Source of the DNA: Ignavibacteriota bacterium | GTDB taxonomy: Bacteria; Bacteroidota; Ignavibacteria; UBA10030 | Assembly: GCA_963727825.1 (NCBI GenBank) | Contig: CAVSHO010000007.1 | Coordinates: 128,001 to 192,000 of the forward strand | Length of the DNA: 64,000 bases | Direction of reading: 5' to 3' | Shown here: one piece after another, positions 1-64,000 of the stretch | Position numbering within the stretch: the first letter of the stretch is position 1 | Layout: each line of letters begins with the position of its first letter | Program-made: the position numbers and the translations under genes | The notes under the pieces: generated by a model | Seen by the model: the letters and a program-made list of their open reading frames with translations, nothing else | Told to the model about the DNA's origin: nothing | The model's database searches: none

Positions 1-107
1 ACGATGTGATGGCTTCGCTAAAAATTAACATCCATTTTTTAACCAAAGCCCAATGGATTTTGGAAATAGAATAACTGTCTGATTTATCAGAGGGCGGAGA
101 ATCCATC

Positions 108-186
108 GGCATCCATTGAAATGGATGCCTCATTATTCAACGAAACCCAAAGGGTTTGAGAATTATAGCAGTCCGATTCATCGGAC
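108..186. repeat. Three hairpins upstream of TnpA (IS200/REP-type end structures)
   Basis: GGCATCCAT-tgaa-ATGGATGCC (108-129), AAACCC-aaa-GGGTTT (143-157), GTCCGA-ttca-TCGGAC (171-186), directly 5' of an HUH transposase. Confidence 0.65.
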
Positions 187-203
187 GATAGGGAAAGACA
201 ACT

Positions 204-641
204 ATGCAAGTACGCCAAGGTACATTTAACAAATTGTTTTATCATTTTATTTGGACCACGAAAGATCGATCTCCAATTATTGACATCAAAATTGAAAGTG
301 AGATCAGAAAAGCGTTATTTTCGAAAGCAAATAAACTACGTATTGATATTCTTGAAACCAATGGAATGGAAGACCATATTCACATGCTGATTCAATCAAT
401 CCCCTCACTTGCACCTTCAGATATTGTGAAACATTTTAAAGGATCATCTTCTCATTTTGTGAATCATATAACACTCAGGGACGATAAGACAAGAACACTT
501 TATTGGCAAGATGGATATGGAATTGTTACCGTAAGTCCAGGTGCTGTAGAAAGTGTAAAGAAATATATTCGAAATCAGAAAGAACATCATTCAAAGAATG
601 ACCTCAATAATGAATTAGAAAATTGCATATATCAAACTTAA
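204..641 (+). mobile_element. tnpA: IS200/IS605-family Y1 HUH transposase (TnpA), no tnpB
   Basis: LFYHFIWTTKDR, HUH motif DHIHML, WQDGY, catalytic Y in KYIRNQKEHH. Confidence 0.9.
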
Positions 642-841
642 GGTTGCATGTAGTTTGTCTTTAATTATTATAGCATAATGGCTCTGCTAAAATCAAGGCT
701 TCAAAGAAATACAAAACCCGATAAAGAACTTCGAAAAACCAGCATCATGTGAAACATGGTGTAGTGACCGATAAATATTAACTTCCTGTCCTTTACTTTC
801 ATAAATCATTAACTCAAACATTCATAATTTATATTTTTTAG

Positions 842-870
842 TTGACAGAAAGAAAAAGAATTCGTACAGT
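842..870 (+). promoter_or_regulatory. Putative sigma70 promoter for the teneurin-like gene
   Basis: TTGACA-17 nt-TACAGT. Confidence 0.45.
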
Positions 871-1106
871 TGTATAAGGGTAAAGCAACTGTTTCTTTTT
901 TCCATCGCTAATTTTAAAATCGATTTAACACAGTTATGTCTTCAAGTGTGCTTCTCAGGGAGGTCATATTGTATTATCCATTCAATAAGCCGATAAGTCT
1001 TGAAGCCAATGTGTTGATATGCAAATAAGCTAGGACTTGTAAATAATCTCATACGACTGACGAATATTAATTTCTTCACTATCAATAAATCATCGGGGGG
1101 GGATTT

Positions 1107-4100
1107 ATGTCAAGGATCATTTCACTATTTCTACTTATTGTAACTATCATTTTCTGTGCGGAAGCTTCAAGCGTTAGTATATTTGGTCCAAAACGTTATG
1201 ATCGCACAACCGGCAAACCCAATACTTGTCAAGATAACTTTGTTTTAAAGCAAGGAGCGACAGCTCCATTCACGCTCACAGTCACCAATGGAGCGCCAAA
1301 CGGTTCAAATCGTGTTTCAAGCGGAACGGTTACAATCAATGGAGTTGTGATTATCAAGCAATCTGATCTCAACCAACAAGTGGGATCACTTCAGCGCGTG
1401 ATATCACTTAATGCGAATAATACTATCGAGGTAGATCTCTCAAGTACGCCCGGCTCATATTTAACAATCGAAATTACTGGACAAGCTGGAACAACAATTC
1501 CGATTCTTAGTATTACTCAGCCCACTGATGGATTTATTACGAAAACATCTCCGGTGTCAGTCGTCGGTACTGTGAGCGGCACTACTCCATTAATTGTAAA
1601 AGCTAATGATTTTCTAATGACTGTCAATACAAACGGTGTTGTCAGTGGACAAGTAGCATTGGTGGAAGGAAGTAATAACATTAGTTTCATTGCAACCGAT
1701 GCTACAGGAGGCACCGCGACTGTTGTTCGGAAAGTAATCTTAGATTCACGTCCACCGACTTTGATAGTTAGTACTCCTGTTGATAATTTCACTACCAACC
1801 AGACATCAGTGAGCGTCAGTGGGACAGTAAAAGATTCGACATCAGTGACTGTGAAGGTAAATGGAACAAGTGTTACGGCTTCCAATAGCTCATTCAGTAG
1901 TACTCTTGCACTTGTTGAAGGTATTAATACAATTACGATTGTTGCGACTGATGCAACAGGAAATCAAACGACAGTCGCTCGCACAGTGAGGAGAGATAGT
2001 CAGCCGCCGGTACTTGCTATAACACAACCGATAGATAGATTGATTACAAACCAATTAACAGTTCCAGTTACCGGCACTGTAACGGACCTGCCCACCAACA
2101 GTCAGGCGGGTGCGAGCCAAGTGCAAGTCACCGTCGATGGAAAACAGGTATCTGTCGATCATCATAATGCGTTCTATGCACTTATAACACTTGCAGAAGG
2201 CCAGAATACGATAACGGTTGTGGCAACCGATGCTGCAGGGAATTCCACGAAACTTACTCGAATGGTAACACGGGATGATGTTTCGCCAACTCTAACAGTA
2301 AGCGAACCTGCCGATGGTCTAGTGACCAAGAGTAATTCCATCAGTGTGAAAGGAACTGTCCACGACCAGACAACCGTGACTGTGCAAGTCAATGGTGTTG
2401 TATTTCCGGTTGATCAAACAGGAGCGTTCAGCGGCACTTTGTCCTTGAAGGAAGGCAAGAATATACTACAGATCGTTGCCACAGATGCAGCGAAGAACTC
2501 CACAACTATTATACGTACAGTCATTCGTGATACAACACCGCCGGATATTGATGTCTACACACCATGGAATAATATTACGACGGGTGATAGCGTTGTTATA
2601 GTAAGCGGTAAAGTCACTGATTGTACTGCAACAGTCGTAAATATTTCAATCAATGGTGGAAAGAGTAATCCTGTTCCTCTGCTATGTTTTGGTTTTTTTA
2701 TTCAGAAAGTATCGTTGAGCGGTGGAACGAATGTCATTACAATCACAGCTACAGATGCTGCAGGCAATAGTTCAATCGTAACACGAACCATCAATCGAAA
2801 AGGCACAACTCTCAAGCTAGTTGTTTCAGAGCCAGTGGATGAAACGATTACACGTGCTGGTTCTATTCTTGTAAAAGGCACAGCAACGGGAACGGGTGCA
2901 ATTACGCTGAAAGTTAATGGAGGTGTTATTAGTGTCTCATCTGATGGATCTTTCAGTACTTCGGTGAATCTTGCAGAGGGGACGAATCTCATCACCACAA
3001 CTGCTACGGATGCTTCAAATACAACCTTGACCGTCACTCGACTTGTCATCAAAGACACCACACCCCCGGTATTGATTGTTGATAAACCGGTTGATGGATT
3101 CCTTACGAAGGACGCAGCCGTTGCCGTGAGTGGCACAGTGAGCGACTCAACAAGCGTAAACGTGTTGGTGAATGGTCATGCAGTCTCCGTTGGAATAGAT
3201 GGATCCTTCAATTATTCATTATCCACTGTCGAAGGGACGAATGTCATTACCATTGTTGCAACAGATACATTGGGTAATGCAACGACCATAACGCGATGGA
3301 TCAGAAAAGACACAACGCCACCAACCTTGACTATAACGACACCCAATAATGATGCGATTACCTCTGTCGACTCGATTTTTGTAGCGGGAAGTGTGAAAGA
3401 TTCTTCGGCCGTAACACTAAAAATAAATGAGGTGTCGATCAATGTTAATGCAGATGGAACATTCAGCGGTTATGCTCCCCTTTCATCCGAAGGGGCAAAT
3501 GAGTTGTATGTTATTGCCATAGACGCATTGGGAAATGTAACCACGAGCTCACGTTTGGTAATAATGGATACACAGCCGCCAATCGTCAATCTTACATCAC
3601 CAATCGATAGTCTTATTACTAATCTCCAATCTATAACAGTAAGTGGAACAGTCACAGACTCCACTACTGTAACTCTAACGATAAATGGGAATAGTCCCCA
3701 AGGGATAAATGTATCCCTTGGTGTAGGCGGAGTTTTCAGTTATCAGTTGCCAGTTGCAGAAGGATGGAATACAATTATTATTGTAGCGACTGATGCAGCA
3801 GGAAATAAAACAACCATTACTCGAACAGTTAATAAAGACACACAACCTCCCGTTGTCAATCTTACATCGCCAATTGATAGCCTTATTACTAATATCCAAT
3901 CCATCACAGTCAATGGGACTGTAACAGATTTAACAACGATATCTTTGACCGTTAATGGGAATCCGGTAACCACAGGAAATAGCGGCACCTTTAGTGCGCA
4001 GATATCATTAAATGAGGGTTCAAATACCTTTACTATCATTGCGACAGATGCGGCGGGTAATTCCACGACAATTTCAAGAGGGGCGGTCCTCGATTCGCAA

Positions 4101-7100
4101 GCGCCAACCGTAAATTTACTTTTACCTGTTGATTCAACGATAACAAATCTCTCGTCGATTACTGTTAGCGGAAAAATAACAGACGCTTCCTTTTCATCGC
4201 TTACAATTGCAGGAAATGTTGTTACCGTGAGTACGGACGGATACTTCTCAACAACTGTAAGTCTTAATGAGGGATTAAATTCTGTTGTATTGACGGCTAT
4301 AGACAAAGCCGGAAACACAACAACAATTTCGAGATCAATAATCCGGGATTCACAAGCGCCAGTTGTGAATATCCAGTCTCCGATCGATAGTCTCATTACA
4401 AAACTTCAATCTATTACGGTGAGCGGAACTGTTAGCGATTCGACTGAAGTGCAGTTGACTGTGAAGGTCGGGAGTGGAACTCCCTCCCAGCTTGAAGTTG
4501 GAAGCGATGGAACATTCAGGACCGTTATTAATCTGGTTGAAGGAAAAAATATTATCACAATCGGAGCTTCCGATGCAGCGGGAAATAAAACAACAGTTTC
4601 AAGATTAGTTATCCGGGATACACAAGCTCCAATCGTCAATCTCACTTCACCAATCGATAGTCTCATTACCAATCTCCAATTGGTCACTGTGAGCGGAACA
4701 GTTTTAGACTCCACCTCGGCAACTCTGAAGATTAATGGGAACAATGTGCCCGTTGGTGTAAGCGGAGTTTTCAGTTATCAATCGTCAATAATTGAAGGAA
4801 AGGATACGATAACGGTTGTTGCAACGGATGCTGCTGGAAATACTACTACAATTTCGAGATTGGTAATTCGAGATTCGCAATCCCCAATTATTAATCTCAC
4901 CTCACCAATCGACAATCTTATTACAAATCTCCCATCAGTCACTTTTAGTGGGACAGTAAAAGATTCGTCGGCAGTAATGTTGACTGTGACAGTCGGGAGT
5001 GGAACTCCCTCCCAACTTAAATTAGGAAGTGATGGAACATTCAGCACGCAAGTATCATTAGTCGAAGGCACTAATACTATATTAATCACAGCCACAGACA
5101 CGGCAGGAAACTCTACAACCATCATTCGTAATGTGCGACTAGATTCAACACCGCCGAAGATGGTTCTTACATCACCAATTGATAGTTCAGTGACGAATAA
5201 AACAAAAATAGTAATAAGCGGATCGGTCGTGGATTCAAGCTCTGTTACTTTTACCGTCAATGGTATTGCATTTCCGATTAGCACCAATGGGTTATTTTCG
5301 GATACGCTTTCGATCAATGAAGGGAAAAATTATTTTAGTATCGTTGCAACCGACAAAGTTGGGAATCAAACTACTATCAAACGTACTGTTATCCGTGATA
5401 CACAGGCGCCGACGATCTTGATTGCTTCTCCAACAGCGAATGCTACTACAACTGACAGCTTAATCTCGGTGATTGGTAGCATTATTGATTCGACACAAAT
5501 ATCCATAACTGTTAACGGTGCTATACAAACAACAGGTCTCAATGGAGGGTTTACATTACCGTTATTCCTTTCCAACGGTAATAATACCGTCTCTGTTGTT
5601 GCGACTGATCAAGCCGGCAACACATCGACGCTTATTCGAACGATAACAAAAGTTTCAATGCCGCCAGATCCTATAACAGTTGCTCCAAAGATTGATGCCA
5701 CAATTGCAACTAACATTTGCGATGCTACAGAATTTTTATACACAGGTTCGAACACGATACAAAAAGGGATGACTCCAGGTTCAATTAGTAAAGCTCAAGT
5801 TTCTGTTATACGAGGAAAAGTGCTAGATGGAAATAAACAAGCTCTAAAAGGAGTTAATATAACTGTATTGAATCATCCCGAATATGGAAGCACTATAAGC
5901 AGAGATGATGGCATGTATGATCTTGCTGTTAACGGCGGATCATACATAACGATTAATTATGATCACGTTGGATATTTGTCTGCACAGCGACAGGTTGATG
6001 CCCGATTGCAATTATATAGACAAGCAGATGACGTTATACTTTTACGTATGGACACTGTGGTGCAGCATGTTGATTTAACAACGCCCCAAATTGTGCAGGG
6101 AAGACCAGTAAGTGATTCATTAGGAACTCGCAGACCGGCTTTGTTTATTCGCCCCGGGACATCTGCGAATTTGGTTTTCAATAAATATACATATAGAGTA
6201 TTAAATGCTTGTTCTATCCCGGCAAATCGTTGGTGTTCTAATACTATTATTCAACCGTCCGTAACCATTCCGACGCTGGTAGATAGTCTCGTCCCTACTA
6301 AATCAATTTCTGTCCGAATGATGGAGTACACCGCAAATGCAAACGGAGAGATCGCAATTCCCGGTGTATTGCCAGCCAGCGTGGCATATACGTTTGCTTT
6401 TGAATTGAGTGCTGATGAAATGCTCAGTGCGGGGGCAAGAGATATTCGATTTAATCAACCTGCAGTATTTTATCTAGAAAATGTTTTGGGCTTCCCGGTT
6501 GGATTGACAGTTCCTTTTGGTTGGTATGATAGACAAAATGGATATTGGAATACATCGCCAAATGGAAAAGTTATTAAAATCATAGACACCGTTGGAGGCA
6601 TTGCATCTATAGATTACAACGGAGATGGCATCGCTGAATTATCAGATACGTTGTTGGTTAAGGGAATTTCATTACTTGAGCAACAATACCTTGCCTTAAA
6701 TTATAAAAAAGGTCAATCGCTCTGGCGATGTGAAATAACGCATCTTGGCACATTCGCTGCAGGATTCACAATGGTTGGGCCATCGAATGCGCAAGAGCCG
6801 CAAAATCCACTGCCGGATCGCTATGCAAAAGTTGATCGAGATAATATCGTAGCCGGTTCAGTGATTGGAGTTCAGAATCAGACGCTCAGCGAATCTACAC
6901 CAATTGTCAATACTCCAATAACCATGAACTATAAAAGCGATCGTGTCTTTGGAAGAAGAGAAGCATATTGTCTCGATATTCCTCTTACAGGAACAACAAT
7001 TCCGCAGGGAATGTCGAAGGTAACATTAGAGATAGAGATTGTTGGAAGAAAATATGATTCCACATTTACGCCCCAACCAAATCTTACATATCACTTCGAA

Positions 7101-10100
7101 TGGGATGGAAAAGATGCGTATGGCAGAAGAGTTCAAGGTCAGCAAAATATTTTAACTATCATCACATATTCTTATCCCTCTCAATTTGCTTTGCCACCAG
7201 ATTATAATAATTGTTTTGCGACGCCTTCTGGTCAGATAATAACGCAATATGTACCGGGCTGTAAAATGATTAGCAAGACCCAAATTTGGGAAGGTAAAAT
7301 TGGCGCGTTTGACTTTCTATCACTTGGCATTGGAGGCTGGAGCTTAAGTCTGCACCATGGTTACGATTGTTTAGGCCGTATTCTTTACAAAGGTGACGGA
7401 ACGGTAAGCAGCGCAAATGTAATGGATAATGTTATCAATACCGTTATGGGAAACAAAGGAGATATAAATAATTGGTGCGCTGATTATGGCTTAGATGGGA
7501 CACTTGCGACACAAACTATGGATTGGAATGTATTAAGCCTTGCCTTTGGTAAAAACGATGAATTGTATTATAATGTCGCAAATAATTATATCCGAAAAAT
7601 AGATACCGCGGGAATAATAAATACTATAGGCGGACTTATAGGTAATGGTACTATATCGTATGACACAAGCACAGGTAAGTTAGCAAATTGCTGCGCTTTC
7701 AATTATAACGCTGCTAACGCAGCAATTAATGTTGGACCTGATGGTTGTGTTTATTTTGTAGATTATTTACTGGATGTTATTTGGAAAATAACTCAATATG
7801 GAGAACGGATTCGATATGCAGGTGTTATAGGAGCAAATTCTTCTAGTGGAGATGGTGGCACTGCCACTCAAGCCTCCTTTAATAGTCCATCATCTATTGC
7901 ATTTGGAAAAGATGGATGTTGTTATATCTTTGAAGGAAATAATAGCCGAATCAGAAAGATTTCTCCGGATGGTATTGTTACAACTGTTGCAGGCACAGGC
8001 GTGAGCGGTTATAGCGGCGATGGAGGACCAGCAACAAATGCCAAGATCCAAGGAGGGATGGTATATTCTAATCCTAGTTATATTAATGGTAATGGAACTA
8101 CCGACATGGTAGTTGGAGACGATGGCTCTATTTATTTTGCTGAAGGTGCGGGATGTCATATTAGAAAAATTACACCGGATGGCATTATACATACAATTGC
8201 TGGTACTGGAGACCAGTACAATACCGGCGATGGCGGACCTGCGGTGAATGCTCGTGTCTGGTACCCGATGAGTCTTTCATTGGGAAAAGATAGAACTCTA
8301 TTCTTATCGACAAGAAATTCAATTAGAGCCATAGCAACAGATGGATATATTAAAACTATTGTGGGCGGCGGAAATAATATATGGTTAGATAATTGTCCCG
8401 CAACCGCATATCAATTGACTTCCCAGCCCGCTATTGCAATGGGGCAAGATAATAATCTTTACGCAGCTGAAGCTTGGACTTCACCCAAAGCCTATTCGCT
8501 TAGCCACATTTTTAAAGTCACACCACCGCTTCCCGGTATTACGCTGAGCGAAATCCTTGTTGCTTCAGAAGATGGATCAGAGCAATATGTCTTTACATAC
8601 TCCGGCAGGCATCTGTGCACACTTGATGCGCTGACCGGCGTTGTAAAATATAGCTTTGGCTATGACTCGACTTATAAACTTATTACTATCACAGATGTTG
8701 ATAGTCTTGTAACACACATTGAGCGAGATTCCAATGATAATGCGACAGCAATTATATCGCCCTATGGTGTCCGCACAGAATTAAATCTCGATTCACTTGG
8801 ATACTTATTACACGCCGTAAATCCAGCAAGCGAGTCTAATCAATTTACATATACATCCGGCGGTTTGATGACGAGCAAGACTGATGCCCGCGGTAATACA
8901 TACAATTATTCATACGACTCTCTTGGTTATTTGACAATGGATTTAGATCCGGTTGGCGGTTATACAACGCTTAGCCGTGTGTACGACTCAACAGGATATA
9001 CCATAACCTCGTTGACAGCGATGGGGAAGAAAACAACATATCGTGTGGACCATTTGCGCGACGGCTCGCGTGTGCTCACCAACACCGATGCGAACGGATT
9101 AAAAACGATTACTACGATTGGAACCGATGGCTCCTCGACAACAACTACACCTGATGGTATGAGCACACCTGACCAGCAAAAACCCGATCCGCGTTACGGC
9201 ATGCAGTCGCCTTTGCAAAATGTTACTGTAAACACACCGGGCGGCTTGCAATCCAATGTAAATCAGTATAGAACAATAACGCAGATGACAGGCAACGCGG
9301 TAACGGGTTTGCAGGATAGCATTATGGTCAATGGTAAACCATTCAAGACACGATGGGATGGCAACCAAAGGATGTTGACAAAGATCAGCGCTGAAGGACG
9401 ACAAACCTTTTCCTTCTATGATGTAAAAGGAAGAGTAATTAAGGATTCTATTCCAGGACTTTTAGCAACAACTCATAAATATGACAGCAAAGGAAGAAAG
9501 ATAGAAGACAACCAGGGTGGAAGAAAAACGACATACGCATACGACTCACTTGGTAGACAAGCAAAGGTGACAGATCCTTATGGAAGAATTACTCAGTTCT
9601 TCTATGACTTGTCAGATAGGTTGGTGAGGACTGTTCTACCCGACTCATCGGAAGTATCATTCACATACGACAAGAATGGGAATATGCTTTCGTTGACTCC
9701 GCCATCTAAACCAGAACATACTTTCGATTATTCAAAAGTGGATTTGGAAACACTATACACACCTCCGTTTGCTGGAGATAGTGCAAGGGCGACTGCAAAA
9801 ATCTACAATTTTGATAGGGAGATTACTTGCATTGCTCGACCTGATAGCTTGAATATGAATTTCTTTTATGGCGGAAAAGGTTCATTAGCTGGCCAACCCA
9901 AAAAGATTTCCTATGATCGAGGAACAATGACCTTCCTTTACGATACGATTAAAGCGTTAGTTACGGGAGTAATTTCTCCAAATGGAGATTCACTGCTTTA
10001 TCAATATGATGGTCAATTGCCAAAGTATGTTCGCTGGACTGGTTCTGTCAATGGAAATATAAAAGTCAGATATAACAACGATATGAAAGTTTTAGCAGAG

Positions 10101-11647
10101 ACTATCAACAATAAAGACAGCATTAATTTTGTTTATGACAAAGATGGATTGCTTACCAATGCAGGAGCGCTCAAGTTAAAATCGAGTACAGCAAACAACT
10201 TGTTACTAAGCGATACTTTAGGAAATGTAGTGACCAACTATATCTACAATTCTCTTGGAGAAATAGCAAGTCAGCAATCGCTTTTCGGCTCGGCAGTTTT
10301 ATATCAAGTGAATTATACCAGAGATAGTTTGGGAAGAGTTTCTGAAAAGGCTGAAACAATTCAAGGCATAGCAACAAAATATGATTATGTATATGATGTC
10401 AAAGGACAACTTTTGCAGGTATCGAAAAACGATACGATTGTTTCCACGTACACTTACGACCCAAATGGCAATCGTATTGCACACATGACCCCAATTTCTG
10501 CTGACAGTGGAACATATGATGTACAAGATAGATTACTCACATACTCATCGACTCAATATCTATATTCTCAAAATGGCGACCTAAGACAGAAGATAGTGGG
10601 CACCCGCCAAACAGACGGCGGGCAAGCAGACACGACCCATTACGACTATGATGCTATGGGGAATCTTCTTTCCGTGGTTTTGCCAACGGGTACACGTATT
10701 GATTACATTACAGATGGAGCCGGTCGTCGTATTATAAGAAAAACTAATGGACAAATTACAAATCGATGGTTATACTCTGATGAATTGAGAATCAGTGGAG
10801 AAGTCGATAGCGTTGGAAACGTTGTGAGTCACTTCGTCTATGCGACAAAACAAAATGTGCCGGAGTATGTTTTGAAAGGTAGTATTGCTTATAGAGTTGT
10901 GACAGATCAGCTTGGAAGTGTAAGGCAGGTGATCAATTCAGCTACAGGCCAGGTTGTTCAGCAAATGGATTATGATGAGTTTGGAAACGTAACCAACTCC
11001 AGCGGTCAACAAATTGTGCCAATGGGGTTTGCTGGAGGGATATATGATGCTCAAACGGGACTAACAAGGTTTGGGGCAAGAGATTATGAAGCCAGTGTTG
11101 GAAGATGGATGGTAAAGGATCCGATATTATTTGCTTCAAACTCAATGAATCATTATGGTTATGCAGGAAATAATCCCATAAATCTTTTTGATATAAGTGG
11201 TAATTCTGATCTTTGGGGGAAGCTATTGCTGCTTTTACATTTGCGGCATCAACGACAAGCCTGATAAATGATATTTGGGAATACGTTAATTCAAAGGGAA
11301 GCGATATTGGTGCAACAATAGGGCTTTATGCTGATACATGGGGTATGGGTGCAAGTGTGATTAATTTTGCTAAAGCGGCAAGAGAATACGAAAATGTCGG
11401 TGATGTTAGAACTGATCCTTTAACAGCTCTTATTGAAAAACTTGGCGGAAAAATTAATGTCTGTAATTTTACAGAAACAATGGTATCAGCTGCGATGACA
11501 GCTCAGTTTGCACATACCATGGATCTCATGAGTAAGGGTTCTAACTTGAGAGCAGCGGTTTGGACATTATCTGCTCTTGCCACTCTTCAAGCCGGTATAA
11601 ATTGCTGGATCGTTGCTGAAATGAATTTAGGAAAGCAAAAAAAATAA
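1107..11647 (+). CDS. Giant secreted teneurin-like Rhs/YD protein: signal peptide, 16 Ig-like repeats, carboxypeptidase-regulatory-like/FN-plug region, NHL propeller, YD shell, Rhs core, C-terminal payload (payload separated by a 1-nt frameshift at about 11215)
   Basis: ORF 1107-11264; 16 A(T/I/S)DxxGN-type units; teneurin-like motifs WDGKDAYGRRVQG and GGWSLSLHH; NHL repeats (GDGGPA); core RFGARDY...GRWMVKDP...NNPINLFDISG; one extra G at 11215-11219 fuses ORF 11213-11647. Confidence 0.88.
2087..2110. repeat. 24-bp in-frame hairpin+tetranucleotide insertion (adds LPTNSQAG)
   Basis: Minus strand CCCGCC-N8-GGTGGG-CAGG; removal restores VTDASQV, matching sister repeats. Confidence 0.75.
3695..3709. 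repeat. 15-bp in-frame hairpin+TAAA insertion
   Basis: TCCC-caa-GGGA-TAAA; removal gives INGNSVSLGV, like sister repeat INGNNVPVGV. Confidence 0.6.
4466..4493. repeat. RAYT-type REP copy inside the coding sequence
   Basis: GGTCGGGAGTGGAACTCCCTCCCAGCTT closely matches intergenic REP GGTCGGGAGTTAGAACTCCCTCCAAACTT (14496-14524). Confidence 0.75.
4992..5018. repeat. Second RAYT-type REP copy inside the coding sequence
   Basis: GTCGGGAGTGGAACTCCCTCCCAACTT; read as VGSGTPSQL. Confidence 0.75.
10603..10626. repeat. 24-bp in-frame hairpin+CAAG insertion in the YD shell
   Basis: CCCGCC-aaacagac-GGCGGG-CAAG; removal restores KIVGTDTTHY. Confidence 0.8.
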
Positions 11648-11668
11648 ACATCAAAAGGAGTTAAAATT

Positions 11669-12160
11669 ATGTTCATTATAATTAATGGCATTTTTTGTAT
11701 TGCATTGATGGTATTTTTGAGTCGTTCGTCAAACAAGCCGGCACGAATTGATGGAACAAGCGGTAATATTATTCTCTATTGTGGTGCCCGTTATATAGTT
11801 TTTGCTTTTATTGGATTTTTATGTGCTTTTGATATTCTATACATATTCCATCCTATTCTCGGAGAAATTACTTTGAATTCTATAATAATTTTCCTTCCTG
11901 TGGGTGCATGTATTTATGGTGGATTAAAAATGTTTCTTATGGCGAGGCGCTATGAAATTGAACTGACCCACGATGCAATTATTGAGAAGCAAATAATAAG
12001 GAAACCAGTCAAAATTGAATGGGAAAAAGTAAAGAAAGTTCTTAATATCAACCGTGGTGTCGAAATATATAGTATTGAGGGAACAAAAATTAGAATTCCT
12101 CAAACGATGGATGGATATTTAACTCTTCTTAAAGTAATAGAAGAAAAGCATCCTAGATAA
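11669..12160 (+). CDS. Membrane protein, probable immunity protein
   Basis: 3 hydrophobic segments plus soluble C-terminal domain; AGGAG SD; 21 nt after the Rhs payload stop. Confidence 0.6.
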   Translation: MFIIINGIFCIALMVFLSRSSNKPARIDGTSGNIILYCGARYIVFAFIGFLCAFDILYIFHPILGEITLNSIIIFLPVGACIYGGLKMFLMARRYEIELTHDAIIEKQIIRKPVKIEWEKVKKVLNINRGVEIYSIEGTKIRIPQTMDGYLTLLKVIEEKHPR

Positions 12161-12164
12161 ATAC

Positions 12165-12237
12165 CTTGTTCCCAAATTCTCCGTCCATAAAACGGCGGAC
12201 AAGTATTTGGGAATGGAAGGTTTGAAGCTCTGCTTCA
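12165..12237. repeat. REP-like palindromes (TTCCCAAAT/ATTTGGGAA; GAAGC/GCTTC) with a nested 24-bp hairpin at 12180-12203
   Basis: TTCCCAAAT-tc[TCCGTC-N8-GGCGGA-CAAG]t-ATTTGGGAA; a related fragment CCAAGCTTGGGAATGAG lies at about 13678. Confidence 0.65.
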
Positions 12238-12321
12238 GAACTAAGGATGTTAACAGAACTTGGAATAACCGAGTAATGGTTGGGAGAACATCAAAGATTT
12301 AGTAAGCAGTATCGGGAGTGT

Positions 12322-12354
12322 ACCTCTCCGATCGCTGGGAGCGGTCGGAGAGGT
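12322..12354. repeat. Strong hairpin
   Basis: ACCTCTCCGATCGCT-ggg-AGCGGTCGGAGAGGT, 15-bp stem with one G.T pair. Confidence 0.7.
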
Positions 12355-12360
12355 GGTACC

Positions 12361-12469
12361 AAGTTGTGAAGGAGTTCCGCTCAAAGATAAGGCATGGCGG
12401 ATAAATGCACTCCTGAACTAAAAAGTGAAACAAATAGAATGGTCGAGAATTAGAACTCCCTCACAGCTT
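12361..12469. repeat. REPIN (inverted REP doublet) with a 30-bp loop insertion at 12376-12405
   Basis: Near-identical to 14446-14526 apart from the insert TCCGCTCAAAGATAAGGCATGGCGGATAAA. Confidence 0.85.
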
Positions 12470-12525
12470 AGAGGCGCTTAGTGGTATTCCAAAATACTTT
12501 ATATAACCTACAGTAAGGTAATACA

Positions 12526-13674
12526 ATGCTCCTTGTACCATACAAAATGGAGACAACGTTCACGCGAATCCCGTTTACGAATGCGGCAATTATCGTTGTG
12601 ACGTCATTGATTTTCTTCCTTCCCTTTACAGGTGCTATTACATTTAATGATCTTGAACCTTTTGTGTTAAAAGACTGGGACTTCAGCCAACTGATAGGGA
12701 GTGCATTTTTGCATGGAGGTTTCTTCCATCTTCTTGGCAATATGCTTTTTTTATGGATTTTTGGTAACGCTATCTGTGGAGCTGTAGGAAATATAGCTTA
12801 TCCATTTCTCTATTTGTTTCTGGCGATTATTTCCGGGTCAACTTATCTCATAATGAGTAGTCAACCAATGATTGGTGCAAGCGGCGCGATCAATGGTATT
12901 GTCGGTATGACACTTGTTTTTTTTCCGAAGAACCGTATCCATACCTTTTATTGGTTTTTTATTCCAATAATATGGCTTATCAAAACTGGAAAGTTTAAAA
13001 CGAAAACCAGTTGGATGATTTTGTACTGGCTTATCTTTGATATCTTTGGCGCCATGGCTGGTGGTGACGGCGTTGCGCACTGGGCACATCTCGGTGGATT
13101 TATGGGCGGAGTGATAGTTGGATTAATTTTATTACAATTCCATGTTATCGTTACGCATAGCCCTTCTTTATTGGATGTGTTATCAGGAAAGGCATCAGAT
13201 CCAGATGCGTTCAGCGATATGGATTTAGAGACTCTTGCCACTTCTCATAGAACACAGAATCCATCGAATGCATTGACGCCGGTCGAACAACAAAAATCTG
13301 CTGCCATAACAATGCAACCTTCCCAACCACAAGAGACACCTACTGTACCAAATATTCATCTCTCGCGATGTGTAGGTGAGGGAAGCCCTGTGACATGCTA
13401 CATTGTTAATAAAGGCGCAACTATAAAAAGCCCACAGCTGAAAGTACCGCAGGGAGTAACGGCGCTCATGAATTCAAAAATTGCACTGCGTACACGCGAA
13501 TCCGGATGGATTCGATTTTCCACTGATGATCAGAGTTCAATTGATAGCATAGAGTTCATTCTGGGATATAAGAACTCATTAAATGAGTTTCATAAAATGC
13601 GCTTTCGATGTATCCCATCGGCAAATACATTGACCATGATTTCGTCGACCGAGCCGCAAGAAAAAGAATTATAG
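12526..13674 (+). CDS. Rhomboid-family intramembrane serine protease with C-terminal soluble extension
   Basis: FLHGGFFHLLGNM, catalytic GASGA, HWAHLGG. Confidence 0.9.
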   Translation: MLLVPYKMETTFTRIPFTNAAIIVVTSLIFFLPFTGAITFNDLEPFVLKDWDFSQLIGSAFLHGGFFHLLGNMLFLWIFGNAICGAVGNIAYPFLYLFLAIISGSTYLIMSSQPMIGASGAINGIVGMTLVFFPKNRIHTFYWFFIPIIWLIKTGKFKTKTSWMILYWLIFDIFGAMAGGDGVAHWAHLGGFMGGVIVGLILLQFHVIVTHSPSLLDVLSGKASDPDAFSDMDLETLATSHRTQNPSNALTPVEQQKSAAITMQPSQPQETPTVPNIHLSRCVGEGSPVTCYIVNKGATIKSPQLKVPQGVTALMNSKIALRTRESGWIRFSTDDQSSIDSIEFILGYKNSLNEFHKMRFRCIPSANTLTMISSTEPQEKEL

Positions 13675-13799
13675 TAGCCAAGCTTGGGAATGAGAACCCT
13701 CAATTGTGAAGAAGTCGAACTCCTGAACGGAGATAAGAGCGGGACAAGTGCAAGAAATTATGAAGGTGAACAAGGTTTATTTAATGTCCAAACAGATCC

Positions 13800-13857
13800 A
13801 AGTTGTGAAGGAGTTCCGCCATAAGATAAGGCATGGCGGATAAATGTACTCCTGAAT
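13800..13857. repeat. REP upstream of RAYT with a 30-bp loop insertion at 13815-13844
   Basis: AAGTTGTGAAGGAGT[TCCGCCATAAGATAAGGCATGGCGGATAAA]TGTACTCCTGAA; a degenerate copy lies at about 13702-13728. Confidence 0.85.
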
Positions 13858-13880
13858 TAAAATTGTTAAATAATTATACG

Positions 13881-14420
13881 ATGAGCCGATGGAAAATTAT
13901 ATCTGGCGTCAATCTCTTTTTTATCACAACAACTATTGTTGAATGGAGGAGCGTGTTTGTTGCTATCCCATTGTTTGAGACAATAATGGAAAGTCTAAAG
14001 TTTTGTCTTGCAAATAAAGAACTGCATCTACATGGTTATGTTATTATGCCCAATCATGCCCATTATATTGTTTCTAGTGACCCGCCGGAAAAGTTATCCG
14101 ATATTATGAGAGATTTTAACAGGTTCACATCTCAATGCATTACTGACGTTTTAGAAGAAATGCATAGGGATGAACTGCTTGAGATTTTTCACAAAGCTGC
14201 GATGGACGAAGGTCGTGGAAATCGATATAAAGTGTGGCAGGAGGGATTTCATCCTATTGCGATTGATACAGGAGCGTTTTTTCAACAGAAACTAGACTAT
14301 TTGCACGAGAATCCCGTACGGAAGGGATTTGTTGAGAAACCGGAATACTGGTGTTATTCGAGTGCAAGGAATTATCTTTTTGATGATCATTCAATTATCC
14401 CTGTTGAGTGTCTCGAATGA
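13881..14420 (+). mobile_element. REP-associated tyrosine transposase (RAYT, HUH)
   Basis: FFITTT, GYVIMPNHAH (HUH), WQEGFH, KLDYLHENPVRKG, YWCYSSA; REPs on both sides; likely start is ATG 13881. Confidence 0.9.
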
Positions 14421-14424
14421 ATTG

Positions 14425-14526
14425 GGTCGGGAGTGCAACACCCCTAAGTTGTGAAGGAGTTGCACTCCTGAACTAAAAAGTGAAACAAATAGAATGGTCG
14501 GGAGTTAGAACTCCCTCCAAACTTAG
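14425..14526. repeat. REP fragment plus uninterrupted REPIN downstream of RAYT
   Basis: AAGTTGTGAAGGAGTTGCACTCCTGAAC ... GGTCGGGAGTTAGAACTCCCTCCAAACTT (two hairpins in inverted orientation). Confidence 0.85.
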
Positions 14527-14591
14527 TTTATTGAGAACTGAAATTTAAATATCGCTGTACTATATCAAAAGTACACACTTAGGGAGTGTTT

Positions 14592-16569
14592 ATGAAAAAG
14601 CGAGGCATAATTATATCTCTTGTCGTATCTTTTACTTTCATTGCGTATGGTCAGAAATCAGAACCATTTAAATCTCCCGAAATAAAAGCGCAGCAAGCAG
14701 ACACACTCAGTTCCAGTTTAGAGACTCCGGTTCCATTGCCGGATACAATTGCAATTAATAATCATGTTTTACCGCAAGGCGCTAAGGATACAACCACGCT
14801 GAGCTTCCGCGATACGGATTTAAGGGATATCTTCCGTGCACTAGCGGCAAAACATAACTTAAACATCTTCATAGATAATACAATCAACAAACATTCTACA
14901 ATCTCACTCTCCAATGTGCAAGTGTACAATGCAATCAAATTTATTTGCCAGCAGAATGATCTTAAGTTGAGCTTAGATGGATGTATCTTTAAAATTTTGC
15001 CTCAACCTCCTCCACCAAAAGCAGAACCGCTGCCGGCAAAAGTGCCATGGGTCTATTATGGTAATAATTTACTATCCGTAAAACTGAAGAATGACGATCT
15101 TGAAACATTTGTGCTGGAAATAGAGAGGAAGATGCGGCAAGAACATTCTTATCCTTAGCGGTACATCGGGAAATTTAAACGGCACATTAAACGATATCGA
15201 TTTTGATATAGGCTTTACGCAATTATTGAACAATAACGGTTTTGCTGTCCAGAAAAAAAATGGTGTATATATTGTCAGTCGATTGGAATATTTTGTCGGC
15301 CAGCAAACTCAAGGCGGAAGTCAAAAAGCAGGGCCGTATTGGATCAGTGTGCATGATTCATTAGTCACTGTTGACGTTACCAATGCGCCATTAGACCGTG
15401 TGCTGAGCGATATAGGCCGTCAGCTGAACAAAGATATGGTATTCTACAGTCAGGTCACTGGTAATATTACTGCACGGGCAACAGACATCCCGCTGGAGAA
15501 TGCCTTCAATCTCTTGCTCAGAAATTCAAACTTTACTTATCGTATTTCAGATGGAATGTATTTTATCGGTGAAAAAGCGAATAAGACGATGACCGCTACA
15601 AAGCTGCTTCGTCTAAAGTATCTGCGCGCAGAAAAAGTATTGGAATCCATACCTCAATCGATTACATCAATGGCTGTTTTAAAAGTTATCAAAGAACATA
15701 ATGGAATTGTCGTTGTGGGACCGAACGATATAATCACTCAGGCGGAAGAATATCTTCAAGCTATCGACAAGCCAGTCGCACAGGTGCTCATCGAAGCAAT
15801 TGTCGTCGATTATGACCGTACGAAAGGACTCGATCTCGGAGTAACTGCGGGGTACCTCGGTTCAAAAGATACAACTACATCATTCTCTCGCACCGATGCG
15901 CTTATTCCGGGAGTCAATATGATGTTCTCAGGTCCTACACTTAATAACGCTTTGAGCGCTATCGGTGCGACAAACCTCGGCAAGCTTCCAGCTGACTTCT
16001 TTTTAAATTTGAAGGCGATGGAACAAAGGGGAATTGCCAATGTAAAATCACGCCCCTTACTTGCAACACTCAACGGCTATCCGGCAATGCTCAGCATTGG
16101 TACGACGTTCTATTTCGAACTCACGACTACGACTCCTTTTTCGCAAAACCAAAACCAGACATACCTATCCACCAGCCAACAATTTACAACAGTTGAAGCT
16201 GACACAAAACTCGAGATTACTCCTTATGTCGGTTCTGACGGGCAGATCACTGTCGAAATAAAGCCCGACTTCAAAACACCGGTTGGTCAACCGATAAATG
16301 GAATTCCTCCTAACATCAACAGGCGTGCTATGTCTTCCACACTTGTGATGAGAGAAGGGGAGACAATCGTCTTGGGCGGTATGGTGCAGGAGACAGAATC
16401 CGAATCGCGCACGCAGGTGCCTATACTTGGTTCAATTCCACTGCTCGGATATTTGTTTTCTTCCACAAGTCATAGCACTAATAAATCGGAATTGGTAATT
16501 TACATCACACCGCATATTTCGTATGGTGAAGCGTTCCATAATGTGAGTCTGCCGGACCATGAAGAATGA
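14592..16569 (+). CDS. Secretin (GspD/PilQ family), split by one frameshift near 15130-15155
   Basis: N-terminal LSFRDTDLRDIFR domain; QVLIEAIVVD; GETIVLGG, VPILGSIPLLGYLF, ELVIYITP. Confidence 0.88.
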
Positions 16570-16600
16570 GTATCTGATTTTTTTTTCGATAGAGGAGATA

Positions 16601-16766
16601 AATTGCCGCGACGTTTTCCCGTAGTAATGGAGTTTGCCAACGTCGTGGGTACATAAACGGAAACAATCTTTGACTTTAGCCATAGATAAAAGCGATATTC
16701 AATAGTTGCGGCTAAAGCCGTAAAGGATTAATTATTTCTTCCACACGCTGAAGCTCATGGCAATGA
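16601..16766. repeat. Degenerate BIME/REPIN-like palindrome cluster
   Basis: GCGACGTT...AACGTCGT, CTTTAGCC / GCGGCTAAAGCCG, terminal TTGCC...GGCAA inverted ends. Confidence 0.5.
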
Positions 16767-16808
16767 ATATATTTTAAGTATACATTTTTTGCAAACTGTA
16801 TAGCATCG

Positions 16809-18203
16809 ATGAATATTTCCACTCTTCAAATAAGCCATATCAACTTCCGTCAATTAGCCGGTGCTAACCGTGTACTCGGTGTCGATCTTACGGAAAACTG
16901 CGTTCGTGTTGTTGAAGTGGAAGAACGTATACTACCACTTCGGAAATCGCAATCAAGATTCACAGTTCGCAATCATTTCATTCTAGAATATGATCCGGCA
17001 GCGGAGTGGCTAAAACGAGCAGATCTCCTGAAACAAAAATTAACCGGACTTGGAATTCGTGCGCGCTATGCAGCTACAAGCATCCGTTCTTTAGGCGTCA
17101 AAGTTGTTGAAACTACAATTCCATCCGGCATACACGCTTTTGATGAATGGATAACCGAGAATCAGGAAAAACTACTGCGAATTCCGTTAAACTCTGGAAG
17201 TATAACACATTGTGTAGAAATATTGGAACGGTCTGATTCAGGAACACGCGTAGAAATTACGTTTGTCCGGAGGGAAGAGATTGGACGCTACCAGTCGTTC
17301 TTTCGCACTGTAGGACTTGAGTTGATCACGCTCGGAGCAGGAACCCGCGATGCAAGCAATGTCATAACAACTGGAAAGAATTTCGGAGGGGAGAAAGAAA
17401 AATTCCTTTTTATTGAAGATGTTTCAGTCAACGTAACAGAATTTAAACAGGGGAGAAGGAATCGATCATATCAGACGGCGACACCATTCCAACAGACACA
17501 ATCGGAAGAAGCTTCAGTTTTTGTGTCTTGTGAAAAAGTCATAACGACAAATCTTGCCGATATACAAATCATTCAACCGCTTGGATTATCTCCAGAGTAT
17601 TGCCTCTCTGTCGGGTTAGCATTAAAAGCTCTGAATTCTGATCTTAGTCCGACTAATCTTTTGCCGGCAGAAGAGACAAACCGTATCGAAGTGAATTTCC
17701 ATAAATCTTTTTTCCAGAGGGCAATATTATTTTTAGGTGCTGTTTTGATTGTTCTGCTCATCATCCCATCTGCTCTGGAAGGCTATTTAGATTGGCGATC
17801 TAATAAACTAGACGAGCAATTGTCGGCAAACGTCAGTTCCTACGCTGAGCTAAAACTTCTGGAAACCCAAACACGCGATCTTGAAAAACAGCTCGGTGAA
17901 GCCAACACTTCGGTTCGTTCTTCCCATACTGCAAAGTTATTGCATAACATTGCAAGCGCAAGTCCGGAAGGGCTGTGGTTATACAAAATCAAATTAGATG
18001 CAGAAACCAAGGGAACATCAAAGTTGTCTCTTTTCGGATATACACTTAAAAGTGAAAAAGTCACTGACTATTTGAAGAATCTCAACGGTCTCGGTTATGA
18101 AGCAAATTTAATTCGATCTGGAAGTCCTCAACAAAATGAAACGTTGATTCCATTGCGAAAGGACGCCGTATCATTTGAAATAGCAATACAACTAAGGAAT
18201 TAA
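16809..18203 (+). CDS. PilM/PilN (GspL)-like fusion protein
   Basis: Actin-like N-terminus VLGVDLTENCVRVVEV, TNLLP motif, single TM, coiled coil, SPEGLWL periplasmic domain. Confidence 0.7.
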   Translation: MNISTLQISHINFRQLAGANRVLGVDLTENCVRVVEVEERILPLRKSQSRFTVRNHFILEYDPAAEWLKRADLLKQKLTGLGIRARYAATSIRSLGVKVVETTIPSGIHAFDEWITENQEKLLRIPLNSGSITHCVEILERSDSGTRVEITFVRREEIGRYQSFFRTVGLELITLGAGTRDASNVITTGKNFGGEKEKFLFIEDVSVNVTEFKQGRRNRSYQTATPFQQTQSEEASVFVSCEKVITTNLADIQIIQPLGLSPEYCLSVGLALKALNSDLSPTNLLPAEETNRIEVNFHKSFFQRAILFLGAVLIVLLIIPSALEGYLDWRSNKLDEQLSANVSSYAELKLLETQTRDLEKQLGEANTSVRSSHTAKLLHNIASASPEGLWLYKIKLDAETKGTSKLSLFGYTLKSEKVTDYLKNLNGLGYEANLIRSGSPQQNETLIPLRKDAVSFEIAIQLRN

Positions 18204-18204
18204 A

Positions 18205-18741
18205 TTGACTGGCAAACGAAAATATCAAATAGGAATAACAGCGATAGGAGTATTGTTTATCTACCTCCTTTTCACAGAAGTTTCAGGTCGATGGAGTGAA
18301 GCATATCGTTCTTATCGAGAGTTCTCAGCGAAAGAGGAGAGCGTCCTTAATCCCGATGAACTTGCGCAACGTACTATGGACTTACGTGTAAAGAAAAGAA
18401 TTCTTACAACACAAATCACACGTGCAAACGAGGGATTTGAGCAAAGCCAAATAGGAGTTGTGCGCTTAATTCAAGCTCGAGCAAAAGAGAAGAATATGTA
18501 TTTGAGGATGATCACACCGTTGGAAACGCGTCCTGTCGGCCAGATGATCGAAATTGGATTTACTCTGGAGCTTTTAGGATCGTATCATCGATTAGGAAGC
18601 TATATTTCTTCTCTCGAGACCGGACCTATACCAATAAAAATAGTTAATGTTGAGGCGGTGAATCAACAGCCCGGTTCTACAGTGCTGACTATTTCTATTC
18701 AGGGGAAAGCGTTTATTCTGTCTAAGAATGTTTTGCAATGA
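18205..18741 (+). CDS. PilO/GspM-like protein
   Basis: N-terminal TM, coiled coil, LELLGSYHRLGSYISSLE motif. Confidence 0.65.
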   Translation: MTGKRKYQIGITAIGVLFIYLLFTEVSGRWSEAYRSYREFSAKEESVLNPDELAQRTMDLRVKKRILTTQITRANEGFEQSQIGVVRLIQARAKEKNMYLRMITPLETRPVGQMIEIGFTLELLGSYHRLGSYISSLETGPIPIKIVNVEAVNQQPGSTVLTISIQGKAFILSKNVLQ

Positions 18742-19193
18742 AGCCGAATAAATACATATTGCGATTGCTGGTGGTTGCGCTTTTGATTGTCTGGGGTCTC
18801 GTTGTATATGAAGTTATATCGGCAATTTATTTTGGCGAAGATAAGGAAACCAGCAATGCCGATAACCTGATAAAAAATAAAGGAAAAAGTGCAGAAACTT
18901 TCCTGTATGATGAAAATGTCAAAGATCCATTTCTATACTACGCCTCCAAAACTGATACAATGAAACGTGTCAGCACACCTAAACTGATCGCTCCGGTCTG
19001 GAATCCACCACCATTCCGCTTAAAAGGAATAATTGATGCGCGATCCGGCAAGATGGTGATTCTGGAAGATGGATCAGGTGAAACATTTTTCTTGCAGCGG
19101 GGAGATACCTTGCATGGAGTACATATTCTTGCCATAGAATCAAATCGTGTTCAATACGAATTTGAGAAAAAGAAATCGGATTGGCAGCTGTAA
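18738..19193 (+). CDS. PilP/GspC-like protein
   Basis: TM, KDPF, FRLKGII, LQRGDTLHGVHILAIES. Confidence 0.6.
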   Translation: MKPNKYILRLLVVALLIVWGLVVYEVISAIYFGEDKETSNADNLIKNKGKSAETFLYDENVKDPFLYYASKTDTMKRVSTPKLIAPVWNPPPFRLKGIIDARSGKMVILEDGSGETFFLQRGDTLHGVHILAIESNRVQYEFEKKKSDWQL

Positions 19194-19212
19194 TAGTGCT
19201 GGGGAAAAATAA

Positions 19213-19241
19213 TTGCAAAGCTTCACCTTATTTTGTATCTT
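19213..19241 (+). promoter_or_regulatory. Putative sigma70 promoter upstream of tRNA-Cys
   Basis: TTGCAA-17 nt-TATCTT; same architecture as 22024-22052. Confidence 0.5.
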
Positions 19242-19384
19242 ACTAATGCAATTGATTCATTTAAAATCTTCCGATATTACATATCAAAGATTGATACAAT
19301 TGCCCTTATGTGAATTGCACGGCATCGGAAGTGCCGAAATGACACGAAGGGCATTTGTATTTATAGGTGAAAAATAGAACGGGA

Positions 19385-19437
19385 CTTGGTACCAAACTTG
19401 GCACTCTACTTGGCACTATGCATGCCAAAGTTGGCAC
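19385..19437. repeat. 12-bp-phased direct repeats (C/G)TTGG(C/T)AC
   Basis: Copies at 19385, 19397, 19409 and 19430; inverted TGCCAA at 19423. Confidence 0.75.
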
Positions 19438-19490
19438 TATTAAGTTCGAGTTGAGTGTTGCAAGTGTCGAAAATAGAATAAAAACTGAAT

Positions 19491-19562
19491 GGCGCCGTAC
19501 CCAAGTGGTAAGGGAGAGGTCTGCAAAACCTTTATGCAGCGGTTCGAATCCGCTCGGCGCCT
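19491..19562 (+). tRNA. tRNA-Cys (GCA)
   Basis: GGCGCCG/CGGCGCC acceptor stem, CTGCAAA anticodon loop, GGTTCGAATCC T-arm. Confidence 0.96.
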
Positions 19563-19565
19563 CTC

Positions 19566-19643
19566 CGAATTGCGGAATGCGGATTGTCAATTGCGGATTT
19601 ATAAATCTGCAATTCCATATCGAAAATTCGAAATTCGCAATTT
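19566..19643. repeat. Heptamer repeats (TGCGGAW / TTCGMAA) folding back as a hairpin
   Basis: ttgcggaatgcggattgtcaattgcggat ... attcgaaattcgcaatt. Confidence 0.6.
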
Positions 19644-19647
19644 CACT

Positions 19648-19716
19648 GCCGGGACGGCGGAATTGGCAGGCGCAAAGGACTTAAAATTCTGTGTCCTGCA
19701 AAGGGTGTGCGGGTTC
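19648..19716 (+). pseudogene. Decayed, 3'-truncated tRNA-Leu(TAA)
   Basis: Aligns to 22253-22321 with several substitutions; stops after GGGTTC, with no T-stem 3' side or acceptor 3' strand. Confidence 0.85.
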
Positions 19717-20175
19717 CTGCAATAAAATCAAAGATTTTCCTTTCGTTTTCAAAATAATCTTACTATTGCAAGCGGAAGTGCAAGCTAAGGAGTGTATCTT
19801 TTGCTTGCTTCCATCTATCTTTTCAAACCGTCGAGAAGCCATTGCCGGTATATTCAATTAACTATGAAAATCTTCATGCTGAGGTGAACAAGATTTCTGT
19901 ATCTTTGAACTGAGAAAGCAGAGTTTAATGAAAATATGAGTGGTTGCCCCTTTTTTTATCGCTTGAACTTCAAAGAAATAAAGTATAGTCTTCTGGCGTT
20001 CGAAGAAGTGTTTACCAGAGCTCTATCTTTTTCAGCGGAACAATTCGAGAAGAAGATTAATTGAGCGGCAGCTTGGAAGTTAGCGATGCAACAGCTTCTG
20101 CATTTATTAGACTGTGTTTTAAAATAGAAAATTGAAATAGCAAATAAATCGTCAATCTGAGTGGAGATAAAGATA

Positions 20176-21780
20176 ATGTATAATTCTACTATTCAATACA
20201 AATCATTATTTGTACGATTCCGAGTTTTCTTTCTTCTTTTTCTTTTATCCTCTCTATTGCCTTCGCTAACCTTTTCTGCCACATACGGAATTGCCGGTTC
20301 AGTAAAGGACGCTTCAGGCAATGCGATTGCAGGAGTAGTAATGAATGGACTTCCTGGCAACCCGATTACTGATAGCAGTGGCAACTATGGCGCCTTTCTA
20401 ACTCTCGGTTGGTCTGGTACAGTGACACCGACATTGACCGGATACACGTTCACTCCTGTGAGTCGAACATATACAACTATTAGCATCACATATCCACATG
20501 AGGATTACATAGCTCAAGGTACATTAGCAATTGCCGGTTCAGTAAAGGATGCTTTAGGCAATGCGATTGCAGGAGTAGTAATGAATGGACTTCCTGGCAA
20601 TCCGGCTACAGATAACAGTGGCAACTACGGAGTCTATCTAGGCCCTGGTTGGTCTGGCATAGTGACACCGACATTGACCGGATACACGTTCACTCCTGTG
20701 AGTCGAACGTATAGTAATCTTCAAGCGAGTATTGGCAGTCAGAATTACACGGCTCAAGGTACGTTAGCAATTGCCGGTTCAGTAAAGGATGCTTTAGGCA
20801 ATGCGATTGCAGGAGTAGTAATGAATGGACTTCCTGGCAATCCGGCTACAGATAACAGTGGCAACTACGGAGTCTATCTAGGCCCTGGTTGGTCTGGCAT
20901 AGTGACACCGACATTGACCGGATACACGTTCACTCCTGTGAGTCGAACGTATAGTAATCTTCAAGCGAGTATTGGCAGTCAGAATTACACGGCTCAAGGT
21001 ACGTTAGCAATTGCCGGTTCAGTAAAGGATGCTTTAGGCAATGCGATTGTAGGAGTAGTAATGAATGGACTTCCTGGCAATCCGGCTACAGATAACAACG
21101 GCAACTACGGAGTCTATCTAGGCCCTGGTTGGTCTGGCACAGTGACACCGACATTAACCGGATACACGTTCACTCCTGTGAGTCGAACGTATAGTAATCT
21201 TCAAGCAAGCATTGGCAGTCAGAATTACACGGCTCAAGGTACGTTAGCAATTGCCGGTTCAGTAAAGGATGCTTTAGGCAATGCGATTGCAGGAGTAGTA
21301 ATGAATGGACTTCCTGGCAATCCGGCTACAGATAACAGTGGCAACTACGGAGTCTATCTAGGCCCTGGTTGGTCTGGCATAGTGACACCGACATTGACCG
21401 GATACACGTTCACTCCTGTGAGTCGAACGTATAGTAATCTTCAAGCGAGTATTGGCAGCCAGAATTACACAACTCAAGGTAAGGTTGGCGTTGCTAATAC
21501 CGATAAAACTTTGCCATCGGAATTTGAACTAGACCAGAATTATCCGAATCCATTTAATCCGTCAACAAATATTTCTTTTAGTCTTCCATCTAAATCATTT
21601 GTCTCGCTGAAGATATTTGATGCTTTGGGAAGAGAAGTGTCTACTATCCTGTCAGTTGAGTTGCTTGCTGGGAAATACTCTCGGCAATGGAATGCTGCAG
21701 GTCTACCAAGTGGAATATATTTCTATCGTTTACAGGCTGGTTCTTTCAATGAAACGAAGAAAATGATTTTGCTGAAGTGA
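20176..21780 (+). CDS. T9SS-secreted protein with five 80-aa Ig/carboxypeptidase-regulatory-like repeats
   Basis: Signal peptide; C-terminal sorting domain FELDQNYPNPFNPST...LPSGIYFYRL...KKMILLK. Confidence 0.9.
   Translation: MYNSTIQYKSLFVRFRVFFLLFLLSSLLPSLTFSATYGIAGSVKDASGNAIAGVVMNGLPGNPITDSSGNYGAFLTLGWSGTVTPTLTGYTFTPVSRTYTTISITYPHEDYIAQGTLAIAGSVKDALGNAIAGVVMNGLPGNPATDNSGNYGVYLGPGWSGIVTPTLTGYTFTPVSRTYSNLQASIGSQNYTAQGTLAIAGSVKDALGNAIAGVVMNGLPGNPATDNSGNYGVYLGPGWSGIVTPTLTGYTFTPVSRTYSNLQASIGSQNYTAQGTLAIAGSVKDALGNAIVGVVMNGLPGNPATDNNGNYGVYLGPGWSGTVTPTLTGYTFTPVSRTYSNLQASIGSQNYTAQGTLAIAGSVKDALGNAIAGVVMNGLPGNPATDNSGNYGVYLGPGWSGIVTPTLTGYTFTPVSRTYSNLQASIGSQNYTTQGKVGVANTDKTLPSEFELDQNYPNPFNPSTNISFSLPSKSFVSLKIFDALGREVSTILSVELLAGKYSRQWNAAGLPSGIYFYRLQAGSFNETKKMILLK
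20289..21480 (+). repeat. Five tandem 240-bp repeats (units 2-5 nearly identical)
   Basis: AATTGCCGGTTCAGTAAAGGA at 20289, 20529, 20769, 21009 and 21249. Confidence 0.95.
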
Positions 21781-21809
21781 GATAAATGAAATTTTAATAG
21801 TTGTTCAAG

Positions 21810-21835
21810 CCGACTCCAATAAGGTCGGATTTTTT
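21810..21835 (+). terminator. Probable intrinsic terminator
   Basis: CCGAC-N9-GTCGG followed by a T-run. Confidence 0.5.
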
Positions 21836-22023
21836 GTTCTCCCCCTGCAGCCATCTCATTTACGGTCAGCGGTTGATAAGTTACAGGTCTCCTTTGAGCC
21901 ATAATATACTTTTTACTAAATTTATATTAGATCATTTTACATAAAAGAAATACCACTATCATTTATAAAACGGTCGCTGTCTGTAAAGTTTCCAGATTTT
22001 CTGAGACTTTACTGTAAATATTC

Positions 22024-22052
22024 TTGCCTTCCCTTTCATTGTTTTGTATCTT
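22024..22052 (+). promoter_or_regulatory. Putative sigma70 promoter upstream of intact tRNA-Leu
   Basis: TTGCCT-17 nt-TATCTT. Confidence 0.45.
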
Positions 22053-22252
22053 TGACGTGCAGATAAAATCATTCATCATTCCGGAAAATAAAATGAGTGT
22101 AGAATTGCCATTTATCTTTTGCAAGCTGCCGGAGTGGGAGGATGAGGATAGAGGGCTTTCCGTATTTGTATTAGTAGGAACAGCGCAAATACTGCAAGCA
22201 AAAGTGCAAGCAATTTTGTGTGTAAAAACGTAAAAAGTCTTTGAAAATCCTT

Positions 22253-22338
22253 GCCGGGATGGCGGAATTGGTAGACGCACAGGACTTAAAATCCTGTGTC
22301 CTGCAAAGGGCGTGCGGGTTCGAGTCCCGCTCTCGGCA
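22253..22338 (+). tRNA. tRNA-Leu (TAA)
   Basis: GCCGGGA/TCTCGGC acceptor, CAGGA-CTTAAAA-TCCTG anticodon arm, long variable arm, GGTTCGAGTCC. Confidence 0.96.
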
Positions 22339-22715
22339 CAAAATTGTTAATACAATTGAAGTTAGCGAATTGAAAGGTTGCTTCAAGAAGTCCTACCTTG
22401 AAAATCCAATAGTGTTCATATTTTGTTCCCATGCAGTCACCTCATTCATTTTTCTTGAGAGAAATGCAATGTATTTCAGCAAGCGAATAAATAGAAATTA
22501 TTATGTTTGTTTTCTTAATAGTTTCGGAAGGTGGCAACTAGCCACCCTAAAATATCGAAATGAAAATGGAAATAGTAGGAACGTACACGATCTCCTTTTG
22601 TGTTAATAGTTAAACGCACTAAGTTCGGTGTGAATACTTGAAGTGGGTGAGGAAAGGAGCAGAGCGATATAATCGTAAAAAAATAATTTCACATAAATCA
22701 ATTGAAAGGCTATTT

Positions 22716-23438
22716 ATGAAACTCCACCTTCTTTTGTGCGCGGTTGTTTTCATAAGTATGCAGAATCTGAAAGCTCAAGAATCTGTATGCCAATTTTCTA
22801 CACTCCAATATTCTTCTTCTCAATCTTTCGTATTTCAATCTTCATTGAGCAATGAATTATTGTTTGCTCAGCCGAGCTCACCGCTCGATTCTCTTTTGCA
22901 GCCCCCAAAGCGCAAATTAATTCCGGCTAATGCGAGCTGGATGGAAAAATATCTGTGGGACGAGGATGGCTTATTTAGAACAATGGGGTTAGCTTCCCCT
23001 CTGACACCGGAGACGCGGAAGAGCGAGCTCAGTCTCCGACGCGGCATGCTTACCGCTCATCTTATAGGAGGGGTTGTAACGCTTGCAAGCATTTATACAG
23101 CAATCTATTACGGTCAAAAGATGATTGACGGTGACATTTCGCGAAGCAATCGTGACCATCATCAACTCTTTGTAACAACGACGATTATTTCATATTCAGC
23201 GACTGGATTGCTTTCCGTGCTTTCACCGCCTCCTATGATTCGACGTAACGAGATCAGTACCATAACGATTCATAAAACACTCGCATGGGTTCACTTTACT
23301 GGAATGATCTTAACCCCAATACTCGGTTCAATGATCAGTCGTCGTGCCACATCATCACAGCTTGCCCATTTCCATCAAGCATCAGCTTATATCACAGCCG
23401 CGGCACTAACAGCTTCAATGATCGTTATAACATTTTAA
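22716..23438 (+). CDS. Signal-peptide-bearing membrane protein with His-containing TM helices
   Basis: 4 hydrophobic helices with His (AHLIGG, HHQLF, IHKTLAWVH, FHQAS); adjacent to YceI. Confidence 0.55.
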   Translation: MKLHLLLCAVVFISMQNLKAQESVCQFSTLQYSSSQSFVFQSSLSNELLFAQPSSPLDSLLQPPKRKLIPANASWMEKYLWDEDGLFRTMGLASPLTPETRKSELSLRRGMLTAHLIGGVVTLASIYTAIYYGQKMIDGDISRSNRDHHQLFVTTTIISYSATGLLSVLSPPPMIRRNEISTITIHKTLAWVHFTGMILTPILGSMISRRATSSQLAHFHQASAYITAAALTASMIVITF

Positions 23439-23448
23439 AAGGATTACG

Positions 23449-24000
23449 ATGAAAACGAAAACGGTATCATTCTTGGGGTGGATGCTTCTGACAACATTTT
23501 GTGTTACTGCTCAAACAAAGACGGTTGAGTGTACTAAAGATGAAACGTCGGTTACATACATACTCAAGCATCCCCTCCATCAAATGGAAAGCACAAGCAA
23601 AGAAATAAACTGCCGCATCGAAATCGATCCGATAAAGAAAGAAATCAAAGCGGTATCGGCACAAATCGATGTCATGACGTTCAATAGTGGAAATTCAAAT
23701 CGCGATTCACATGCAATGGAGGTGATCGATGCAATCACCTATCCTGATGTGATGTTCTCGAGCACTTCTATTGTTCAGAATGGCGATAGTTTGAAAGTGA
23801 CCGGTAATCTTACCTTTCACGGCATAACAAAAACCATTGTCATTGCGGCAGCGACAAAATGGCCGCCCAACAGGTTTGTGGTGAATGGCGCGTTTGATAT
23901 AAGCTTAACTGAGTTTAAAGTCGAGCGACCTTCACTTTTGATGGTGAAGTGCGACGACACATTACGATTTACTTTGATCGCAGTTTTCAAGTTAGATTAA
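23449..24000 (+). CDS. YceI family protein
   Basis: FNSGNSNRDSH, VTGNLTFHGITK. Confidence 0.9.
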   Translation: MKTKTVSFLGWMLLTTFCVTAQTKTVECTKDETSVTYILKHPLHQMESTSKEINCRIEIDPIKKEIKAVSAQIDVMTFNSGNSNRDSHAMEVIDAITYPDVMFSSTSIVQNGDSLKVTGNLTFHGITKTIVIAAATKWPPNRFVVNGAFDISLTEFKVERPSLLMVKCDDTLRFTLIAVFKLD

Positions 24001-24378
24001 ACAGACACTTATTACTAGTTATAATGGCGATCTTTTTACTGAACTTCTTTATGCTATAAGTTAATCTACAGCCATGCGACCATATACAAAGTTGTCTATA
24101 GTGAGCGTAGGTGTGCGGGGTGATAATAGTTGTGCAGGTGCCGCGGGAAATTTAGGGCGATGACGAAATGAATTCATTATATTCTATAGGAGATTGCTTG
24201 ATAAAAAAAAGTCCCATTTTTTTAAGCCATAAAGGAGATCCATCAAGTAGCTTCTACTTCAGTATAAAAGGGAAATCAATCTAAACCGAAAGGCAAAGTG
24301 GTTTTGCCAAAATTATTTCTGATTTCTGTTTCTAAAAGGTAAATCGAATCCAAATATTTTTATTACATTGTTTCTGCT

Positions 24379-24639
24379 ATGTTTCAACTAATTTATAATA
24401 CTAGACATACATGTGGCGAACTGATCTATCTTGCCGATTACCGCTTCAAATCCCGTAAAGATTTAAAGTTCCATTCAGATATTAAACCATTGAAGATGGA
24501 ATGTCGCAAATGCCTCTTAGAGACTGATGCTTCTTATTTTGAAGTATGGGAATCAGAAGGTTCAGGTATAAAGAAGATCGTTGAGGTGACTCCTATTAAG
24601 TATCTCAATGATGTATGTAAGAAGTTGACAAATTCATAA
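24379..24639 (+). CDS. Small hypothetical protein (HxC...CxxC)
   Basis: 86-aa ORF with ATG start and possible Zn ligands. Confidence 0.4.
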   Translation: MFQLIYNTRHTCGELIYLADYRFKSRKDLKFHSDIKPLKMECRKCLLETDASYFEVWESEGSGIKKIVEVTPIKYLNDVCKKLTNS

Positions 24640-24810
24640 GCGATTGGTATGTAGCTACTATCGTCTCCTCGGCGGCAAAGTCAGCTTTCCTAATCCTCGC
24701 GTTTGGTAATGCATCGGGAATTTTTATTGTTAGTAATATTACAGTTCCTTACATTAAACCATTACTTAAGTAAACTTTTGTATATCTATAAACAAATATG
24801 TGAATAAACT

Positions 24811-25377
24811 ATGATTGATAAAACAAAAACCGCATTAGTTGTTATCGATCTTCAGAAAGGTATTGTTGGTATGCCAACTCAACCGTACCCTGCAAATGTC
24901 GTTGTCGCAAATGCGGCGAAGCTTGCACAAGCTTTTCGGAAGAATCAAATGCCTGTTTTTCTTGTGAGAGTGACGCCGTCTGCCGATGGAAAAGACGGAC
25001 TTCAACCGGCTATCGATAGCAAGGTTCGGATGAATTTTCCGAGACCTGCTGACTGGGCTGAGCTTGTTCCTGAACTGGGTCCTGAACCGAGCGATTTTGT
25101 GATTACAAAAAGGCAGTGGGGTGCTTTTTATGGAACTGAACTTGATTTGCAATTGCGAAGGCGAAAAATCGAGAAAATTGTTTTGTGCGGCGTTTCCACG
25201 AATGTCGGTGTGGAGAGCACAGCAAGATTTGCTTATGAATACGGTTATCAGCAGATATTCGCTGAAGATGCCTGCTCTGCCCGTTCGATAGAAGAGCACG
25301 ATCATACAATGAAAACAACATTTCCGCGGATCGGAAGAATCCAAAAGACGGAAGAAATTTTATCTGCTCTGGAATAA
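24811..25377 (+). CDS. Isochorismatase/cysteine hydrolase family
   Basis: ALVVIDLQ, KRQWGAFYGT, GVSTNVGVESTAR. Confidence 0.9.
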   Translation: MIDKTKTALVVIDLQKGIVGMPTQPYPANVVVANAAKLAQAFRKNQMPVFLVRVTPSADGKDGLQPAIDSKVRMNFPRPADWAELVPELGPEPSDFVITKRQWGAFYGTELDLQLRRRKIEKIVLCGVSTNVGVESTARFAYEYGYQQIFAEDACSARSIEEHDHTMKTTFPRIGRIQKTEEILSALE

Positions 25378-25380
25378 ACT

Positions 25381-26187
25381 ATGGATGATTGCAACCTGAT
25401 TACTGTTCGTAATCTAAAAAAATGTTTCAGTGAAATAACGGCTGTTGATGAGATTTCTTTTGATGTGAAACACGGTGACGTGTTTGCATTCTTAGGCCCA
25501 AATGGAGCAGGAAAAAGCACGACAATCAAGATGCTAATCACGTTGCTTGCACCTACAAGCGGGAAAGCAACTATTGACGGCCATGACATCGTAAGAGATT
25601 CCGCACAAGTGCGGCGGAATATCGGTTATGTGCCGCAAATGATATCCGTAGATGGAGCGCTCACGGCATATGAAAACCTTGTTCTTATGGCGCGTCTGTA
25701 TGATATTCCTGCACACGAATGCGCTACTCGCGCACGAGAAGTTCTCTCTTTCTTAGAATTAGAAGATCATGAAAATTCTCTCGTGCGTACATTTTCCGGC
25801 GGTATGATCCGGCGGCTTGAGATAGGGCAGGCAATAGTTCATCATCCCAAAGTGCTTTTCCTTGACGAACCGACATCTGGTCTTGACCCGGTTGCACGCC
25901 AACATATCTGGGAACACATTTTGGATTTACGGAAGACGTACAGCACAACGATTTTCTTTTCCACTCATCAAATGGAAGAAGCAGAAGAAATGAGCGACAT
26001 GGTGGCGATAATGAATGCGGGAAAAATCGCAATCATCGGCACTCCGAAAGAAATTAAAGCAAAGACGGGTAAAGAGGATACAAACCTCGAAGAAGCTTTC
26101 ATCTTTTTCACTGGAACAAATCTGAAAGAGACCGGCAATTTTCGCGATGTGCGCCGCTCGCGACGGACGGAACAAAGATTAGGATGA
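25381..26187 (+). CDS. ABC transporter ATP-binding protein (DrrA-like)
   Basis: GPNGAGKST, FSGGM, LFLDEP. Confidence 0.93.
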   Translation: MDDCNLITVRNLKKCFSEITAVDEISFDVKHGDVFAFLGPNGAGKSTTIKMLITLLAPTSGKATIDGHDIVRDSAQVRRNIGYVPQMISVDGALTAYENLVLMARLYDIPAHECATRAREVLSFLELEDHENSLVRTFSGGMIRRLEIGQAIVHHPKVLFLDEPTSGLDPVARQHIWEHILDLRKTYSTTIFFSTHQMEEAEEMSDMVAIMNAGKIAIIGTPKEIKAKTGKEDTNLEEAFIFFTGTNLKETGNFRDVRRSRRTEQRLG

Positions 26188-26978
26188 TAACTGTGAAAAT
26201 CATAACGAGATACTTTTTACAGGTCTGTAAAAAATCTTGGATTTTGTCAGAATCAGAGATACGCAAATTGCTCCACGACCCCACAGAGCTTGTCACGCGT
26301 GCAATCCAGCCGATCCTATGGCTTGGAATTTTTGGCGAGGCGATGAGCAAAGTACGTGCAATTCCCACCGGAAATTATTCATATATGCAATTCATTACTC
26401 CGGGGATACTTACTCAGTCAGTTGTTTTTATAGCCATTTTCTATGGATTGAATATTATCTGGGAACGTGACATGGGATTGCTACAGAAATTGCTCGTGAC
26501 GCCAACGCCGCGTCTTGCATTGGTCTTGGGCAAGATGGGATCTGCGGGCGTGAGGGGATTGTGCCAAGCGGTGATTGTTTTCCTTTTTGCTCTGGTGCTA
26601 GGAGTGCCGCTTATTTTCACAATAGGGTCAGTTTTTGGGGTGGTTATTATTGTATTGCTCGGCGCAGGATTTTTCACGGGACTTTCGATGATTATTGCAT
26701 CGATCGTAAAAACTCGTGAACGGTTTATGGGGATCGGGCAGGTAATAACGTTGCCGCTATTCTTTGCATCAAACGCGATTTATCCGATCAGTATCATGCC
26801 ATCATGGCTCCAGGCGGTCGCATATCTCAATCCCTTAAGTTATATGGTAGATGGCTTGCGCTCACTCCTCGTTATCGGATCACCTGCACAACTTCCCATT
26901 GACATTGGCATTCTCACTGCCGTTACAGTCGTGATCTCGATCATCAGTGCCTATATGTATCCAAAGGTCGTTGTATAA
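26184..26978 (+). CDS. ABC-2 type permease (DrrB-like)
   Basis: 6 TM; FITPGI, NPLSYMVDGLR. Confidence 0.9.
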   Translation: MITVKIITRYFLQVCKKSWILSESEIRKLLHDPTELVTRAIQPILWLGIFGEAMSKVRAIPTGNYSYMQFITPGILTQSVVFIAIFYGLNIIWERDMGLLQKLLVTPTPRLALVLGKMGSAGVRGLCQAVIVFLFALVLGVPLIFTIGSVFGVVIIVLLGAGFFTGLSMIIASIVKTRERFMGIGQVITLPLFFASNAIYPISIMPSWLQAVAYLNPLSYMVDGLRSLLVIGSPAQLPIDIGILTAVTVVISIISAYMYPKVVV

Positions 26979-27245
26979 AATTGAACATAAAAAACATTGT
27001 CGAAGTAACACCGATTGATAATCTTATCGTGATTGTTGAGAAGTTGAGTAGATCATAGACGATTTGTATTTTGCTATTGCAGTATCCCCGACTGCACGAA
27101 TTGTGTTGTGACTTTTAAAAACTTAGACTTATCATTTGTGGGTTATTTATTAGTGCATAAATGATATTGTTTCCTCGACCCTTAAATATTCAAGTAAAAT
27201 CTGAAAAAAATTAGTATATTATATATATATCAAAGGAGAAATATT

Positions 27246-27443
27246 ATGTTTGAGAACATTGGCGGCCCGGAGCTCTTACTTATTCTGATAGTCATTTTTC
27301 TATTCTTTGGTGCAAAGAAAATACCGGAGATAGCAAAAGGACTTGGCCAGGGTATTCGAGAGTTCCGAAAGGCAGCACGCGATATTCAGGAAGAAGTAAA
27401 TAAAGAAGTAAAGCAGATCGACGATAAGTCCGAAAAGAAATGA
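27246..27443 (+). CDS. tatA: Twin-arginine translocase TatA/TatE
   Basis: IGGPELLLIL...FGAKKIPEIAKGLGQGIREFRK. Confidence 0.93.
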   Translation: MFENIGGPELLLILIVIFLFFGAKKIPEIAKGLGQGIREFRKAARDIQEEVNKEVKQIDDKSEKK

Positions 27444-27609
27444 TTACGTATTCAGCCAATTCCTGAGTACGCTGTAATGAATAGAAACTGTATCCGTCCA
27501 CTACTGGCTATTCTTGCAATGTCAAACGGAAAGGATTAAGCGATCTTATGAAAGAGATATAAGGGGATTATTGTGACAGTTAATTGCTGGTCAATATTCT
27601 TGTGGATTC

Positions 27610-29241
27610 TTGATGAATAAAAGTGTAAAACTGTTTTACTATTTTCTTATTTCTTTATCAATACTCGATGTGTCTCTTCATGCTCAATCATACGATGATA
27701 CACTCTGTCTTCATTTCAATTCGGATCAGATTCATATCGACAACTTGACTCTGGAAAGAGTGGAAACATTAATACCCGGTGTCCGTCCGAATAACTTCAT
27801 TCGTACATATTCACCGTTTGATCAAATTACCATTTCTCTTTCTGATCCAAGAATTAGCCCGCTATTTAGAGAGGATCTTTCTTATCGCTTTGATTCCACA
27901 GAAAAAGTTATCGGGCTCTCATACGATTATGAAAACAATAATGTATCGGTAGAACCGATTCTTGGATTTAATTCGGCGTATGATAAAACCGGTATAAACA
28001 CTTGGACAAAGGCATTGGGATTTAAGGTCTTCGGTAATATTGGGTCATCTTATTCTTTCTATATGAAAGTAGTAGACAATACCGTTAGCGGGAAAATAAT
28101 TGACATGAAGAAAGAACTGGATAACACTGATGGTTTTATCGTTAGCCACAATAATGGGACTGATGGTTTTGACTTTGATGATATGGAGGGGCAGGTTGGC
28201 GCCCGGTTTGGAGTTGCACAACTGTTTATCGAGAAGATCAGAAACGTTTGGGGTTACGGCGAGGATGGCCAAATCATCTATTCGAGAAAAGCTCCCAGCT
28301 ATCCTCAATTAAGACTTGTTATCTCCCTTAATGACCATTTAAAGTTTACATATCTACAAGCAGTCTTATTTTCTGATATCGTCGATTCGCTTCAGAGTTA
28401 TGGGAACACTTCTTATTATGATACTTATCGAAGAGTCTATCGATCGAAGTACATGGCCGCTCATCTTCTTGAATACGCCCCATCCAATGAGTTAAATTTT
28501 TCTCTCGGTGAATCCATTATCTTTAGTGATAGCTTCGAACCCGTGTTCCTTATTCCGGTTCTCCTTTTCAAGGCAGCTGAGTATCAATACAGAGACAACG
28601 ACAACGCACAAATTTTCGGTGGAATGCGTTATTCACTTCGTTCGATCGGTTATCTCTACACCGATTTTTTTATTGACGATATCAATACCGACAAATTATT
28701 CAGCGCTCAGAACGATAATGTCCTCGCAGGTACCTTCGGAGCCCGCCTAACGGATTGCATATTGAAGGACCTGGACATAGTTGCCGAGTACACTAGGATA
28801 AATCCATGGGTTTATACACACAAATACGAAGCCACAACTTATACCAGTAATTCGTATGTTCTTGGACATTGGTTGGGTCAAAATAGCGAACTATTCTATT
28901 TGTCCGCAGAGTATCGATGGATCCGATCTTTGTGGATGAAGCTTTCAATGCAGTACATTGAAAAGGGAATTCTTGACCCCGAACACCTCCATTATACTAT
29001 TCCTGGAGTTCCCACATTTTTAGAAGGCCCTTTATTCCATCAAACGGTGATCAAATATGAAACGCAATGGGAACTGTATAGAAATTTGTTTTTAAAGGGT
29101 GAAATAGTTCTTACAAATCAAAACAGTGGCCAGATCGCTCTTACAAATTTGAGCAGTGACCTTCCGACCTATTATCCTTCTTATTCTAATAGACTCACAA
29201 TGAACGTAGGAATTGTATACAATCTCTTCGATAATAATTGA
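27610..29241 (+). CDS. Capsule assembly Wzi-like outer membrane protein
   Basis: Signal peptide; WGYG, KYMAAHLLE, LGES, DNAQ, LGHWLGQNS motifs. Confidence 0.65.
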   Translation: MMNKSVKLFYYFLISLSILDVSLHAQSYDDTLCLHFNSDQIHIDNLTLERVETLIPGVRPNNFIRTYSPFDQITISLSDPRISPLFREDLSYRFDSTEKVIGLSYDYENNNVSVEPILGFNSAYDKTGINTWTKALGFKVFGNIGSSYSFYMKVVDNTVSGKIIDMKKELDNTDGFIVSHNNGTDGFDFDDMEGQVGARFGVAQLFIEKIRNVWGYGEDGQIIYSRKAPSYPQLRLVISLNDHLKFTYLQAVLFSDIVDSLQSYGNTSYYDTYRRVYRSKYMAAHLLEYAPSNELNFSLGESIIFSDSFEPVFLIPVLLFKAAEYQYRDNDNAQIFGGMRYSLRSIGYLYTDFFIDDINTDKLFSAQNDNVLAGTFGARLTDCILKDLDIVAEYTRINPWVYTHKYEATTYTSNSYVLGHWLGQNSELFYLSAEYRWIRSLWMKLSMQYIEKGILDPEHLHYTIPGVPTFLEGPLFHQTVIKYETQWELYRNLFLKGEIVLTNQNSGQIALTNLSSDLPTYYPSYSNRLTMNVGIVYNLFDNN

Positions 29242-29272
29242 GTAATTATTCAAATCAATTTTTGAGGTAAGA

Positions 29273-30199
29273 ATGAAATCCGGGATGACGATATTAGAGA
29301 TATGCTGCCTTTTTTTTGTATGCATGAATACGCATGGGCAATATAAAATTGGTCCCGCAACTCAAAGCAACAAATATTCATTAACAGGCAATTTGCAGTA
29401 TGATCTCTCAACGAATATTAATAGCGACAACAGTATGGACAGTTCCAGGACAGCAAATCCAGAAGTCTCTAAGAGATTTTACTCTCCCTTAAAAGCAAGT
29501 TTATTTTCCGCTGTCATCCCCGGCGCTGGGCAATTCTACACAAAAAGCTATTTACAGAGTGCAGCATTTCTCAGTGCAGAAGCCCTTATGTGGGTCTTGT
29601 ATATTCACTATAAGAATCAAGGAGATCAGCGGACGAATGATTTTAATAATTATGCAGATGCACATTGGTCCGTTGTTCGCTATGCACAATGGATCCAAGC
29701 CAATTACCCGCAGAATGTGCAGGGTTATTCACTCTTCATACCTAATACCGCGAATCTACCCACGTGGCAACAAGTGAATTGGGGCCAGCTCAATGCCGTT
29801 GAAGGGAGTATGGCTGTTGGCACTGGTTTTACTCATCAGCTTGTCATGTATCCGGATCAGCAGTATTATGAAGAGATTGGCAAGTATTCACAATTCTCTG
29901 GCGGATGGGACGATGGCAGTAACGTTACAGCGGCTGAGGTGGGTAGCACCTACGGATACTATACTCCACATAGCACTTTGTATGTTCATATGCGTGCAGA
30001 TGCGAACAGCTCTTACAATATTGCGACAGCATATTCATGTGTACTCCTTGCTAATCACGTATTCAGTGCTCTCGAAGCGGCGTGGAATGCATCAAATATC
30101 AATCATAAAATTCATTTGGAAGGACATATTGAATCTAGACAAATTTATGGGAATGCTGTAGAGTTCGTACCTGCACTTCAATTAGAGTATGAATTCTAA
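29273..30199 (+). CDS. Hypothetical exported/outer membrane protein (DUF5683-like N-terminal motif)
   Basis: SPLKASLFSAVIPGAGQFY; terminal aromatic residue. Confidence 0.6.
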   Translation: MKSGMTILEICCLFFVCMNTHGQYKIGPATQSNKYSLTGNLQYDLSTNINSDNSMDSSRTANPEVSKRFYSPLKASLFSAVIPGAGQFYTKSYLQSAAFLSAEALMWVLYIHYKNQGDQRTNDFNNYADAHWSVVRYAQWIQANYPQNVQGYSLFIPNTANLPTWQQVNWGQLNAVEGSMAVGTGFTHQLVMYPDQQYYEEIGKYSQFSGGWDDGSNVTAAEVGSTYGYYTPHSTLYVHMRADANSSYNIATAYSCVLLANHVFSALEAAWNASNINHKIHLEGHIESRQIYGNAVEFVPALQLEYEF

Positions 30200-30352
30200 T
30201 AAAGAATACTGAAAAAGCGGCGTTTATTTAATTTTATTTAAAAAGAATTGAAGTAGATCAACGATAAATCTGATAAGAAATTATTATAAATTCAGCGTTT
30301 GCTGGAGGCTCTATTATATCAGAGAGTCTATAATTAAAAAGAAAGAAATACT

Positions 30353-31063
30353 ATGGGGAAATTGAAACCTCTTATTGTTATCCAAATTGCTCTCGCTGCT
30401 CTGTTTCTCGGATCGATAGTTTATGCAACGGTTCGTTTCGGGCCAGAGTTGACAAGGTTGGTTAGTGACCCTCATAAATTTAGAGAACATTTATTATCCT
30501 TCGGGCATTGGAGTGCTGTGGTATTCATGCTTTTCCAGGTGCTTCAAGTAGTGATAGCAGTCATACCTGGTGAACCCGTCCAAATAGCGGGAGGATATAT
30601 ATTCGGAACTTTCTGGGGCACAGTCTATTCTACACTGGGTATAACGGTAGGGTATATCATTGTATTTACATGTGTGAAGCTTTTCGGTTATCCGCTTGTT
30701 AAAATATTTGTTCCAGAGAAAGAGCTTGAGAAATTTAGCACACTAATGAATAATCCAAAACTGGAAACGACTATATTCCTTTTATTCCTCATTCCGGGCA
30801 TTCCCAAAGATATTCTCGTGTATGTTGCCGGACTTACGCCGATTAGACCTTTTTTGTTTTTTATCATAATAACTTTTGCACGCTTTCCCGCAATGCTTGG
30901 GTCTTCCTATATCGGTGCAAAAATTGAATCGAGCCAATATTCTATCGCAGTCGCCGTTTCTGTTATCGCAAGTATATTGTTTGTCTTCGGATACATATAC
31001 AAAAAGAGAATCATAGACTTTATCCATGTGCGATTCAACAAGAAGAAGATCGGCAATGAATAA
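30353..31063 (+). CDS. TVP38/TMEM64 (DedA/VTT) family membrane protein
   Basis: QVVIAVIPGE, LFLIPGIPKDILVY. Confidence 0.88.
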   Translation: MGKLKPLIVIQIALAALFLGSIVYATVRFGPELTRLVSDPHKFREHLLSFGHWSAVVFMLFQVLQVVIAVIPGEPVQIAGGYIFGTFWGTVYSTLGITVGYIIVFTCVKLFGYPLVKIFVPEKELEKFSTLMNNPKLETTIFLLFLIPGIPKDILVYVAGLTPIRPFLFFIIITFARFPAMLGSSYIGAKIESSQYSIAVAVSVIASILFVFGYIYKKRIIDFIHVRFNKKKIGNE

Positions 31064-31323
31064 AAATATTTCTAATCATAGGATAATCGCGGTTCTAGTA
31101 AAAGCCAGGCTCTTTGCATGAGAAAATATTTTATTAATAAATGCGTAGAAGGCCGACTGATATTAGAACGAGAATAATATGAAGCGGTTATCTTATACGA
31201 CATCTCTTGGATTTCTTGTCCAATTGCATTTCTTGTGGCACAGAATCGTTTTTGATTTATTCAAAATATAGAACAACCATTGGATGCATAACCCATCACA
31301 CCTTTGGAAAATGAAAGGAAGAT

Positions 31324-31749
31324 ATGAGCGCACATATTCCACATCCGCGAATTAAGGAAAGGGCCAAAATAGGTCCGCATCTCACAAAGCACGAGCATAT
31401 TGGGCTTAATGGTCGTTTAGCAATGCTGATAACTAATATGGTAAGCACAATGTGGTGTGCTTATCTTTTCGCGATCATAGCATTGATAAGTCTCCCTGCT
31501 GCTATAGAGGGAGGGACTGCTACCATTGTGTCTTGGATTGCCCAGACATTTCTGCAATTAGTCCTACTGTCGGTTATTATGGTAGGACAAAAAGTGGCGG
31601 CCAGAGCTTCCGATAAACAGGCTCTGCAAACGTTCAAAGATACTGAAGCAGTACCTGGAAATTCAGGACGAAGTCCACAAGTTGATAAAGATCAATTACG
31701 AACTGACTCAAGAAATTCACAGTTTTGTGACGAAAAAACAAAGAAATAA
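31324..31749 (+). CDS. DUF1003-like membrane protein (likely frameshift near 31655)
   Basis: STMWCAYLF, WIAQTFLQLVLLSVIMVGQ; an alternative frame continues LEIQDEVHKLIKIN. Confidence 0.65.
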   Translation: MSAHIPHPRIKERAKIGPHLTKHEHIGLNGRLAMLITNMVSTMWCAYLFAIIALISLPAAIEGGTATIVSWIAQTFLQLVLLSVIMVGQKVAARASDKQALQTFKDTEAVPGNSGRSPQVDKDQLRTDSRNSQFCDEKTKK

Positions 31750-31900
31750 TATAAATAAGTCACATAAACTGCAACAGTGACAGAAAGTGCACGGAATTTT
31801 TCTGAATTTTTTGTCATTCCCTATGGCAAATTGACTAAATCATAGGCGATTTGTATGTTGCAATTGCAATCTCAACATCCCGGTTGAGAAAAGTTTTTCT

Positions 31901-31936
31901 AATCCTCAGCACCCTGATAGTGTGCTGGGGATTTTT
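31901..31936 (+). terminator. Intrinsic terminator
   Basis: AATCCTCAGCAC-N9-GTGCTGGGGATT-TTT. Confidence 0.65.
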
Positions 31937-32048
31937 GCTGTTGCGTTGAATTCTTGATTCTGAGTTGAAGATGAAACATATTGCTCACGAGTGATGTATA
32001 ACTGAAGAAAATAACCATTGTCTTATAATATATCTCAAAGGATGAATT

Positions 32049-32912
32049 GTGAATAACCAACAAGACGGAAGTTTTTGGAGCGCCTTCGAAAGGTATCTTG
32101 TTTGTCTATTATCTTTGGTTTCCGGTTTGGTACTTATCTATTTGGCGATTGAAGGCCCACTTTTCTTGAATAACATTCACTACAGAACCTCTCTTTCAGG
32201 CATCTGCCAACTCAAAGGTCAGGATTTTGTTAATTTATATTTATTAAGTCCACTTTTACTTTACAGTTCAATTGTTCTTTTTCTTAGAAAAGAAATTTCG
32301 AAGTATCTCATGATTCTTACCCCGCTCTATTTGATATACTATGTATTAAGCTATACCATAGGAATGGAATGGAGTTCGCCAATCTATAGCGGCAATAGTG
32401 AAAAATATTTATTCTATTATTTATTTATCATGGTTTCGGCACTCATTACGTTGTTGTATGCACTCAGCGTATTCCCAAAATCTTTCCAGAATAGTTTTAA
32501 AAAGAAATGGCTTGCATTATATTCTGTTATTTTTGTTCTTTTTATTCTCATATTTGCATCAATGTGGTTTAAAGAGGTTGTGAGCGTTATTCAAACAGGA
32601 ACTACCCTGGGCTATAATGAAATGCCAACGGCATTTTGGACAATCAGAATTCTTGATCTTGGCTTTTCAATTCCTGTGGGTCTTATAAGCGTATATTTAC
32701 TCTGGACAAGGCCAAATGAAACTTACTCAATTCAGTTATTATTTTATGGCTTTTTTATTACGATGATAGCAGCAGTTAATTCTATGGGAATTATTATGTA
32801 CCTCAATAATGACCCAACGCTTACGGTAGGAGGTATGCTCGTCTTTATGATTTTGGCACTCATTGTCTTTGCCGGTTTTATTTTTGTAATTAAAAACTTT
32901 AAAAGAATGTGA
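32049..32912 (+). CDS. Polytopic membrane protein
   Basis: About 8 hydrophobic segments; GQD and LDLG motifs. Confidence 0.7.
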   Translation: MNNQQDGSFWSAFERYLVCLLSLVSGLVLIYLAIEGPLFLNNIHYRTSLSGICQLKGQDFVNLYLLSPLLLYSSIVLFLRKEISKYLMILTPLYLIYYVLSYTIGMEWSSPIYSGNSEKYLFYYLFIMVSALITLLYALSVFPKSFQNSFKKKWLALYSVIFVLFILIFASMWFKEVVSVIQTGTTLGYNEMPTAFWTIRILDLGFSIPVGLISVYLLWTRPNETYSIQLLFYGFFITMIAAVNSMGIIMYLNNDPTLTVGGMLVFMILALIVFAGFIFVIKNFKRM

Positions 32913-32922
32913 AGGAACTATT

Positions 32923-33327
32923 ATGCAAAGTATTTCAAAATCAGAAATATATCTTAGGGTTATTGCTTGGACTGTTCTAATATTAGGAGTTGCTATGGTA
33001 GTTTATTGGATAATGTTCCTTGTCAAAAGGATGCCAATAGGAGATATTCCAGTTCTTTCAGAATCAATAACAGCATGTTTAGCTCTTATAACCGGATACG
33101 GATTATTGTATCGAAAACATTGGTCGGTGCCCTGTTGTTTGGTATTAGCGGGTATGTTGGCATATAGTGTCATCGGTGGTATAACTATTGTGTTTAAGCA
33201 TGGTCTTAATTTCGACTCTCCCTTTGGAGCGATAACAGATGCCCTTCTGTTTCCACTTATTTTGCTATTCTCTATCTTTATGATTGTAACAATTTGGAGA
33301 CAGAAAGAATATTTCAATGTCTCCTAA
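32923..33327 (+). CDS. Small membrane protein
   Basis: 4 TM; SD AAGGA. Confidence 0.65.
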   Translation: MQSISKSEIYLRVIAWTVLILGVAMVVYWIMFLVKRMPIGDIPVLSESITACLALITGYGLLYRKHWSVPCCLVLAGMLAYSVIGGITIVFKHGLNFDSPFGAITDALLFPLILLFSIFMIVTIWRQKEYFNVS

Positions 33328-33405
33328 TTAGCAACTTAATTAAGCATTATAAATGAACGTGTGAATTCTATTCTTAAAATTGTTGGAATATAACCAAAAT
33401 ATCAG

Positions 33406-33789
33406 GTGGCATATATGATAAATCAAGTATTACTTATTGTGGGTGCGCTAACAACGAGTATATGGGGAGTATCACATTTATTTCCAACAAATAAGGTAGT
33501 GAAAGGATTCGGCGAAATATCGGCTGATAATAAGAATATAATTACGATGGAATGGATTGCAGAAGGTGTTAGCCTTATATTTATTGGTATGCTTGTAGCT
33601 ATGGCGACATTAATTGATCCAACTAATGCGGTGTCAAAGATGGTATACTGGATATGCGCCGGGGAATTGAGTGTCCTTACAATAATCTCTCTTTTTACTG
33701 GCGTTAAAGTGAACCATCCTGCATTTAAGTTATGTCCTATTATATTTTCATTTTCTGCTTTGTTAATAATAATCGGAAGTTTAATCTAA
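33406..33789 (+). CDS. Small membrane protein
   Basis: 4 TM; HLFPT, MEWIAEG, FKLCP. Confidence 0.7.
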   Translation: MAYMINQVLLIVGALTTSIWGVSHLFPTNKVVKGFGEISADNKNIITMEWIAEGVSLIFIGMLVAMATLIDPTNAVSKMVYWICAGELSVLTIISLFTGVKVNHPAFKLCPIIFSFSALLIIIGSLI

Positions 33790-34002
33790 TTATTAAAATC
33801 AATAATTCTGAACGCTTAACTATTCGCTCCCGACTAAAAGATGGCATTCAGGCAAGTTGATGGAATAATCTCAATAACCAAAATTAATAATTTTATCCAA
33901 TGTGCGGACAATATGCACTAGTAGACGGAAAAATGATTTTTCAGCTATTTGGTAAATGCCGCTCCGATGTAGATAATCATTCCCATTAGCGAGAATTTAT
34001 TT

Positions 34003-34386
34003 ATGAGTGAGATCAAAAATATTACCCAGAAAGATTCATTTGCGAAATTGTTAGGAATTAAGATTTTATCAATCGGAGAAGGAACAGCAACAGCAGAGAT
34101 GACCATCACAAAGGATCATCTCAATGGAGCTGGAACTACTCATGGCGGTGCTATTTTTTCTCTTGGTGACACAGTTTTCGGGGCAGCATCGAATAGCCGC
34201 GAAGGACTGGCTATGGCAATTAATGTCAGTATCTCGTTTTTCAAAGCAACCACAGAAGGAAAACTCACTGCTGTTGCGGAAGAAGTATCCCTGCGCAAGA
34301 AATTAGCAACTTATATCGTAAGAATCTTCGATGAGACATCAAACATCATCGCCCTATTTCAGGGAACAGTGTATAGAAAAGAATAA
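34003..34386 (+). CDS. PaaI-family hotdog thioesterase
   Basis: HLNGAGTTHGGAIFSLGD. Confidence 0.92.
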   Translation: MSEIKNITQKDSFAKLLGIKILSIGEGTATAEMTITKDHLNGAGTTHGGAIFSLGDTVFGAASNSREGLAMAINVSISFFKATTEGKLTAVAEEVSLRKKLATYIVRIFDETSNIIALFQGTVYRKE

Positions 34387-34865
34387 GTAATTCGTCATTA
34401 TAATGTAATGCTTCGCGCTTATTGAATACACGTCATTTTACCATCATTGCCAGACGCCAAAAAGGTCTCGAGAAGATCAAAAAATATGATAAAGGAATGA
34501 CAAAATAGTCACGCTGTAAGTTCATTATTATTTTTAGTAATTGAGCGAATTGAGCCCTCGATTGAAACTGCCCAAATGAAAATTATCTTGAAATCGGCGG
34601 TGAAAATTGTTAATTCATTTCTTGCCATCGTTTCAAATTTGATTTTCCATCATCATTCGGTTACATTATTTGCAACAAATAGATACCAATGAGTGCACAT
34701 TTCAGGGATAATTCAATAAAGAGATAAATATAGGATGAAGTGTGTAGTTGGACATAACTATAAAAGAAATGATTCATTGCACGATTTTACTTATAACAGC
34801 TATCAGATGGTAGATAGTTTCATAAATGAAATAAAAATGTATGTAGTGTAAATGAAAGTATTGCT

Positions 34866-37800
34866 ATGAGTTCTCTTCGAGATAATTACAACCAAGGAAA
34901 AGTAGCTGATTTCCTCAAAGAAGTCATCCAGCCGAAATCAAAACTTTCCTTTGTCTCCGCGTATTTTACAATTTATGCCTACAACCAGCTAAAGACGCAA
35001 TTGGATTCCATTGACCATCTGAGGTTCTTATTTGGCGAGCCAACATTTATTAAATCCATTGATCCATCGAAGACAAATTCACGCGAATTCAAAATAGAAG
35101 ATGATCAGCTTATTATACCCATTGAAAGCAGAATGACACAGAAGGCTGTAGCAAAAGATTGTGCTGAATGGATAACAAATAAAGTTGATATCAAATCAAT
35201 GGTAAAGCCTAACTTCCTCCATGGCAAAATGTACCACATCGAGAATCCTAATGGTGTGAAGGAAGCAGTAATGGGGAGCTCGAATTTCACAGTCAATGGA
35301 CTCGGTTTAGCAGGAAGCAACAATATAGAACTAAACATGGTTATTCAAGATCGCAGGGATTTAGAAGACCTTGAGAAATGGTTCGAGAGCTTATGGAACG
35401 ATAAAACAGGATTAGTTGAAGATGTTAAATCAGAGGTACTGAAATATTTAGATCAATTTTATGTTGAGAATGAGCCAGAATTTATTTATTACAAAACCTT
35501 GTATCATCTATTTGAAAAATTTCTTGATGAGCAGGAAAAAGGCGGCTTGCTGAATAAGCAGACAGGTTTCTTTGAGAGTGAAATCTGGAATATGCTGTAC
35601 GACTTCCAGCAAGATGGAGTCAAAGGAGCCATCAATAAAATTCTCAGACATAATGGATGCATCATTGCCGACAGTGTCGGTCTTGGTAAAACTTTTGAGG
35701 CACTGGCTATCATTCAATACTTTGAGAAGTTGAATTATCGGGCATTAGTACTATGCCCTAAGAAATTGAAAGACAATTGGACTGTTTACCAGTCGAGTAA
35801 AAACAACAAACTCAATCCATTCAGAAAGGATCGATACAATTATCACATTCTCTATCATACCGATTTAGGAAGAACATTTGGCATTTCCGATGCAGACGGT
35901 CATGACCTTTCCATCGATAAATTCAATTGGGGTGCCTATGATTTGGTAGTTATTGACGAAAGCCACAATTTCCGTGGTAACCCAATGGAAAAGGTCAGAG
36001 ATGATGGTGAATTGCGGATGAACCGGGCAAAGTGGCTAATGGAAAAAATAATTAAGGAAGGTGTGAGTACAAAAGTTTTATTGCTTTCCGCTACACCGGT
36101 GAATAACAATTTACGCGATTTACGTAATCAGGTATTGCTTATCACGAAAGGTGAAAACGATGCGCTGTTTAAGGACACACAAATTAAGGATATTGAACAA
36201 TCGTTAAAAAACGCGCAAACACAATTCACGAATTGGGCAGATTCTGACAAGAATCCAAATCGAACAGTAAAACAATTATTAGAACGGCTTGACTCTTCAT
36301 TCTTCAAGCTTCTCGATGAGTTGACAATTGCCCGGAGTCGCAAACACATTAAGAGTTTTTACAATATTAAGGCAATTGGGCAATTCTCAGAGCGGTTAAA
36401 GCCCCATTCTATATATCCGAATATAGATATAAAGGATCGCTTTTTTACATACGATTCACTAAATAAAAAAATTCTCGCGTATAAACTGTCAGTGTTCAAT
36501 CCTTCTGCGTATTTGAAAGATGATGAATCCATAAGAGAAAAATATAAAGAACGTGCCGGACAGGAAATCCTTTCATTTACACAGAAAGATCGTGAAAACT
36601 TCCTTATTGGTATGATGAAGGTTAATTATTTGAAACGGCTTGAGAGTTGTATTGAGTCGTTTGAGATTTCAATAGATCGCACAATTAAAAAAATCGAGTC
36701 ACTCAAGGAAAAGATAGATGAATTCAAGAAAAAGAAATTGAAGAACCAGGAAGATGATTTATCTGACGCGCAGCCGGAAGATTCTGAACTAGAGGAAAAT
36801 GCCGATGACCTTGAACAATGGCAAGTCGGTAAAAAATTGAAATTTGATCTTGCTGATCTTGAACTTGATAAATGGTTAATAGATTTGGAGGGCGATAAAG
36901 CGGCTTTATCAGATATCTACAATAATGCGGTCGCTGTTACACCTGATCGTGATGCAAAATTGAAAGAACTCAAGGAGCAGATTGTCTACAAATTAAAACA
37001 TCCTATAAACGGCACCAACAAGAAGATTCTTATTTTTACAGCATTTGCTGATACAGCTGAATATCTCTATAAAAACCTTGAGCCCTGGATTACAAAAGAC
37101 CTCCACCTCCAATGTGCATTAGTCGTCGGAAGTTTTACAAAGACGACTTTTGGAAGAAACGATTTTTCAAACATTCTTACAAACTTTTCACCGCTTTCAA
37201 AGAATAGGGCAAGACTTGAAAAAATGCCACAGGATAATGAGATCGATATCCTCATTGCAACAGACTGCATTAGTGAAGGGCAAAACTTGCAGGATTGTGA
37301 TTATCTCATCAATTATGATATTCACTGGAATCCGGTTCGCATCATCCAGCGATTTGGCCGTATAGATCGTTTAGGTAGCCACAATGACAAAATTCAATTA
37401 GTTAATTTCTGGCCTACGAAGGACCTGGATAATTACATAAATCTGAAAGAGCGCGTTGAAGCTCGAATGGCGCTGGTCGATGTAACGGCTACAGGCGAAG
37501 ACAACATTCTAAATACAGAACAATTGGAAGACCTTATTGAAGAAGACCTGAAATACCGGAATCAGCAGTTGAAGCGTTTGCGTGATGAAGTCCTTGATTT
37601 GGAAGATATGAATGAAAGCATATCATTAACTGACTTTACATTAGACGATTTCCGTGTTGAGCTTTCCAATTACCTTGAGAATAATCGAAAGAAATTAAAG
37701 GACGCACCATTAGGTTTGTATGCAGTCGTTCCATCTCCATCCGGAAACCATGCACAATATTTTAATCTTGATAAATTCTCCGAGGTGGAACGAAAAATTA

Positions 37801-38210
37801 TCAAACCCGGAGTTGTCTATTGCCTTAAACAAAAAGGAGATACGGACGGCAACGAAGAGGTGAATCCATTGCAGCCATACTTCCTCGTCTATATTTGGGA
37901 AGATGGACAAGTGCGGTTCAATTACACTAATGCTAAACAGATTTTAGAAATTTATCGATTGCTCTGCCAAGGGAATATAACAGCATTTCAGCAGCTGTGC
38001 GATCTTTTCAATACAGAAACTGACCATGGCACTCGTATGGAACCCTATGCAGATTTATTAAAAAAAGTCGTTGATGAAATTATTCGTGTGTTCAAGAAAC
38101 GGATAACACAAAGGGTTCTTACAGACAGAGCTGGATTGATTATTCCGCAATCAAAGCAGGTCAATGAAGTGAACAATTTCGAGCTCGTCACTTGGCTGGT
38201 GATTAAATAG
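34866..38210 (+). CDS. PLD-nuclease + SNF2-like helicase fusion
   Basis: LHGKMY...GSSNFT (HKD-type), ADSVGLGKT, DESH, LSATP, SEGQNLQ, QRFGRIDR. Confidence 0.92.
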   Translation: MSSLRDNYNQGKVADFLKEVIQPKSKLSFVSAYFTIYAYNQLKTQLDSIDHLRFLFGEPTFIKSIDPSKTNSREFKIEDDQLIIPIESRMTQKAVAKDCAEWITNKVDIKSMVKPNFLHGKMYHIENPNGVKEAVMGSSNFTVNGLGLAGSNNIELNMVIQDRRDLEDLEKWFESLWNDKTGLVEDVKSEVLKYLDQFYVENEPEFIYYKTLYHLFEKFLDEQEKGGLLNKQTGFFESEIWNMLYDFQQDGVKGAINKILRHNGCIIADSVGLGKTFEALAIIQYFEKLNYRALVLCPKKLKDNWTVYQSSKNNKLNPFRKDRYNYHILYHTDLGRTFGISDADGHDLSIDKFNWGAYDLVVIDESHNFRGNPMEKVRDDGELRMNRAKWLMEKIIKEGVSTKVLLLSATPVNNNLRDLRNQVLLITKGENDALFKDTQIKDIEQSLKNAQTQFTNWADSDKNPNRTVKQLLERLDSSFFKLLDELTIARSRKHIKSFYNIKAIGQFSERLKPHSIYPNIDIKDRFFTYDSLNKKILAYKLSVFNPSAYLKDDESIREKYKERAGQEILSFTQKDRENFLIGMMKVNYLKRLESCIESFEISIDRTIKKIESLKEKIDEFKKKKLKNQEDDLSDAQPEDSELEENADDLEQWQVGKKLKFDLADLELDKWLIDLEGDKAALSDIYNNAVAVTPDRDAKLKELKEQIVYKLKHPINGTNKKILIFTAFADTAEYLYKNLEPWITKDLHLQCALVVGSFTKTTFGRNDFSNILTNFSPLSKNRARLEKMPQDNEIDILIATDCISEGQNLQDCDYLINYDIHWNPVRIIQRFGRIDRLGSHNDKIQLVNFWPTKDLDNYINLKERVEARMALVDVTATGEDNILNTEQLEDLIEEDLKYRNQQLKRLRDEVLDLEDMNESISLTDFTLDDFRVELSNYLENNRKKLKDAPLGLYAVVPSPSGNHAQYFNLDKFSEVERKIIKPGVVYCLKQKGDTDGNEEVNPLQPYFLVYIWEDGQVRFNYTNAKQILEIYRLLCQGNITAFQQLCDLFNTETDHGTRMEPYADLLKKVVDEIIRVFKKRITQRVLTDRAGLIIPQSKQVNEVNNFELVTWLVIK

Positions 38211-38794
38211 TCTGAACCATGATTAGAAGGATTAAAGGATTTCCATGATTAAGAATCATGAGTCTGAACTATGATTAGACGGATTAAAGGATGATCTTGA
38301 TTAAATATAATCATGGTCATCGGGTTCATCAAGTAGAATCATGGTTCAGACAACTTTAGGAAACAATCATGCTTTATGAAGATACAACAAAGCGTATTAT
38401 TGCTTCTGCAATGCAAGTGCATTCTACACTCGGAAATGGATTTCAGGAGGTCATCTATCAAAGAGCGCTAGGAATTGAAATGCCTTTACATAATCTATCC
38501 TTTGAGCGCGAAAAGGAAATGCCCATCTTTTATCGGGAACAAGAAATTGGAACACGCAGGGTAGATTTCTTTGTTGAAAATTGCATCATGGTCGAATTGA
38601 AGGCTATTATTGCTCTTGAAGATGTTCACCTTGCGCAGGCTATGAATTACTTAGAAGTATATAATATGGAAATTGGCCTCCTTATTAATTTTGGCGCTAA
38701 AAGCCTTGAATTCAAGCGAGTTCACAATAATAAGCTTCTAAAAAAATAAATAATCCTTAAATCATGTAAATCATGGTCAAATCAAGGTTCAGAC
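38210..38794. mobile_element. GxxExxY cassette bounded by nested inverted repeats
   Basis: GTCTGAAC...ATGATT left arms at 38210 and 38262; AATCA.GGTTCAGAC right arms ending at 38351 and 38794. Confidence 0.7.
38369..38749 (+). CDS. GxxExxY protein (PD-(D/E)xK-like)
   Basis: LGNGFQEVIYQ, RRVDFFVE, VELKA, QAMNYL, GLLINFG. Confidence 0.93.
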   Translation: MLYEDTTKRIIASAMQVHSTLGNGFQEVIYQRALGIEMPLHNLSFEREKEMPIFYREQEIGTRRVDFFVENCIMVELKAIIALEDVHLAQAMNYLEVYNMEIGLLINFGAKSLEFKRVHNNKLLKK

Positions 38795-38798
38795 AATA

Positions 38799-41700
38799 AT
38801 GACAGAAGATATAAGAATAAAAATTCAGAATTCTCTGCAGGCATTCGCTCAAGGTAATTTGACAAAGAACTCACTTGCCTTGTTTGAAACATTGGGGTAT
38901 GTGACCGACCGACAAGCACCATTAGATAAACCAACGTTCGCACAGTTCAAAGAATCTTATATTTCGATAGATTCGCACTTCAATGTAGAAAAGGCACAAG
39001 TAAAACAATGGAAACAAGTTGATCTGTTGTTCCAGCTATCCGGCAATGAAATAATTAAAACAACAGACATGTTTGATTCTAAAGCGGTCGTTACAAAAGA
39101 TGATGGAAATAAAATAGCCATCGAATCGTATTTGTTCTTCGTTGTTGAACTTGATGGTCAAAATTATTCAAGGACTCAGTTTTCGCACATAACGCGCGAG
39201 ATCAATCGCTTGTTTCCTATGCCTGTAATGATACTTTTTAAGTATGGTTCATTTTTGACACTTGCTGTAATAGATCGCCGGTTACACAAACGAGATGCGA
39301 GCAAAGATGTGCTGGAAAAAGTAACGCTGATTAAAGATATATCGATTGCCTCTCCGCATCGTGCACACATCGAAATACTCTTTGATCTCTCGCTTGATGA
39401 ATTGAAGAAGAGCAGCAAAGAACCAATTACTAATTTTATTGCTCTTCACAACGCCTGGCGCAAGACACTCAATATCTCTGAACTTAATAAGAAATTCTAT
39501 CGCCAGATTGCGGACTGGTTCTATTGGGCTGTTTCCAATGTCGAATATCCGCTGGCGCCAAATATTACAAACTGAGCGGGAAAATGCATCTATCAATGTT
39601 ATTCGCCTACTGACACGTATTATTTTCGTCTGGTTTCTCAAGGAAAAAAATCTCGTTCCAGACGATCTTTTTGATGAGAATAAATTAGCTGCAATCCTTA
39701 AAGATGATGACCTGCAAACAGAGAAGAAGTGGAATTATTATCGAGGTATTTTGCAGAATCTGTTCTTCGCTACACTCAATCAAAAAATGAACACAGTAAA
39801 AGAGCCGAATAACCGTGAATGGGTGAGCGATAAAAGAACGTCTTCTGGTTACAACGAAGATTATACCATTGCAAATAAGTATCGCTTTCCTGAGTTGTTC
39901 AAAAATCCGGATCAGGCTCTCCAGCTTTTTTCAAAAATACCATTTCTTAATGGCGGATTGTTCGATTGCCTTGACAGAAGAGGCAACAAACAAAAAGGGG
40001 ATATTTTTATTGATGGTTTTACCCGTCATACAAAACCCCAGCCAAAAGTCCCCAATATGTTATTCTTCGGAAAAAAGCGAAAAGTTGATTTAAGCAAAGT
40101 ATTCGAAGACAAAAAATGGAGCAAAGAAGAAGTCAAGGGACTCATTCATATTCTCAATGACTATAAGTTTACTATTGCTGAAAATACGCCGATTGAAGAG
40201 GAAGTCGCGCTTGATCCTGAATTATTGGGAAGAATTTTCGAAAACCTGCTTGCGGCGTACAATCCTGAAACCGGAACCACTGCCCGCAAAGCAACCGGCA
40301 GTTTTTACACCCCGCGCGAGATTGTGAACTACATGGTGGATGAATCGCTTCTGGCATATTTGAAAAATGCCATGCTGGATGAAGCAGTGGGAGCAGTTTT
40401 AACCGGGCATGAACAGGTTGATGCTTTTGGGAATGACGCAAGAAAGGGGCAATTGAAAATTGAGGATAAAGTTGAGCGTAATCCGTGGAAAGAGAAGGAA
40501 GAGGAGTTAGAAAATCATTTACGCGATCTTTTATCCTATTCTGAGAAACCTAATCCATTGAACATCACTGATACAGACAGACTTATTTCAGCAATTGGCA
40601 GCTGTAAAATCCTCGATCCTGCGTGCGGCTCAGGCGCGTTCCCGATGGGAATGTTGCTGAAAACAGTTCACGTCCTCCATAAGCTCGACCCGAATAATGC
40701 AAAATGGCAGCAAGTGCAGGAAGACGCCGCGCGTAACCATACCCGATCCCGAAATACAGCTGGATACGCTCGCAAGGATTGAAGAAGCGTTCAGCCCGGA
40801 AAACAATTATGCCGATTACGGCAGAAAGCTTGTGCTGATACAAAACTGTATTTACGGAATAGATATACAGCCCATTGCCGTACAGATTTCCAAACTGCGG
40901 TTCTTCATCTCACTGTTAGTGGACCAAAAATACAACGACGCAAAAGAGAACCGCGGAGTGCTTTCTTTACCGAACCTTGAGACCAAATTTGTTGCCGCCA
41001 ATACACTGATCGGTATTGATGAAAGCATACAAGGTTCTTTGCACAACGTCGATATACAGCAGTTGGTTGGGAAATTGCACGATGTGCGAAAACAGATTTT
41101 TAATGCACGCTCATACCGCAATAAAAAGGAATTGCAGAAACAGGACGAACAACTACGTAAACAATTAGGCGCTTTGCTGGAGCAGAAAACGCTGGAAGCG
41201 CAAAAAGTGCTTGAGCAACAGATAGAGACACTTCGAAGTCAAAAAGCGGTAAGCGAAAAAAACTTGAAAGAGAAAAACCTGCTTCCCGGTGTACGCAAAC
41301 AAACCGAGGAGGTAATAAAAAAGATTGATAAACAGGTGGAAGAACTGCAAACGAAGCTGTTGGATAGGCATATTGTAGAAACCAACGCCACACGACTTGC
41401 CGACTGGGATCCGTATGATCAAAATGCTTATGCCGATTACTTTGATAAGGAATGGATGTTTGGAATGCAGAGTGGATTTGATATTGTGATTGGAAATCCA
41501 CCGTATGGAGTTGAAATATCTGAAGGAGAACGATTCTCCTATGAGACCAGAAATATTGAAAGCTATACGAAATGGTCAAAAATTGCTGTCTTGTTTATTG
41601 ACATTGCAAACACATCATTTATTACAAGTCAATGCGACATCGACTCTTTTATTGTTCCAAAATCACTTTGTTATTCGCAGAAAATTGGTCTGAGTGTAGC

Positions 41701-42618
41701 TAAATGATATTATCACTGATCTTGCAATCCAATGTCATTGATATAGAAAGGCATTTGAAAATGTATTGCTAGAACAAGTAGTCTTTGTCCATGTAAAGAA
41801 TAGAAATACAAAACAATATCAAGCGCAAAAATTTCTTAATGGACGATTATGATGATAACGAAACTCGGTATATAGAAAAGTATTATCCAAAGAAGTATTC
41901 AAAGCGTACAATGGATATGCGATGTAAGACAAAAAGAAATCGAAATTATAAAGTCGATAAAATGTCCCATCGTACCATTGTCTAAAATATCAAACACAAA
42001 ACGAGGCTCGGTATTCAAGGGTAAATTCAACTAAGCATAGGCTGGTAGTATCCCTGTAATTGGCGGAAAAAATATTGGCAGAGTATTTTATTAGTGACAT
42101 CAGAGGGATACAATAAAAGTAAATCTTAAGGGATATTCAAAAAGATTGGAATATTATCAATCAAGCCAAAAATCCTTACTCAGTTAGACTTGTTGCACAT
42201 GTTCAGAAACCAACGCCTCATTTAATAATTATGGCAGCTTGGATGAGACGGGAAAGTATTGTCTATCGATACTGTGGAAAACACGATACTTATTAACGAT
42301 TAAATATAATTAGAGTTTGCTGTTGGGACTTAACAATTGCAAAGCTGTTTACGAGTTGGTACGCTTATAAATTTATTTATCGTCAGCCATCCGAACACAT
42401 GGATTTTGATAATTATTATATCGGGAAAATATTCATTCCAGATATCTCAATTAAGGAACACAAAATCGTTATTCATTATTGGTTGAATCATGTTCTATCT
42501 AAAACAAAAACATCCAAATGCCGATACAACTGAATTGGAAAAGGAAATAGATTCCATCAGTGTACAGATTTATGGCCTTACAGAAGAGGAGATAAAGATT
42601 GTGGAGGGGAAGAAGTAA
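38799..42618 (+). CDS. Type IIG/Eco57I-like restriction-modification enzyme (adenine MTase + TaqI-like TRD); frameshifts near 39570 and 40738, many in 41700-42570
   Basis: IPFLNGGLFD, GSFYTPREIV, ILDPACGSGAF, FDIVIGNPPY; terminal YGLTEEEIKIVEG, stop at 42616-42618. Confidence 0.85.
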
Positions 42619-43120
42619 ATGGCAGACACAACGATAGCAACAAAAGATGTTGAAAATTGGATAAGAAACGAATTCCTCTCCAGGAAGTATCGCCAGACTT
42701 TTGCAAAACGCAAATTAGGCGTACAGTCCGGCGGAGAATTTGAATGCGACGCAGTCTCCGAAGATGGCAAAATAGTCTGCTTTATATCAACAAGCTCAAG
42801 TAAGACAGCGGGCGAAAAACCCGGAGCTGGTAAGCTTGCTAAAATTCGTGCGGATGCTTTTTGGGCAGGTTCCCTCAGTGAAAAACCGCAGGAAATTGTG
42901 TTTGCATTTACAGATAAATCAATGGTCGAGTTTATCAAGCAAGAAAAAGATAATGGACGCTTCCCAAAACACATTAAAACGCTTTTGGTCAAGTTGCCGG
43001 AGAAATAAAATAAGACATCCCGCCATGCGGGATGACATTTTCAGGCCTCCGGCTCTTGAAAAGAAACTTGCAGAGATGAAGAAGAAGGCGGCGGAGGAAG
43101 TATCTCGCATGGACGTATAG
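42619..43120 (+). CDS. Small putative PD-(D/E)xK nuclease-like protein, 3' end interrupted by a hairpin insertion
   Basis: GEFECDAVSEDG motif; ORF stops at 43008, plausible C-terminus PPALEKKLAEMKKKAAEEVS resumes at 43046. Confidence 0.5.
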
Positions 43121-43145
43121 CGTTACATTCCTATAAATGTTTTTA

Positions 43146-43517
43146 GTCATTCCCGCGTACGCGGGAATCTTATTATGAAAATCGACAAAACATATTATGT
43201 ATATATGCTTGCAAGCAAGAAGAACGGTGTCTTATATATTGGAATGACAAATGACCTTGAACGGCGAATTCATGAGCATCGAAGCGGGACCATCGATGGT
43301 TTTACGAGAACATATCACGTGAAGAGACTCGTGTACTATGAACTATTTGAGAAGCCATATGATGCTATTTGCCGTGAGAAAGCAATGAAGAAATGGTACA
43401 GAAAATGGAAGGTCGAATTAATTGAAGATAATAATCCTGAATGGAAAGATTTAATGTCAACTGACGGTACAATCCTCTCGATGGAGGAAGTAAGATACCC
43501 GCTTTCGCGGGTATGAC
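43146..43517. mobile_element. GIY-YIG cassette bracketed by inverted REP-like palindromes
   Basis: GTCATTCCCGCGTACGCGGGAATCT (43146-43170) and AGATACCCGCTTTCGCGGGTATGAC (43493-43517). Confidence 0.75.
43175..43516 (+). CDS. GIY-YIG nuclease family protein (short YhbQ-like)
   Basis: YYVYMLAS...LYIGMTNDLERR...AICREKAMKKW...NPEWKDL. Confidence 0.93.
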   Translation: MKIDKTYYVYMLASKKNGVLYIGMTNDLERRIHEHRSGTIDGFTRTYHVKRLVYYELFEKPYDAICREKAMKKWYRKWKVELIEDNNPEWKDLMSTDGTILSMEEVRYPLSRV

Positions 43518-43582
43518 AATAAGAATAGAGAAGGCGGCAGAGGAAGTATCAAATCAGAATAGAGAATCATAAGAGGTTTAAT

Positions 43583-44602
43583 ATGGGTAAAGATTTAACA
43601 ACTTCGAAGATAGACCGGCAAAATATACTGAATAATCCGTATGCTATCGAAGAAGTCAGAATAGCGACCGGAATCTCAGGGATCGTGTTCGAAGGAGAGT
43701 TTAAGTTCTTGAAGGATCAGCTTGCCAAATTCTTTGAAGTTGAACCCAGGACTATTGATAGATATATAGAAAACCAATCGGAAGAACTATCAACAAACGG
43801 ATATGAAGTCTTACGCGGTAACCGATTGAAGGAATTCAAGTTAGCACTGAAATCGGGGGATGTTAACGACATGAATGTCGTTAACAAGGCGCCACAAGTT
43901 GGAGTCTTTAACTTCCGTGCATTCTTAGACTTAGCGATGCTTTTAACCGAAAGTGATCGGGCAAAATCCCTTCGAAGCGTCATTTTGGACATTGTCATAG
44001 ATACGGTCAATAAAAAGACCGGTGGGGGGACCAAATATATCAATCAAAGAGATGAGGACTTTGTCGTCAATTTTCTTCGGGGAGAAGATTATCGCAAAGA
44101 ATTTACCGATGCTTTGCGCGATTATGTTGATATGGGGAAAGCAAAATATCCAATTTATACTGATAAGATCTATAAAAGTATATTTAAAGAAAACTCTCAG
44201 GATTACCGGCAAATTCTGAAGCTTCATAGCAAAGAAAATGTCCGTGAAACAATGTACGCAGAAGTATTACTGCTTATCTCTAGTTTCGAAGTTGGTTTTG
44301 CCGATGTTTTAAGAAAAGAATTTGAAAAATTAAATCGAAAATTAACACCTATCGAAGTGGATAAACTTTTCGCTGATTTTGAATCACAACGTCTTTGGCT
44401 TCCACAGATACAAGATGCCCGGACAAAAATGGCCAGCCGTGATCTTGGATTTAGAGAAGCATTGCATATCCGCCTGAAAGAATACATTAATGCTATTCCA
44501 CCTACAGATTTTGAGAGGTTTCTTGGAGAAAAGAGCAAGGATCTTTCTGCCAGATTGGAGGAAATGTCCGAGGTATTCAAACGCCTGAAAGACAGACAAT
44601 GA
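43583..44602 (+). CDS. Putative DNA-binding protein, partner of Doc toxin
   Basis: HTH-like DQLAKFFEVEPRTIDRY; overlaps the Doc start (ATGA). Confidence 0.65.
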   Translation: MGKDLTTSKIDRQNILNNPYAIEEVRIATGISGIVFEGEFKFLKDQLAKFFEVEPRTIDRYIENQSEELSTNGYEVLRGNRLKEFKLALKSGDVNDMNVVNKAPQVGVFNFRAFLDLAMLLTESDRAKSLRSVILDIVIDTVNKKTGGGTKYINQRDEDFVVNFLRGEDYRKEFTDALRDYVDMGKAKYPIYTDKIYKSIFKENSQDYRQILKLHSKENVRETMYAEVLLLISSFEVGFADVLRKEFEKLNRKLTPIEVDKLFADFESQRLWLPQIQDARTKMASRDLGFREALHIRLKEYINAIPPTDFERFLGEKSKDLSARLEEMSEVFKRLKDRQ

Positions 44603-45045
44603 ATGTTGTTTACATCGATATTGATCAGGCGATTGAAACGCATCGATTAACCGTCCAAGTAAGTGGCGGCGGTCTATTATCAGTTATTGATGCCGGTAAA
44701 TTGGAAAGTGTTCTCGCACATATTCAAAACGATGACTACTATCCCTCTTTTGTTGATAAATTGACTCACTTAGTTTTTTCGGCCAACAAATTCCATTGTT
44801 TTTCTGATGGAAATAAAAGAATAGCTATCTCGCTTGGTGCTCAGTTTCTTCTTTTAAACGGCTATGTATTTATCGCACGCCGGTTTATTCAAGAAATGGA
44901 AAATATCAGTTATCACGTAGCAGCAGGAAAGATTGATAAAGATTTTCTCAAGGAAATAATCACTTCCATCATTTATGAACCGGACTATCCAGAAGATCTA
45001 AAATTAAAAATATACGATGCGATAAAAGACGATGTAAATCCTTAG
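44599..45045 (+). CDS. Fic/Doc (death-on-curing) family toxin
   Basis: HCFSDGNKR motif. Confidence 0.88.
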   Translation: MNVVYIDIDQAIETHRLTVQVSGGGLLSVIDAGKLESVLAHIQNDDYYPSFVDKLTHLVFSANKFHCFSDGNKRIAISLGAQFLLLNGYVFIARRFIQEMENISYHVAAGKIDKDFLKEIITSIIYEPDYPEDLKLKIYDAIKDDVNP

Positions 45046-45056
45046 GAGAAGATCAA

Positions 45057-45242
45057 TTGGAAGAAGAAAAGAAAGAGATTCAACCCACCATCGGCGAATA
45101 TCAGGGCAAGCCGATCATACGCATCCCAACCGTAGATAATCCGAATCCAGAGACCACATGGCATTGGATGTCGTTTGGAAAGAACAAAGCGAAAGCGATT
45201 GTTAAATATTTCGAGGCAATCAAAAAGTTTGCATATGAATAA
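45057..45242 (+). CDS. Small hypothetical protein (possibly PC4-like fold)
   Basis: SD AGGAG; EYQGKPII...SFGKNKAKAIV. Confidence 0.55.
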   Translation: MEEEKKEIQPTIGEYQGKPIIRIPTVDNPNPETTWHWMSFGKNKAKAIVKYFEAIKKFAYE

Positions 45243-45343
45243 TCACCCACTCCACCTATACCATCATATCCCGCATCAACAACGGCGAGTTGTTATAGAT
45301 GAATTGTGGCTGTCGAAAAGATAGATATATGAAAGGAAAAACT

Positions 45344-46174
45344 ATGAAGAAGAAAATATTTATCGGCATCGGAATAGCAGTGCTTGTCGTACTCATAAGC
45401 GCAGTTATCATATTCTATCCTATGATCCGCTTTATGACACAGAAAGAAATTATCCAGATCGATCCAAACCTGACTTTGGTTATGGGTGGTGGCGGCAACA
45501 GCGGCATTGTCTTAGGCGATAGCGCTGTTGTTGTTATCGATACAAAGATGATGAGTCCTTCTGAAGACCTATACAAACTTGCAAAGGAAAAGGCGGGTCA
45601 GAAACCTATTATCGTAATCAACACACATTATCATAAAGATCACGTAAGTGGAAATAAGTTCTATAAGGGAAGCAGAATCTATATCGGGAGTTATGAAAAA
45701 GATTTTATCCAGAAAAATGTTGATGCAGAGAATCAACCAACAGATTTTGTGAAGGACAGTCTATTGATTGATCTTGGCAATGAGAAAGTGCATCTGTATA
45801 ACATTGGCCAGGGTCATACGATGAATGATCTTGTAGTCTATCTATCAAACCATCGTATCTTGTTCACCGGAGATTTAGTTTTCAATCGAATTAATCCTGT
45901 ATTAAAGAAAGAGAGCGGGGCAAATGTACTTCGTTGGATAGGTTTATTGGATACAATTTTAAATCGCTGGGGAGATAGTAAAATTGTTCCTGGGCACGGT
46001 CAGGTGGGTAATAAAGAAATAGTGGCTTCTATGCGCCAATATTTTGTTGATATGATAGCCGCTGTAACAGACCCGAGTAAAATGGACAAATATAAAGATT
46101 GGATGACTATGCCGAATATGGCATCGCCGGAAAAGACGATCGAGTATATAAAGGGCTCTGAAATAAAAAAATGA
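45344..46174 (+). CDS. MBL-fold metallo-hydrolase with N-terminal anchor
   Basis: NTHYHKDH, GHT, FTGD, PGHG. Confidence 0.9.
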   Translation: MKKKIFIGIGIAVLVVLISAVIIFYPMIRFMTQKEIIQIDPNLTLVMGGGGNSGIVLGDSAVVVIDTKMMSPSEDLYKLAKEKAGQKPIIVINTHYHKDHVSGNKFYKGSRIYIGSYEKDFIQKNVDAENQPTDFVKDSLLIDLGNEKVHLYNIGQGHTMNDLVVYLSNHRILFTGDLVFNRINPVLKKESGANVLRWIGLLDTILNRWGDSKIVPGHGQVGNKEIVASMRQYFVDMIAAVTDPSKMDKYKDWMTMPNMASPEKTIEYIKGSEIKK

Positions 46175-46222
46175 AAAACAATTATTGCCAGTTTAAAATC
46201 AAATACATTTAATAGTAAAGAG

Positions 46223-48391
46223 GTGTTTATGCAATACTATAAGAACTTACCAATTGGCCAATTTATTGTCCTCGTTAGTTTATCGATTATCTTAATCTCA
46301 GGGTGTTCAAGATCGAAGCTTGTATATCCAGTTACAGAACGGAAACCCGTGACAGACGATTACTATGGCACAAAGGTTGTAGACGAATATCGCTGGCTTG
46401 ACAATCTCAGCGATCTGGCAGTTCGGCAATGGAACAATGAACAAAACGCTTTCAGCCGAAAACACTTCGATAATATCCCGGCGCTTCCCCTCATTCGAGA
46501 ACGATTAAAGCAGCTGTACAGTATCCAATCCGTGGATTATAGTTCTCTGGTTATGTGCAAAAAACTCTTTGCACTGAAATTTCAACCGTCGAAGGATCAA
46601 CCATTTATCGTGGTTTTCGATTCGCCGGAAAACCTCCAATCGGAAAAAGTGGTCGTTGATCCGAACGAACTCAATCCAAAAGGGACAACAGCTATTGATT
46701 GGTTTGTTCCATCGCTTGATGGCAGTATGATCGCAGTGTCGCTTTCGGAGAATGGAAGCGAGAACGGATCAGTGCATGTGTTTGAGGTGGCAACAGGCAA
46801 AGAGATAGCGGAGGTTATTCCGCGTGTCCAATATCCCACGGGCGGCGGAAGTCTGGCATGGAACAAAGACGGAACAGGATTCTTTTACACGCGATACCCG
46901 CATGGGAATGAACGCCCCGCGGAAGATATGAACTTCTACCAGCAAGTGTATTATCACAAGCTGGGGACTCCAGTATCGAAAGATGCTTATGTCATCGGTA
47001 AAGAGTTCCCGCGGATTGCCGAGGTCGCTCTTTTCTCGAGCAAAGATGGGAGGTACATTCTGGCGCAGGTTGCAAACGGAGACGGTGGCGAATTTGCGCA
47101 CTTTCTGATGAAACCCGGCGGAAAGTGGGTGCAGATCACACAATTCTCCGATAAAGTTACTACTGGCGTTTTTGGCAAAGAGATGCTCTATCTTCTTTCA
47201 CACCAGAATGCTCCTAAAGGAAAAATTCTTGCTCTCCCGCTTGCGAGCCCGCAGTTTCAGGAGGCGAAGGTGATTGTGCCGGAGAGCGACGTCTCTATCT
47301 CAAATGTTGCCGCCGGAGAGAAGAACATCTGCATCGTCGATATGAATGGAGGACCTTCGCAAATCCGAATTGTCAACATCGCTGACAAAACAGTGAAACC
47401 TGTACCGATTCAATCGATCTCTTCCGTGAACGAAGTTGTCCTCCTGGATCATGATGAATTGTTGTTTCTTATTGAAACGTATCTTACTCCTCCTCTCTGG
47501 TACCGGTACAGTCCGGTCAGTCAAGCAGTGGCGAAGGTTTCCCTCAATCCGGCATCACCTGACGTATTTGGTGATATAGAGGTAGTACGGGAGTATGCGG
47601 TCTCGAAAGACGGAACGAAGATTCCCGTAAACATTCTCCGTCGGAGAGGAATAGAACTGAACGGCAAGAATCCAACCATTCTTTACGGATACGGCGGGTA
47701 CGCACTTTCCGAAACTCCGAGTTTCCGGATACGGCGATTGGTCTGGTTAGAGCAAGGCGGTGTCTATGTGATCGCAAATTTACGCGGCGGAGGAGAATAC
47801 GGCGAGGAGTGGCACAATCAAGGCAGACTAACAAAAAAACAAAATGTATTCGACGACTTTATTGCATGCGCGGAATTTCTGATTAATGCGAAATACACAA
47901 GCCCATCGAATCTGGCAATCGAGGGCGGGAGTAATGGAGGGCTGCTGATGGGAGCCGTACTCACGCAGCGTCCGGAACTTTTTAGGGCAGTTGTCAGCAG
48001 TGTTGGCATCTATGATATGCTGCGTGTGGAGCTCTTTCCAAACGGTGCATTTAATGTTACCGAGTACGGAACGGTAAAAGATCCGGAACAATTCAAAGCG
48101 CTCTATGCCTATTCTCCTTACCATCACGTTGTTGACGGCACGTCATATCCTGCCGTGCTTTTTATGACGGGCGACAATGATGGACGTGTCGATCCTGCAA
48201 ATTCACGAAAGATGATGGCGCGTCTTCAAGCAGCATCGAGCTCGCAGTATCCGCTTCTGTTACGGACAGATTCTAATGTGGGTCATGGAATCGGAACGGG
48301 ATTAAGTACACGGGTTGTTCAAAATGCAGATATGTATGCATTTCTCTTTGAGCAATTGGGAGTAACATATAAGAATGTGAGCGGGAAGTAA
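46223..48391 (+). CDS. Prolyl oligopeptidase (S9A), probable lipoprotein
   Basis: DEYRWLD, ANLRGGGEYG, GGSNGGLL, DGRV, GHG; lipobox-like ISGC. Confidence 0.95.
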   Translation: MFMQYYKNLPIGQFIVLVSLSIILISGCSRSKLVYPVTERKPVTDDYYGTKVVDEYRWLDNLSDLAVRQWNNEQNAFSRKHFDNIPALPLIRERLKQLYSIQSVDYSSLVMCKKLFALKFQPSKDQPFIVVFDSPENLQSEKVVVDPNELNPKGTTAIDWFVPSLDGSMIAVSLSENGSENGSVHVFEVATGKEIAEVIPRVQYPTGGGSLAWNKDGTGFFYTRYPHGNERPAEDMNFYQQVYYHKLGTPVSKDAYVIGKEFPRIAEVALFSSKDGRYILAQVANGDGGEFAHFLMKPGGKWVQITQFSDKVTTGVFGKEMLYLLSHQNAPKGKILALPLASPQFQEAKVIVPESDVSISNVAAGEKNICIVDMNGGPSQIRIVNIADKTVKPVPIQSISSVNEVVLLDHDELLFLIETYLTPPLWYRYSPVSQAVAKVSLNPASPDVFGDIEVVREYAVSKDGTKIPVNILRRRGIELNGKNPTILYGYGGYALSETPSFRIRRLVWLEQGGVYVIANLRGGGEYGEEWHNQGRLTKKQNVFDDFIACAEFLINAKYTSPSNLAIEGGSNGGLLMGAVLTQRPELFRAVVSSVGIYDMLRVELFPNGAFNVTEYGTVKDPEQFKALYAYSPYHHVVDGTSYPAVLFMTGDNDGRVDPANSRKMMARLQAASSSQYPLLLRTDSNVGHGIGTGLSTRVVQNADMYAFLFEQLGVTYKNVSGK

Positions 48392-48437
48392 GCGTTTAAT
48401 GGAAAATGCCGATTAGTATGAAACGAAAAAACAACTC

Positions 48438-48520
48438 AACCCGCATGTCCTGCAAAGGACATGCGGGTTCTGAGCCAAAGGCTCATGCGCCTCTAGCGCA
48501 GAGTTCCACTCTCGGCACAA
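48438..48520 (+). pseudogene. 3' tRNA-Leu remnant (attR-like) with a 30-bp double-hairpin insertion in the T-loop
   Basis: TGTCCTGCAAAGGACATGCGGGTTC[TGAGCCAAAGGCTCATGCGCCTCTAGCGCA]GAGTTCCACTCTCGGCACAA versus tRNA TGTCCTGCAAAGGGCGTGCGGGTTC-GAGTCCCGCTCTCGGCACAA. Confidence 0.85.
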
Positions 48521-48617
48521 TTTACAAAGATCAAATGTCACATCTGCTTACATTATTAAATTAGATCATGTATTTATTCCTTACCTTATATTGCTTTAAT
48601 CACTAAAAGGAATATCA

Positions 48618-49118
48618 ATGAAAACCTCGTTTCTTTTCTTACTTGTTCTAATACTACTTTTCGGTTCATCATCTGCAAAACAACTTGCTGATTCCACAAG
48701 ATTAACTTCTGAACAAAACCAGAAGTTTGATCCGGCACGCGATGCAAAGAAAGATATTCAAGCTGCCATAAGTCGGGCGCAAAAATCTAACAAACGCATA
48801 CTTCTTGATGTTGGCGGTGAATGGTGCATCTGGTGCCACCGCCTCGATAGTCTGTTTCTTCAAAACAAAGATCTTGCAGAGTATTTGAACAAGCATTATG
48901 TTGTCATTAAGATTAATGTGAGCAAAGAGAATATGAATCAGGAATTTCTATCAAAATATCCTAAGGTAGCTGGGTATCCACACCTCTTTGTATTAGATAG
49001 AAACGGTAAATTGCTGCATTCACAAGATACAGGGGAATTAGAGTATCCTAAAAATTATCCTATCAAAGGGCACGATAAGAAAAAAGTATTTAACTTCTTA
49101 AAAAAGTGGGCAAAGTAA
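48618..49118 (+). CDS. Exported thioredoxin family protein
   Basis: Signal peptide; WCIWC; GYP. Confidence 0.88.
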   Translation: MKTSFLFLLVLILLFGSSSAKQLADSTRLTSEQNQKFDPARDAKKDIQAAISRAQKSNKRILLDVGGEWCIWCHRLDSLFLQNKDLAEYLNKHYVVIKINVSKENMNQEFLSKYPKVAGYPHLFVLDRNGKLLHSQDTGELEYPKNYPIKGHDKKKVFNFLKKWAK

Positions 49119-49141
49119 GTTTTAATCTTTGCGAGGCATAT

Positions 49142-49372
49142 ATGACATCGGTCGAACAGCGCAAGATGGTTCAGAAACTAAAGTCAATTGTTATGAAGAT
49201 GAGTGTCGATGAAAGGCAGGCGTTTGAGATGATGGCAAAACGAGACCGCGACGATGAAGAACTTGATTCGCTATCAATGACGAAGTTGAAACAACTGCAC
49301 ATAAAGTTTTTTCCGAAGCACTCAAAACAAGATCTCGAAGATGCTTGGAATAAGCTATCAAAAGGGAAATAA
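49142..49372 (+). CDS. Hypothetical protein
   Basis: SD GAGG, charged helical ORF in operon context. Confidence 0.6.
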   Translation: MTSVEQRKMVQKLKSIVMKMSVDERQAFEMMAKRDRDDEELDSLSMTKLKQLHIKFFPKHSKQDLEDAWNKLSKGK

Positions 49373-49386
49373 TCAGGGAAAAACAC

Positions 49387-50358
49387 ATGGAATATAGAGC
49401 TTTTGGAAAAACAGGAATAACTATTTCAGAAATTGGCTATGGAGCATGGGGAATTGGCGGTGCAATGTGGCAGGACTCGAAAGATGATGAATCACTTCGT
49501 GCGTTACATCGCGCAATTGATCTTGGTTTGAATTTTATCGACACGGCATTAGTGTATGGCAATGGGCATTCTGAGAATTTGGTCGGAAAGGTGATCAAAG
49601 AACGGAAGGAGCGATTATTTGTTACGTCGAAAATCCCGCCGAAAAACCTCAAATGGCCTGCTCAGCCTGGAACAGCTTTGCGAGATACTTTTCCTTTTGA
49701 TCATATCATCAAATGCACAGAAATGAGTTTGAAAAACCTTGGCGTTGATACGATTGATGTGCAGCAATTCCACGTGTGGGATGATTCTTGGGCAGCAGAA
49801 ACCGAGTGGCAGGATGCAGTTGCCAAATTAAAAGAACAAGGAAAAATACGTTTCTTCGGAATGTCTCTTAATAATCACGAGCCGGATAATGCCCTGAAAG
49901 TGGCTGCAACCGGACTAGTTGATTCATTTCAGGTTATCTATAATATTTATGATCAGACGCCGGAGAAAAACCTCTTTCCACTATGCCAAAAGAATAATAT
50001 CGGCATCATTGTGCGTGTGCCGTTAGATGAAGGCGGATTGTCAGGAAATATTACTGTGGACACAAAATTTCCCGCAGGCGATTTCCGTAACACTTATTTT
50101 CGAGACAATCGGAAACAACAAGTTGTCGAGCATGCTGATGCACTCAAGAAACTTCTCGGTAAGGAAGCTGCAAAATTACCCGAGCTTGCTCTAAGATTTT
50201 GTTTACACCATCCCGCAGTTTCTACTGCTATTCCGGGGATGCGCAGCATTTCTAATGTTGAAGCGAATTGCGCGCTTTCTGATGGAAGAAAATTAAGTGA
50301 ATCTCTCATTGCTGAATTGCATAATCATAAATGGGAACGAGATTTTTATCAAGGATGA
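49387..50358 (+). CDS. Aldo/keto reductase
   Basis: SEIGYGAWGIGG, DTALVYGNGHSE, QVIYN. Confidence 0.93.
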   Translation: MEYRAFGKTGITISEIGYGAWGIGGAMWQDSKDDESLRALHRAIDLGLNFIDTALVYGNGHSENLVGKVIKERKERLFVTSKIPPKNLKWPAQPGTALRDTFPFDHIIKCTEMSLKNLGVDTIDVQQFHVWDDSWAAETEWQDAVAKLKEQGKIRFFGMSLNNHEPDNALKVAATGLVDSFQVIYNIYDQTPEKNLFPLCQKNNIGIIVRVPLDEGGLSGNITVDTKFPAGDFRNTYFRDNRKQQVVEHADALKKLLGKEAAKLPELALRFCLHHPAVSTAIPGMRSISNVEANCALSDGRKLSESLIAELHNHKWERDFYQG

Positions 50359-50431
50359 TCTATGTAATTTCTGGGATTACATGGAAAACTTAATGTAAAG
50401 CAATCTGCTCACTATTTCTTAATATAATAAG

Positions 50432-50956
50432 ATGGAGTCAGCGATGAAAATCTTCCCATTGTTCTTATTGTTAATATTAGTATCCTGCGTCTCGGATAAA
50501 AAGAAGACAACTGATGCTATGTCTGGAGACGTTGCAATGATTGAGCGTGAGATTGCTGATTTTCACCAAGCACTCAAACGAGCGTATAATGGTGCTTCCA
50601 TTAACACCGACAGCTTGATGGATAATTTCTTTGGGAGAGATGTGTATTATGTAACCTATTGGGGAATGACCGAACCAATCGATTCGACAAAATCGCGTTT
50701 ACGTCGTGCATTGCCCTTAATTAAAGATTATGATAACCGGATAGAAAACGTGAGCGTTAAAGTCTATGGCGATGGAGCCTATGCCTTTTTTATCTTGCGT
50801 CAGACATACACATTAAACGGTGTTCTCATGGATGAATACCTTCCAACGACATTTGTTTTTGAGCGTCGTGAGAATCGTTGGATAGTAGTGCATTCGCAGC
50901 GTTCAGCTGATTTTCAAACTATTCAACAGCTAATGAATGTGGCAAAACGACAATAA
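50432..50956 (+). CDS. NTF2/SnoaL-like lipoprotein
   Basis: Lipobox LVSC; VKVYGDGAY...TFVFERRENRWIVVHSQRS. Confidence 0.75.
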   Translation: MESAMKIFPLFLLLILVSCVSDKKKTTDAMSGDVAMIEREIADFHQALKRAYNGASINTDSLMDNFFGRDVYYVTYWGMTEPIDSTKSRLRRALPLIKDYDNRIENVSVKVYGDGAYAFFILRQTYTLNGVLMDEYLPTTFVFERRENRWIVVHSQRSADFQTIQQLMNVAKRQ

Positions 50957-51022
50957 AAGCGATTGGATAATAGAACAAATGGGAAGAAATGAATTGGTAT
51001 ACAGAAGTTGATTTTAAACGCA

Positions 51023-51053
51023 AAGCCCCTCCAATAATTAACTGAAGGGGCTT
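51023..51053. terminator. Hairpin between convergent genes
   Basis: AAGCCCCT...AGGGGCTT. Confidence 0.6.
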
Positions 51054-51077
51054 CGTAGTAAAAATATGTGTAGAGAT

Positions 51078-51272
51078 TTAAAGTTCTTCTGACGCTGCAC
51101 GTATAGTCCGGCGAATTGCTTTTGCCTGCTTCATACGCTTCTTGACCGAAGGTTTTGTGAAAAATGCACGTTTCTTCACTTCCTTTAGAATACCCGATCG
51201 TTCATATTTCTTTTTAAACCGGCGTAATGCACGATCTATAGGTTCATTCTCACCAATAATAATGCCGACCAA
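51078..51272 (-). CDS. rpsU: 30S ribosomal protein S21
   Basis: ENEPIDRALRRFKK...FTKPSVKKR; TTG start after GGAGGT. Confidence 0.95.
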   Translation of the reverse strand: MVGIIIGENEPIDRALRRFKKKYERSGILKEVKKRAFFTKPSVKKRMKQAKAIRRTIRAASEEL

Positions 51273-51304
51273 GAAATCACCTCCTTCACTCAAGATTACA
51301 TTTT

Positions 51305-51721
51305 TTATACAGCTTCGTTTTCAATTGCTTCTTCTACTATATTTTCCAATAATTTCCGCTCACCAAGTTTCTCGAACGCGACAATGATAGAATGAACTCC
51401 GTTCGACATTTTATCTTTTCCAATAACTCTTCCCATATCATCCAAATCCGAGTGATAAATCTGCTCGCCGATATTAAATATCTTATATTTGGAGTACGGA
51501 GTGCATTGTTCACGAATGAGAGCTGCGGCTTGAACCTTCTTCTTCGTTTGACTGGCAAGAGAAAGGGTCAACAGAGCTGTGTGTTTGCACTTGCCGCATC
51601 GGTACCACATTTTTACGGTCTCAGCGTCGTTATTCACATTCGGTTGATCGCCTACAAATTCCATTTTTGTTTCCCGCCGGCAGTATGCACATTGATGCAT
51701 GATGTATTTTGTTTTTGCCAT
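51305..51721 (-). CDS. Zn-ribbon + Tudor-like hypothetical protein
   Basis: CAYC...CGKC; FNIGEQIYH...GRV...IVAFEKLGERKL. Confidence 0.7.
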   Translation of the reverse strand: MAKTKYIMHQCAYCRRETKMEFVGDQPNVNNDAETVKMWYRCGKCKHTALLTLSLASQTKKKVQAAALIREQCTPYSKYKIFNIGEQIYHSDLDDMGRVIGKDKMSNGVHSIIVAFEKLGERKLLENIVEEAIENEAV

Positions 51722-51849
51722 ATTAATTCCCTATAAAATCTTTTCGGGGACTGTTTCAGATTGGCCGATTCAGCGTGAATGATATAGGAGTATGCCAACT
51801 GTTTTTAAAGGTACGTAAAAATGAATGGTAAGTCAAGCCGCTGGAAATT

Positions 51850-51877
51850 TTGACTTTTAGCCTTTTTTTGCTATACT
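51850..51877 (+). promoter_or_regulatory. Putative sigma70 promoter of the M23-bactofilin-atp region
   Basis: TTGACT-16 nt-TATACT. Confidence 0.55.
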
Positions 51878-51910
51878 TTATACTTGAATGAAACATATAT
51901 GAAGTAAAGG

Positions 51911-52810
51911 TTGAAGCTTTTGGCAGCAGAGAGTCAGCACCATAGTTCAAAAAAAAACCGTTTCACCATTGTTTTAGTGCCGGATGAAGATGCCAGTAAA
52001 GCAAAAAACTTTAGGTTAGCTCCTTGGCAGCTTATTACGGGATTAATAACATTCGCGATGATAGCAGTTGTGTTCGTACTGCTCATTCTAATTTATACTC
52101 CAGTGGGTGAGGTCTTCCCATTATCAAACCCATGGCTTGAGAATAAATATGGCAAAGAGTTAATTTCACTGAATCAGCGAATGACGAGTTTGATGGAAAA
52201 ACTTGTTGAGTTGCGAACCTACAACATCAAATTACGACGGGCGATGGGTGAAAACGTTTCAATTTCTGATTCTGGAATAGTGAAAACTATACCAAGAACT
52301 GCTGGTGTAGAAAAAAATAAGATCGACAGGGAAGAACAAGTGGCCGCGAAAGTTCAGCCATTAATGAGTCCGGAACAGGAGATGATTCCTTCCCGGTCAG
52401 CGAAGCTTGAGACAGATGCAAAAATTTCAGTTTCGTTTCCAGCGATCCTTCCAACAGAAGGATATGTGACGAGGGGATTTGAACCGGAACACAATCATTT
52501 CGGTTTGGATATTGCCGGGAAGACAGGAAATTTGATTGTTGCAGCGGCAGATGGAAATATAGTTTTTTCTGGTTGGACGTACGATGATGGTTATATCGTG
52601 ATTGTTTCTCATGCGAATGGTTTTTTGAGCTTTTACAAGCACAATCAATCGTTGCTGAAATCGTCAGGTTCGTTTGTGCGGCGTGGCGAACCGATTGCAA
52701 CACTCGGTAATTCTGGAACAACAAGTTCTGGTCCGCATCTGCATTTTGAGATTTGGAAAGACGGAGTTCCAGTGGATCCATCTATCTATTTGATTAATTT
52801 CTATTTCTAG
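51911..52810 (+). CDS. M23 family metallopeptidase
   Basis: HFGLD, YKH, SSGPHLHFE. Confidence 0.93.
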   Translation: MKLLAAESQHHSSKKNRFTIVLVPDEDASKAKNFRLAPWQLITGLITFAMIAVVFVLLILIYTPVGEVFPLSNPWLENKYGKELISLNQRMTSLMEKLVELRTYNIKLRRAMGENVSISDSGIVKTIPRTAGVEKNKIDREEQVAAKVQPLMSPEQEMIPSRSAKLETDAKISVSFPAILPTEGYVTRGFEPEHNHFGLDIAGKTGNLIVAAADGNIVFSGWTYDDGYIVIVSHANGFLSFYKHNQSLLKSSGSFVRRGEPIATLGNSGTTSSGPHLHFEIWKDGVPVDPSIYLINFYF

Positions 52811-52819
52811 AGGTGACAC

Positions 52820-53185
52820 GTGTCGACAAAATTTGATCCTGTAAAAGAGATGAATATCATTGGCGCTGGAACGGTTGTCGAAGGAAAAATTCGAAGCCAA
52901 GGAAATGTGCGCATCGATGGAAAATTGATTGGTGAGGTAACGGCGAGTGAATCGCTTTCAGTAGGCGTTGCCGGTGAAATTGAAGGAAATGTTACAGCAA
53001 AGAATGTCACCGTTGGTGGAAAAGTGCGCGGCACTATTAGTGCTTCAGAGAAAATTGTATTTGAAGGGAAATCGGTTGTCCGAGGCGATATAAGAGCCAC
53101 GCGTCTTGTTGTTGACGAAGGATCGATCTTTGATGGAAGAGTTTCAATGACTGAAAAAGTCCCGATATACGAAGTAAAACATTAG
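52820..53185 (+). CDS. Bactofilin (polymer-forming cytoskeletal protein)
   Basis: IIGAGTVVEGKI...VRIDG...GSIFDG beta-helix repeats. Confidence 0.92.
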   Translation: MSTKFDPVKEMNIIGAGTVVEGKIRSQGNVRIDGKLIGEVTASESLSVGVAGEIEGNVTAKNVTVGGKVRGTISASEKIVFEGKSVVRGDIRATRLVVDEGSIFDGRVSMTEKVPIYEVKH

Positions 53186-53217
53186 GTCGAAATGATTGTG
53201 GAGAACAGGGGCATAAA

Positions 53218-53514
53218 ATGAGCTCTGAACCTCCAAGCGATAGTGCGGAAAACAAAAAGAAAAAAAACGATATCCAAAGTACCTATAGAGAATACGGACA
53301 ATACCTCACTCTTGGATTTCAATTAGCAGCCGCAGTCGTTGTTTTCTTTTTCCTGGGTGATTGGATCGATAGGCGATACGGAATTGCTCCGATTGGAAAG
53401 TTGGTAGGAACATCGATAGGAATGGTTGGAGGATTTATTAAATTTTTTAAGTCCGTTGCATCGATGATAGCAGATGAAGACCGAGCGCGGAAAAGTAATA
53501 AGCATGAAGATTGA
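53218..53514 (+). CDS. AtpZ/AtpI family protein
   Basis: LGFQLAA...GDWIDRRYG; first gene of the atp cluster. Confidence 0.85.
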   Translation: MSSEPPSDSAENKKKKNDIQSTYREYGQYLTLGFQLAAAVVVFFFLGDWIDRRYGIAPIGKLVGTSIGMVGGFIKFFKSVASMIADEDRARKSNKHED

Positions 53515-53887
53515 TTGGTCGTTTTTACGGTTAGTGTTTTTTTGCTTTGCTTCTGCAGCCGTATTGACGTATTACCCGATTTCAGAGTTTGCAACTGCAG
53601 ATGTGATGCATAGTATTATTGCCGGCGGTGTTATGAGCCTGGCAAATTTACTGTTGGGATATTTGGCAATTGAAGCATCGTTTGAACGATCCCACACGAC
53701 TTTTTTAAAATATGTCTTAGGTGGAATGGTTGGGCGATTGATGCTCATGTGGGGAGTTTTTTTATTGCTCACATGGGTTTTCGGATTCCATGCGGCATCG
53801 CTGATGCTTACATTGCTATTTTTCTATGCGATGAATTTGGGACTAGAAATTTATTTTCTTCAGAAAAAAATATCTACAAAAAAATAG
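53504..53887 (+). CDS. ATP synthase protein I-like
   Basis: 4 TM, upstream of atpB. Confidence 0.65.
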   Translation: MKIDWSFLRLVFFCFASAAVLTYYPISEFATADVMHSIIAGGVMSLANLLLGYLAIEASFERSHTTFLKYVLGGMVGRLMLMWGVFLLLTWVFGFHAASLMLTLLFFYAMNLGLEIYFLQKKISTKK

Positions 53888-53899
53888 ATTGAGTTTATA

Positions 53900-54829
53900 G
53901 TGCTATTCGAGAATCCAAAAATAAATGAAACACTGCATCAGGTTGCTGCAGTTGTTGCTGATAGCGTTCGACATGGTATTGCACAGAGCGCTGGAGCATC
54001 AGAGCATGGAGAGGGGTTCAATTTTCAACATCTTCTAGATCATGTGAAAGACTCACATACGATCGAGTTGCCTTTCCTTCATTTTGAGTTGCCACAATTT
54101 CCACCGATTCATATTGGCGGATTCATACTTGATCTTTCGCCAACGAAACATGTTTTTTTTCTCCTGCTTTGCGCTCTTCTTCTGATTGTAGGAGCGATCT
54201 TATCTGCTCGAGCATATCGTAAAACTCTCGTCCCTCGCGGATTCGCTAGTCTCATGGAAATGCTCATAGTATTTATTCGTGACGAAGTCGTTCTTCCCAA
54301 TATGGGACCAGGAGGTATGAGGTATATTCCCTATCTATTAACGACCTTTTTCTACATACTTTTCATGAATTTGATCGGGTTGATCCCCTATGGTGCAACA
54401 CCAACTGGGAATATCATGGTCACGGCAGGATTAGCAATAGTTGCGTTTCTTATGATTCAGATTTCGGCCATACGTGCACAAGGTTTAAAGAATTACCTTT
54501 TACACCTGACAGGAGGTGTCCACTGGGGCTTGTGGATTATTATGATCCCCATAGAAATTTTAGGACTATTTACAAAACCGTTCGCACTCTGTATTCGTCT
54601 TTTTGCCAATATGAGTGCAGGTCATATTGTTATTCTATCGCTTATCGGTCTCATTTTTATGTTCCAATCGATTGCGGTAGCCCCGGTTTCAGTTTTGTTT
54701 GCATTATTCATTAATATGTTGGAGTTGTTTGTGGCTGCTTTGCAGGCATATATATTTACCATGCTCACATCAGTGTTTATGGGATTTGGAGTACAGGCAG
54801 CACATGAAAATCATGAAGGAAATCATTAG
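53900..54829 (+). CDS. atpB: F0 subunit a
   Basis: KPFALCIRLFANMSAGH, LQAYIFTML. Confidence 0.97.
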   Translation: MLFENPKINETLHQVAAVVADSVRHGIAQSAGASEHGEGFNFQHLLDHVKDSHTIELPFLHFELPQFPPIHIGGFILDLSPTKHVFFLLLCALLLIVGAILSARAYRKTLVPRGFASLMEMLIVFIRDEVVLPNMGPGGMRYIPYLLTTFFYILFMNLIGLIPYGATPTGNIMVTAGLAIVAFLMIQISAIRAQGLKNYLLHLTGGVHWGLWIIMIPIEILGLFTKPFALCIRLFANMSAGHIVILSLIGLIFMFQSIAVAPVSVLFALFINMLELFVAALQAYIFTMLTSVFMGFGVQAAHENHEGNH

Positions 54830-54884
54830 GTATTATTAGATCACGCAAATAACACATTCAATTCAATTACAGGAGAATTCTAAA

Positions 54885-55115
54885 ATGGGAATAAACGCTA
54901 TTGCACATCTCGCTGCTGGGTTAGGCGCAGGACTTATTATTCTTGGTGCATCGTATGGTATTGGTAAGCTTGCTGCAGCCACAATGGAAGCAAGTGGTCG
55001 TCAACCTGAAGTTGCCCCACAAGTTCGAACTGCCATGATTATTGCTGCGGCGCTTATCGAAGGCGTAACATTTTTTGCACTCGTCATTTGTATGGTACTC
55101 GCTGGTAAATCATAA
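54885..55115 (+). CDS. atpE: F0 subunit c
   Basis: RQPE, AALIEG. Confidence 0.97.
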   Translation: MGINAIAHLAAGLGAGLIILGASYGIGKLAAATMEASGRQPEVAPQVRTAMIIAAALIEGVTFFALVICMVLAGKS

Positions 55116-55130
55116 TTTGAGGTTGAATAT

Positions 55131-55617
55131 ATGATAGAGATTAATCCAGGTCTGATTATATGGACCATCGTGACATTTGTTTGTCTTTGCCGTTGTGTTG
55201 GCAAAGTTTGCATGGAAGCCAATACTCAAGGTACTCAGCGACCGTGAAGAAAAAATTAGGGGTGCACTCGAGGAAGCGGATCGCGCGCGTTCGCAAGCGG
55301 CAGAGATGATAAAACAGAATGAAAAGAATCTTGCCCGTGCAGAAGAAGAATATCAAAAAATGATACGCGAAGGCAAGGCATTCGCCGAAAAAATTAAGGA
55401 TGATATTGTGGTAAAAGCAAAACAGCAGGCACAGCAGGAACTAGAACGAGCAGCGGAAGAAATTCAACGCAATGTCGAAGCAGCGAAGTTACAGCTTCGG
55501 TCTGAAGTTGCCGATCTTGCTATTAAAGCAACAGAGAAAATTCTCGAAGAAACATTAGACGAGAATAGGCAAAAAAAGCTTACAGATTCCGTGATCAATA
55601 AACTTCCAAAGAACTGA
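55131..55617 (+). CDS. atpF: F0 subunit b (frameshift near 55180)
   Basis: MIEINPGLIIWTIVTF then KFAWKPIL...REEKI in another frame. Confidence 0.92.
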
Positions 55618-55623
55618 CAGATT

Positions 55624-56176
55624 ATGGCAAATCTGCGAATAGCAAATCGATACGCTGAAGCTTTGTTGACCACCGCTGAAGAATTACATATACTTAAAAA
55701 TGTAAGCGATGATCTAACGATCATTCAGCGGATCATTAAAGAGTCGCACGAGTTTCAGCTTTTCTTGAAAAGTCCTGTCATCAAGAAAGAGAAGAAACAA
55801 GCAGGTGTTCAAAGCCACTTTTAGATCGTCAGTTCAAACACTCACACTTCACTTCTTATCTTTGCTTATTGAAAAAGAGCGGGAAGATGCTCTTCTGAGT
55901 ATCATCGAAGCCTTTTTTCGATTACAGGATGAAATATTAGGAATCGTTCATGTCAACATTAAAACTGCTGCTGGATTATCACAACAGCAGACGGCACAGC
56001 TGAAACAACGATTTGAAGCTTATTCGCAGAAGAAAGTGTTAATCGACCAAAGTTTAGATAAACAATTAATTGGCGGCTTTGTTGCTCGTATCGGCGACAC
56101 AGTATTTGATGGCAGTGTGAAGCAACAGCTTGAACTTCTCCGTAAGCGTTTTGCGGAGGAATTGATTGTAATATAA
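55624..56176 (+). CDS. atpH: F1 subunit delta (frameshift near 55800)
   Basis: IANRYAEAL; LIGGFVARIGDTVFDGSV. Confidence 0.93.
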
Positions 56177-56241
56177 TGTTTGCAATTCATTTTTTAATAT
56201 AATCCAGCAGCATTTGTGCTGGAAGTACATAGAGGAAGAAA

Positions 56242-57795
56242 ATGGCAGAAGTACGACCTGATGAAGTTTCGGCAATATTACGGAAGCAGCTTTCCGGTTT
56301 TGAAAAAGAAGTAGATGTGTACGATGTCGGCACTGTTTTGCAGATAGGTGACGGCATTGCACGTATTTACGGTCTATCAAAAGTTATGGCAAGCGAGTTG
56401 GTAGAATTCCCCGGCAACGTGTTTGGTATGGCATTAAATCTCGAAGAAGATAATGTCGGGTGCGTAGTCTTTGGTGAGATTTCTCACATCAAGGAAGGCG
56501 ACACTGTGAAACGAACAGGCCGTGTTGCATCCATGCCTGTTGGCGAACAAATGCTTGGCCGCGTGATGACTCCGCTTGGACAGCCACTTGATGGCAAGGG
56601 ACCAATCAAAACGAATAAATTTCTTCCGTTGGAACGTAAAGCCCTTGGAGTAATTGCGCGAAGTCCGGTGAAAGAACCGTTACAAACTGGTCTCAAACCA
56701 GTGGACGGCATGATTCCGATTGGACGTGGGCAGCGAGAATTAATTATCGGCGACCGCCAGACTGGAAAAACTGCAATTGCGATTGATACTATTATCAATC
56801 AAAAATATACACATACTGAAAAGGCAAAGAAAGAAGGCATTAAGCCAGTCTATTGCATCTATGTTGCTATCGGTCAGAAAGGATCGACGGTTGCACAGGT
56901 AGTAGCAACATTAGAAGAAAACGGTGCGATGGAATACACAACAGTGATTCATGCATCTGCAAGTGATTCGGCACCATTGCAGTTCATCGCCCCCTATGCA
57001 GGTGCCACACTTGGAGAATATTTTCGCGATTCAAGTCGTCATGCACTTGTGATCTACGATGATCTTTCGAAGCATGCACAAGCATATCGCCAGATGTCGT
57101 TACTATTGCGCAGACCTCCGGGACGTGAAGCATATCCTGGTGATGTCTTCTATCTGCACTCACGTTTATTAGAGCGGGCATCAAAGCTTAATGATGAACT
57201 CGGTGGTGGAAGTCTCACCGCTTTACCGATAATCGAAACACAAGCAGGCGACGTTTCAGCATACATTCCAACAAACGTTATATCAATCACCGATGGTCAG
57301 ATTTATCTTGAACCCAATTTATTCAATGCTGGTGTGCGGCCTGCTATCAATGTTGGTATCTCGGTATCACGTGTCGGCGGCAATGCACAAATAAAAGCGA
57401 TGAAGCGAGTGGCAGGACGTTTGCGCCTGGATCTTGCTCAATATCGTGAATTGGAGGCGTTTGCGAAATTCGGTTCAGACCTTGATAAATCGACACAGCA
57501 AACATTACGCCGAGGATCACGCCTTGTGGAATTGCTCAAACAAGATCAATATGTTCCAATGTCCGTGGAGAAACAGGTAGCGAGTATATTCACAGGCACA
57601 AATGGATATTTGGACGAGTTGCCATTAACAGAAGTACAGCGATTTGAAAAAGAGTTTCTCGAAATGATGGAAATGAAATATACAAATGTGCTCGATGCTA
57701 TTGCAGAGACAAAAGAGCTATCAAAAGATCTTGAAACAAATCTTCATAATATCGCAAAAGAATTTGTCAAGAAATTTAAAGAGACGTTAAAATAA
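56242..57795 (+). CDS. atpA: F1 subunit alpha
   Basis: [22 protein letters not shown]. Confidence 0.99.
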
Positions 57796-57798
57796 TCT

Positions 57799-58700
57799 AT
57801 GGCAACGCTTCGAGAAATCCGACGCCGTGTGACAAGTGTTAAGAGCACGCAAAAAATTACTAAAGCCATGAAAATGGTTGCCGCTGCGAAGCTGCGCCGT
57901 GCGCAGGAAGCACTTATCTCGACGCGTCCCTATGCCCGCAAGATGAACGAGTTGCTTAGACATCTTGTCACTAAAGTTGATCTATCCATTCATCCATTAT
58001 TGCAAGAACGAGAAGTCAAACGAGTTGTGTTGGTAGTAGTCTCAGGTGATCGAGGGAATGTGCGGAGCATTCAACGGAAATATTGTCAAAGCCGCAATCG
58101 ATTATTTGAATACCCATTATTCAAATTTATTGAAAGAGCCAGACGGTGTCCGCATTGTTACGGTTGGGAAAAAGGCGACCGACTTCTTCTTGAAGAAAAA
58201 TTATAACCTATATGCGAAATACACAGGTTTATTTGGGAACCTTCACATTGGTCACGCAAGAACGATCATTCAACAATTGATAGACGATTACCTAACGGGT
58301 AAATTCGATAAAGTTGAAATTATATATAATGAATTTAAGTCGGTTATTCAGCAACGAATCATTGTCGAGCAGATCTTGCCGATTCCGCCAGAACAAATTC
58401 AGAAGACAAAAGATATCCATGCGCTCGCTCAAGTGGATTATATTTATGAACCGTCGAGCATTGAAATTATAAATGTGCTTGCTGCCAAAACATCTGAATT
58501 TTCTGATGTGGCATGTTTTGCTGGAATCCAGCACCGCCGAAGAAGGGGCGCGAATGACAGCGATGAACAATGCTACTGAGAATGCAAAAGAACTTATTCG
58601 TGATCTAACATTGTCTTACAACAAAGCACGGCAGGCAAGCATAACAAAGGAGTTACTTGAGATTGTCAGCGGAGCAGAAGCACTGAAAAAAGCAAGTTAA
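57799..58700 (+). CDS. atpG: F1 subunit gamma (two frameshifts, near 58057 and 58480)
   Basis: [13 protein letters not shown]; GMCGAFN; [12 protein letters not shown]...[16 protein letters not shown]. Confidence 0.95.
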
Positions 58701-58813
58701 AAGTTTTCGTTTTATCGTTCGTATGAATGACAAACGAACGATTGTTTTTAGGAAAATTTAGAAATATCTAATTCAATTAGTTTATTGAGCCATCACTTCG
58801 ACGGAGAAGAGTT

Positions 58814-60104
58814 ATGGCAGTCACGCCGCAACAGCCAAACCAACCGCGCCCAATGTCTGGGCAAGGGCAGCAACGTATTTCATTGGAACAGATCGATGTG
58901 CAAACGCTATCAAAGGATAAAATCCGTGATATGTTCCGTCAAGGTAAACTTCCAACCGCCGATCAGATTGTTGAAGAAATTCTGGTCCGAGGTGTTCAGG
59001 CGAATGCGAATGATATCCATTTTGAACCGATTGAAGGGGAGATGCAAATTCGGTTAGGGTATGAAGGAACGCTCAAACGTTTGGTCTCTCTCCCGCTTGA
59101 TATGAACGATCCTATGATTAGTGTGCTGAAATCGAAAGCAACCCTTAATCAATTTGAAAAAAAGAAACCTCAAGAAGGACGTTTCTCGGCGGTCTACGGA
59201 AATGAACCGCTTGATTTTCGAGTAAACGTGATTCCTGTGCTTTCAGGCGAACGATGTCTGGTTCGATTGTTGCGCAAGACTGCAAGTATCTCCCGAATCG
59301 AAGAACTTGGATTCAGCAAAGAAAATCTTGAGCGGCTAAGGGTATTGCTTCGCAGCCCTCAGAGGGTTGGTGTTAATCACAGGGCCATCGGGGAGCGGCA
59401 AATCGACAACAGTTTATGCCGCTGTGAACTATGTGGCGAATCCGGAAAAATGCGTGATTACTGTTGAAGATCCGGTTGAGTATCGACTGCCATATGCAAG
59501 CCAAGTGCATTTGCCTCCTGATAAGTCATTTAACTTCATTGATGCGCTCAGGGCGATCCTTCGACAGAATCCAAACATTATTATGATTGGTGAAATCCGC
59601 GATGCGGAAACCGGCATTGTTGCAGGCGAAGCTGCACTCACAGGTAATCTTGTGCTTAGTTCCATGCTTGCTGATGATGCGATTGGTGCGATTCACCGTC
59701 TCCTCAATCTTGGTGTACCAGCATATTGGCTCGCTTCAACAGTTGTTGGAGTTGTGTATCAACTTTTAATCCGTAAAATTTGTCCTAATTGCAGAGAAGA
59801 ATACTTGCTCTCGCCAGAAGAACTTCAATTAATTGGCGCTCCAATGGAATCATCCGATCTTAAACTGTTCCGTGGCCGCGGTTGTCCTAATTGCTTGGGT
59901 ACGGGTTATAAAGGTCGAATAGCAATTAGTGAAATTGTGACAATTAGCCCGAAGTTGCGGGATATGATCTTTGAAAAAGCATCGATCCTGAATATGCGAG
60001 AAGAAGCTGCCAATTTCGGCTTCCAAGGTATCCGGCAGGATGCGATTCGTAAAGCGATTACTGGCATAACAACTCTGCAAGAAATTACGCGTGTGCTTGG
60101 TTAG
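58814..60104 (+). CDS. GspE/PilB-family secretion ATPase (frameshift near 59365)
   Basis: DIHFEP, PQEGRF, GPSGSGKST, TVEDPVE, GEIRD, CPNC...CPNC, GYKGR. Confidence 0.9.
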
Positions 60105-60306
60105 AGCGTTCAAGATTAAGAATTTCTCTATGAGAAATGGTTCTATCTCTCTTTTCATAGAAATGAATATCCATAAAATAACTTCTTGATTGCCTCCCCT
60201 TTTTTCGCTATTTTTTAGTTAGTAATATGGTAGGAGTATTTAATCCTATCGTTTTTTTATGCTGAGACTGAAGATATATTACTGTGTAATTGACTGAGAA
60301 AAATGA

Positions 60307-61635
60307 ATGTTTGAAAGTCTTACTCAGAAGTTAGAAACAGCTTTTAAGAAACTTCGCGGACAAGGGAAAATAACCCCTCAAAATATTGAGGAATCCTTGC
60401 GCGAAGTGCGCAGAGCATTGCTCGATGCAGATGTAAATTATAAGGTTACAAAACAGTTCATTGAAGATGTTCAGAAAAGAGCATTAGGGCAGGAAGTGCT
60501 TGCGAGTATTACTCCAGGTCAGCTAATCATCAAAATTATTCATGAAGAGATGGTAAAGCTGCTTGGCGAATCAAAAGCGGATATTGCAACAGCTCAGGCT
60601 CCACCGACAGTCATTCTAGTGGTGGGATTGCAGGGATCAGGAAAAACAACATTCTCTGCAAAGCTGGCAAACCATTTGAAGAGCAAAGGGCGATTCCCGT
60701 TACTTGCTGCGGCAGATGTTCATCGGCCTGCGGCAATCGATCAGTTGGAGACGCTTGGGAAACAACTTCAAATTCCTGTATATGCAGAACGTGGATCTAG
60801 CGCAGTAAAGATTGCTGAAGATGCTATTAATTTTGCACGAAAAAACATCCGCGATACAGTTATCATAGATACTGCGGGACGCCTGCACGTCGATGAAGAA
60901 ATGATGAAAGAAGTAGAAGCTGTGCGTGATAAGGCACAGCCGCATGAAATTCTGTTTGTGGTTGATGCGATGACTGGACAGGATGCCGTTAATACAGCGA
61001 AAGCTTTTCATGATCGCCTGAATTTCGACGGCATTGTTTTGACAAAGCTTGATGGTGACAGTCGCGGCGGCGCGGCGCTTTCTATTCGTGTTGTGGTCCA
61101 GAAACCGATAAAGTTTATCGGTGTCGGAGAAAAATTAGACGCTCTAGAACCGTTTTATCCTGAGCGGATCGCTTCTCGAATTCTTGGTATGGGTGATATT
61201 GTAACTCTCGTCGAGAAGGCGCAAGAACATTTTGATGAAGCGAAAGCTGTCAAGTTAGAAGAAAAACTTCGGAAATCGCAATTTACGTTCGAAGACTTTC
61301 TGGATCAACTCCGTGAAATCAAAAAAATGGGTTCATTGGATCAAATGATGAGTATGATACCGGGGATGAATAAACTTCCGGCAAATACCGCGGTCGACGA
61401 GAAAAATCTCGTGCGAATAGAAGCGATCATTCAATCGATGACGGTAGAAGAACGCGTAAGGCCATCTATCATTAATGGAAACCGGAGAAAGCGTATTGCG
61501 TTAGGTAGCGGCACAACGGTGCAAGATGTCAATCGTTTGCTGAAACAGTTTGATGAAATGCAGCGGATGATGAAACGATTCAGCAAGGGAAATATGCGCC
61601 GTGCAATGCGTGGTATGCAACTCCCAATGAATTAA
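60307..61635 (+). CDS. ffh: Signal recognition particle protein
   Basis: GLQGSGKTT, DTAGR, TKLDGD, Met-rich M domain. Confidence 0.98.
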   Translation: MFESLTQKLETAFKKLRGQGKITPQNIEESLREVRRALLDADVNYKVTKQFIEDVQKRALGQEVLASITPGQLIIKIIHEEMVKLLGESKADIATAQAPPTVILVVGLQGSGKTTFSAKLANHLKSKGRFPLLAAADVHRPAAIDQLETLGKQLQIPVYAERGSSAVKIAEDAINFARKNIRDTVIIDTAGRLHVDEEMMKEVEAVRDKAQPHEILFVVDAMTGQDAVNTAKAFHDRLNFDGIVLTKLDGDSRGGAALSIRVVVQKPIKFIGVGEKLDALEPFYPERIASRILGMGDIVTLVEKAQEHFDEAKAVKLEEKLRKSQFTFEDFLDQLREIKKMGSLDQMMSMIPGMNKLPANTAVDEKNLVRIEAIIQSMTVEERVRPSIINGNRRKRIALGSGTTVQDVNRLLKQFDEMQRMMKRFSKGNMRRAMRGMQLPMN

Positions 61636-61697
61636 TCAAATAGTATGAAAACAACTATTTAATTAAAAGAATAAAGTTAAACAGAGGAGTAAAAACA

Positions 61698-62138
61698 TTG
61701 GTAAAAATTCGAATGCGAAGAGAAGGGAAAAAGCAGCATCCTATTTACAAATTAGTTGCAACGGATTCCCGCTCTCCTCGTGATGGTGGATACCTTGAAG
61801 CTCTCGGTCAGTATGATCCACATACTAACCCTATCACCTTAGTGTTGAAAGAACCGCGAATAGAATACTGGCTTAAACAAGGCGCACAACCCACTGATAC
61901 AGTGCGGTCATTGCTGAGACGGACTGGCTTCTGGCTGCGCTGGACACTTACACGCCAAGGTAAAGATGAGGCAACTGTAAATAGCGTTATGGAACGTTGG
62001 CAGATGCTTCAAGTCGACAAGCCAAAGCATGAAGCAGATCGTAAAGCAAGGCGTTCGGAGAGAAAGAAAAAAGCCGCTGCACCTCCAACGGAAGCTCCAG
62101 TTCAGGCACCAGTTGAAGCCCCTGTTGCTGCCGCATAA
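61698..62138 (+). CDS. rpsP: 30S ribosomal protein S16 (extended C-terminus)
   Basis: VKIRMRR...DSRSPRDG...GAQPTDTV. Confidence 0.97.
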   Translation: MVKIRMRREGKKQHPIYKLVATDSRSPRDGGYLEALGQYDPHTNPITLVLKEPRIEYWLKQGAQPTDTVRSLLRRTGFWLRWTLTRQGKDEATVNSVMERWQMLQVDKPKHEADRKARRSERKKKAAAPPTEAPVQAPVEAPVAAA

Positions 62139-62156
62139 GGCGATCAACGAGCATAA

Positions 62157-62367
62157 ACTCTTGTAGTACACCAAAGCGAGTTTAAGGAAAATCAGCAGGG
62201 CAGACGATGCTTAATAGTTTTTCCAGCAGACGGATTTTGATTTTTAAGCAGTTCAATAATCCATAGTTAGAGCAGAGGTGAAGCACTAACACAATTTCCA
62301 CAATCGAAATGGTTGTGAAATGGACGGGCGAAAGAATCAATCGCTGTGTTGACACAGCCATTTTCCT
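62157..62367 (+). ncRNA. Candidate structured RNA in the rpsP-khpA spacer
   Basis: AGGAAAAT/ATTTTCCT closing stem enclosing several hairpins; by-eye folding only. Confidence 0.35.
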
Positions 62368-62384
62368 GCGCATGAGGTGGAACG

Positions 62385-62615
62385 ATGAAAGAATTTCTGG
62401 AGTTTATTGTGAAACATCTGGTGGATAATCCAGAAAGCATTATCGTAGAGTTTGAAGAGAAGGAAAATACTCAAATCTTCAAGCTCAAGGTGGCAGAAGG
62501 AGATATTGGGAAGATTATTGGCAGACATGGCCAAACGGCGACCTCCCTGAGAGTGCTGTTAAAAGCAGTTGCCGCAAAAGAAGGTAAGCGAGCGGTATTG
62601 GATATTGTAGGATAA
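62385..62615 (+). CDS. khpA: KH-domain RNA-binding protein
   Basis: LVDNPE, DIGKIIGRHG; conserved position between rpsP and rimM. Confidence 0.92.
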   Translation: MKEFLEFIVKHLVDNPESIIVEFEEKENTQIFKLKVAEGDIGKIIGRHGQTATSLRVLLKAVAAKEGKRAVLDIVG

Positions 62616-62667
62616 ATATTTTTCGATTGAAATCCTTCTATTTCAATTCGGAAATCAAAGAATCTGT

Positions 62668-63174
62668 ATGGATTTGATTGCGGTCGGAAGAATTTCTAAA
62701 CCGATTGGCACTCGGGGTGAAGTAAAAATTTTGCCGTTAACACAAGACAGGCAGAGGTTTGTAAATCTGCAAGATGTGTGGATTGGGTTTGATGCGGCTA
62801 ATGTAGAATTGAAGAAGATTATGGATGTGAGAATCAATACCAAACAAGTGGTTTTTAGCTTTGATGGTATTGAAACGGTTGAAGAAGCGGAAAAAATAAA
62901 GAATTCGTTTCTTTTTGTTGCTAAAGATGATGCCGTTAAACTTCGGAATGGAAGTTACTTCATAGACGATATAATCGGATGCGAAGTCGTGACAGAAGAA
63001 CAAACGACAATTGGCAAAATAACTGATTTGTTCTCGCTTCCGATGAATGATTTATGGGTTGTTAAAAAAGATGCAAAGGAAATTCTCATTCCGGCAGTTA
63101 AAGCGATTATCCGGCATGTGGATATCAAAAATAAACGCATCACTATTCACGATATTGATGGATTACTTGACTGA
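62668..63174 (+). CDS. rimM: Ribosome maturation factor RimM
   Basis: VGRISKPIGTRGEVKI, EILIPAV. Confidence 0.95.
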   Translation: MDLIAVGRISKPIGTRGEVKILPLTQDRQRFVNLQDVWIGFDAANVELKKIMDVRINTKQVVFSFDGIETVEEAEKIKNSFLFVAKDDAVKLRNGSYFIDDIIGCEVVTEEQTTIGKITDLFSLPMNDLWVVKKDAKEILIPAVKAIIRHVDIKNKRITIHDIDGLLD

Positions 63175-63851
63175 TGCGAATTGATATCATTACAGGTTTA
63201 CCGAAGTTGTTGGAAAGTCCACTCCAAGAAAGTATCTTGAAACGGGCGCAGGAAAAAGGAATTGTAGAGATCGTTGTTCACGACCTCCGTGCTTACACAC
63301 ACGACAAGCATCATACTATTGACGATACCCCTTATGGAGGCGGCGCAGGTATGATACTGAAGCCGGAACCGTTCTTTGAATGTGTGGAAGAGCTAAAAGC
63401 ACAACGCCGGTATAATGAAATCATTTTTCTTTCGGCTGACGGTGAGTTATTTTCGCAGAAAGTTGCAACGGAACTTTCGTTAAAAAATAATTTGATGCTG
63501 CTGTGCGGACATTACAAAGGCGTCGATCAACGAGTTCGTGAAATATTAGTTACACGCGAGATTTCTATCGGTGATTATGTCCTAACCGGTGGTGAATTGG
63601 CTGCGGCAGTTGTGGTGGATGCGGTTGTGCGGCTCATTCCCGGTGTGTTGAATGATGGTGAGTCCGCATTGACAGATTCATTTCAGGATGGGTTGCTTGG
63701 ATGTCAGCAATTCACGCGACCAGCGGAATTTCGCGGATTGACTGTGCCGGATGTATTGCTATCAGGAGATCATCAGGAAATAGATCGCTGGCGGCAGGAG
63801 CAGCGTGAACGAAGAACAAAACGTCTGCGCGGCGATAGTTTTGTTTCATAA
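63174..63851 (+). CDS. trmD: tRNA (guanine37-N1)-methyltransferase
   Basis: DDTPYGGGAGM, SIGDYVLTGGE. Confidence 0.98.
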   Translation: MRIDIITGLPKLLESPLQESILKRAQEKGIVEIVVHDLRAYTHDKHHTIDDTPYGGGAGMILKPEPFFECVEELKAQRRYNEIIFLSADGELFSQKVATELSLKNNLMLLCGHYKGVDQRVREILVTREISIGDYVLTGGELAAAVVVDAVVRLIPGVLNDGESALTDSFQDGLLGCQQFTRPAEFRGLTVPDVLLSGDHQEIDRWRQEQRERRTKRLRGDSFVS

Positions 63852-63902
63852 AAATAATTGAAGATAATACACAGTGACTTGATTTAGTGGAGTAAAATAC
63901 TA

Positions 63903-64000
63903 ATGGATAAGTTGAAACTTGTTGAGGCAACTCAACTAAAAACCGATGTCCCAAAATTTAAATCCGGCGACATCGTAAATGTGCATGTGAAAGTCAAGGA
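63903..64000 (+). CDS. rplS: 50S ribosomal protein L19 (5' part, runs off the window)
   Basis: MDKLKLVE...PKFKSGDIVNVHVKVK after trmD. Confidence 0.92.
   Translation, partial: MDKLKLVEATQLKTDVPKFKSGDIVNVHVKVK

Follow-up and report, generated by a model that had tools for sequence, protein, structure and literature searches.

At the ends of IS200/IS605 elements (IS608-type), a subterminal hairpin and a nearby tetranucleotide together set the cleavage site, and integration takes place on single-stranded DNA without target duplication; each such element requires two distinct ends and integrates 3′ of a defined target tetranucleotide. A REP family is as a rule confined to one lineage, and Rickettsia palindromic elements measure roughly 100–150 nt and add tens of residues. 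For Nostoc, Elhai and colleagues reportedly described in 2008 the repeats SDR4–6, units of 21–27 nt that seem to be mobile and for which no enzyme was known, and SDR5 is said to have been inserted precisely between nt 3 and 4 of the palindromic HIP1.

The Nostoc small dispersed repeats are cited in the available parts of PMC4390886, PMC2884548, and PMC3116915. REPs, as they appear in the accessible sections of two papers, are dispersed, mostly extragenic GC-rich hairpins of 20–40 nt that carry a conserved tetranucleotide on one side (PMC3733652, PMC3116915), which is GTAG or CGTC (PMC3733652), and are hypothesised to move on single-stranded DNA via Y1 HUH transposases (PMC3733652, PMC3116915). 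According to the same sections, some REPs fall wholly within ORFs, to whose products they add residues (Di Nocera et al. 2013, PMC3733652; Bertels & Rainey 2011, PMC3116915). Excerpts of other sources present Rickettsia palindromic elements as palindromic repeats lying in frame in functional protein genes (PMC3733652, PMC3184786), and yeast mitochondrial GC clusters such as GC42 as very short mobile hairpins with stems more constrained than loops and a putative AG target duplication (Wu & Hao 2015, PMC4478555).

The window analysed here is a stretch of 64,000 nt from an Ignavibacteriota genome, in which the original prediction placed three minimal mobile hairpins inside one protein-coding gene. 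Two of these in-gene sites, 2087–2110 and 10603–10626, are genuine members of a repeat family dispersed through the genome, and empty sites in relatives support their mobility.

The hairpin family

Genome-wide, the family unit consists of YCCGCC, an A-rich loop of 8–9 nt, GGCGGR, and a tail of CAAG, TAAA, or CAGG; loops of 8–9 nt are the commonest, those of 4–5, 11, or 14 nt being found less often. The tails sit 3′ of the hairpin, the opposite strand reading CTTG, TTTA, or CCTG, respectively. About 40 copies of 18–30 nt are present in the genome. The regular expression proposed for finding further copies retrieved 26 matches in the 3.12 Mb genome, and a strict family pattern gave 17 matches against none in a reversed-sequence control. 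Comparison among 6618 GC-rich hairpins found the three tails to be specific to the family stem, and the possibility that CAAG or TAAA is a general follower of GC-rich hairpins was rejected on the same comparison. The outermost stem pair covaries (C-G 49, T-A 36, C.A 11, T.G 0), as counted over loci retrieved by a pattern with Y and R fixed.

The lengths of 41 copies are 24 nt (24 copies), 25 nt (eight), 26 nt (three), 23 nt (two), and 22, 27, 28, and 30 nt (one each), and short forms of 18–19 nt also occur in the genome. It had been claimed that all copies have lengths divisible by three and that the units are sized to add loops to proteins; 15 of the 41 are not divisible by 3, however, 24 nt is also the commonest length outside coding sequence, and only four of the approximately 40 copies lie inside genes. 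Many copies are located downstream of genes, within terminator-like stems. The 41 copies listed include no inverted pair within 200 nt; in each of the two close pairs, both members share a strand. Neither the 5′ nor the 3′ flanks of the listed copies hold a conserved tetranucleotide, the 5′ one being that expected under IS200/IS605-type targeting. A search of positions 1–16000 of the window with the curated covariance models of Rfam 15 gave no relevant match, only three unrelated matches below threshold.

Insertions within the teneurin-like gene

The host gene (1107–11264, plus strand) is an ORF encoding a teneurin-like protein of 3385 aa with Ig-like repeats, TTR, FN-plug, and NHL domains and a YD-shell, in which the Pfam families PF09136, PF19077, PF25023, PF25020, PF25021, and PF05593 were detected. 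Reading of the three predicted sites found each sequence in place, and alignment with orthologues identified all three as insertions, with exact gaps of 24, 15, and 24 nt at 2087–2110, 3695–3709, and 10603–10626 and no target duplication at any of them. The first (minus strand; CCCGCC-TGACTGTT-GGTGGG-CAGG) is an in-frame, antisense insertion within an Ig-like repeat, encodes LPTNSQAG, and corresponds to the exact 24-nt gap in the orthologue of the relative G005; it is found in only one of the 13 internal Ig-like repeats. AF2 modelling of the Ig-like domain (mean pLDDT 90) places the insert in a low-confidence loop between two strands, in agreement with the original proposal that such insertions add loops of 5–10 residues to proteins. 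The hairpin loop of this copy is atypical of the family in being A-rich on the strand opposite the tail; a plus-strand orientation, taking the A-rich loop strand, was considered and rejected, as the 24-nt gap would then no longer equal the family unit.

The copy at 10603–10626 (plus strand; CCCGCC-AAACAGAC-GGCGGG-CAAG) is inserted in frame, in the sense orientation and in codon phase 1, in the YD-shell, to which it adds RQTDGGQA. These eight residues are absent from all seven homologues from four other genomes, and the insert equals an exact 24-nt gap relative to the two closest homologues, those of G005 and G019 (84% and 78% identity). A public contig of 458 nt spans this copy with zero differences. 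Public contigs, drawn from four runs of one study at low depth, gave no presence/absence polymorphism, with neither joints nor 24-nt skips.

The third site, a 15-nt insertion at 3695–3709 (plus strand; TCCCCAAGGGATAAA, read as TCCC-CAA-GGGA-TAAA), adds SPQGI and is matched by the exact 15-nt gap in G005. It is a real lineage-specific indel and a singleton, there being one copy of its type in the whole genome, and its assignment to the mobile hairpin family was accordingly not upheld. The insertion overlaps a 10-bp perfect palindrome (3698–3707/3712–3721) that is likewise unique in the genome, and it may be either a degenerate relative of the family or a local palindrome-templated insertion.

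Other insertions are found in the same gene. Two copies of a different repeat, REP-B (AGCTGGGA-GGGAGT-TCC-ACTCCC-GAC), both on the minus strand and in-frame antisense, occupy 4467–4492 in Ig-like repeat 10, where the repeat encodes GSGTPSQL and the loop is longer by five residues, and 4992–5017 in Ig-like repeat 12; the 26-nt motif has 15 matches in the genome, these two inside the teneurin-like gene. The Ig-like region also shows an ordinary loop indel, an 18-nt insert specific to G005 that lacks the family hairpin.

Elsewhere in the genome, two further family copies lie in frame, one in the central loop of an MFS transporter and one in the last turn of a T9SS sorting domain, and relatives hold an empty site for each. 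The in-gene copies occur in both orientations, and survive only where their length is a multiple of three and the surface loop is tolerant, adding eight residues.

Insertion into hairpin loops

The architecture predicted in non-coding DNA at 12180, 12376, and 13815 is present at all three positions, on the plus strand. The 24-nt copy at 12180–12203 (TCCGTC-CATAAAAC-GGCGGA-CAAG) lies between genes, within the loop of an outer hairpin, TTCCCAAAT/ATTTGGGAA, with a 9-bp stem. The other two are 30-nt long-loop variants nested in REP-A hairpins, TCCGCT-N14-GGCGGA-TAAA at 12376–12405, which forms a clean 30-nt gap relative to a paralogous empty copy, and TCCGCC-N14-GGCGGA-TAAA at 13815–13844, immediately upstream of a RAYT gene. 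Downstream of that gene, an empty REP-A hairpin at 14446–14473 (plus strand; AAGTTGTGA-AGGAGT-TGC-ACTCCT-GAAC) supplies the paralogous empty site for both, with the insertion point between 14460 and 14461. A single loose end at 12217 in the public contigs may be a variant or a paralogue without the hairpin.

Exact orthologous empty sites exist for the four in-frame copies, and paralogous filled/empty pairs were found in four host hairpin families; the boundaries that fit all of these pairs run from the foot of the hairpin to the end of the tail, and none of the pairs examined shows a target duplication. The family unit is thus inserted precisely, as a single unit, without target duplication. 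Insertions may also be superimposed, one family copy being nested inside another and the MFS gene holding a second-step insertion within an older insert. Of 40 copies, 18 are enclosed by another stem, perfectly paired over 6 bp or more, compared with 374 of 20,000 random sites (1.9%), and the family prefers the unpaired loops of existing hairpins, whether these are REPs, terminator-like stems, or its own copies. The 5′ end of the unit often adjoins the 5′ arm of the host stem: in nine of the 18 loop-nested copies there are zero unpaired bases between that arm and the element.

Distribution across genomes

The family is present in all 16 genomes of the genus, the other 15 holding 3–31 copies each against 0–2 for controls; these 15 are among the 31 of 41 relatives in which it was found. 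Its distribution is patchy across the class and extends to other phyla; distant holders include an Ignavibacteria-like class, Desulfobacterales, KSB1, and others, and five genomes of other phyla carry 18–57 copies each. One such genome shows a burst of 57 strict matches, nearly all of which, among the matches listed, are one identical 24-mer. Direct tandem copies occur in other taxa. A CRISPR-like array in Desulfobacterales (56-nt spacing) was considered and rejected, its units lying within a larger repeated element with similar ‘spacers’.

Candidate enzymes

Two Y1 transposase genes in the window are candidates only for an enzyme acting in trans. The IS200-like TnpA gene (204–641, plus strand; PF01797 at 4.6e-29) gives a single tblastn match in the genome, and the RAYT-like gene (13833–14420, plus strand; start likely at 13881; PF01797 at 4e-07) has REP-A flanks and a paralogue of 79% identity on contig C8. 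Mobilisation by one of these two enzymes, as first suggested, is not supported: TnpA is single-copy and the ends of its gene lack a family hairpin, the hairpins on either side of the RAYTs are of other REP families and only carry nested family copies (the REP-A upstream of the window RAYT being one such), and no close homologue of either gene (E ≤ 1e-10) was found in two genomes of the same genus, G015 (a closed genome with 12 copies) and G005 (with 15). A Y1 gene on contig C10 is similarly flanked by REP-C hairpins, one with a nested family copy. Since the RAYT flanks belong to other REP families, the proximity of family copies may reflect only a local abundance of hairpin targets. Curated copies lie no more than 300 nt from three of the nine Y1 loci of the genome; the window RAYT, preceded closely by the 30-nt variant, makes a fourth.

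Among the relatives, all 26 with at least three copies have a PF01797 match, and the five without PF01797 hold 0–1 copies, both of which would fit a Y1 enzyme; as 36 of the 41 have PF01797, however, the co-occurrence is weak, and the genomes are also kin. G015 encodes a single weak Y1-like gene, near which no family copy was found, and no Y1 genes adjoin copies in the loci of G015, G007, G013, and G011. In 80 loci from many taxa only two weak Y1 matches lie near copies, one of 12 Y1 loci in the five genomes of other phyla has a family copy nearby (a short form), and a search for a Y1 orthologue common to all copy-bearing genomes found none. A Y1 HUH transposase of the IS200/RAYT superfamily is tentatively put forward as the most likely enzyme, with lower odds for the two window genes than for the enzyme class, and the HUH idea in general is the leading but unproven mechanism.

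Mechanism of spread

The copies at 2087–2110 and 10603–10626 are probably those of a non-autonomous miniature mobile DNA element. The unit comprises one 6-bp GC-rich hairpin (YCCGCC/GGCGGR), an A-rich loop, and the 4-nt 3′ tail, and would integrate on single-stranded DNA through a strand-transferase acting in trans, perhaps of the Y1 HUH type, that recognises the folded hairpin and tail. Also counted against this explanation are the atypical loop of the 2087–2110 copy and the orientation of copies relative to GC skew, which shows no bias (23 to 17). Spread might instead need no dedicated enzyme and occur by template switching during replication or by short-patch gene conversion between hairpin-forming sequences, a polymerase stalling at the host hairpin, copying about 24 nt from another locus, and returning. 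Such a route would accord with the clustering of insertions at hairpins, where forks stall, with the lack of an enzyme gene consistently linked to the copies and of any target motif or strand bias, and with 3695–3709, where CCAAGGGATA is reverse-complementary to a stretch lying 4 nt further downstream and a locally templated origin is thus suggested. It is nevertheless rather unlikely, given that the inserted unit has constant, exact boundaries with no flanking homology between donor and target, that one genome shows a burst in which nearly all the matches listed are an identical 24-mer, and that an identical 24-mer is kept across the class and other phyla with a covarying stem pair, the last of which points to recognition by a conserved factor.

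The conservation of stem, loop, and tail across wide taxa, and the many copies 3′ of genes in terminator-like stems, could also be those of a selected functional motif (an RNA stabiliser, part of a terminator, or a protein-binding site) spread by selection and not by selfish mobility, and REPs are reported in the available part of one paper to act as RNA elements (PMC3733652). This is distinctly improbable as a full account, since copies lie in both orientations within coding sequences, within other repeats, and within each other, the Rfam search of the window's first 16,000 positions matched no family, and function would leave precise insertion and absence at orthologous sites unexplained; function and mobility are not mutually exclusive. 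By analogy with yeast mitochondrial GC clusters, a transcribed hairpin and tail might be reverse-transcribed and then integrated, retrotransposition having been proposed for GC42 in the accessible text of PMC4478555, and many family copies do lie in transcribed 3′ regions; antisense in-gene copies would require antisense transcripts, however, and a poly-A or priming signature is absent, which makes RNA-mediated spread very unlikely. The G005-specific 18-nt insert and 3695–3709, whose sequence has no relatives in the genome, might suggest that palindromes arose by chance in the ordinary loop indels of this repeat-rich gene. Such an origin could hold for 3695–3709 alone and is refuted for 2087–2110 and 10603–10626, where indel and family unit coincide base for base; with no strict match in the reversed control and the same family-unit insertion in the MFS and T9SS genes, it is extremely unlikely overall.

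A bolder form of the mobile-element explanation, possible but doubtful, is that the family ranks among the smallest self-propagating DNA units known (18–30 nt, a single hairpin), moving singly into single-stranded hairpin loops, parasitising the REPs of resident RAYTs, and remaining nearly identical across distant phyla. If true, this would require a conserved, horizontally shared strand-transferase that recognises only the hairpin foot and the 4-nt tail, and which may be distinct from the classical RAYT and IS200 enzymes. The locus provides dated, base-exact 24-nt insertions in functional genes, namely those of the teneurin-like YD protein (twice), the MFS transporter, and the T9SS sorting domain, and the empty sites in relatives for each in-gene copy open bacterial mobile DNA of the smallest class to direct tests. 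For annotation, family copies explain eight-residue lineage-specific loop insertions, as well as composite nested palindromes that might be mistaken for structured RNAs.

Comparison with known systems

A limited literature collection yielded no publication on this hairpin family or on any Ignavibacteria repeat. The family can be classed with miniature mobile elements of the REP or SDR kind. Like REPs, it is a short GC-rich palindrome with about 40 dispersed copies, mostly extragenic and some in frame in genes, but its tag is YARR (CAAG, CAGG, TAAA) on the 3′ side instead of GTAG or CGTC, and the same 24-mer occurs in several phyla, unlike in most REP families. Its copies are single units, whereas a REPIN is an inverted doublet. 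In a REPtron a RAYT is flanked by copies of one REP family; the RAYTs here lie between other REPs, which host family copies in their loops. Comparison with the Nostoc SDRs, made by description, shows a dispersed unit of the 21–27-nt class, inserted precisely and present or absent at orthologous sites, although the family targets hairpin loops generally and not one fixed octamer, and the host phylum differs. The unit of 24 nt, adding eight residues, is smaller than the palindromic elements of Rickettsia. The family resembles yeast GC clusters in being very short, hairpin-forming, and mobile, with loops less constrained than stems, but is bacterial where these are organellar, with no duplication at filled/empty pairs in place of the putative AG duplication. 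With IS200/IS605 elements it shares a hairpin with a tetranucleotide and the lack of target duplication; unlike miniature elements derived from these, it has a single hairpin and no conserved flank. In-frame intragenic REPs have already been published, and it is the tag, loop targeting, single-unit movement, and cross-phylum spread of the family that are unusual. Its hairpin-loop preference, single-unit movement, and presence in several phyla set it apart from the textbook REP/REPIN and narrow the search for its enzyme.

Insertions in the teneurin-like gene

The genome (3.12 Mb, 41% G+C, 14 contigs; the window is C7:128001-192000) carries at 1107-11264 an ORF for a protein of 3385 aa, in which 16 PF09136 (Ig-like) stretches are matched together with Big_13, teneurin TTR, FN-plug and NHL domains and a YD-shell. 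The original prediction described three short hairpin insertions in this gene, and all are found as written: site 1 at 2087-2110 on the minus strand (CCCGCC-TGACTGTT-GGTGGG-CAGG), site 2 at 3695-3709 (TCCC-CAA-GGGA-TAAA) and site 3 at 10603-10626 (CCCGCC-AAACAGAC-GGCGGG-CAAG). That they were inserted without target duplication is borne out by gaps of 24, 15 and 24 nt in orthologues at sites 1, 2 and 3, respectively, and no duplicated target bases lie beside any of the three.

The orthologue of the N-terminal part in the relative G005 (∼80% identity across residues 301-949) lacks the site-1 residues LPTNSQAG as an exact 24-nt gap and the five residues of site 2, where the 15-nt gap corresponds to TCCCCAAGGGATAAA. 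Among the 13 internal Ig-like repeats a single one contains the site-1 insert, which in an AlphaFold2 model of that domain (input alignment of 12 repeats; mean pLDDT 90.1) is predicted to lie in the loop between strands 22-30 and 44-47, with confidence falling to 62. When the YD segment around site 3 was searched against 40 relatives, matches were obtained in five other genomes; the eight residues encoded at this site are missing in 7/7 aligned homologues, which come from four of these five genomes, and for the two closest homologues (identity 84% and 78%) the alignment has a clean gap of 24 nt. Once CCCGCC...CAAG is taken out, the codons read GGC ACA GAC and translate to G T D, as in the relative G019.

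G005 has its own 18-nt insert, without the family hairpin, in another Ig-like loop. On its contig C25 (L002, L007, L013) the N-terminal orthologous part continues into a YD C-terminus that is divergent (52% identity), and the close C-terminal orthologue (84%) is a separate 574-aa ORF downstream, a displaced-cassette arrangement typical of RHS loci. The ORF in the window stops ∼20 residues past the conserved YD-shell end motif, and its end at 11264 is overlapped by a 144-aa ORF in another frame (11213-11647). A small gene distinct from the large one, a frameshift and an error of assembly are all possible readings of this overlap.

Site 2 is a real indel and a candidate family member only. Its termini, TCC...GGATAAA, resemble the hairpin family, but the membership originally proposed for it is not upheld: the 15-nt type has one genome copy (a looser form has 2, vs 0-1 in the control), and a ten-base stretch within it, CCAAGGGATA (3698-3707), pairs with its reverse complement TATCCCTTGG (3712-3721) to form a palindrome with no second copy in the genome. 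A local event copied from a template is no less probable here than membership of the family. Ig-like repeats 10 and 12 likewise have five additional residues in the loop that holds site 2, and there the extra residues belong to copies of REP-B, another hairpin repeat (AGYTGGGA-GGGAGT-TCC-ACTCCC-GAC), located at 4467-4492 and 4992-5017 on the minus strand, in frame and antisense. Both copies encode GSGTPSQL, and of the 15 matches to the REP-B motif in the genome the other 13 lie outside the gene. A similar stretch, GSETPSQL, is found in one repeat of G005, so that the REP-B event in the gene may be older.

A family of hairpin units

A genome scan with the regular expression put forward as a check in the original prediction returns 26 sites. 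The strict pattern YCCGCC-N8-9-GGCGGR followed by CAAG, TAAA or CAGG has 17 matches in the genome and none in the reversed, uncomplemented control, and chance pairs are estimated at ∼0.05 per loop length from hexamer counts of 411 and 394. The tetranucleotide that follows the hairpin with an 8-nt loop (39 oriented matches) is TAAA in 8, CAAG in 7 and CAGG in 2. Among 6618 GC-rich hairpins no general enrichment of these tails is seen, and CCCGCC and TCCGCC lead the stems that bear them. The loop is A-rich, with the consensus MMAAAGAY, so that the unit as a whole can be written YCCGCC-MMAAAGAY-GGCGGR-YARR.

A relaxed scan with a loop-composition filter yields 41 candidates, four of which were judged probable noise; 24 are 24 nt long, eight 25 nt, three 26 nt and two 23 nt, with one each of 22, 27, 28 and 30 nt. 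The assertion that every copy has a length divisible by three is thus false, being contradicted by 15 of the 41 and true only of the six copies then in view. A shorter subfamily, for example CCCGC-CTGCT-GCGGG-CAGG (19 nt), has 11 matches vs 1 in the control, and two 30-nt copies with long loops in the window belong to the family. The miniature mobile hairpin family with in-frame gene copies is real, and the original prediction is confirmed in part as an observation and supported in part as an interpretation.

In-frame copies in other genes

Four of the ∼40 copies lie within genes, each 24 nt long, including two elsewhere in the genome. One is in the central loop of an MFS transporter (PF07690; C9:140517-141938, L153/L170), in antisense orientation, and exactly 24 nt are missing in four same-genus orthologues (∼80% identity). 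This copy lies within an older in-frame insert of ∼34 aa that carries a REP-like hairpin; five same-genus genomes have the older insert, and it is missing in the three orthologues aligned from among the five closest (92-95% identity). The gene shows a history of two steps, the 24-nt unit having been gained inside the older insert in this genome only. The second copy lies in sense orientation in the last turn of a T9SS C-terminal sorting domain (PF18962; C11:428704-430826, L152), and its eight residues are missing in 8/8 fully aligned homologues. The T9SS-tagged repeat protein at this locus is divided between two overlapping frames, 705-2411 and 2288-2830 of L152, possibly as a result of a frameshift or as a pseudogene.

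The unit is also found in frame within long ORFs of other organisms. One Bacteroidota assembly has it twice at the same position of putative RHS tips (PANKMAGK and PAKKMAGK), and a 1041-aa ORF holds it as well (SATKMADR).

Occurrence in other genomes

A looser pattern is detected in 31/41 relatives, and each of the 15 further genomes in the genus has 3-31 copies vs 0-2 in controls. The strict 24-mer is present in 16/301 sampled genomes of the phylum, each in the class of the window (genus 5/5, family 2/9, order 2/17, class 6/42), and in 0/227 sampled from its other classes. With one genome per species, a scan recovers at least 117 stretches vs an estimated ∼1 expected by chance; record titles among the matches listed include Ignavibacteria, Melioribacter and Bacteroidota assemblies, as well as Desulfobacterales, Deltaproteobacteria, KSB1, Pirellulales, Chitinophagaceae and one Synechococcus-labelled assembly. 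Five such genomes have 18-57 copies each (controls 0-1); in the one with 57 matches in total, nearly all among the matches listed are an identical 24-mer. The Desulfobacterales copies of the unit are embedded in a larger repeated element, and some are arranged head to tail. Covariation is seen at the outer stem pair (C-G 49, T-A 36, C.A 11, T.G 0), a pattern to which the Y and R fixed in retrieval and subfamily descent could contribute.

Filled and empty sites

In the window, a repeat that is 57 nt or longer is filled with a 30-nt unit (12376-12405) in one copy and empty in another (14460/14461), the two differing by one clean alignment gap. Three more host hairpin families with both filled and empty forms are GTCAGGACG^TAACTCCTGAC, AACCTTGTCAAGGTT^TCA-AACCTTGACAAGGTT and CGTTCCCAACATC^TTGTTGGGAACG, and on contig C12 one family copy is nested in the loop of another. 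Only one choice of unit boundaries fits every filled/empty pair: the unit starts with the first stem base and ends with the final base of the tail. Of 40 copies, 18 are enclosed by a perfect outer stem of 6 bp or more, vs 374/20000 random positions; in nine of these 18 loop-nested copies there is no unpaired base between the outer 5′ arm and the element, and 1-7 precede the 3′ arm.

Elsewhere in the window, the hairpin CCTCTCCGATCGC-TGGGA-GCGGTCGGAGAGG (12322-12352) looks like an empty host-hairpin form and occurs with a 27-nt variant, CCCGCC-TGCGTKCCTTC-GGCGGG-CARG, at C9:162284-162310 and C1:246925-246951. A public contig (run X2) diverges upstream of 12217, and its sequence is similar to that of the outer hairpin lacking the 24-nt unit; this single low-depth contig may represent a strain variant or a paralogue.

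Mechanism and candidate enzymes

Integration may take place on single-stranded DNA in the manner of HUH enzymes, which would fit because single units are inserted precisely, no target is duplicated, the hairpin and short tail are the sole conserved features and the targets are unpaired loops. A Y1 enzyme (PF01797) is a candidate mover: the domain is present in 26/26 relatives with at least three copies of the unit, the five relatives that lack it have 0-1 copies, a curated copy lies within 300 nt of 3/9 Y1 loci in the genome, and a 30-nt variant is located directly upstream of the window RAYT (ORF 13833-14420, start likely at 13881). The case for such an enzyme is nevertheless weak, because PF01797 is already found in 36/41 relatives, the RAYT genes have REP families of their own on either side, which the unit merely invades, copies do not adjoin Y1 genes in other taxa, and neither a target motif in the flanks of the listed copies nor an orientation bias relative to GC skew is seen.

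Mobilization by the RAYT or the TnpA (204-641) of the window, as originally suggested, is not borne out. No more than 16 and 24 of the 41 genomes, respectively, have close homologues of these, which are absent from G015 (a closed genome with 12 copies) and G005 (15 copies); the sole Y1-like gene of G015, a weak match, has no copy nearby. Within C10:250041-250790 lies a gene for a Y1 transposase of 184 aa (250348-250686, minus strand). It has REP-C (AACCTTGTCAAGGTT) hairpins on both sides, some empty, one with a 24-nt copy and one with an 18-nt short form, and resembles a separate REPtron.

Comparison with known repeats

In the limited body of literature searched, no description of the hairpin family was found. 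REPs are characterized as hairpins of 20-40 nt with a GTAG or CGTC tag, certain of which sit within ORFs and encode additional residues (PMC3733652), and in-frame fusion of repeat elements to genes has been reviewed (PMC3184786). The REPIN doublet is considered to be the mobile unit (PMC3116915), Nostoc SDR5 is reported to insert precisely inside HIP1 (PMC4390886), and the yeast mitochondrial hairpin element GC42 is described as having a stem under constraint and a putative duplication of AG (PMC4478555). The hairpin family fits the same general kind as these short repeats. As far as those accounts extend, it differs from REPs in its tag (CAAG, CAGG or TAAA) and from REPIN doublets in being a single unit, and it is set apart further by its targeting of hairpin loops and its spread across phyla.

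Follow-up and report, generated by a model that had tools for sequence, protein, structure and literature searches.

A giant bacterial teneurin-like protein from an Ignavibacteria-type host, with a candidate toxin domain and a putative membrane immunity gene

What kind of protein is encoded by a single forward-strand reading frame of 3385 aa (1107..11264), what would it carry beyond its apparent C-terminal end, and does the small membrane-protein gene that follows belong to it? These questions are raised by one locus in a 64,000-nucleotide stretch of DNA, the whole of which is referred to here as the window. Sequence comparison identifies the product as a giant toxin, presumably surface-located, of the bacterial teneurin-like protein (TLP) class in an uncultured Ignavibacteria-type host; TLPs, which are already published (Nat Commun 2026, PMC13018210), form one class among the polymorphic toxins. 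The best explanation overall, and one that we consider likely, is a single gene, broken in the assembly by a single-base indel, that would encode a TLP polymorphic toxin of ~3513 aa with a membrane-attacking C-terminal domain (CTD) and a co-transcribed immunity gene. The features of the locus are collected in Table 1.

Teneurin-like architecture of the protein

TLPs are defined by FN-plug, NHL and YD-shell HMMs jointly (PMC13018210), and all three (PF24329, PF25021 and PF25023) score over their curated cut-offs in the window protein. TTR (PF25020) and the TIP region, the latter found in 96% of TLPs (PMC13018210), precede the FN-plug, with aa 1524-1695 and 1732-2116 aligning to residues 359-532 and 537-933 of BiTLP from Bacillus inaquosorum (PDB 9IFO, 9PT5; PMC13018210). 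When aa 1501-3364 were compared with the PDB by phmmer, the ‘Teneurin-like protein’ entries 9IFO/9PT5 were matched at E=0 with 1101 bits, and animal teneurins at about E 1e-55 to 1e-82. BiTLP and the window protein have the same order of TTR, TIP/FN-plug, NHL, YD-shell and Rhs core; the NHL repeats align to the BiTLP NHL, and the shell alignment pairs query 754-1862 with BiTLP 1057-2140. The original prediction of a bacterial teneurin-like protein is borne out by the teneurin-specific Pfam domains and by this search, which it had itself suggested, and the NHL propeller, YD shell and Rhs core that it named were recovered as TEN_NHL, TEN_YD-shell and TIGR03696. The T9SS CTD and PAAR/VgrG signatures that it had reported missing were likewise not found: a Pfam scan at E<=0.01 gave no Por_Secre_tail, PAAR or VgrG family in the window protein, and no T6SS-type Pfam family was present in it or in the scanned window ORFs. 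Neither a sigma-70-like promoter nor an intrinsic terminator of note was seen around the gene ends.

The N-terminal half of the protein is stalk-like. The n-h-c pattern at its start recurs, ending ..FAQ, in those relatives whose N-termini are complete, and the motif of the N-terminal module is common to P0007, P0008, P0011, P0019, P0020, P0034, P0055 and P0071. The count of 16 Ig-like repeats made earlier agrees with PF09136 (Glucodextran_B), which matches in 16 stretches (E 2e-234, Pfam), and with the periodicity of an ATDxxGN-type motif that occurs 14 times at a spacing of 85-90 aa with two double gaps, giving 16 units; NF033510 (Ca_tandemer) matches 12 stretches of the stalk. Sixteen adhesin-type repeats and the Ca_tandemer similarity could speak for a protein mainly for adhesion or kin recognition, with stalk and NHL as its functional parts, and PMC13018210 leaves a role in cell-to-cell communication open. 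We regard this as quite unlikely, since the autoprotease residues, the polymorphic CTD, the adjacent small membrane-protein gene and the orphan cassettes of relatives are hallmarks of toxin delivery.

The TLP autoprotease consists of a conserved Arg and two Asp motifs, PxxxxDPxG (PMC13018210). In the window protein, R3325, D3338 and D3362 align ungapped to BiTLP R2103, D2116 and D2140, with the Asp pair 24 residues apart in both; the catalytic roles are taken from the BiTLP work (PMC13018210). As had been noticed before, the second motif is DISG with the Pro of DPxG replaced, in which the window protein differs from BiTLP, and the Pro-less core motif is a clade trait (seven of the nine relatives with a locatable motif, among the 17 closest). 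The Rhs cut is predicted after N3366. The upstream G-S site of BiTLP is also shared, whereas Asn stands at the Cys719 position, so that no disulfide bond with the CTD would be expected. Further differences from BiTLP are the diderm host of the Ignavibacteria/Bacteroidota lineage, the stalk of 16 Glucodextran_B-type Ig repeats, a CTD unrelated in sequence and a polytopic membrane protein as neighbour, whereas a hydrophobic-leaning CTD of ~15 kDa, an immediately downstream gene and the lack of known delivery machinery are common to both loci (PMC13018210).

Among other known systems, Gram-negative TLPs (Myxococcota, Pseudomonadota and others) have the same superfold and, like the window locus, a polymorphic CTD followed by an immunity gene, putative in the window; those in the published survey are predicted SPII lipoproteins (PMC13018210), whereas in the window protein and its close relatives no Cys stands where cleavage is predicted, and by eye they are SPI-like. 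Metazoan teneurins (for example PDB 6FB3, 6FAY, 8R50) have the same FN-plug/NHL/YD-shell superfold, but in a Pfam scan the window protein is without their type II transmembrane helix, EGF repeats, ABD and Tox-GHH, and it keeps the autoprotease motif that PMC13018210 describes as absent from mammalian teneurins. T6SS Rhs effectors and Tc-toxin BC cocoons (8H8A, Tse5 8CP6, Tre23 7PQ5, Tse15 8UY4) have in common with it a YD cocoon, a C-terminal aspartyl autoprotease, a polymorphic toxin tip and orphan cassettes; they match it much less well (E 1e-11 to 5e-29), and the window protein differs in its NHL propeller, FN-plug and predicted Sec signal peptide and in the absence of PAAR/VgrG.

Table 1. 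Features of the TLP locus, in window positions except where residues (aa) are given
Feature	Position	Strand	Basis and remarks
Predicted Sec-type signal peptide	1107..1166	+	MSRIISLFLLIVTIIFCAEA, then SS; AxA site read by eye; without canonical lipobox
Conserved N-terminal module, ..V.IFGP.R[FY].R.TG.P..	1170..1511	+	motif in relatives; no Pfam family
Stalk, 16 Ig-like repeats of ~85-90 aa each	1512..5636	+	PF09136, PF19077 Big_13, NF033510, periodicity
Teneurin-type TTR, aa 1562-1644	5790..6038	+	PF25020 TTR_TEN1-4, E 9.7e-20; aligns to BiTLP 359-532
Homologue of BiTLP 537-933 (TIP + FN-plug in the scheme of PMC13018210)	6039..7181	+	domain i-E 5.6e-95
Pfam FN-plug_TEN1-4 (PF24329)	aa 1956-2025	+	E 2.8e-9
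Conserved G1917-S1918	6855-6860	+	equals BiTLP G723-S724 by residue alignment
NHL beta-propeller, from aa 2108	7428..8516 (end approximate)	+	PF25021 TEN_NHL, E 7.6e-17, 2 stretches
YD/Rhs shell, aa 2485-3342	8559..11132	+	PF25023 TEN_YD-shell, E 1.4e-33, profile 11-870 of 909
Rhs-associated core, aa 3289-3365	10971..11204	+	TIGR03696 Rhs_assc_core, E 8.7e-18; ends NNPINLFDISG
G5 run, frame break	11215..11219	+	relatives read W-G-E here
Candidate C-terminal toxin domain (payload), ~147 aa read through	11205..11647	+	predicted all-helical, Ala/Gly/Ser/Thr-rich; new small family
Putative immunity gene, 163 aa	11669..12160	+	three hydrophobic helices, then Lys/Arg-rich C-terminal domain of ~70 aa

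Shell and payload in different reading frames

As given in the window, the main frame terminates with DISGNSDLWGKLLLLLHLRHQRQA at 11264, and the Ala/Gly-rich payload lies in the -1 frame, open at 11210-11647, the two frames meeting in the G5 run. An Ala/Gly-rich tail of ~145 aa had been described as following the Rhs core; the tail is there, whereas in the window its continuity in frame is not. That earlier reading passed over the break silently; reading through was biologically right, since an assembly error is most likely.

The sequence evidence makes a single-base assembly indel the most likely origin of the break, because a nearly identical protein of another assembly (P0004) reads through, a relative (P0002) is fused in frame, and other genes of the window are frame-broken. 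Over 2188 aa P0004 has 98.4% identity to the window protein, and it contains DISGNSDLWGEAIAAF in a single frame; its final 143 residues match the -1 frame of the window at 143 of 143 positions, and by tblastn its tail follows the window in frame +3 as far as 11222 and in frame +2 starting at 11216. In P0002 (44% identity, E 1e-18) a payload-like domain is likewise fused in frame to the Rhs core. In other assemblies of the same 90% cluster (P0127, P0126) the gene is broken elsewhere. Across the same 64 kb there are at least five other breaks in conserved genes, the essential atpG included: atpG is split into three pieces, the T2SSE (pilB-like) ATPase gene is split at profile position 142/144, the secretin, one 683-aa ORF in the orthologous locus L001, lies in two frames, and atpH is without its N-terminal part. 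At this density about one break is expected in a 10.5-kb gene.

An intact gene would give ~3513 aa with a CTD of ~147 aa, probably encapsulated by analogy with the BiTLP structure. The apparent split of shell and toxin is thus most likely an assembly artefact, and the public record of 3385 aa would then be cut short by it. What counts against an intact gene is that the raw window sequence carries the G5 break and that the annotated public protein is this 3385-aa form. The same observations would be expected if the frameshift were genuine and the TLP disarmed, with a shell ending 20 aa past the core motif, a toxin untranslated or decaying and the immunity gene kept; inactive remnants are frequent in Rhs loci, and the L002 locus has a decayed immunity copy. 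A payload open for 145 codons and identical to the in-frame form at every one of 143 positions argues against decay, however, and with the further breaks in conserved genes and the different breakpoints in other assemblies it makes a genuine frameshift unlikely. Programmed -1 frameshifting by the ribosome, or slippage during transcription, in the G run, tuning the proportion of empty and toxin-loaded shells, would make sense of a homopolymer break exactly between cleavage site and toxin, a functionally neat spot, but we hold it to be extremely improbable: in two relatives the junction is in frame, an X_XXY_YYZ heptamer is absent from the zero frame by eye, and housekeeping genes show scattered frame breaks too. 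Also in favour of an artefact, no promoter-like site or RBS was found for the payload ORF itself. The payload is accordingly treated below under the preferred reading, an assembly indel, as the C-terminal domain of one protein.

The payload and the gene behind it

An iterative HMM over 128 CTD entries converged on six members: the window payload with P0004, P0002, the L002 CTD (4e-14), an orphan CTD of L001 (3.5e-8), P0006 (1.2e-7) and P0005 (2.8e-5). By sequence, the payload appears to represent a small CTD family outside the described families (6 of the 128 CTDs compared). Two CTDs of L004 that are alike by eye (..AATVW..) were not recruited by the HMM and so fall outside it. With the payload as query, phmmer against 1.84 billion representatives gave two matches, P0002 being the sole true one; P0003, a eukaryote-like LRR/GPCR protein, was rejected as a relative, the match being spurious and repeat-driven. 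A word-index search among proteins of 255-2000 aa returned nothing, giant fused forms lying beyond that size range. The profile search of the payload suggested with the original prediction gave no family in Pfam or NCBIfam, and the family profile (A4) had no match in the PDB at E<=10, solved pore-formers and the BiTLP CTD included. The best ESM Atlas score, 0.78, was uninformative, and the AlphaFold2 model from a 2-row alignment (pLDDT 44) is unreliable, the helical prediction being of low confidence. A polymorphic C-terminus, as had been supposed, is seen in tails that differ among 120 relatives among the matches listed; relatives swap CTD/immunity modules and retain displaced ‘orphan’ cassettes, and the locus resembles a classic Rhs-type polymorphic toxin locus in its behaviour.

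The description of the payload as hydrophobic was overstated: its GRAVY is 0.19, and its top 19-aa Kyte-Doolittle window reaches 1.33 (residues 117-135), with none above 1.6. Family GRAVY ranges from 0.11 to 0.55, compared with -0.32 +/- 0.49 in 87 other TLP CTDs, and the L002 CTD and the L001 orphan CTD do have windows above 1.6. The A4 alignment holds 11 invariant columns, among which no catalytic-looking polar motif stands out. TLPs with hydrophobic CTDs that permeabilise membranes, and with immunity genes located downstream, have already been described (PMC13018210), and the hydrophobic CTD of BiTLP makes E. coli permeable on delivery to the periplasm (PMC13018210, Raoelijaona et al.). From composition, membrane-protein neighbours and the analogy with the BiTLP CTD, we infer that the payload may act on membranes. 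Pore-forming colicins with Cai/Cei-type immunity, CdiA-CT of EC93 and Tse4/Ssp6-type T6SS effectors are depolarising toxins with integral-membrane immunity. Such pairs, a small helical toxin with a little-looped polytopic membrane immunity protein, serve here as a working analogy only, the PDB profile search of the payload family having given no sequence relation to these toxins.

The downstream gene starts 21 nt after the payload, with an RBS (AAGGAG) 8 nt before its ATG. It had been described as a 3-TM gene, and the 163-aa product indeed has three hydrophobic segments within aa 1-92. The protein falls into no described family; a single homologue was found among 5.8 billion proteins (P0125, 51% identity). 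At L002, where the TLP has a CTD of the payload family, a decayed copy is seen 1.8 kb downstream of that TLP (33% over 97 aa, E 2.6e-6). Co-conservation with the payload at the sequence level consists of P0125 and this one decayed copy; P0125 and P0002 are on two different contigs, of 8,081 and 16,387 bp. Wherever the context of a family member is known (window, L002, L001 orphan), the ORF that follows is a membrane protein, with no detectable homology to the 163-aa protein in the ORFs adjoining the other payload-family CTDs. These observations suggest that the 163-aa protein is a putative immunity protein. Its AlphaFold2 model is poor (pLDDT 55), and a complex prediction with the payload, run without controls, scored 0.00. 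An identity as DUF6560 was considered and rejected: clusters resembling the protein in a language-model search have DUF6560 in 38-53% of their members, and the resemblance (score 0.96, 201/256 shared features) is of this kind alone, the protein giving no match to DUF6560 (PF20197) even at E<=1. No mention of DUF6560 was found in the literature collection searched.

Alternatively, the payload could be a helical effector that is soluble and acts either as an enzyme or by binding a target in the periplasm or cytoplasm, with the 3-TM neighbour protecting in some other way or being unrelated. The window payload lacks a transmembrane-grade segment and has 24 charged residues, the PDB search left it without a pore-former match, and the TLP CTDs published in PMC13018210 are mostly enzymes. 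Yet the family is more hydrophobic than most TLP CTDs, two members exceed 1.6, the known neighbours are all membrane proteins whose external loops are predicted to be very short (topology by eye), and the invariant columns offer no catalytic-looking motif, so that a soluble effector is a tentative alternative of lower but appreciable probability.

Working model, distribution and export

In the membrane-acting reading, the protein would be exported by Sec through its N-terminal signal peptide and displayed on the 16-Ig stalk. The TTR/TIP/FN-plug/NHL/YD-shell superfold, established by homology, would enclose the last ~147 aa as in the BiTLP structure; the Rhs aspartyl protease would free the CTD inside the shell, and an upstream cut may fall at the conserved G1917-S1918. 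After some release step, the CTD would attack the membrane of a neighbouring bacterium, while the co-transcribed 3-TM protein would protect the producer, probably within the membrane.

The characterisation of bacterial teneurin-like toxins dates only from 2026, when a survey of 139 genomes from six phyla called them rare (PMC13018210). Neither Bacteroidota nor Ignavibacteria appears in the text or the 11 readable supplements of PMC13018210, and no literature joining teneurin with Bacteroidota was found among the matches listed. In our searches, 2053 of 8000 scored candidates reach E<=1e-3, and the closest genome matches are Ignavibacteriota/Bacteroidota MAGs. New here are the lineage, the small and only mildly hydrophobic CTD family, which is a fresh candidate toxin family, and the 3-TM neighbour with its single relative. 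The locus and its relatives show the TLP class to be abundant in uncultured lineages. Among their features are Ig stalks of great length, SPI-like signal peptides, orphan cassettes for toxin and immunity, and at least one CTD/immunity pair not characterised before, which extends the range of taxa and mechanisms among the ancestors of animal teneurins.

The export route had been called unexplained, and PMC13018210 says likewise of delivery and export for the whole class. In the window, a secretin gene (FecR_C and STN domains) and PilN/PilO-like genes lie 2.4-6.6 kb downstream of the TLP, and the orthologous locus L001 also has pilin, prepilin peptidase and PilB ATPase genes directly upstream. 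This synteny counts as one independent observation, the flanking genes of window and L001 being 77-94% identical, and it is absent at L002 and L003. That this TLP clade is exported or displayed through the surrounding type-IV-pilus/T2SS-like machinery is very unlikely on present evidence; if true, it would supply the route that PMC13018210 describes as not known for the class. Neither the TLP nor the payload has a Por_Secre_tail (T9SS) in Pfam, and the same organism has one on another protein, at 20161-21780.

Teneurin-like architecture and predicted release of the C-terminal domain

To place the region for which the original prediction had proposed a teneurin-like fold (about aa 1520–3370), aa 1501–3364 of the teneurin-like protein (TLP) were searched against PDB with phmmer. 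The best match was 'Teneurin-like protein' 9IFO/9PT5 (E=0, 1101 bits), a Bacillus inaquosorum protein (BiTLP; Raoelijaona et al., Nat Commun 2026, PMC13018210), with animal teneurins at E 1e-55 to 3e-82 and T6SS Rhs effectors far weaker; the proposed homology is thus borne out. The TLP is encoded by a single plus-strand ORF (1107–11264; 3385 aa), in which the Pfam and NCBIfam scans and the motif period recovered the predicted Ig-like repeats, teneurin-type domains and Rhs core (table). Big_13 and Cadherin-like matches (Pfam) and 12 Ca_tandemer stretches (NCBIfam) were also found, and an ATDxxGN-like motif repeats every 85–90 aa, which with two double gaps counted makes 16 units. Judged by eye, the N-terminus MSRIISLFLLIVTIIFCAEA|SS resembles a signal peptide, as predicted, and one of Sec type with an AxA site; where relatives have complete N-termini, the pattern recurs together with a conserved module, ..IFGP.R[FY].R.TG.P.. 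(also by eye). As had been predicted, the Pfam scan of the TLP gave no PAAR, VgrG or T9SS sorting domain. A Por_Secre_tail, the T9SS C-terminal sorting domain, occurs on the protein at 20161–21780 (E 4.9e-11); T9SS cargo does occur in the organism, but the TLP does not belong to it.

Residues R3325, D3338 and D3362 align with the catalytic R2103, D2116 and D2140 of BiTLP, and G1917|S1918 aligns with its upstream cleavage site G723|S724. In contrast, Asn1913 stands at the position of BiTLP Cys719, and therefore one would not expect a BiTLP-type disulfide to the C-terminal domain (CTD). By analogy with BiTLP, which is cut after L2144 (PMC13018210), the CTD would start after N3366 and hence comprise about 147 aa, in agreement with the usual CTD size in TLPs, ~15 kDa (PMC13018210). 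The DxxG motif, noted earlier in place of the usual DPxG, is real and frequent within the clade: the motif could be located in nine of the 17 closest relatives, and Pro is absent from seven of these.

The TLP class, with encapsulated polymorphic CTDs and downstream immunity genes, has already been described, as has a hydrophobic membrane-permeabilising CTD (PMC13018210). The text and 11 searchable supplements of that paper contain no Bacteroidota or Ignavibacteria TLP, and among the ten publications listed by a literature search, none names both teneurin and Bacteroidota. Within that coverage, what is new at this locus is therefore an undescribed, putative CTD/immunity pair and a taxonomic extension of TLPs.

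Features of the TLP and of the window
Feature	Location	Strand	Evidence or remark
Glucodextran_B Ig-like stretches, n=16	TLP ORF	+	Pfam scan, E 2e-234
TTR_TEN1-4	aa 1562-1644	+	Pfam scan
FN-plug_TEN1-4	aa 1956-2025	+	Pfam scan
TEN_NHL	from aa 2108	+	Pfam scan
TEN_YD-shell	aa 2485-3342	+	Pfam scan
Rhs_assc_core	aa 3289-3365	+	NCBIfam
FecR_C-STN-secretin, two frames	14583-16569		L001 orthologue is one 683-aa ORF
tRNA-Cys(GCA)	19491-19563		Rfam/ARAGORN
tRNA-Leu(TAA)	22253-22339		Rfam/ARAGORN
Methylase, probably split	39439-41707
atpH without N-terminal part	55624-56176
atpG, three pieces	57799-58700		frame-split
T2SSE/PilB-like ATPase, two pieces	58781-60104		split at profile position 142/144

The frame break between shell and payload

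The original prediction placed an Ala/Gly-rich payload directly after the Rhs core. The sequence is present, but it is not continuous in frame in the window, a break that had gone unmentioned: the main frame closes with ...NNPINLFDISGNSDLWGKLLLLLHLRHQRQA and a stop at 11264, and the 145 Ala/Gly-rich residues are encoded in the –1 frame, whose open stretch spans 11210–11647. P0004, a protein from another assembly that is 98.4% identical to the TLP over 2188 aa (it is truncated N-terminally, within the stalk), passes ...DISGNSDLWGEAIAAFTF... in a single frame. By tblastn, its tail aligns with frame +3 of the window as far as 11222 and with frame +2 from 11216 onward; payload identities are 143/143. 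The payload of P0002, a more distant relative, is likewise fused in frame to an Rhs core. Within the same 90% cluster, two further proteins (P0127, which stops at ...GWSLSLTMVTIV, and P0126) have breaks at positions other than that of the window. Conserved genes of the window are also split (table), at about one break per 10 kb, a rate that predicts about one break within the 10.5-kb TLP gene. These observations make the break almost certainly an assembly indel within the G5 run at 11215–11219, in preference to either a real frameshift in the TLP gene or programmed frameshifting at this point. Neither an RBS nor a promoter-like site was found for the payload ORF itself. Reading through the break would give a TLP of about 3513 aa. 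Indels seem to occur about once every 10 kb along the contig, and the contig's public protein calls are therefore truncated.

Between the window and P0004 (window 10896–11644), the payload is identical at 143/143 positions and the adjoining Rhs core at 101/109. This suggests conservation or exchange of the CTD module, perhaps with the immunity gene, as one unit.

The payload family and its putative immunity gene

The payload matched no Pfam or NCBIfam family, its family profile matched nothing in PDB, and an Atlas search gave nothing useful; among 1.84 billion representatives, P0002 is the only true homologue (E 1e-18, 44% identity). An iterative HMM over 128 CTD entries (88 delimited CTDs, 33 last-200-aa tails used where the motif was not located, six locus CTDs and P0002) converges on six members: the seeds (window/P0004 and P0002) and, with E-values at first inclusion, the CTD of the related locus L002 (4e-14), an orphan CTD at the locus L001 (3.5e-8), P0006 (1.2e-7) and P0005 (2.8e-5). 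The hhalign P-values for the last two are 1.6e-4 and 1.3e-3, respectively. Members are 136–156 aa long, with 37–45% Ala/Gly/Ser/Thr and a GRAVY of 0.11–0.55 vs –0.32 ± 0.49 in 87 other CTDs. A 19-aa hydrophobicity window above 1.6 occurs only in L002, the L001 orphan and P0006, and the best value in the window's payload is 1.33; action elsewhere than at the membrane is a rival reading to be weighed against the family's hydrophobicity. The AlphaFold2 model of the payload has five helices at pLDDT 44, too low to define a fold.

The ORF at 11669–12160 begins 21 nt past the payload stop, with AAGGAG ahead of its start. Its product has three hydrophobic helices in aa 1–92, as the predicted 3-TM protein should, and then a Lys/Arg-rich tail; the positive-inside rule, applied by eye, would place this tail in the cytoplasm and leave minimal external loops. 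A single homologue, P0125 (51% identity), was found in 5.8 billion proteins. At L002, a decayed gene of this type with in-frame stops (17747–17980; 33% over 97 aa, E 2.6e-6) sits 1.8 kb downstream of the TLP, whose CTD belongs to the payload family; chance is an unlikely reason for this second co-occurrence. Immediately after the other payload-family CTDs lie ORFs for membrane proteins, with no detectable homology to the 11669–12160 product. The Atlas places this product near DUF6560 clusters (score 0.96); the Pfam model of DUF6560 gives no match, and a literature search found no publication naming it.

The best reading of the locus is that the TLP would be exported by a putative Sec route and displayed on its stalk at the surface, its onward route across the outer membrane being putative. 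The CTD would then be freed by autoproteolysis and may disturb the target cell's membrane, and a membrane-embedded immunity protein would shield the producer.

Related loci and gene neighbourhood

In a word-index search, 2053 of 8000 scored candidates reached E<=1e-3, the named top matches being Bacteroidota MAG proteins. One genome scan gave seven TLP loci, the closest of them being L002 (Ignavibacteriota MAG, 71% identity), L001 ('Bacteroidota' MAG, 66%), L004 (Ignavibacteriae MAG, 63%) and L003 ('Bacteroidota' MAG, 61%); the distant ones, at 27–34% identity, come from MAGs of Thiotrichaceae, Desulfocapsa and Bradymonadaceae. The locus orthologous to that of the window is L001, from a fairly close relative (identity to the window: rhomboid 94.5%, secretin 87%, PilN-like 77%, PilO-like 89%). 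Its main TLP, however, is just 66% identical to that of the window and bears a different CTD. In the immunity position after it lies a multi-TM protein fused to a Peptidase_S26 domain (15899–16954, E 8e-22), an unusual candidate immunity protein. Farther downstream, an orphan cassette (17467–20284) encodes an Rhs C-terminal fragment of 574 aa. Its shell part shares 81% identity with the window TLP vs 52% with L001's own; the fragment ends in a payload-family CTD, and a multi-TM ORF comes next. L004 likewise has, downstream of its main TLP, an orphan core-CTD fragment with its own CTD (7578–8566) and then a TM ORF. Displaced modules are a known pattern of Rhs and CDI loci, and by analogy these cassettes fit it. 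An adhesion-only role for the TLP, a rival to the toxin reading, has to be weighed against the autoprotease residues, this CTD polymorphism, the small membrane-protein gene next to the TLP and the orphan cassettes.

An IS200-type Y1 transposase gene (204–641, E 4.6e-29) upstream of the TLP and a weaker Y1_Tnp-like ORF downstream of the rhomboid gene (13833–14420, E 4e-7; no counterpart in L001) flank the TLP-immunity-rhomboid segment. The TLP locus lies within a type-IV-pilus/T2SS-like cluster in the window (12526–19193) and L001 (3345–6125 and 20507–26419), which was not seen in L002 or L003; rhomboid, secretin and PilN/PilO-like genes are downstream in both, and pilin, A24 prepilin peptidase and PilB genes are upstream in L001. 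Rfam/ARAGORN gave no matches within the window besides the two tRNAs in the table. The segment 34866–45045, with a PLD-SNF2 helicase (1114 aa), a PD-(D/E)XK protein, DUF4391, N6_Mtase/Eco57I methylase pieces and a Fic-domain protein, is likely a defence island.
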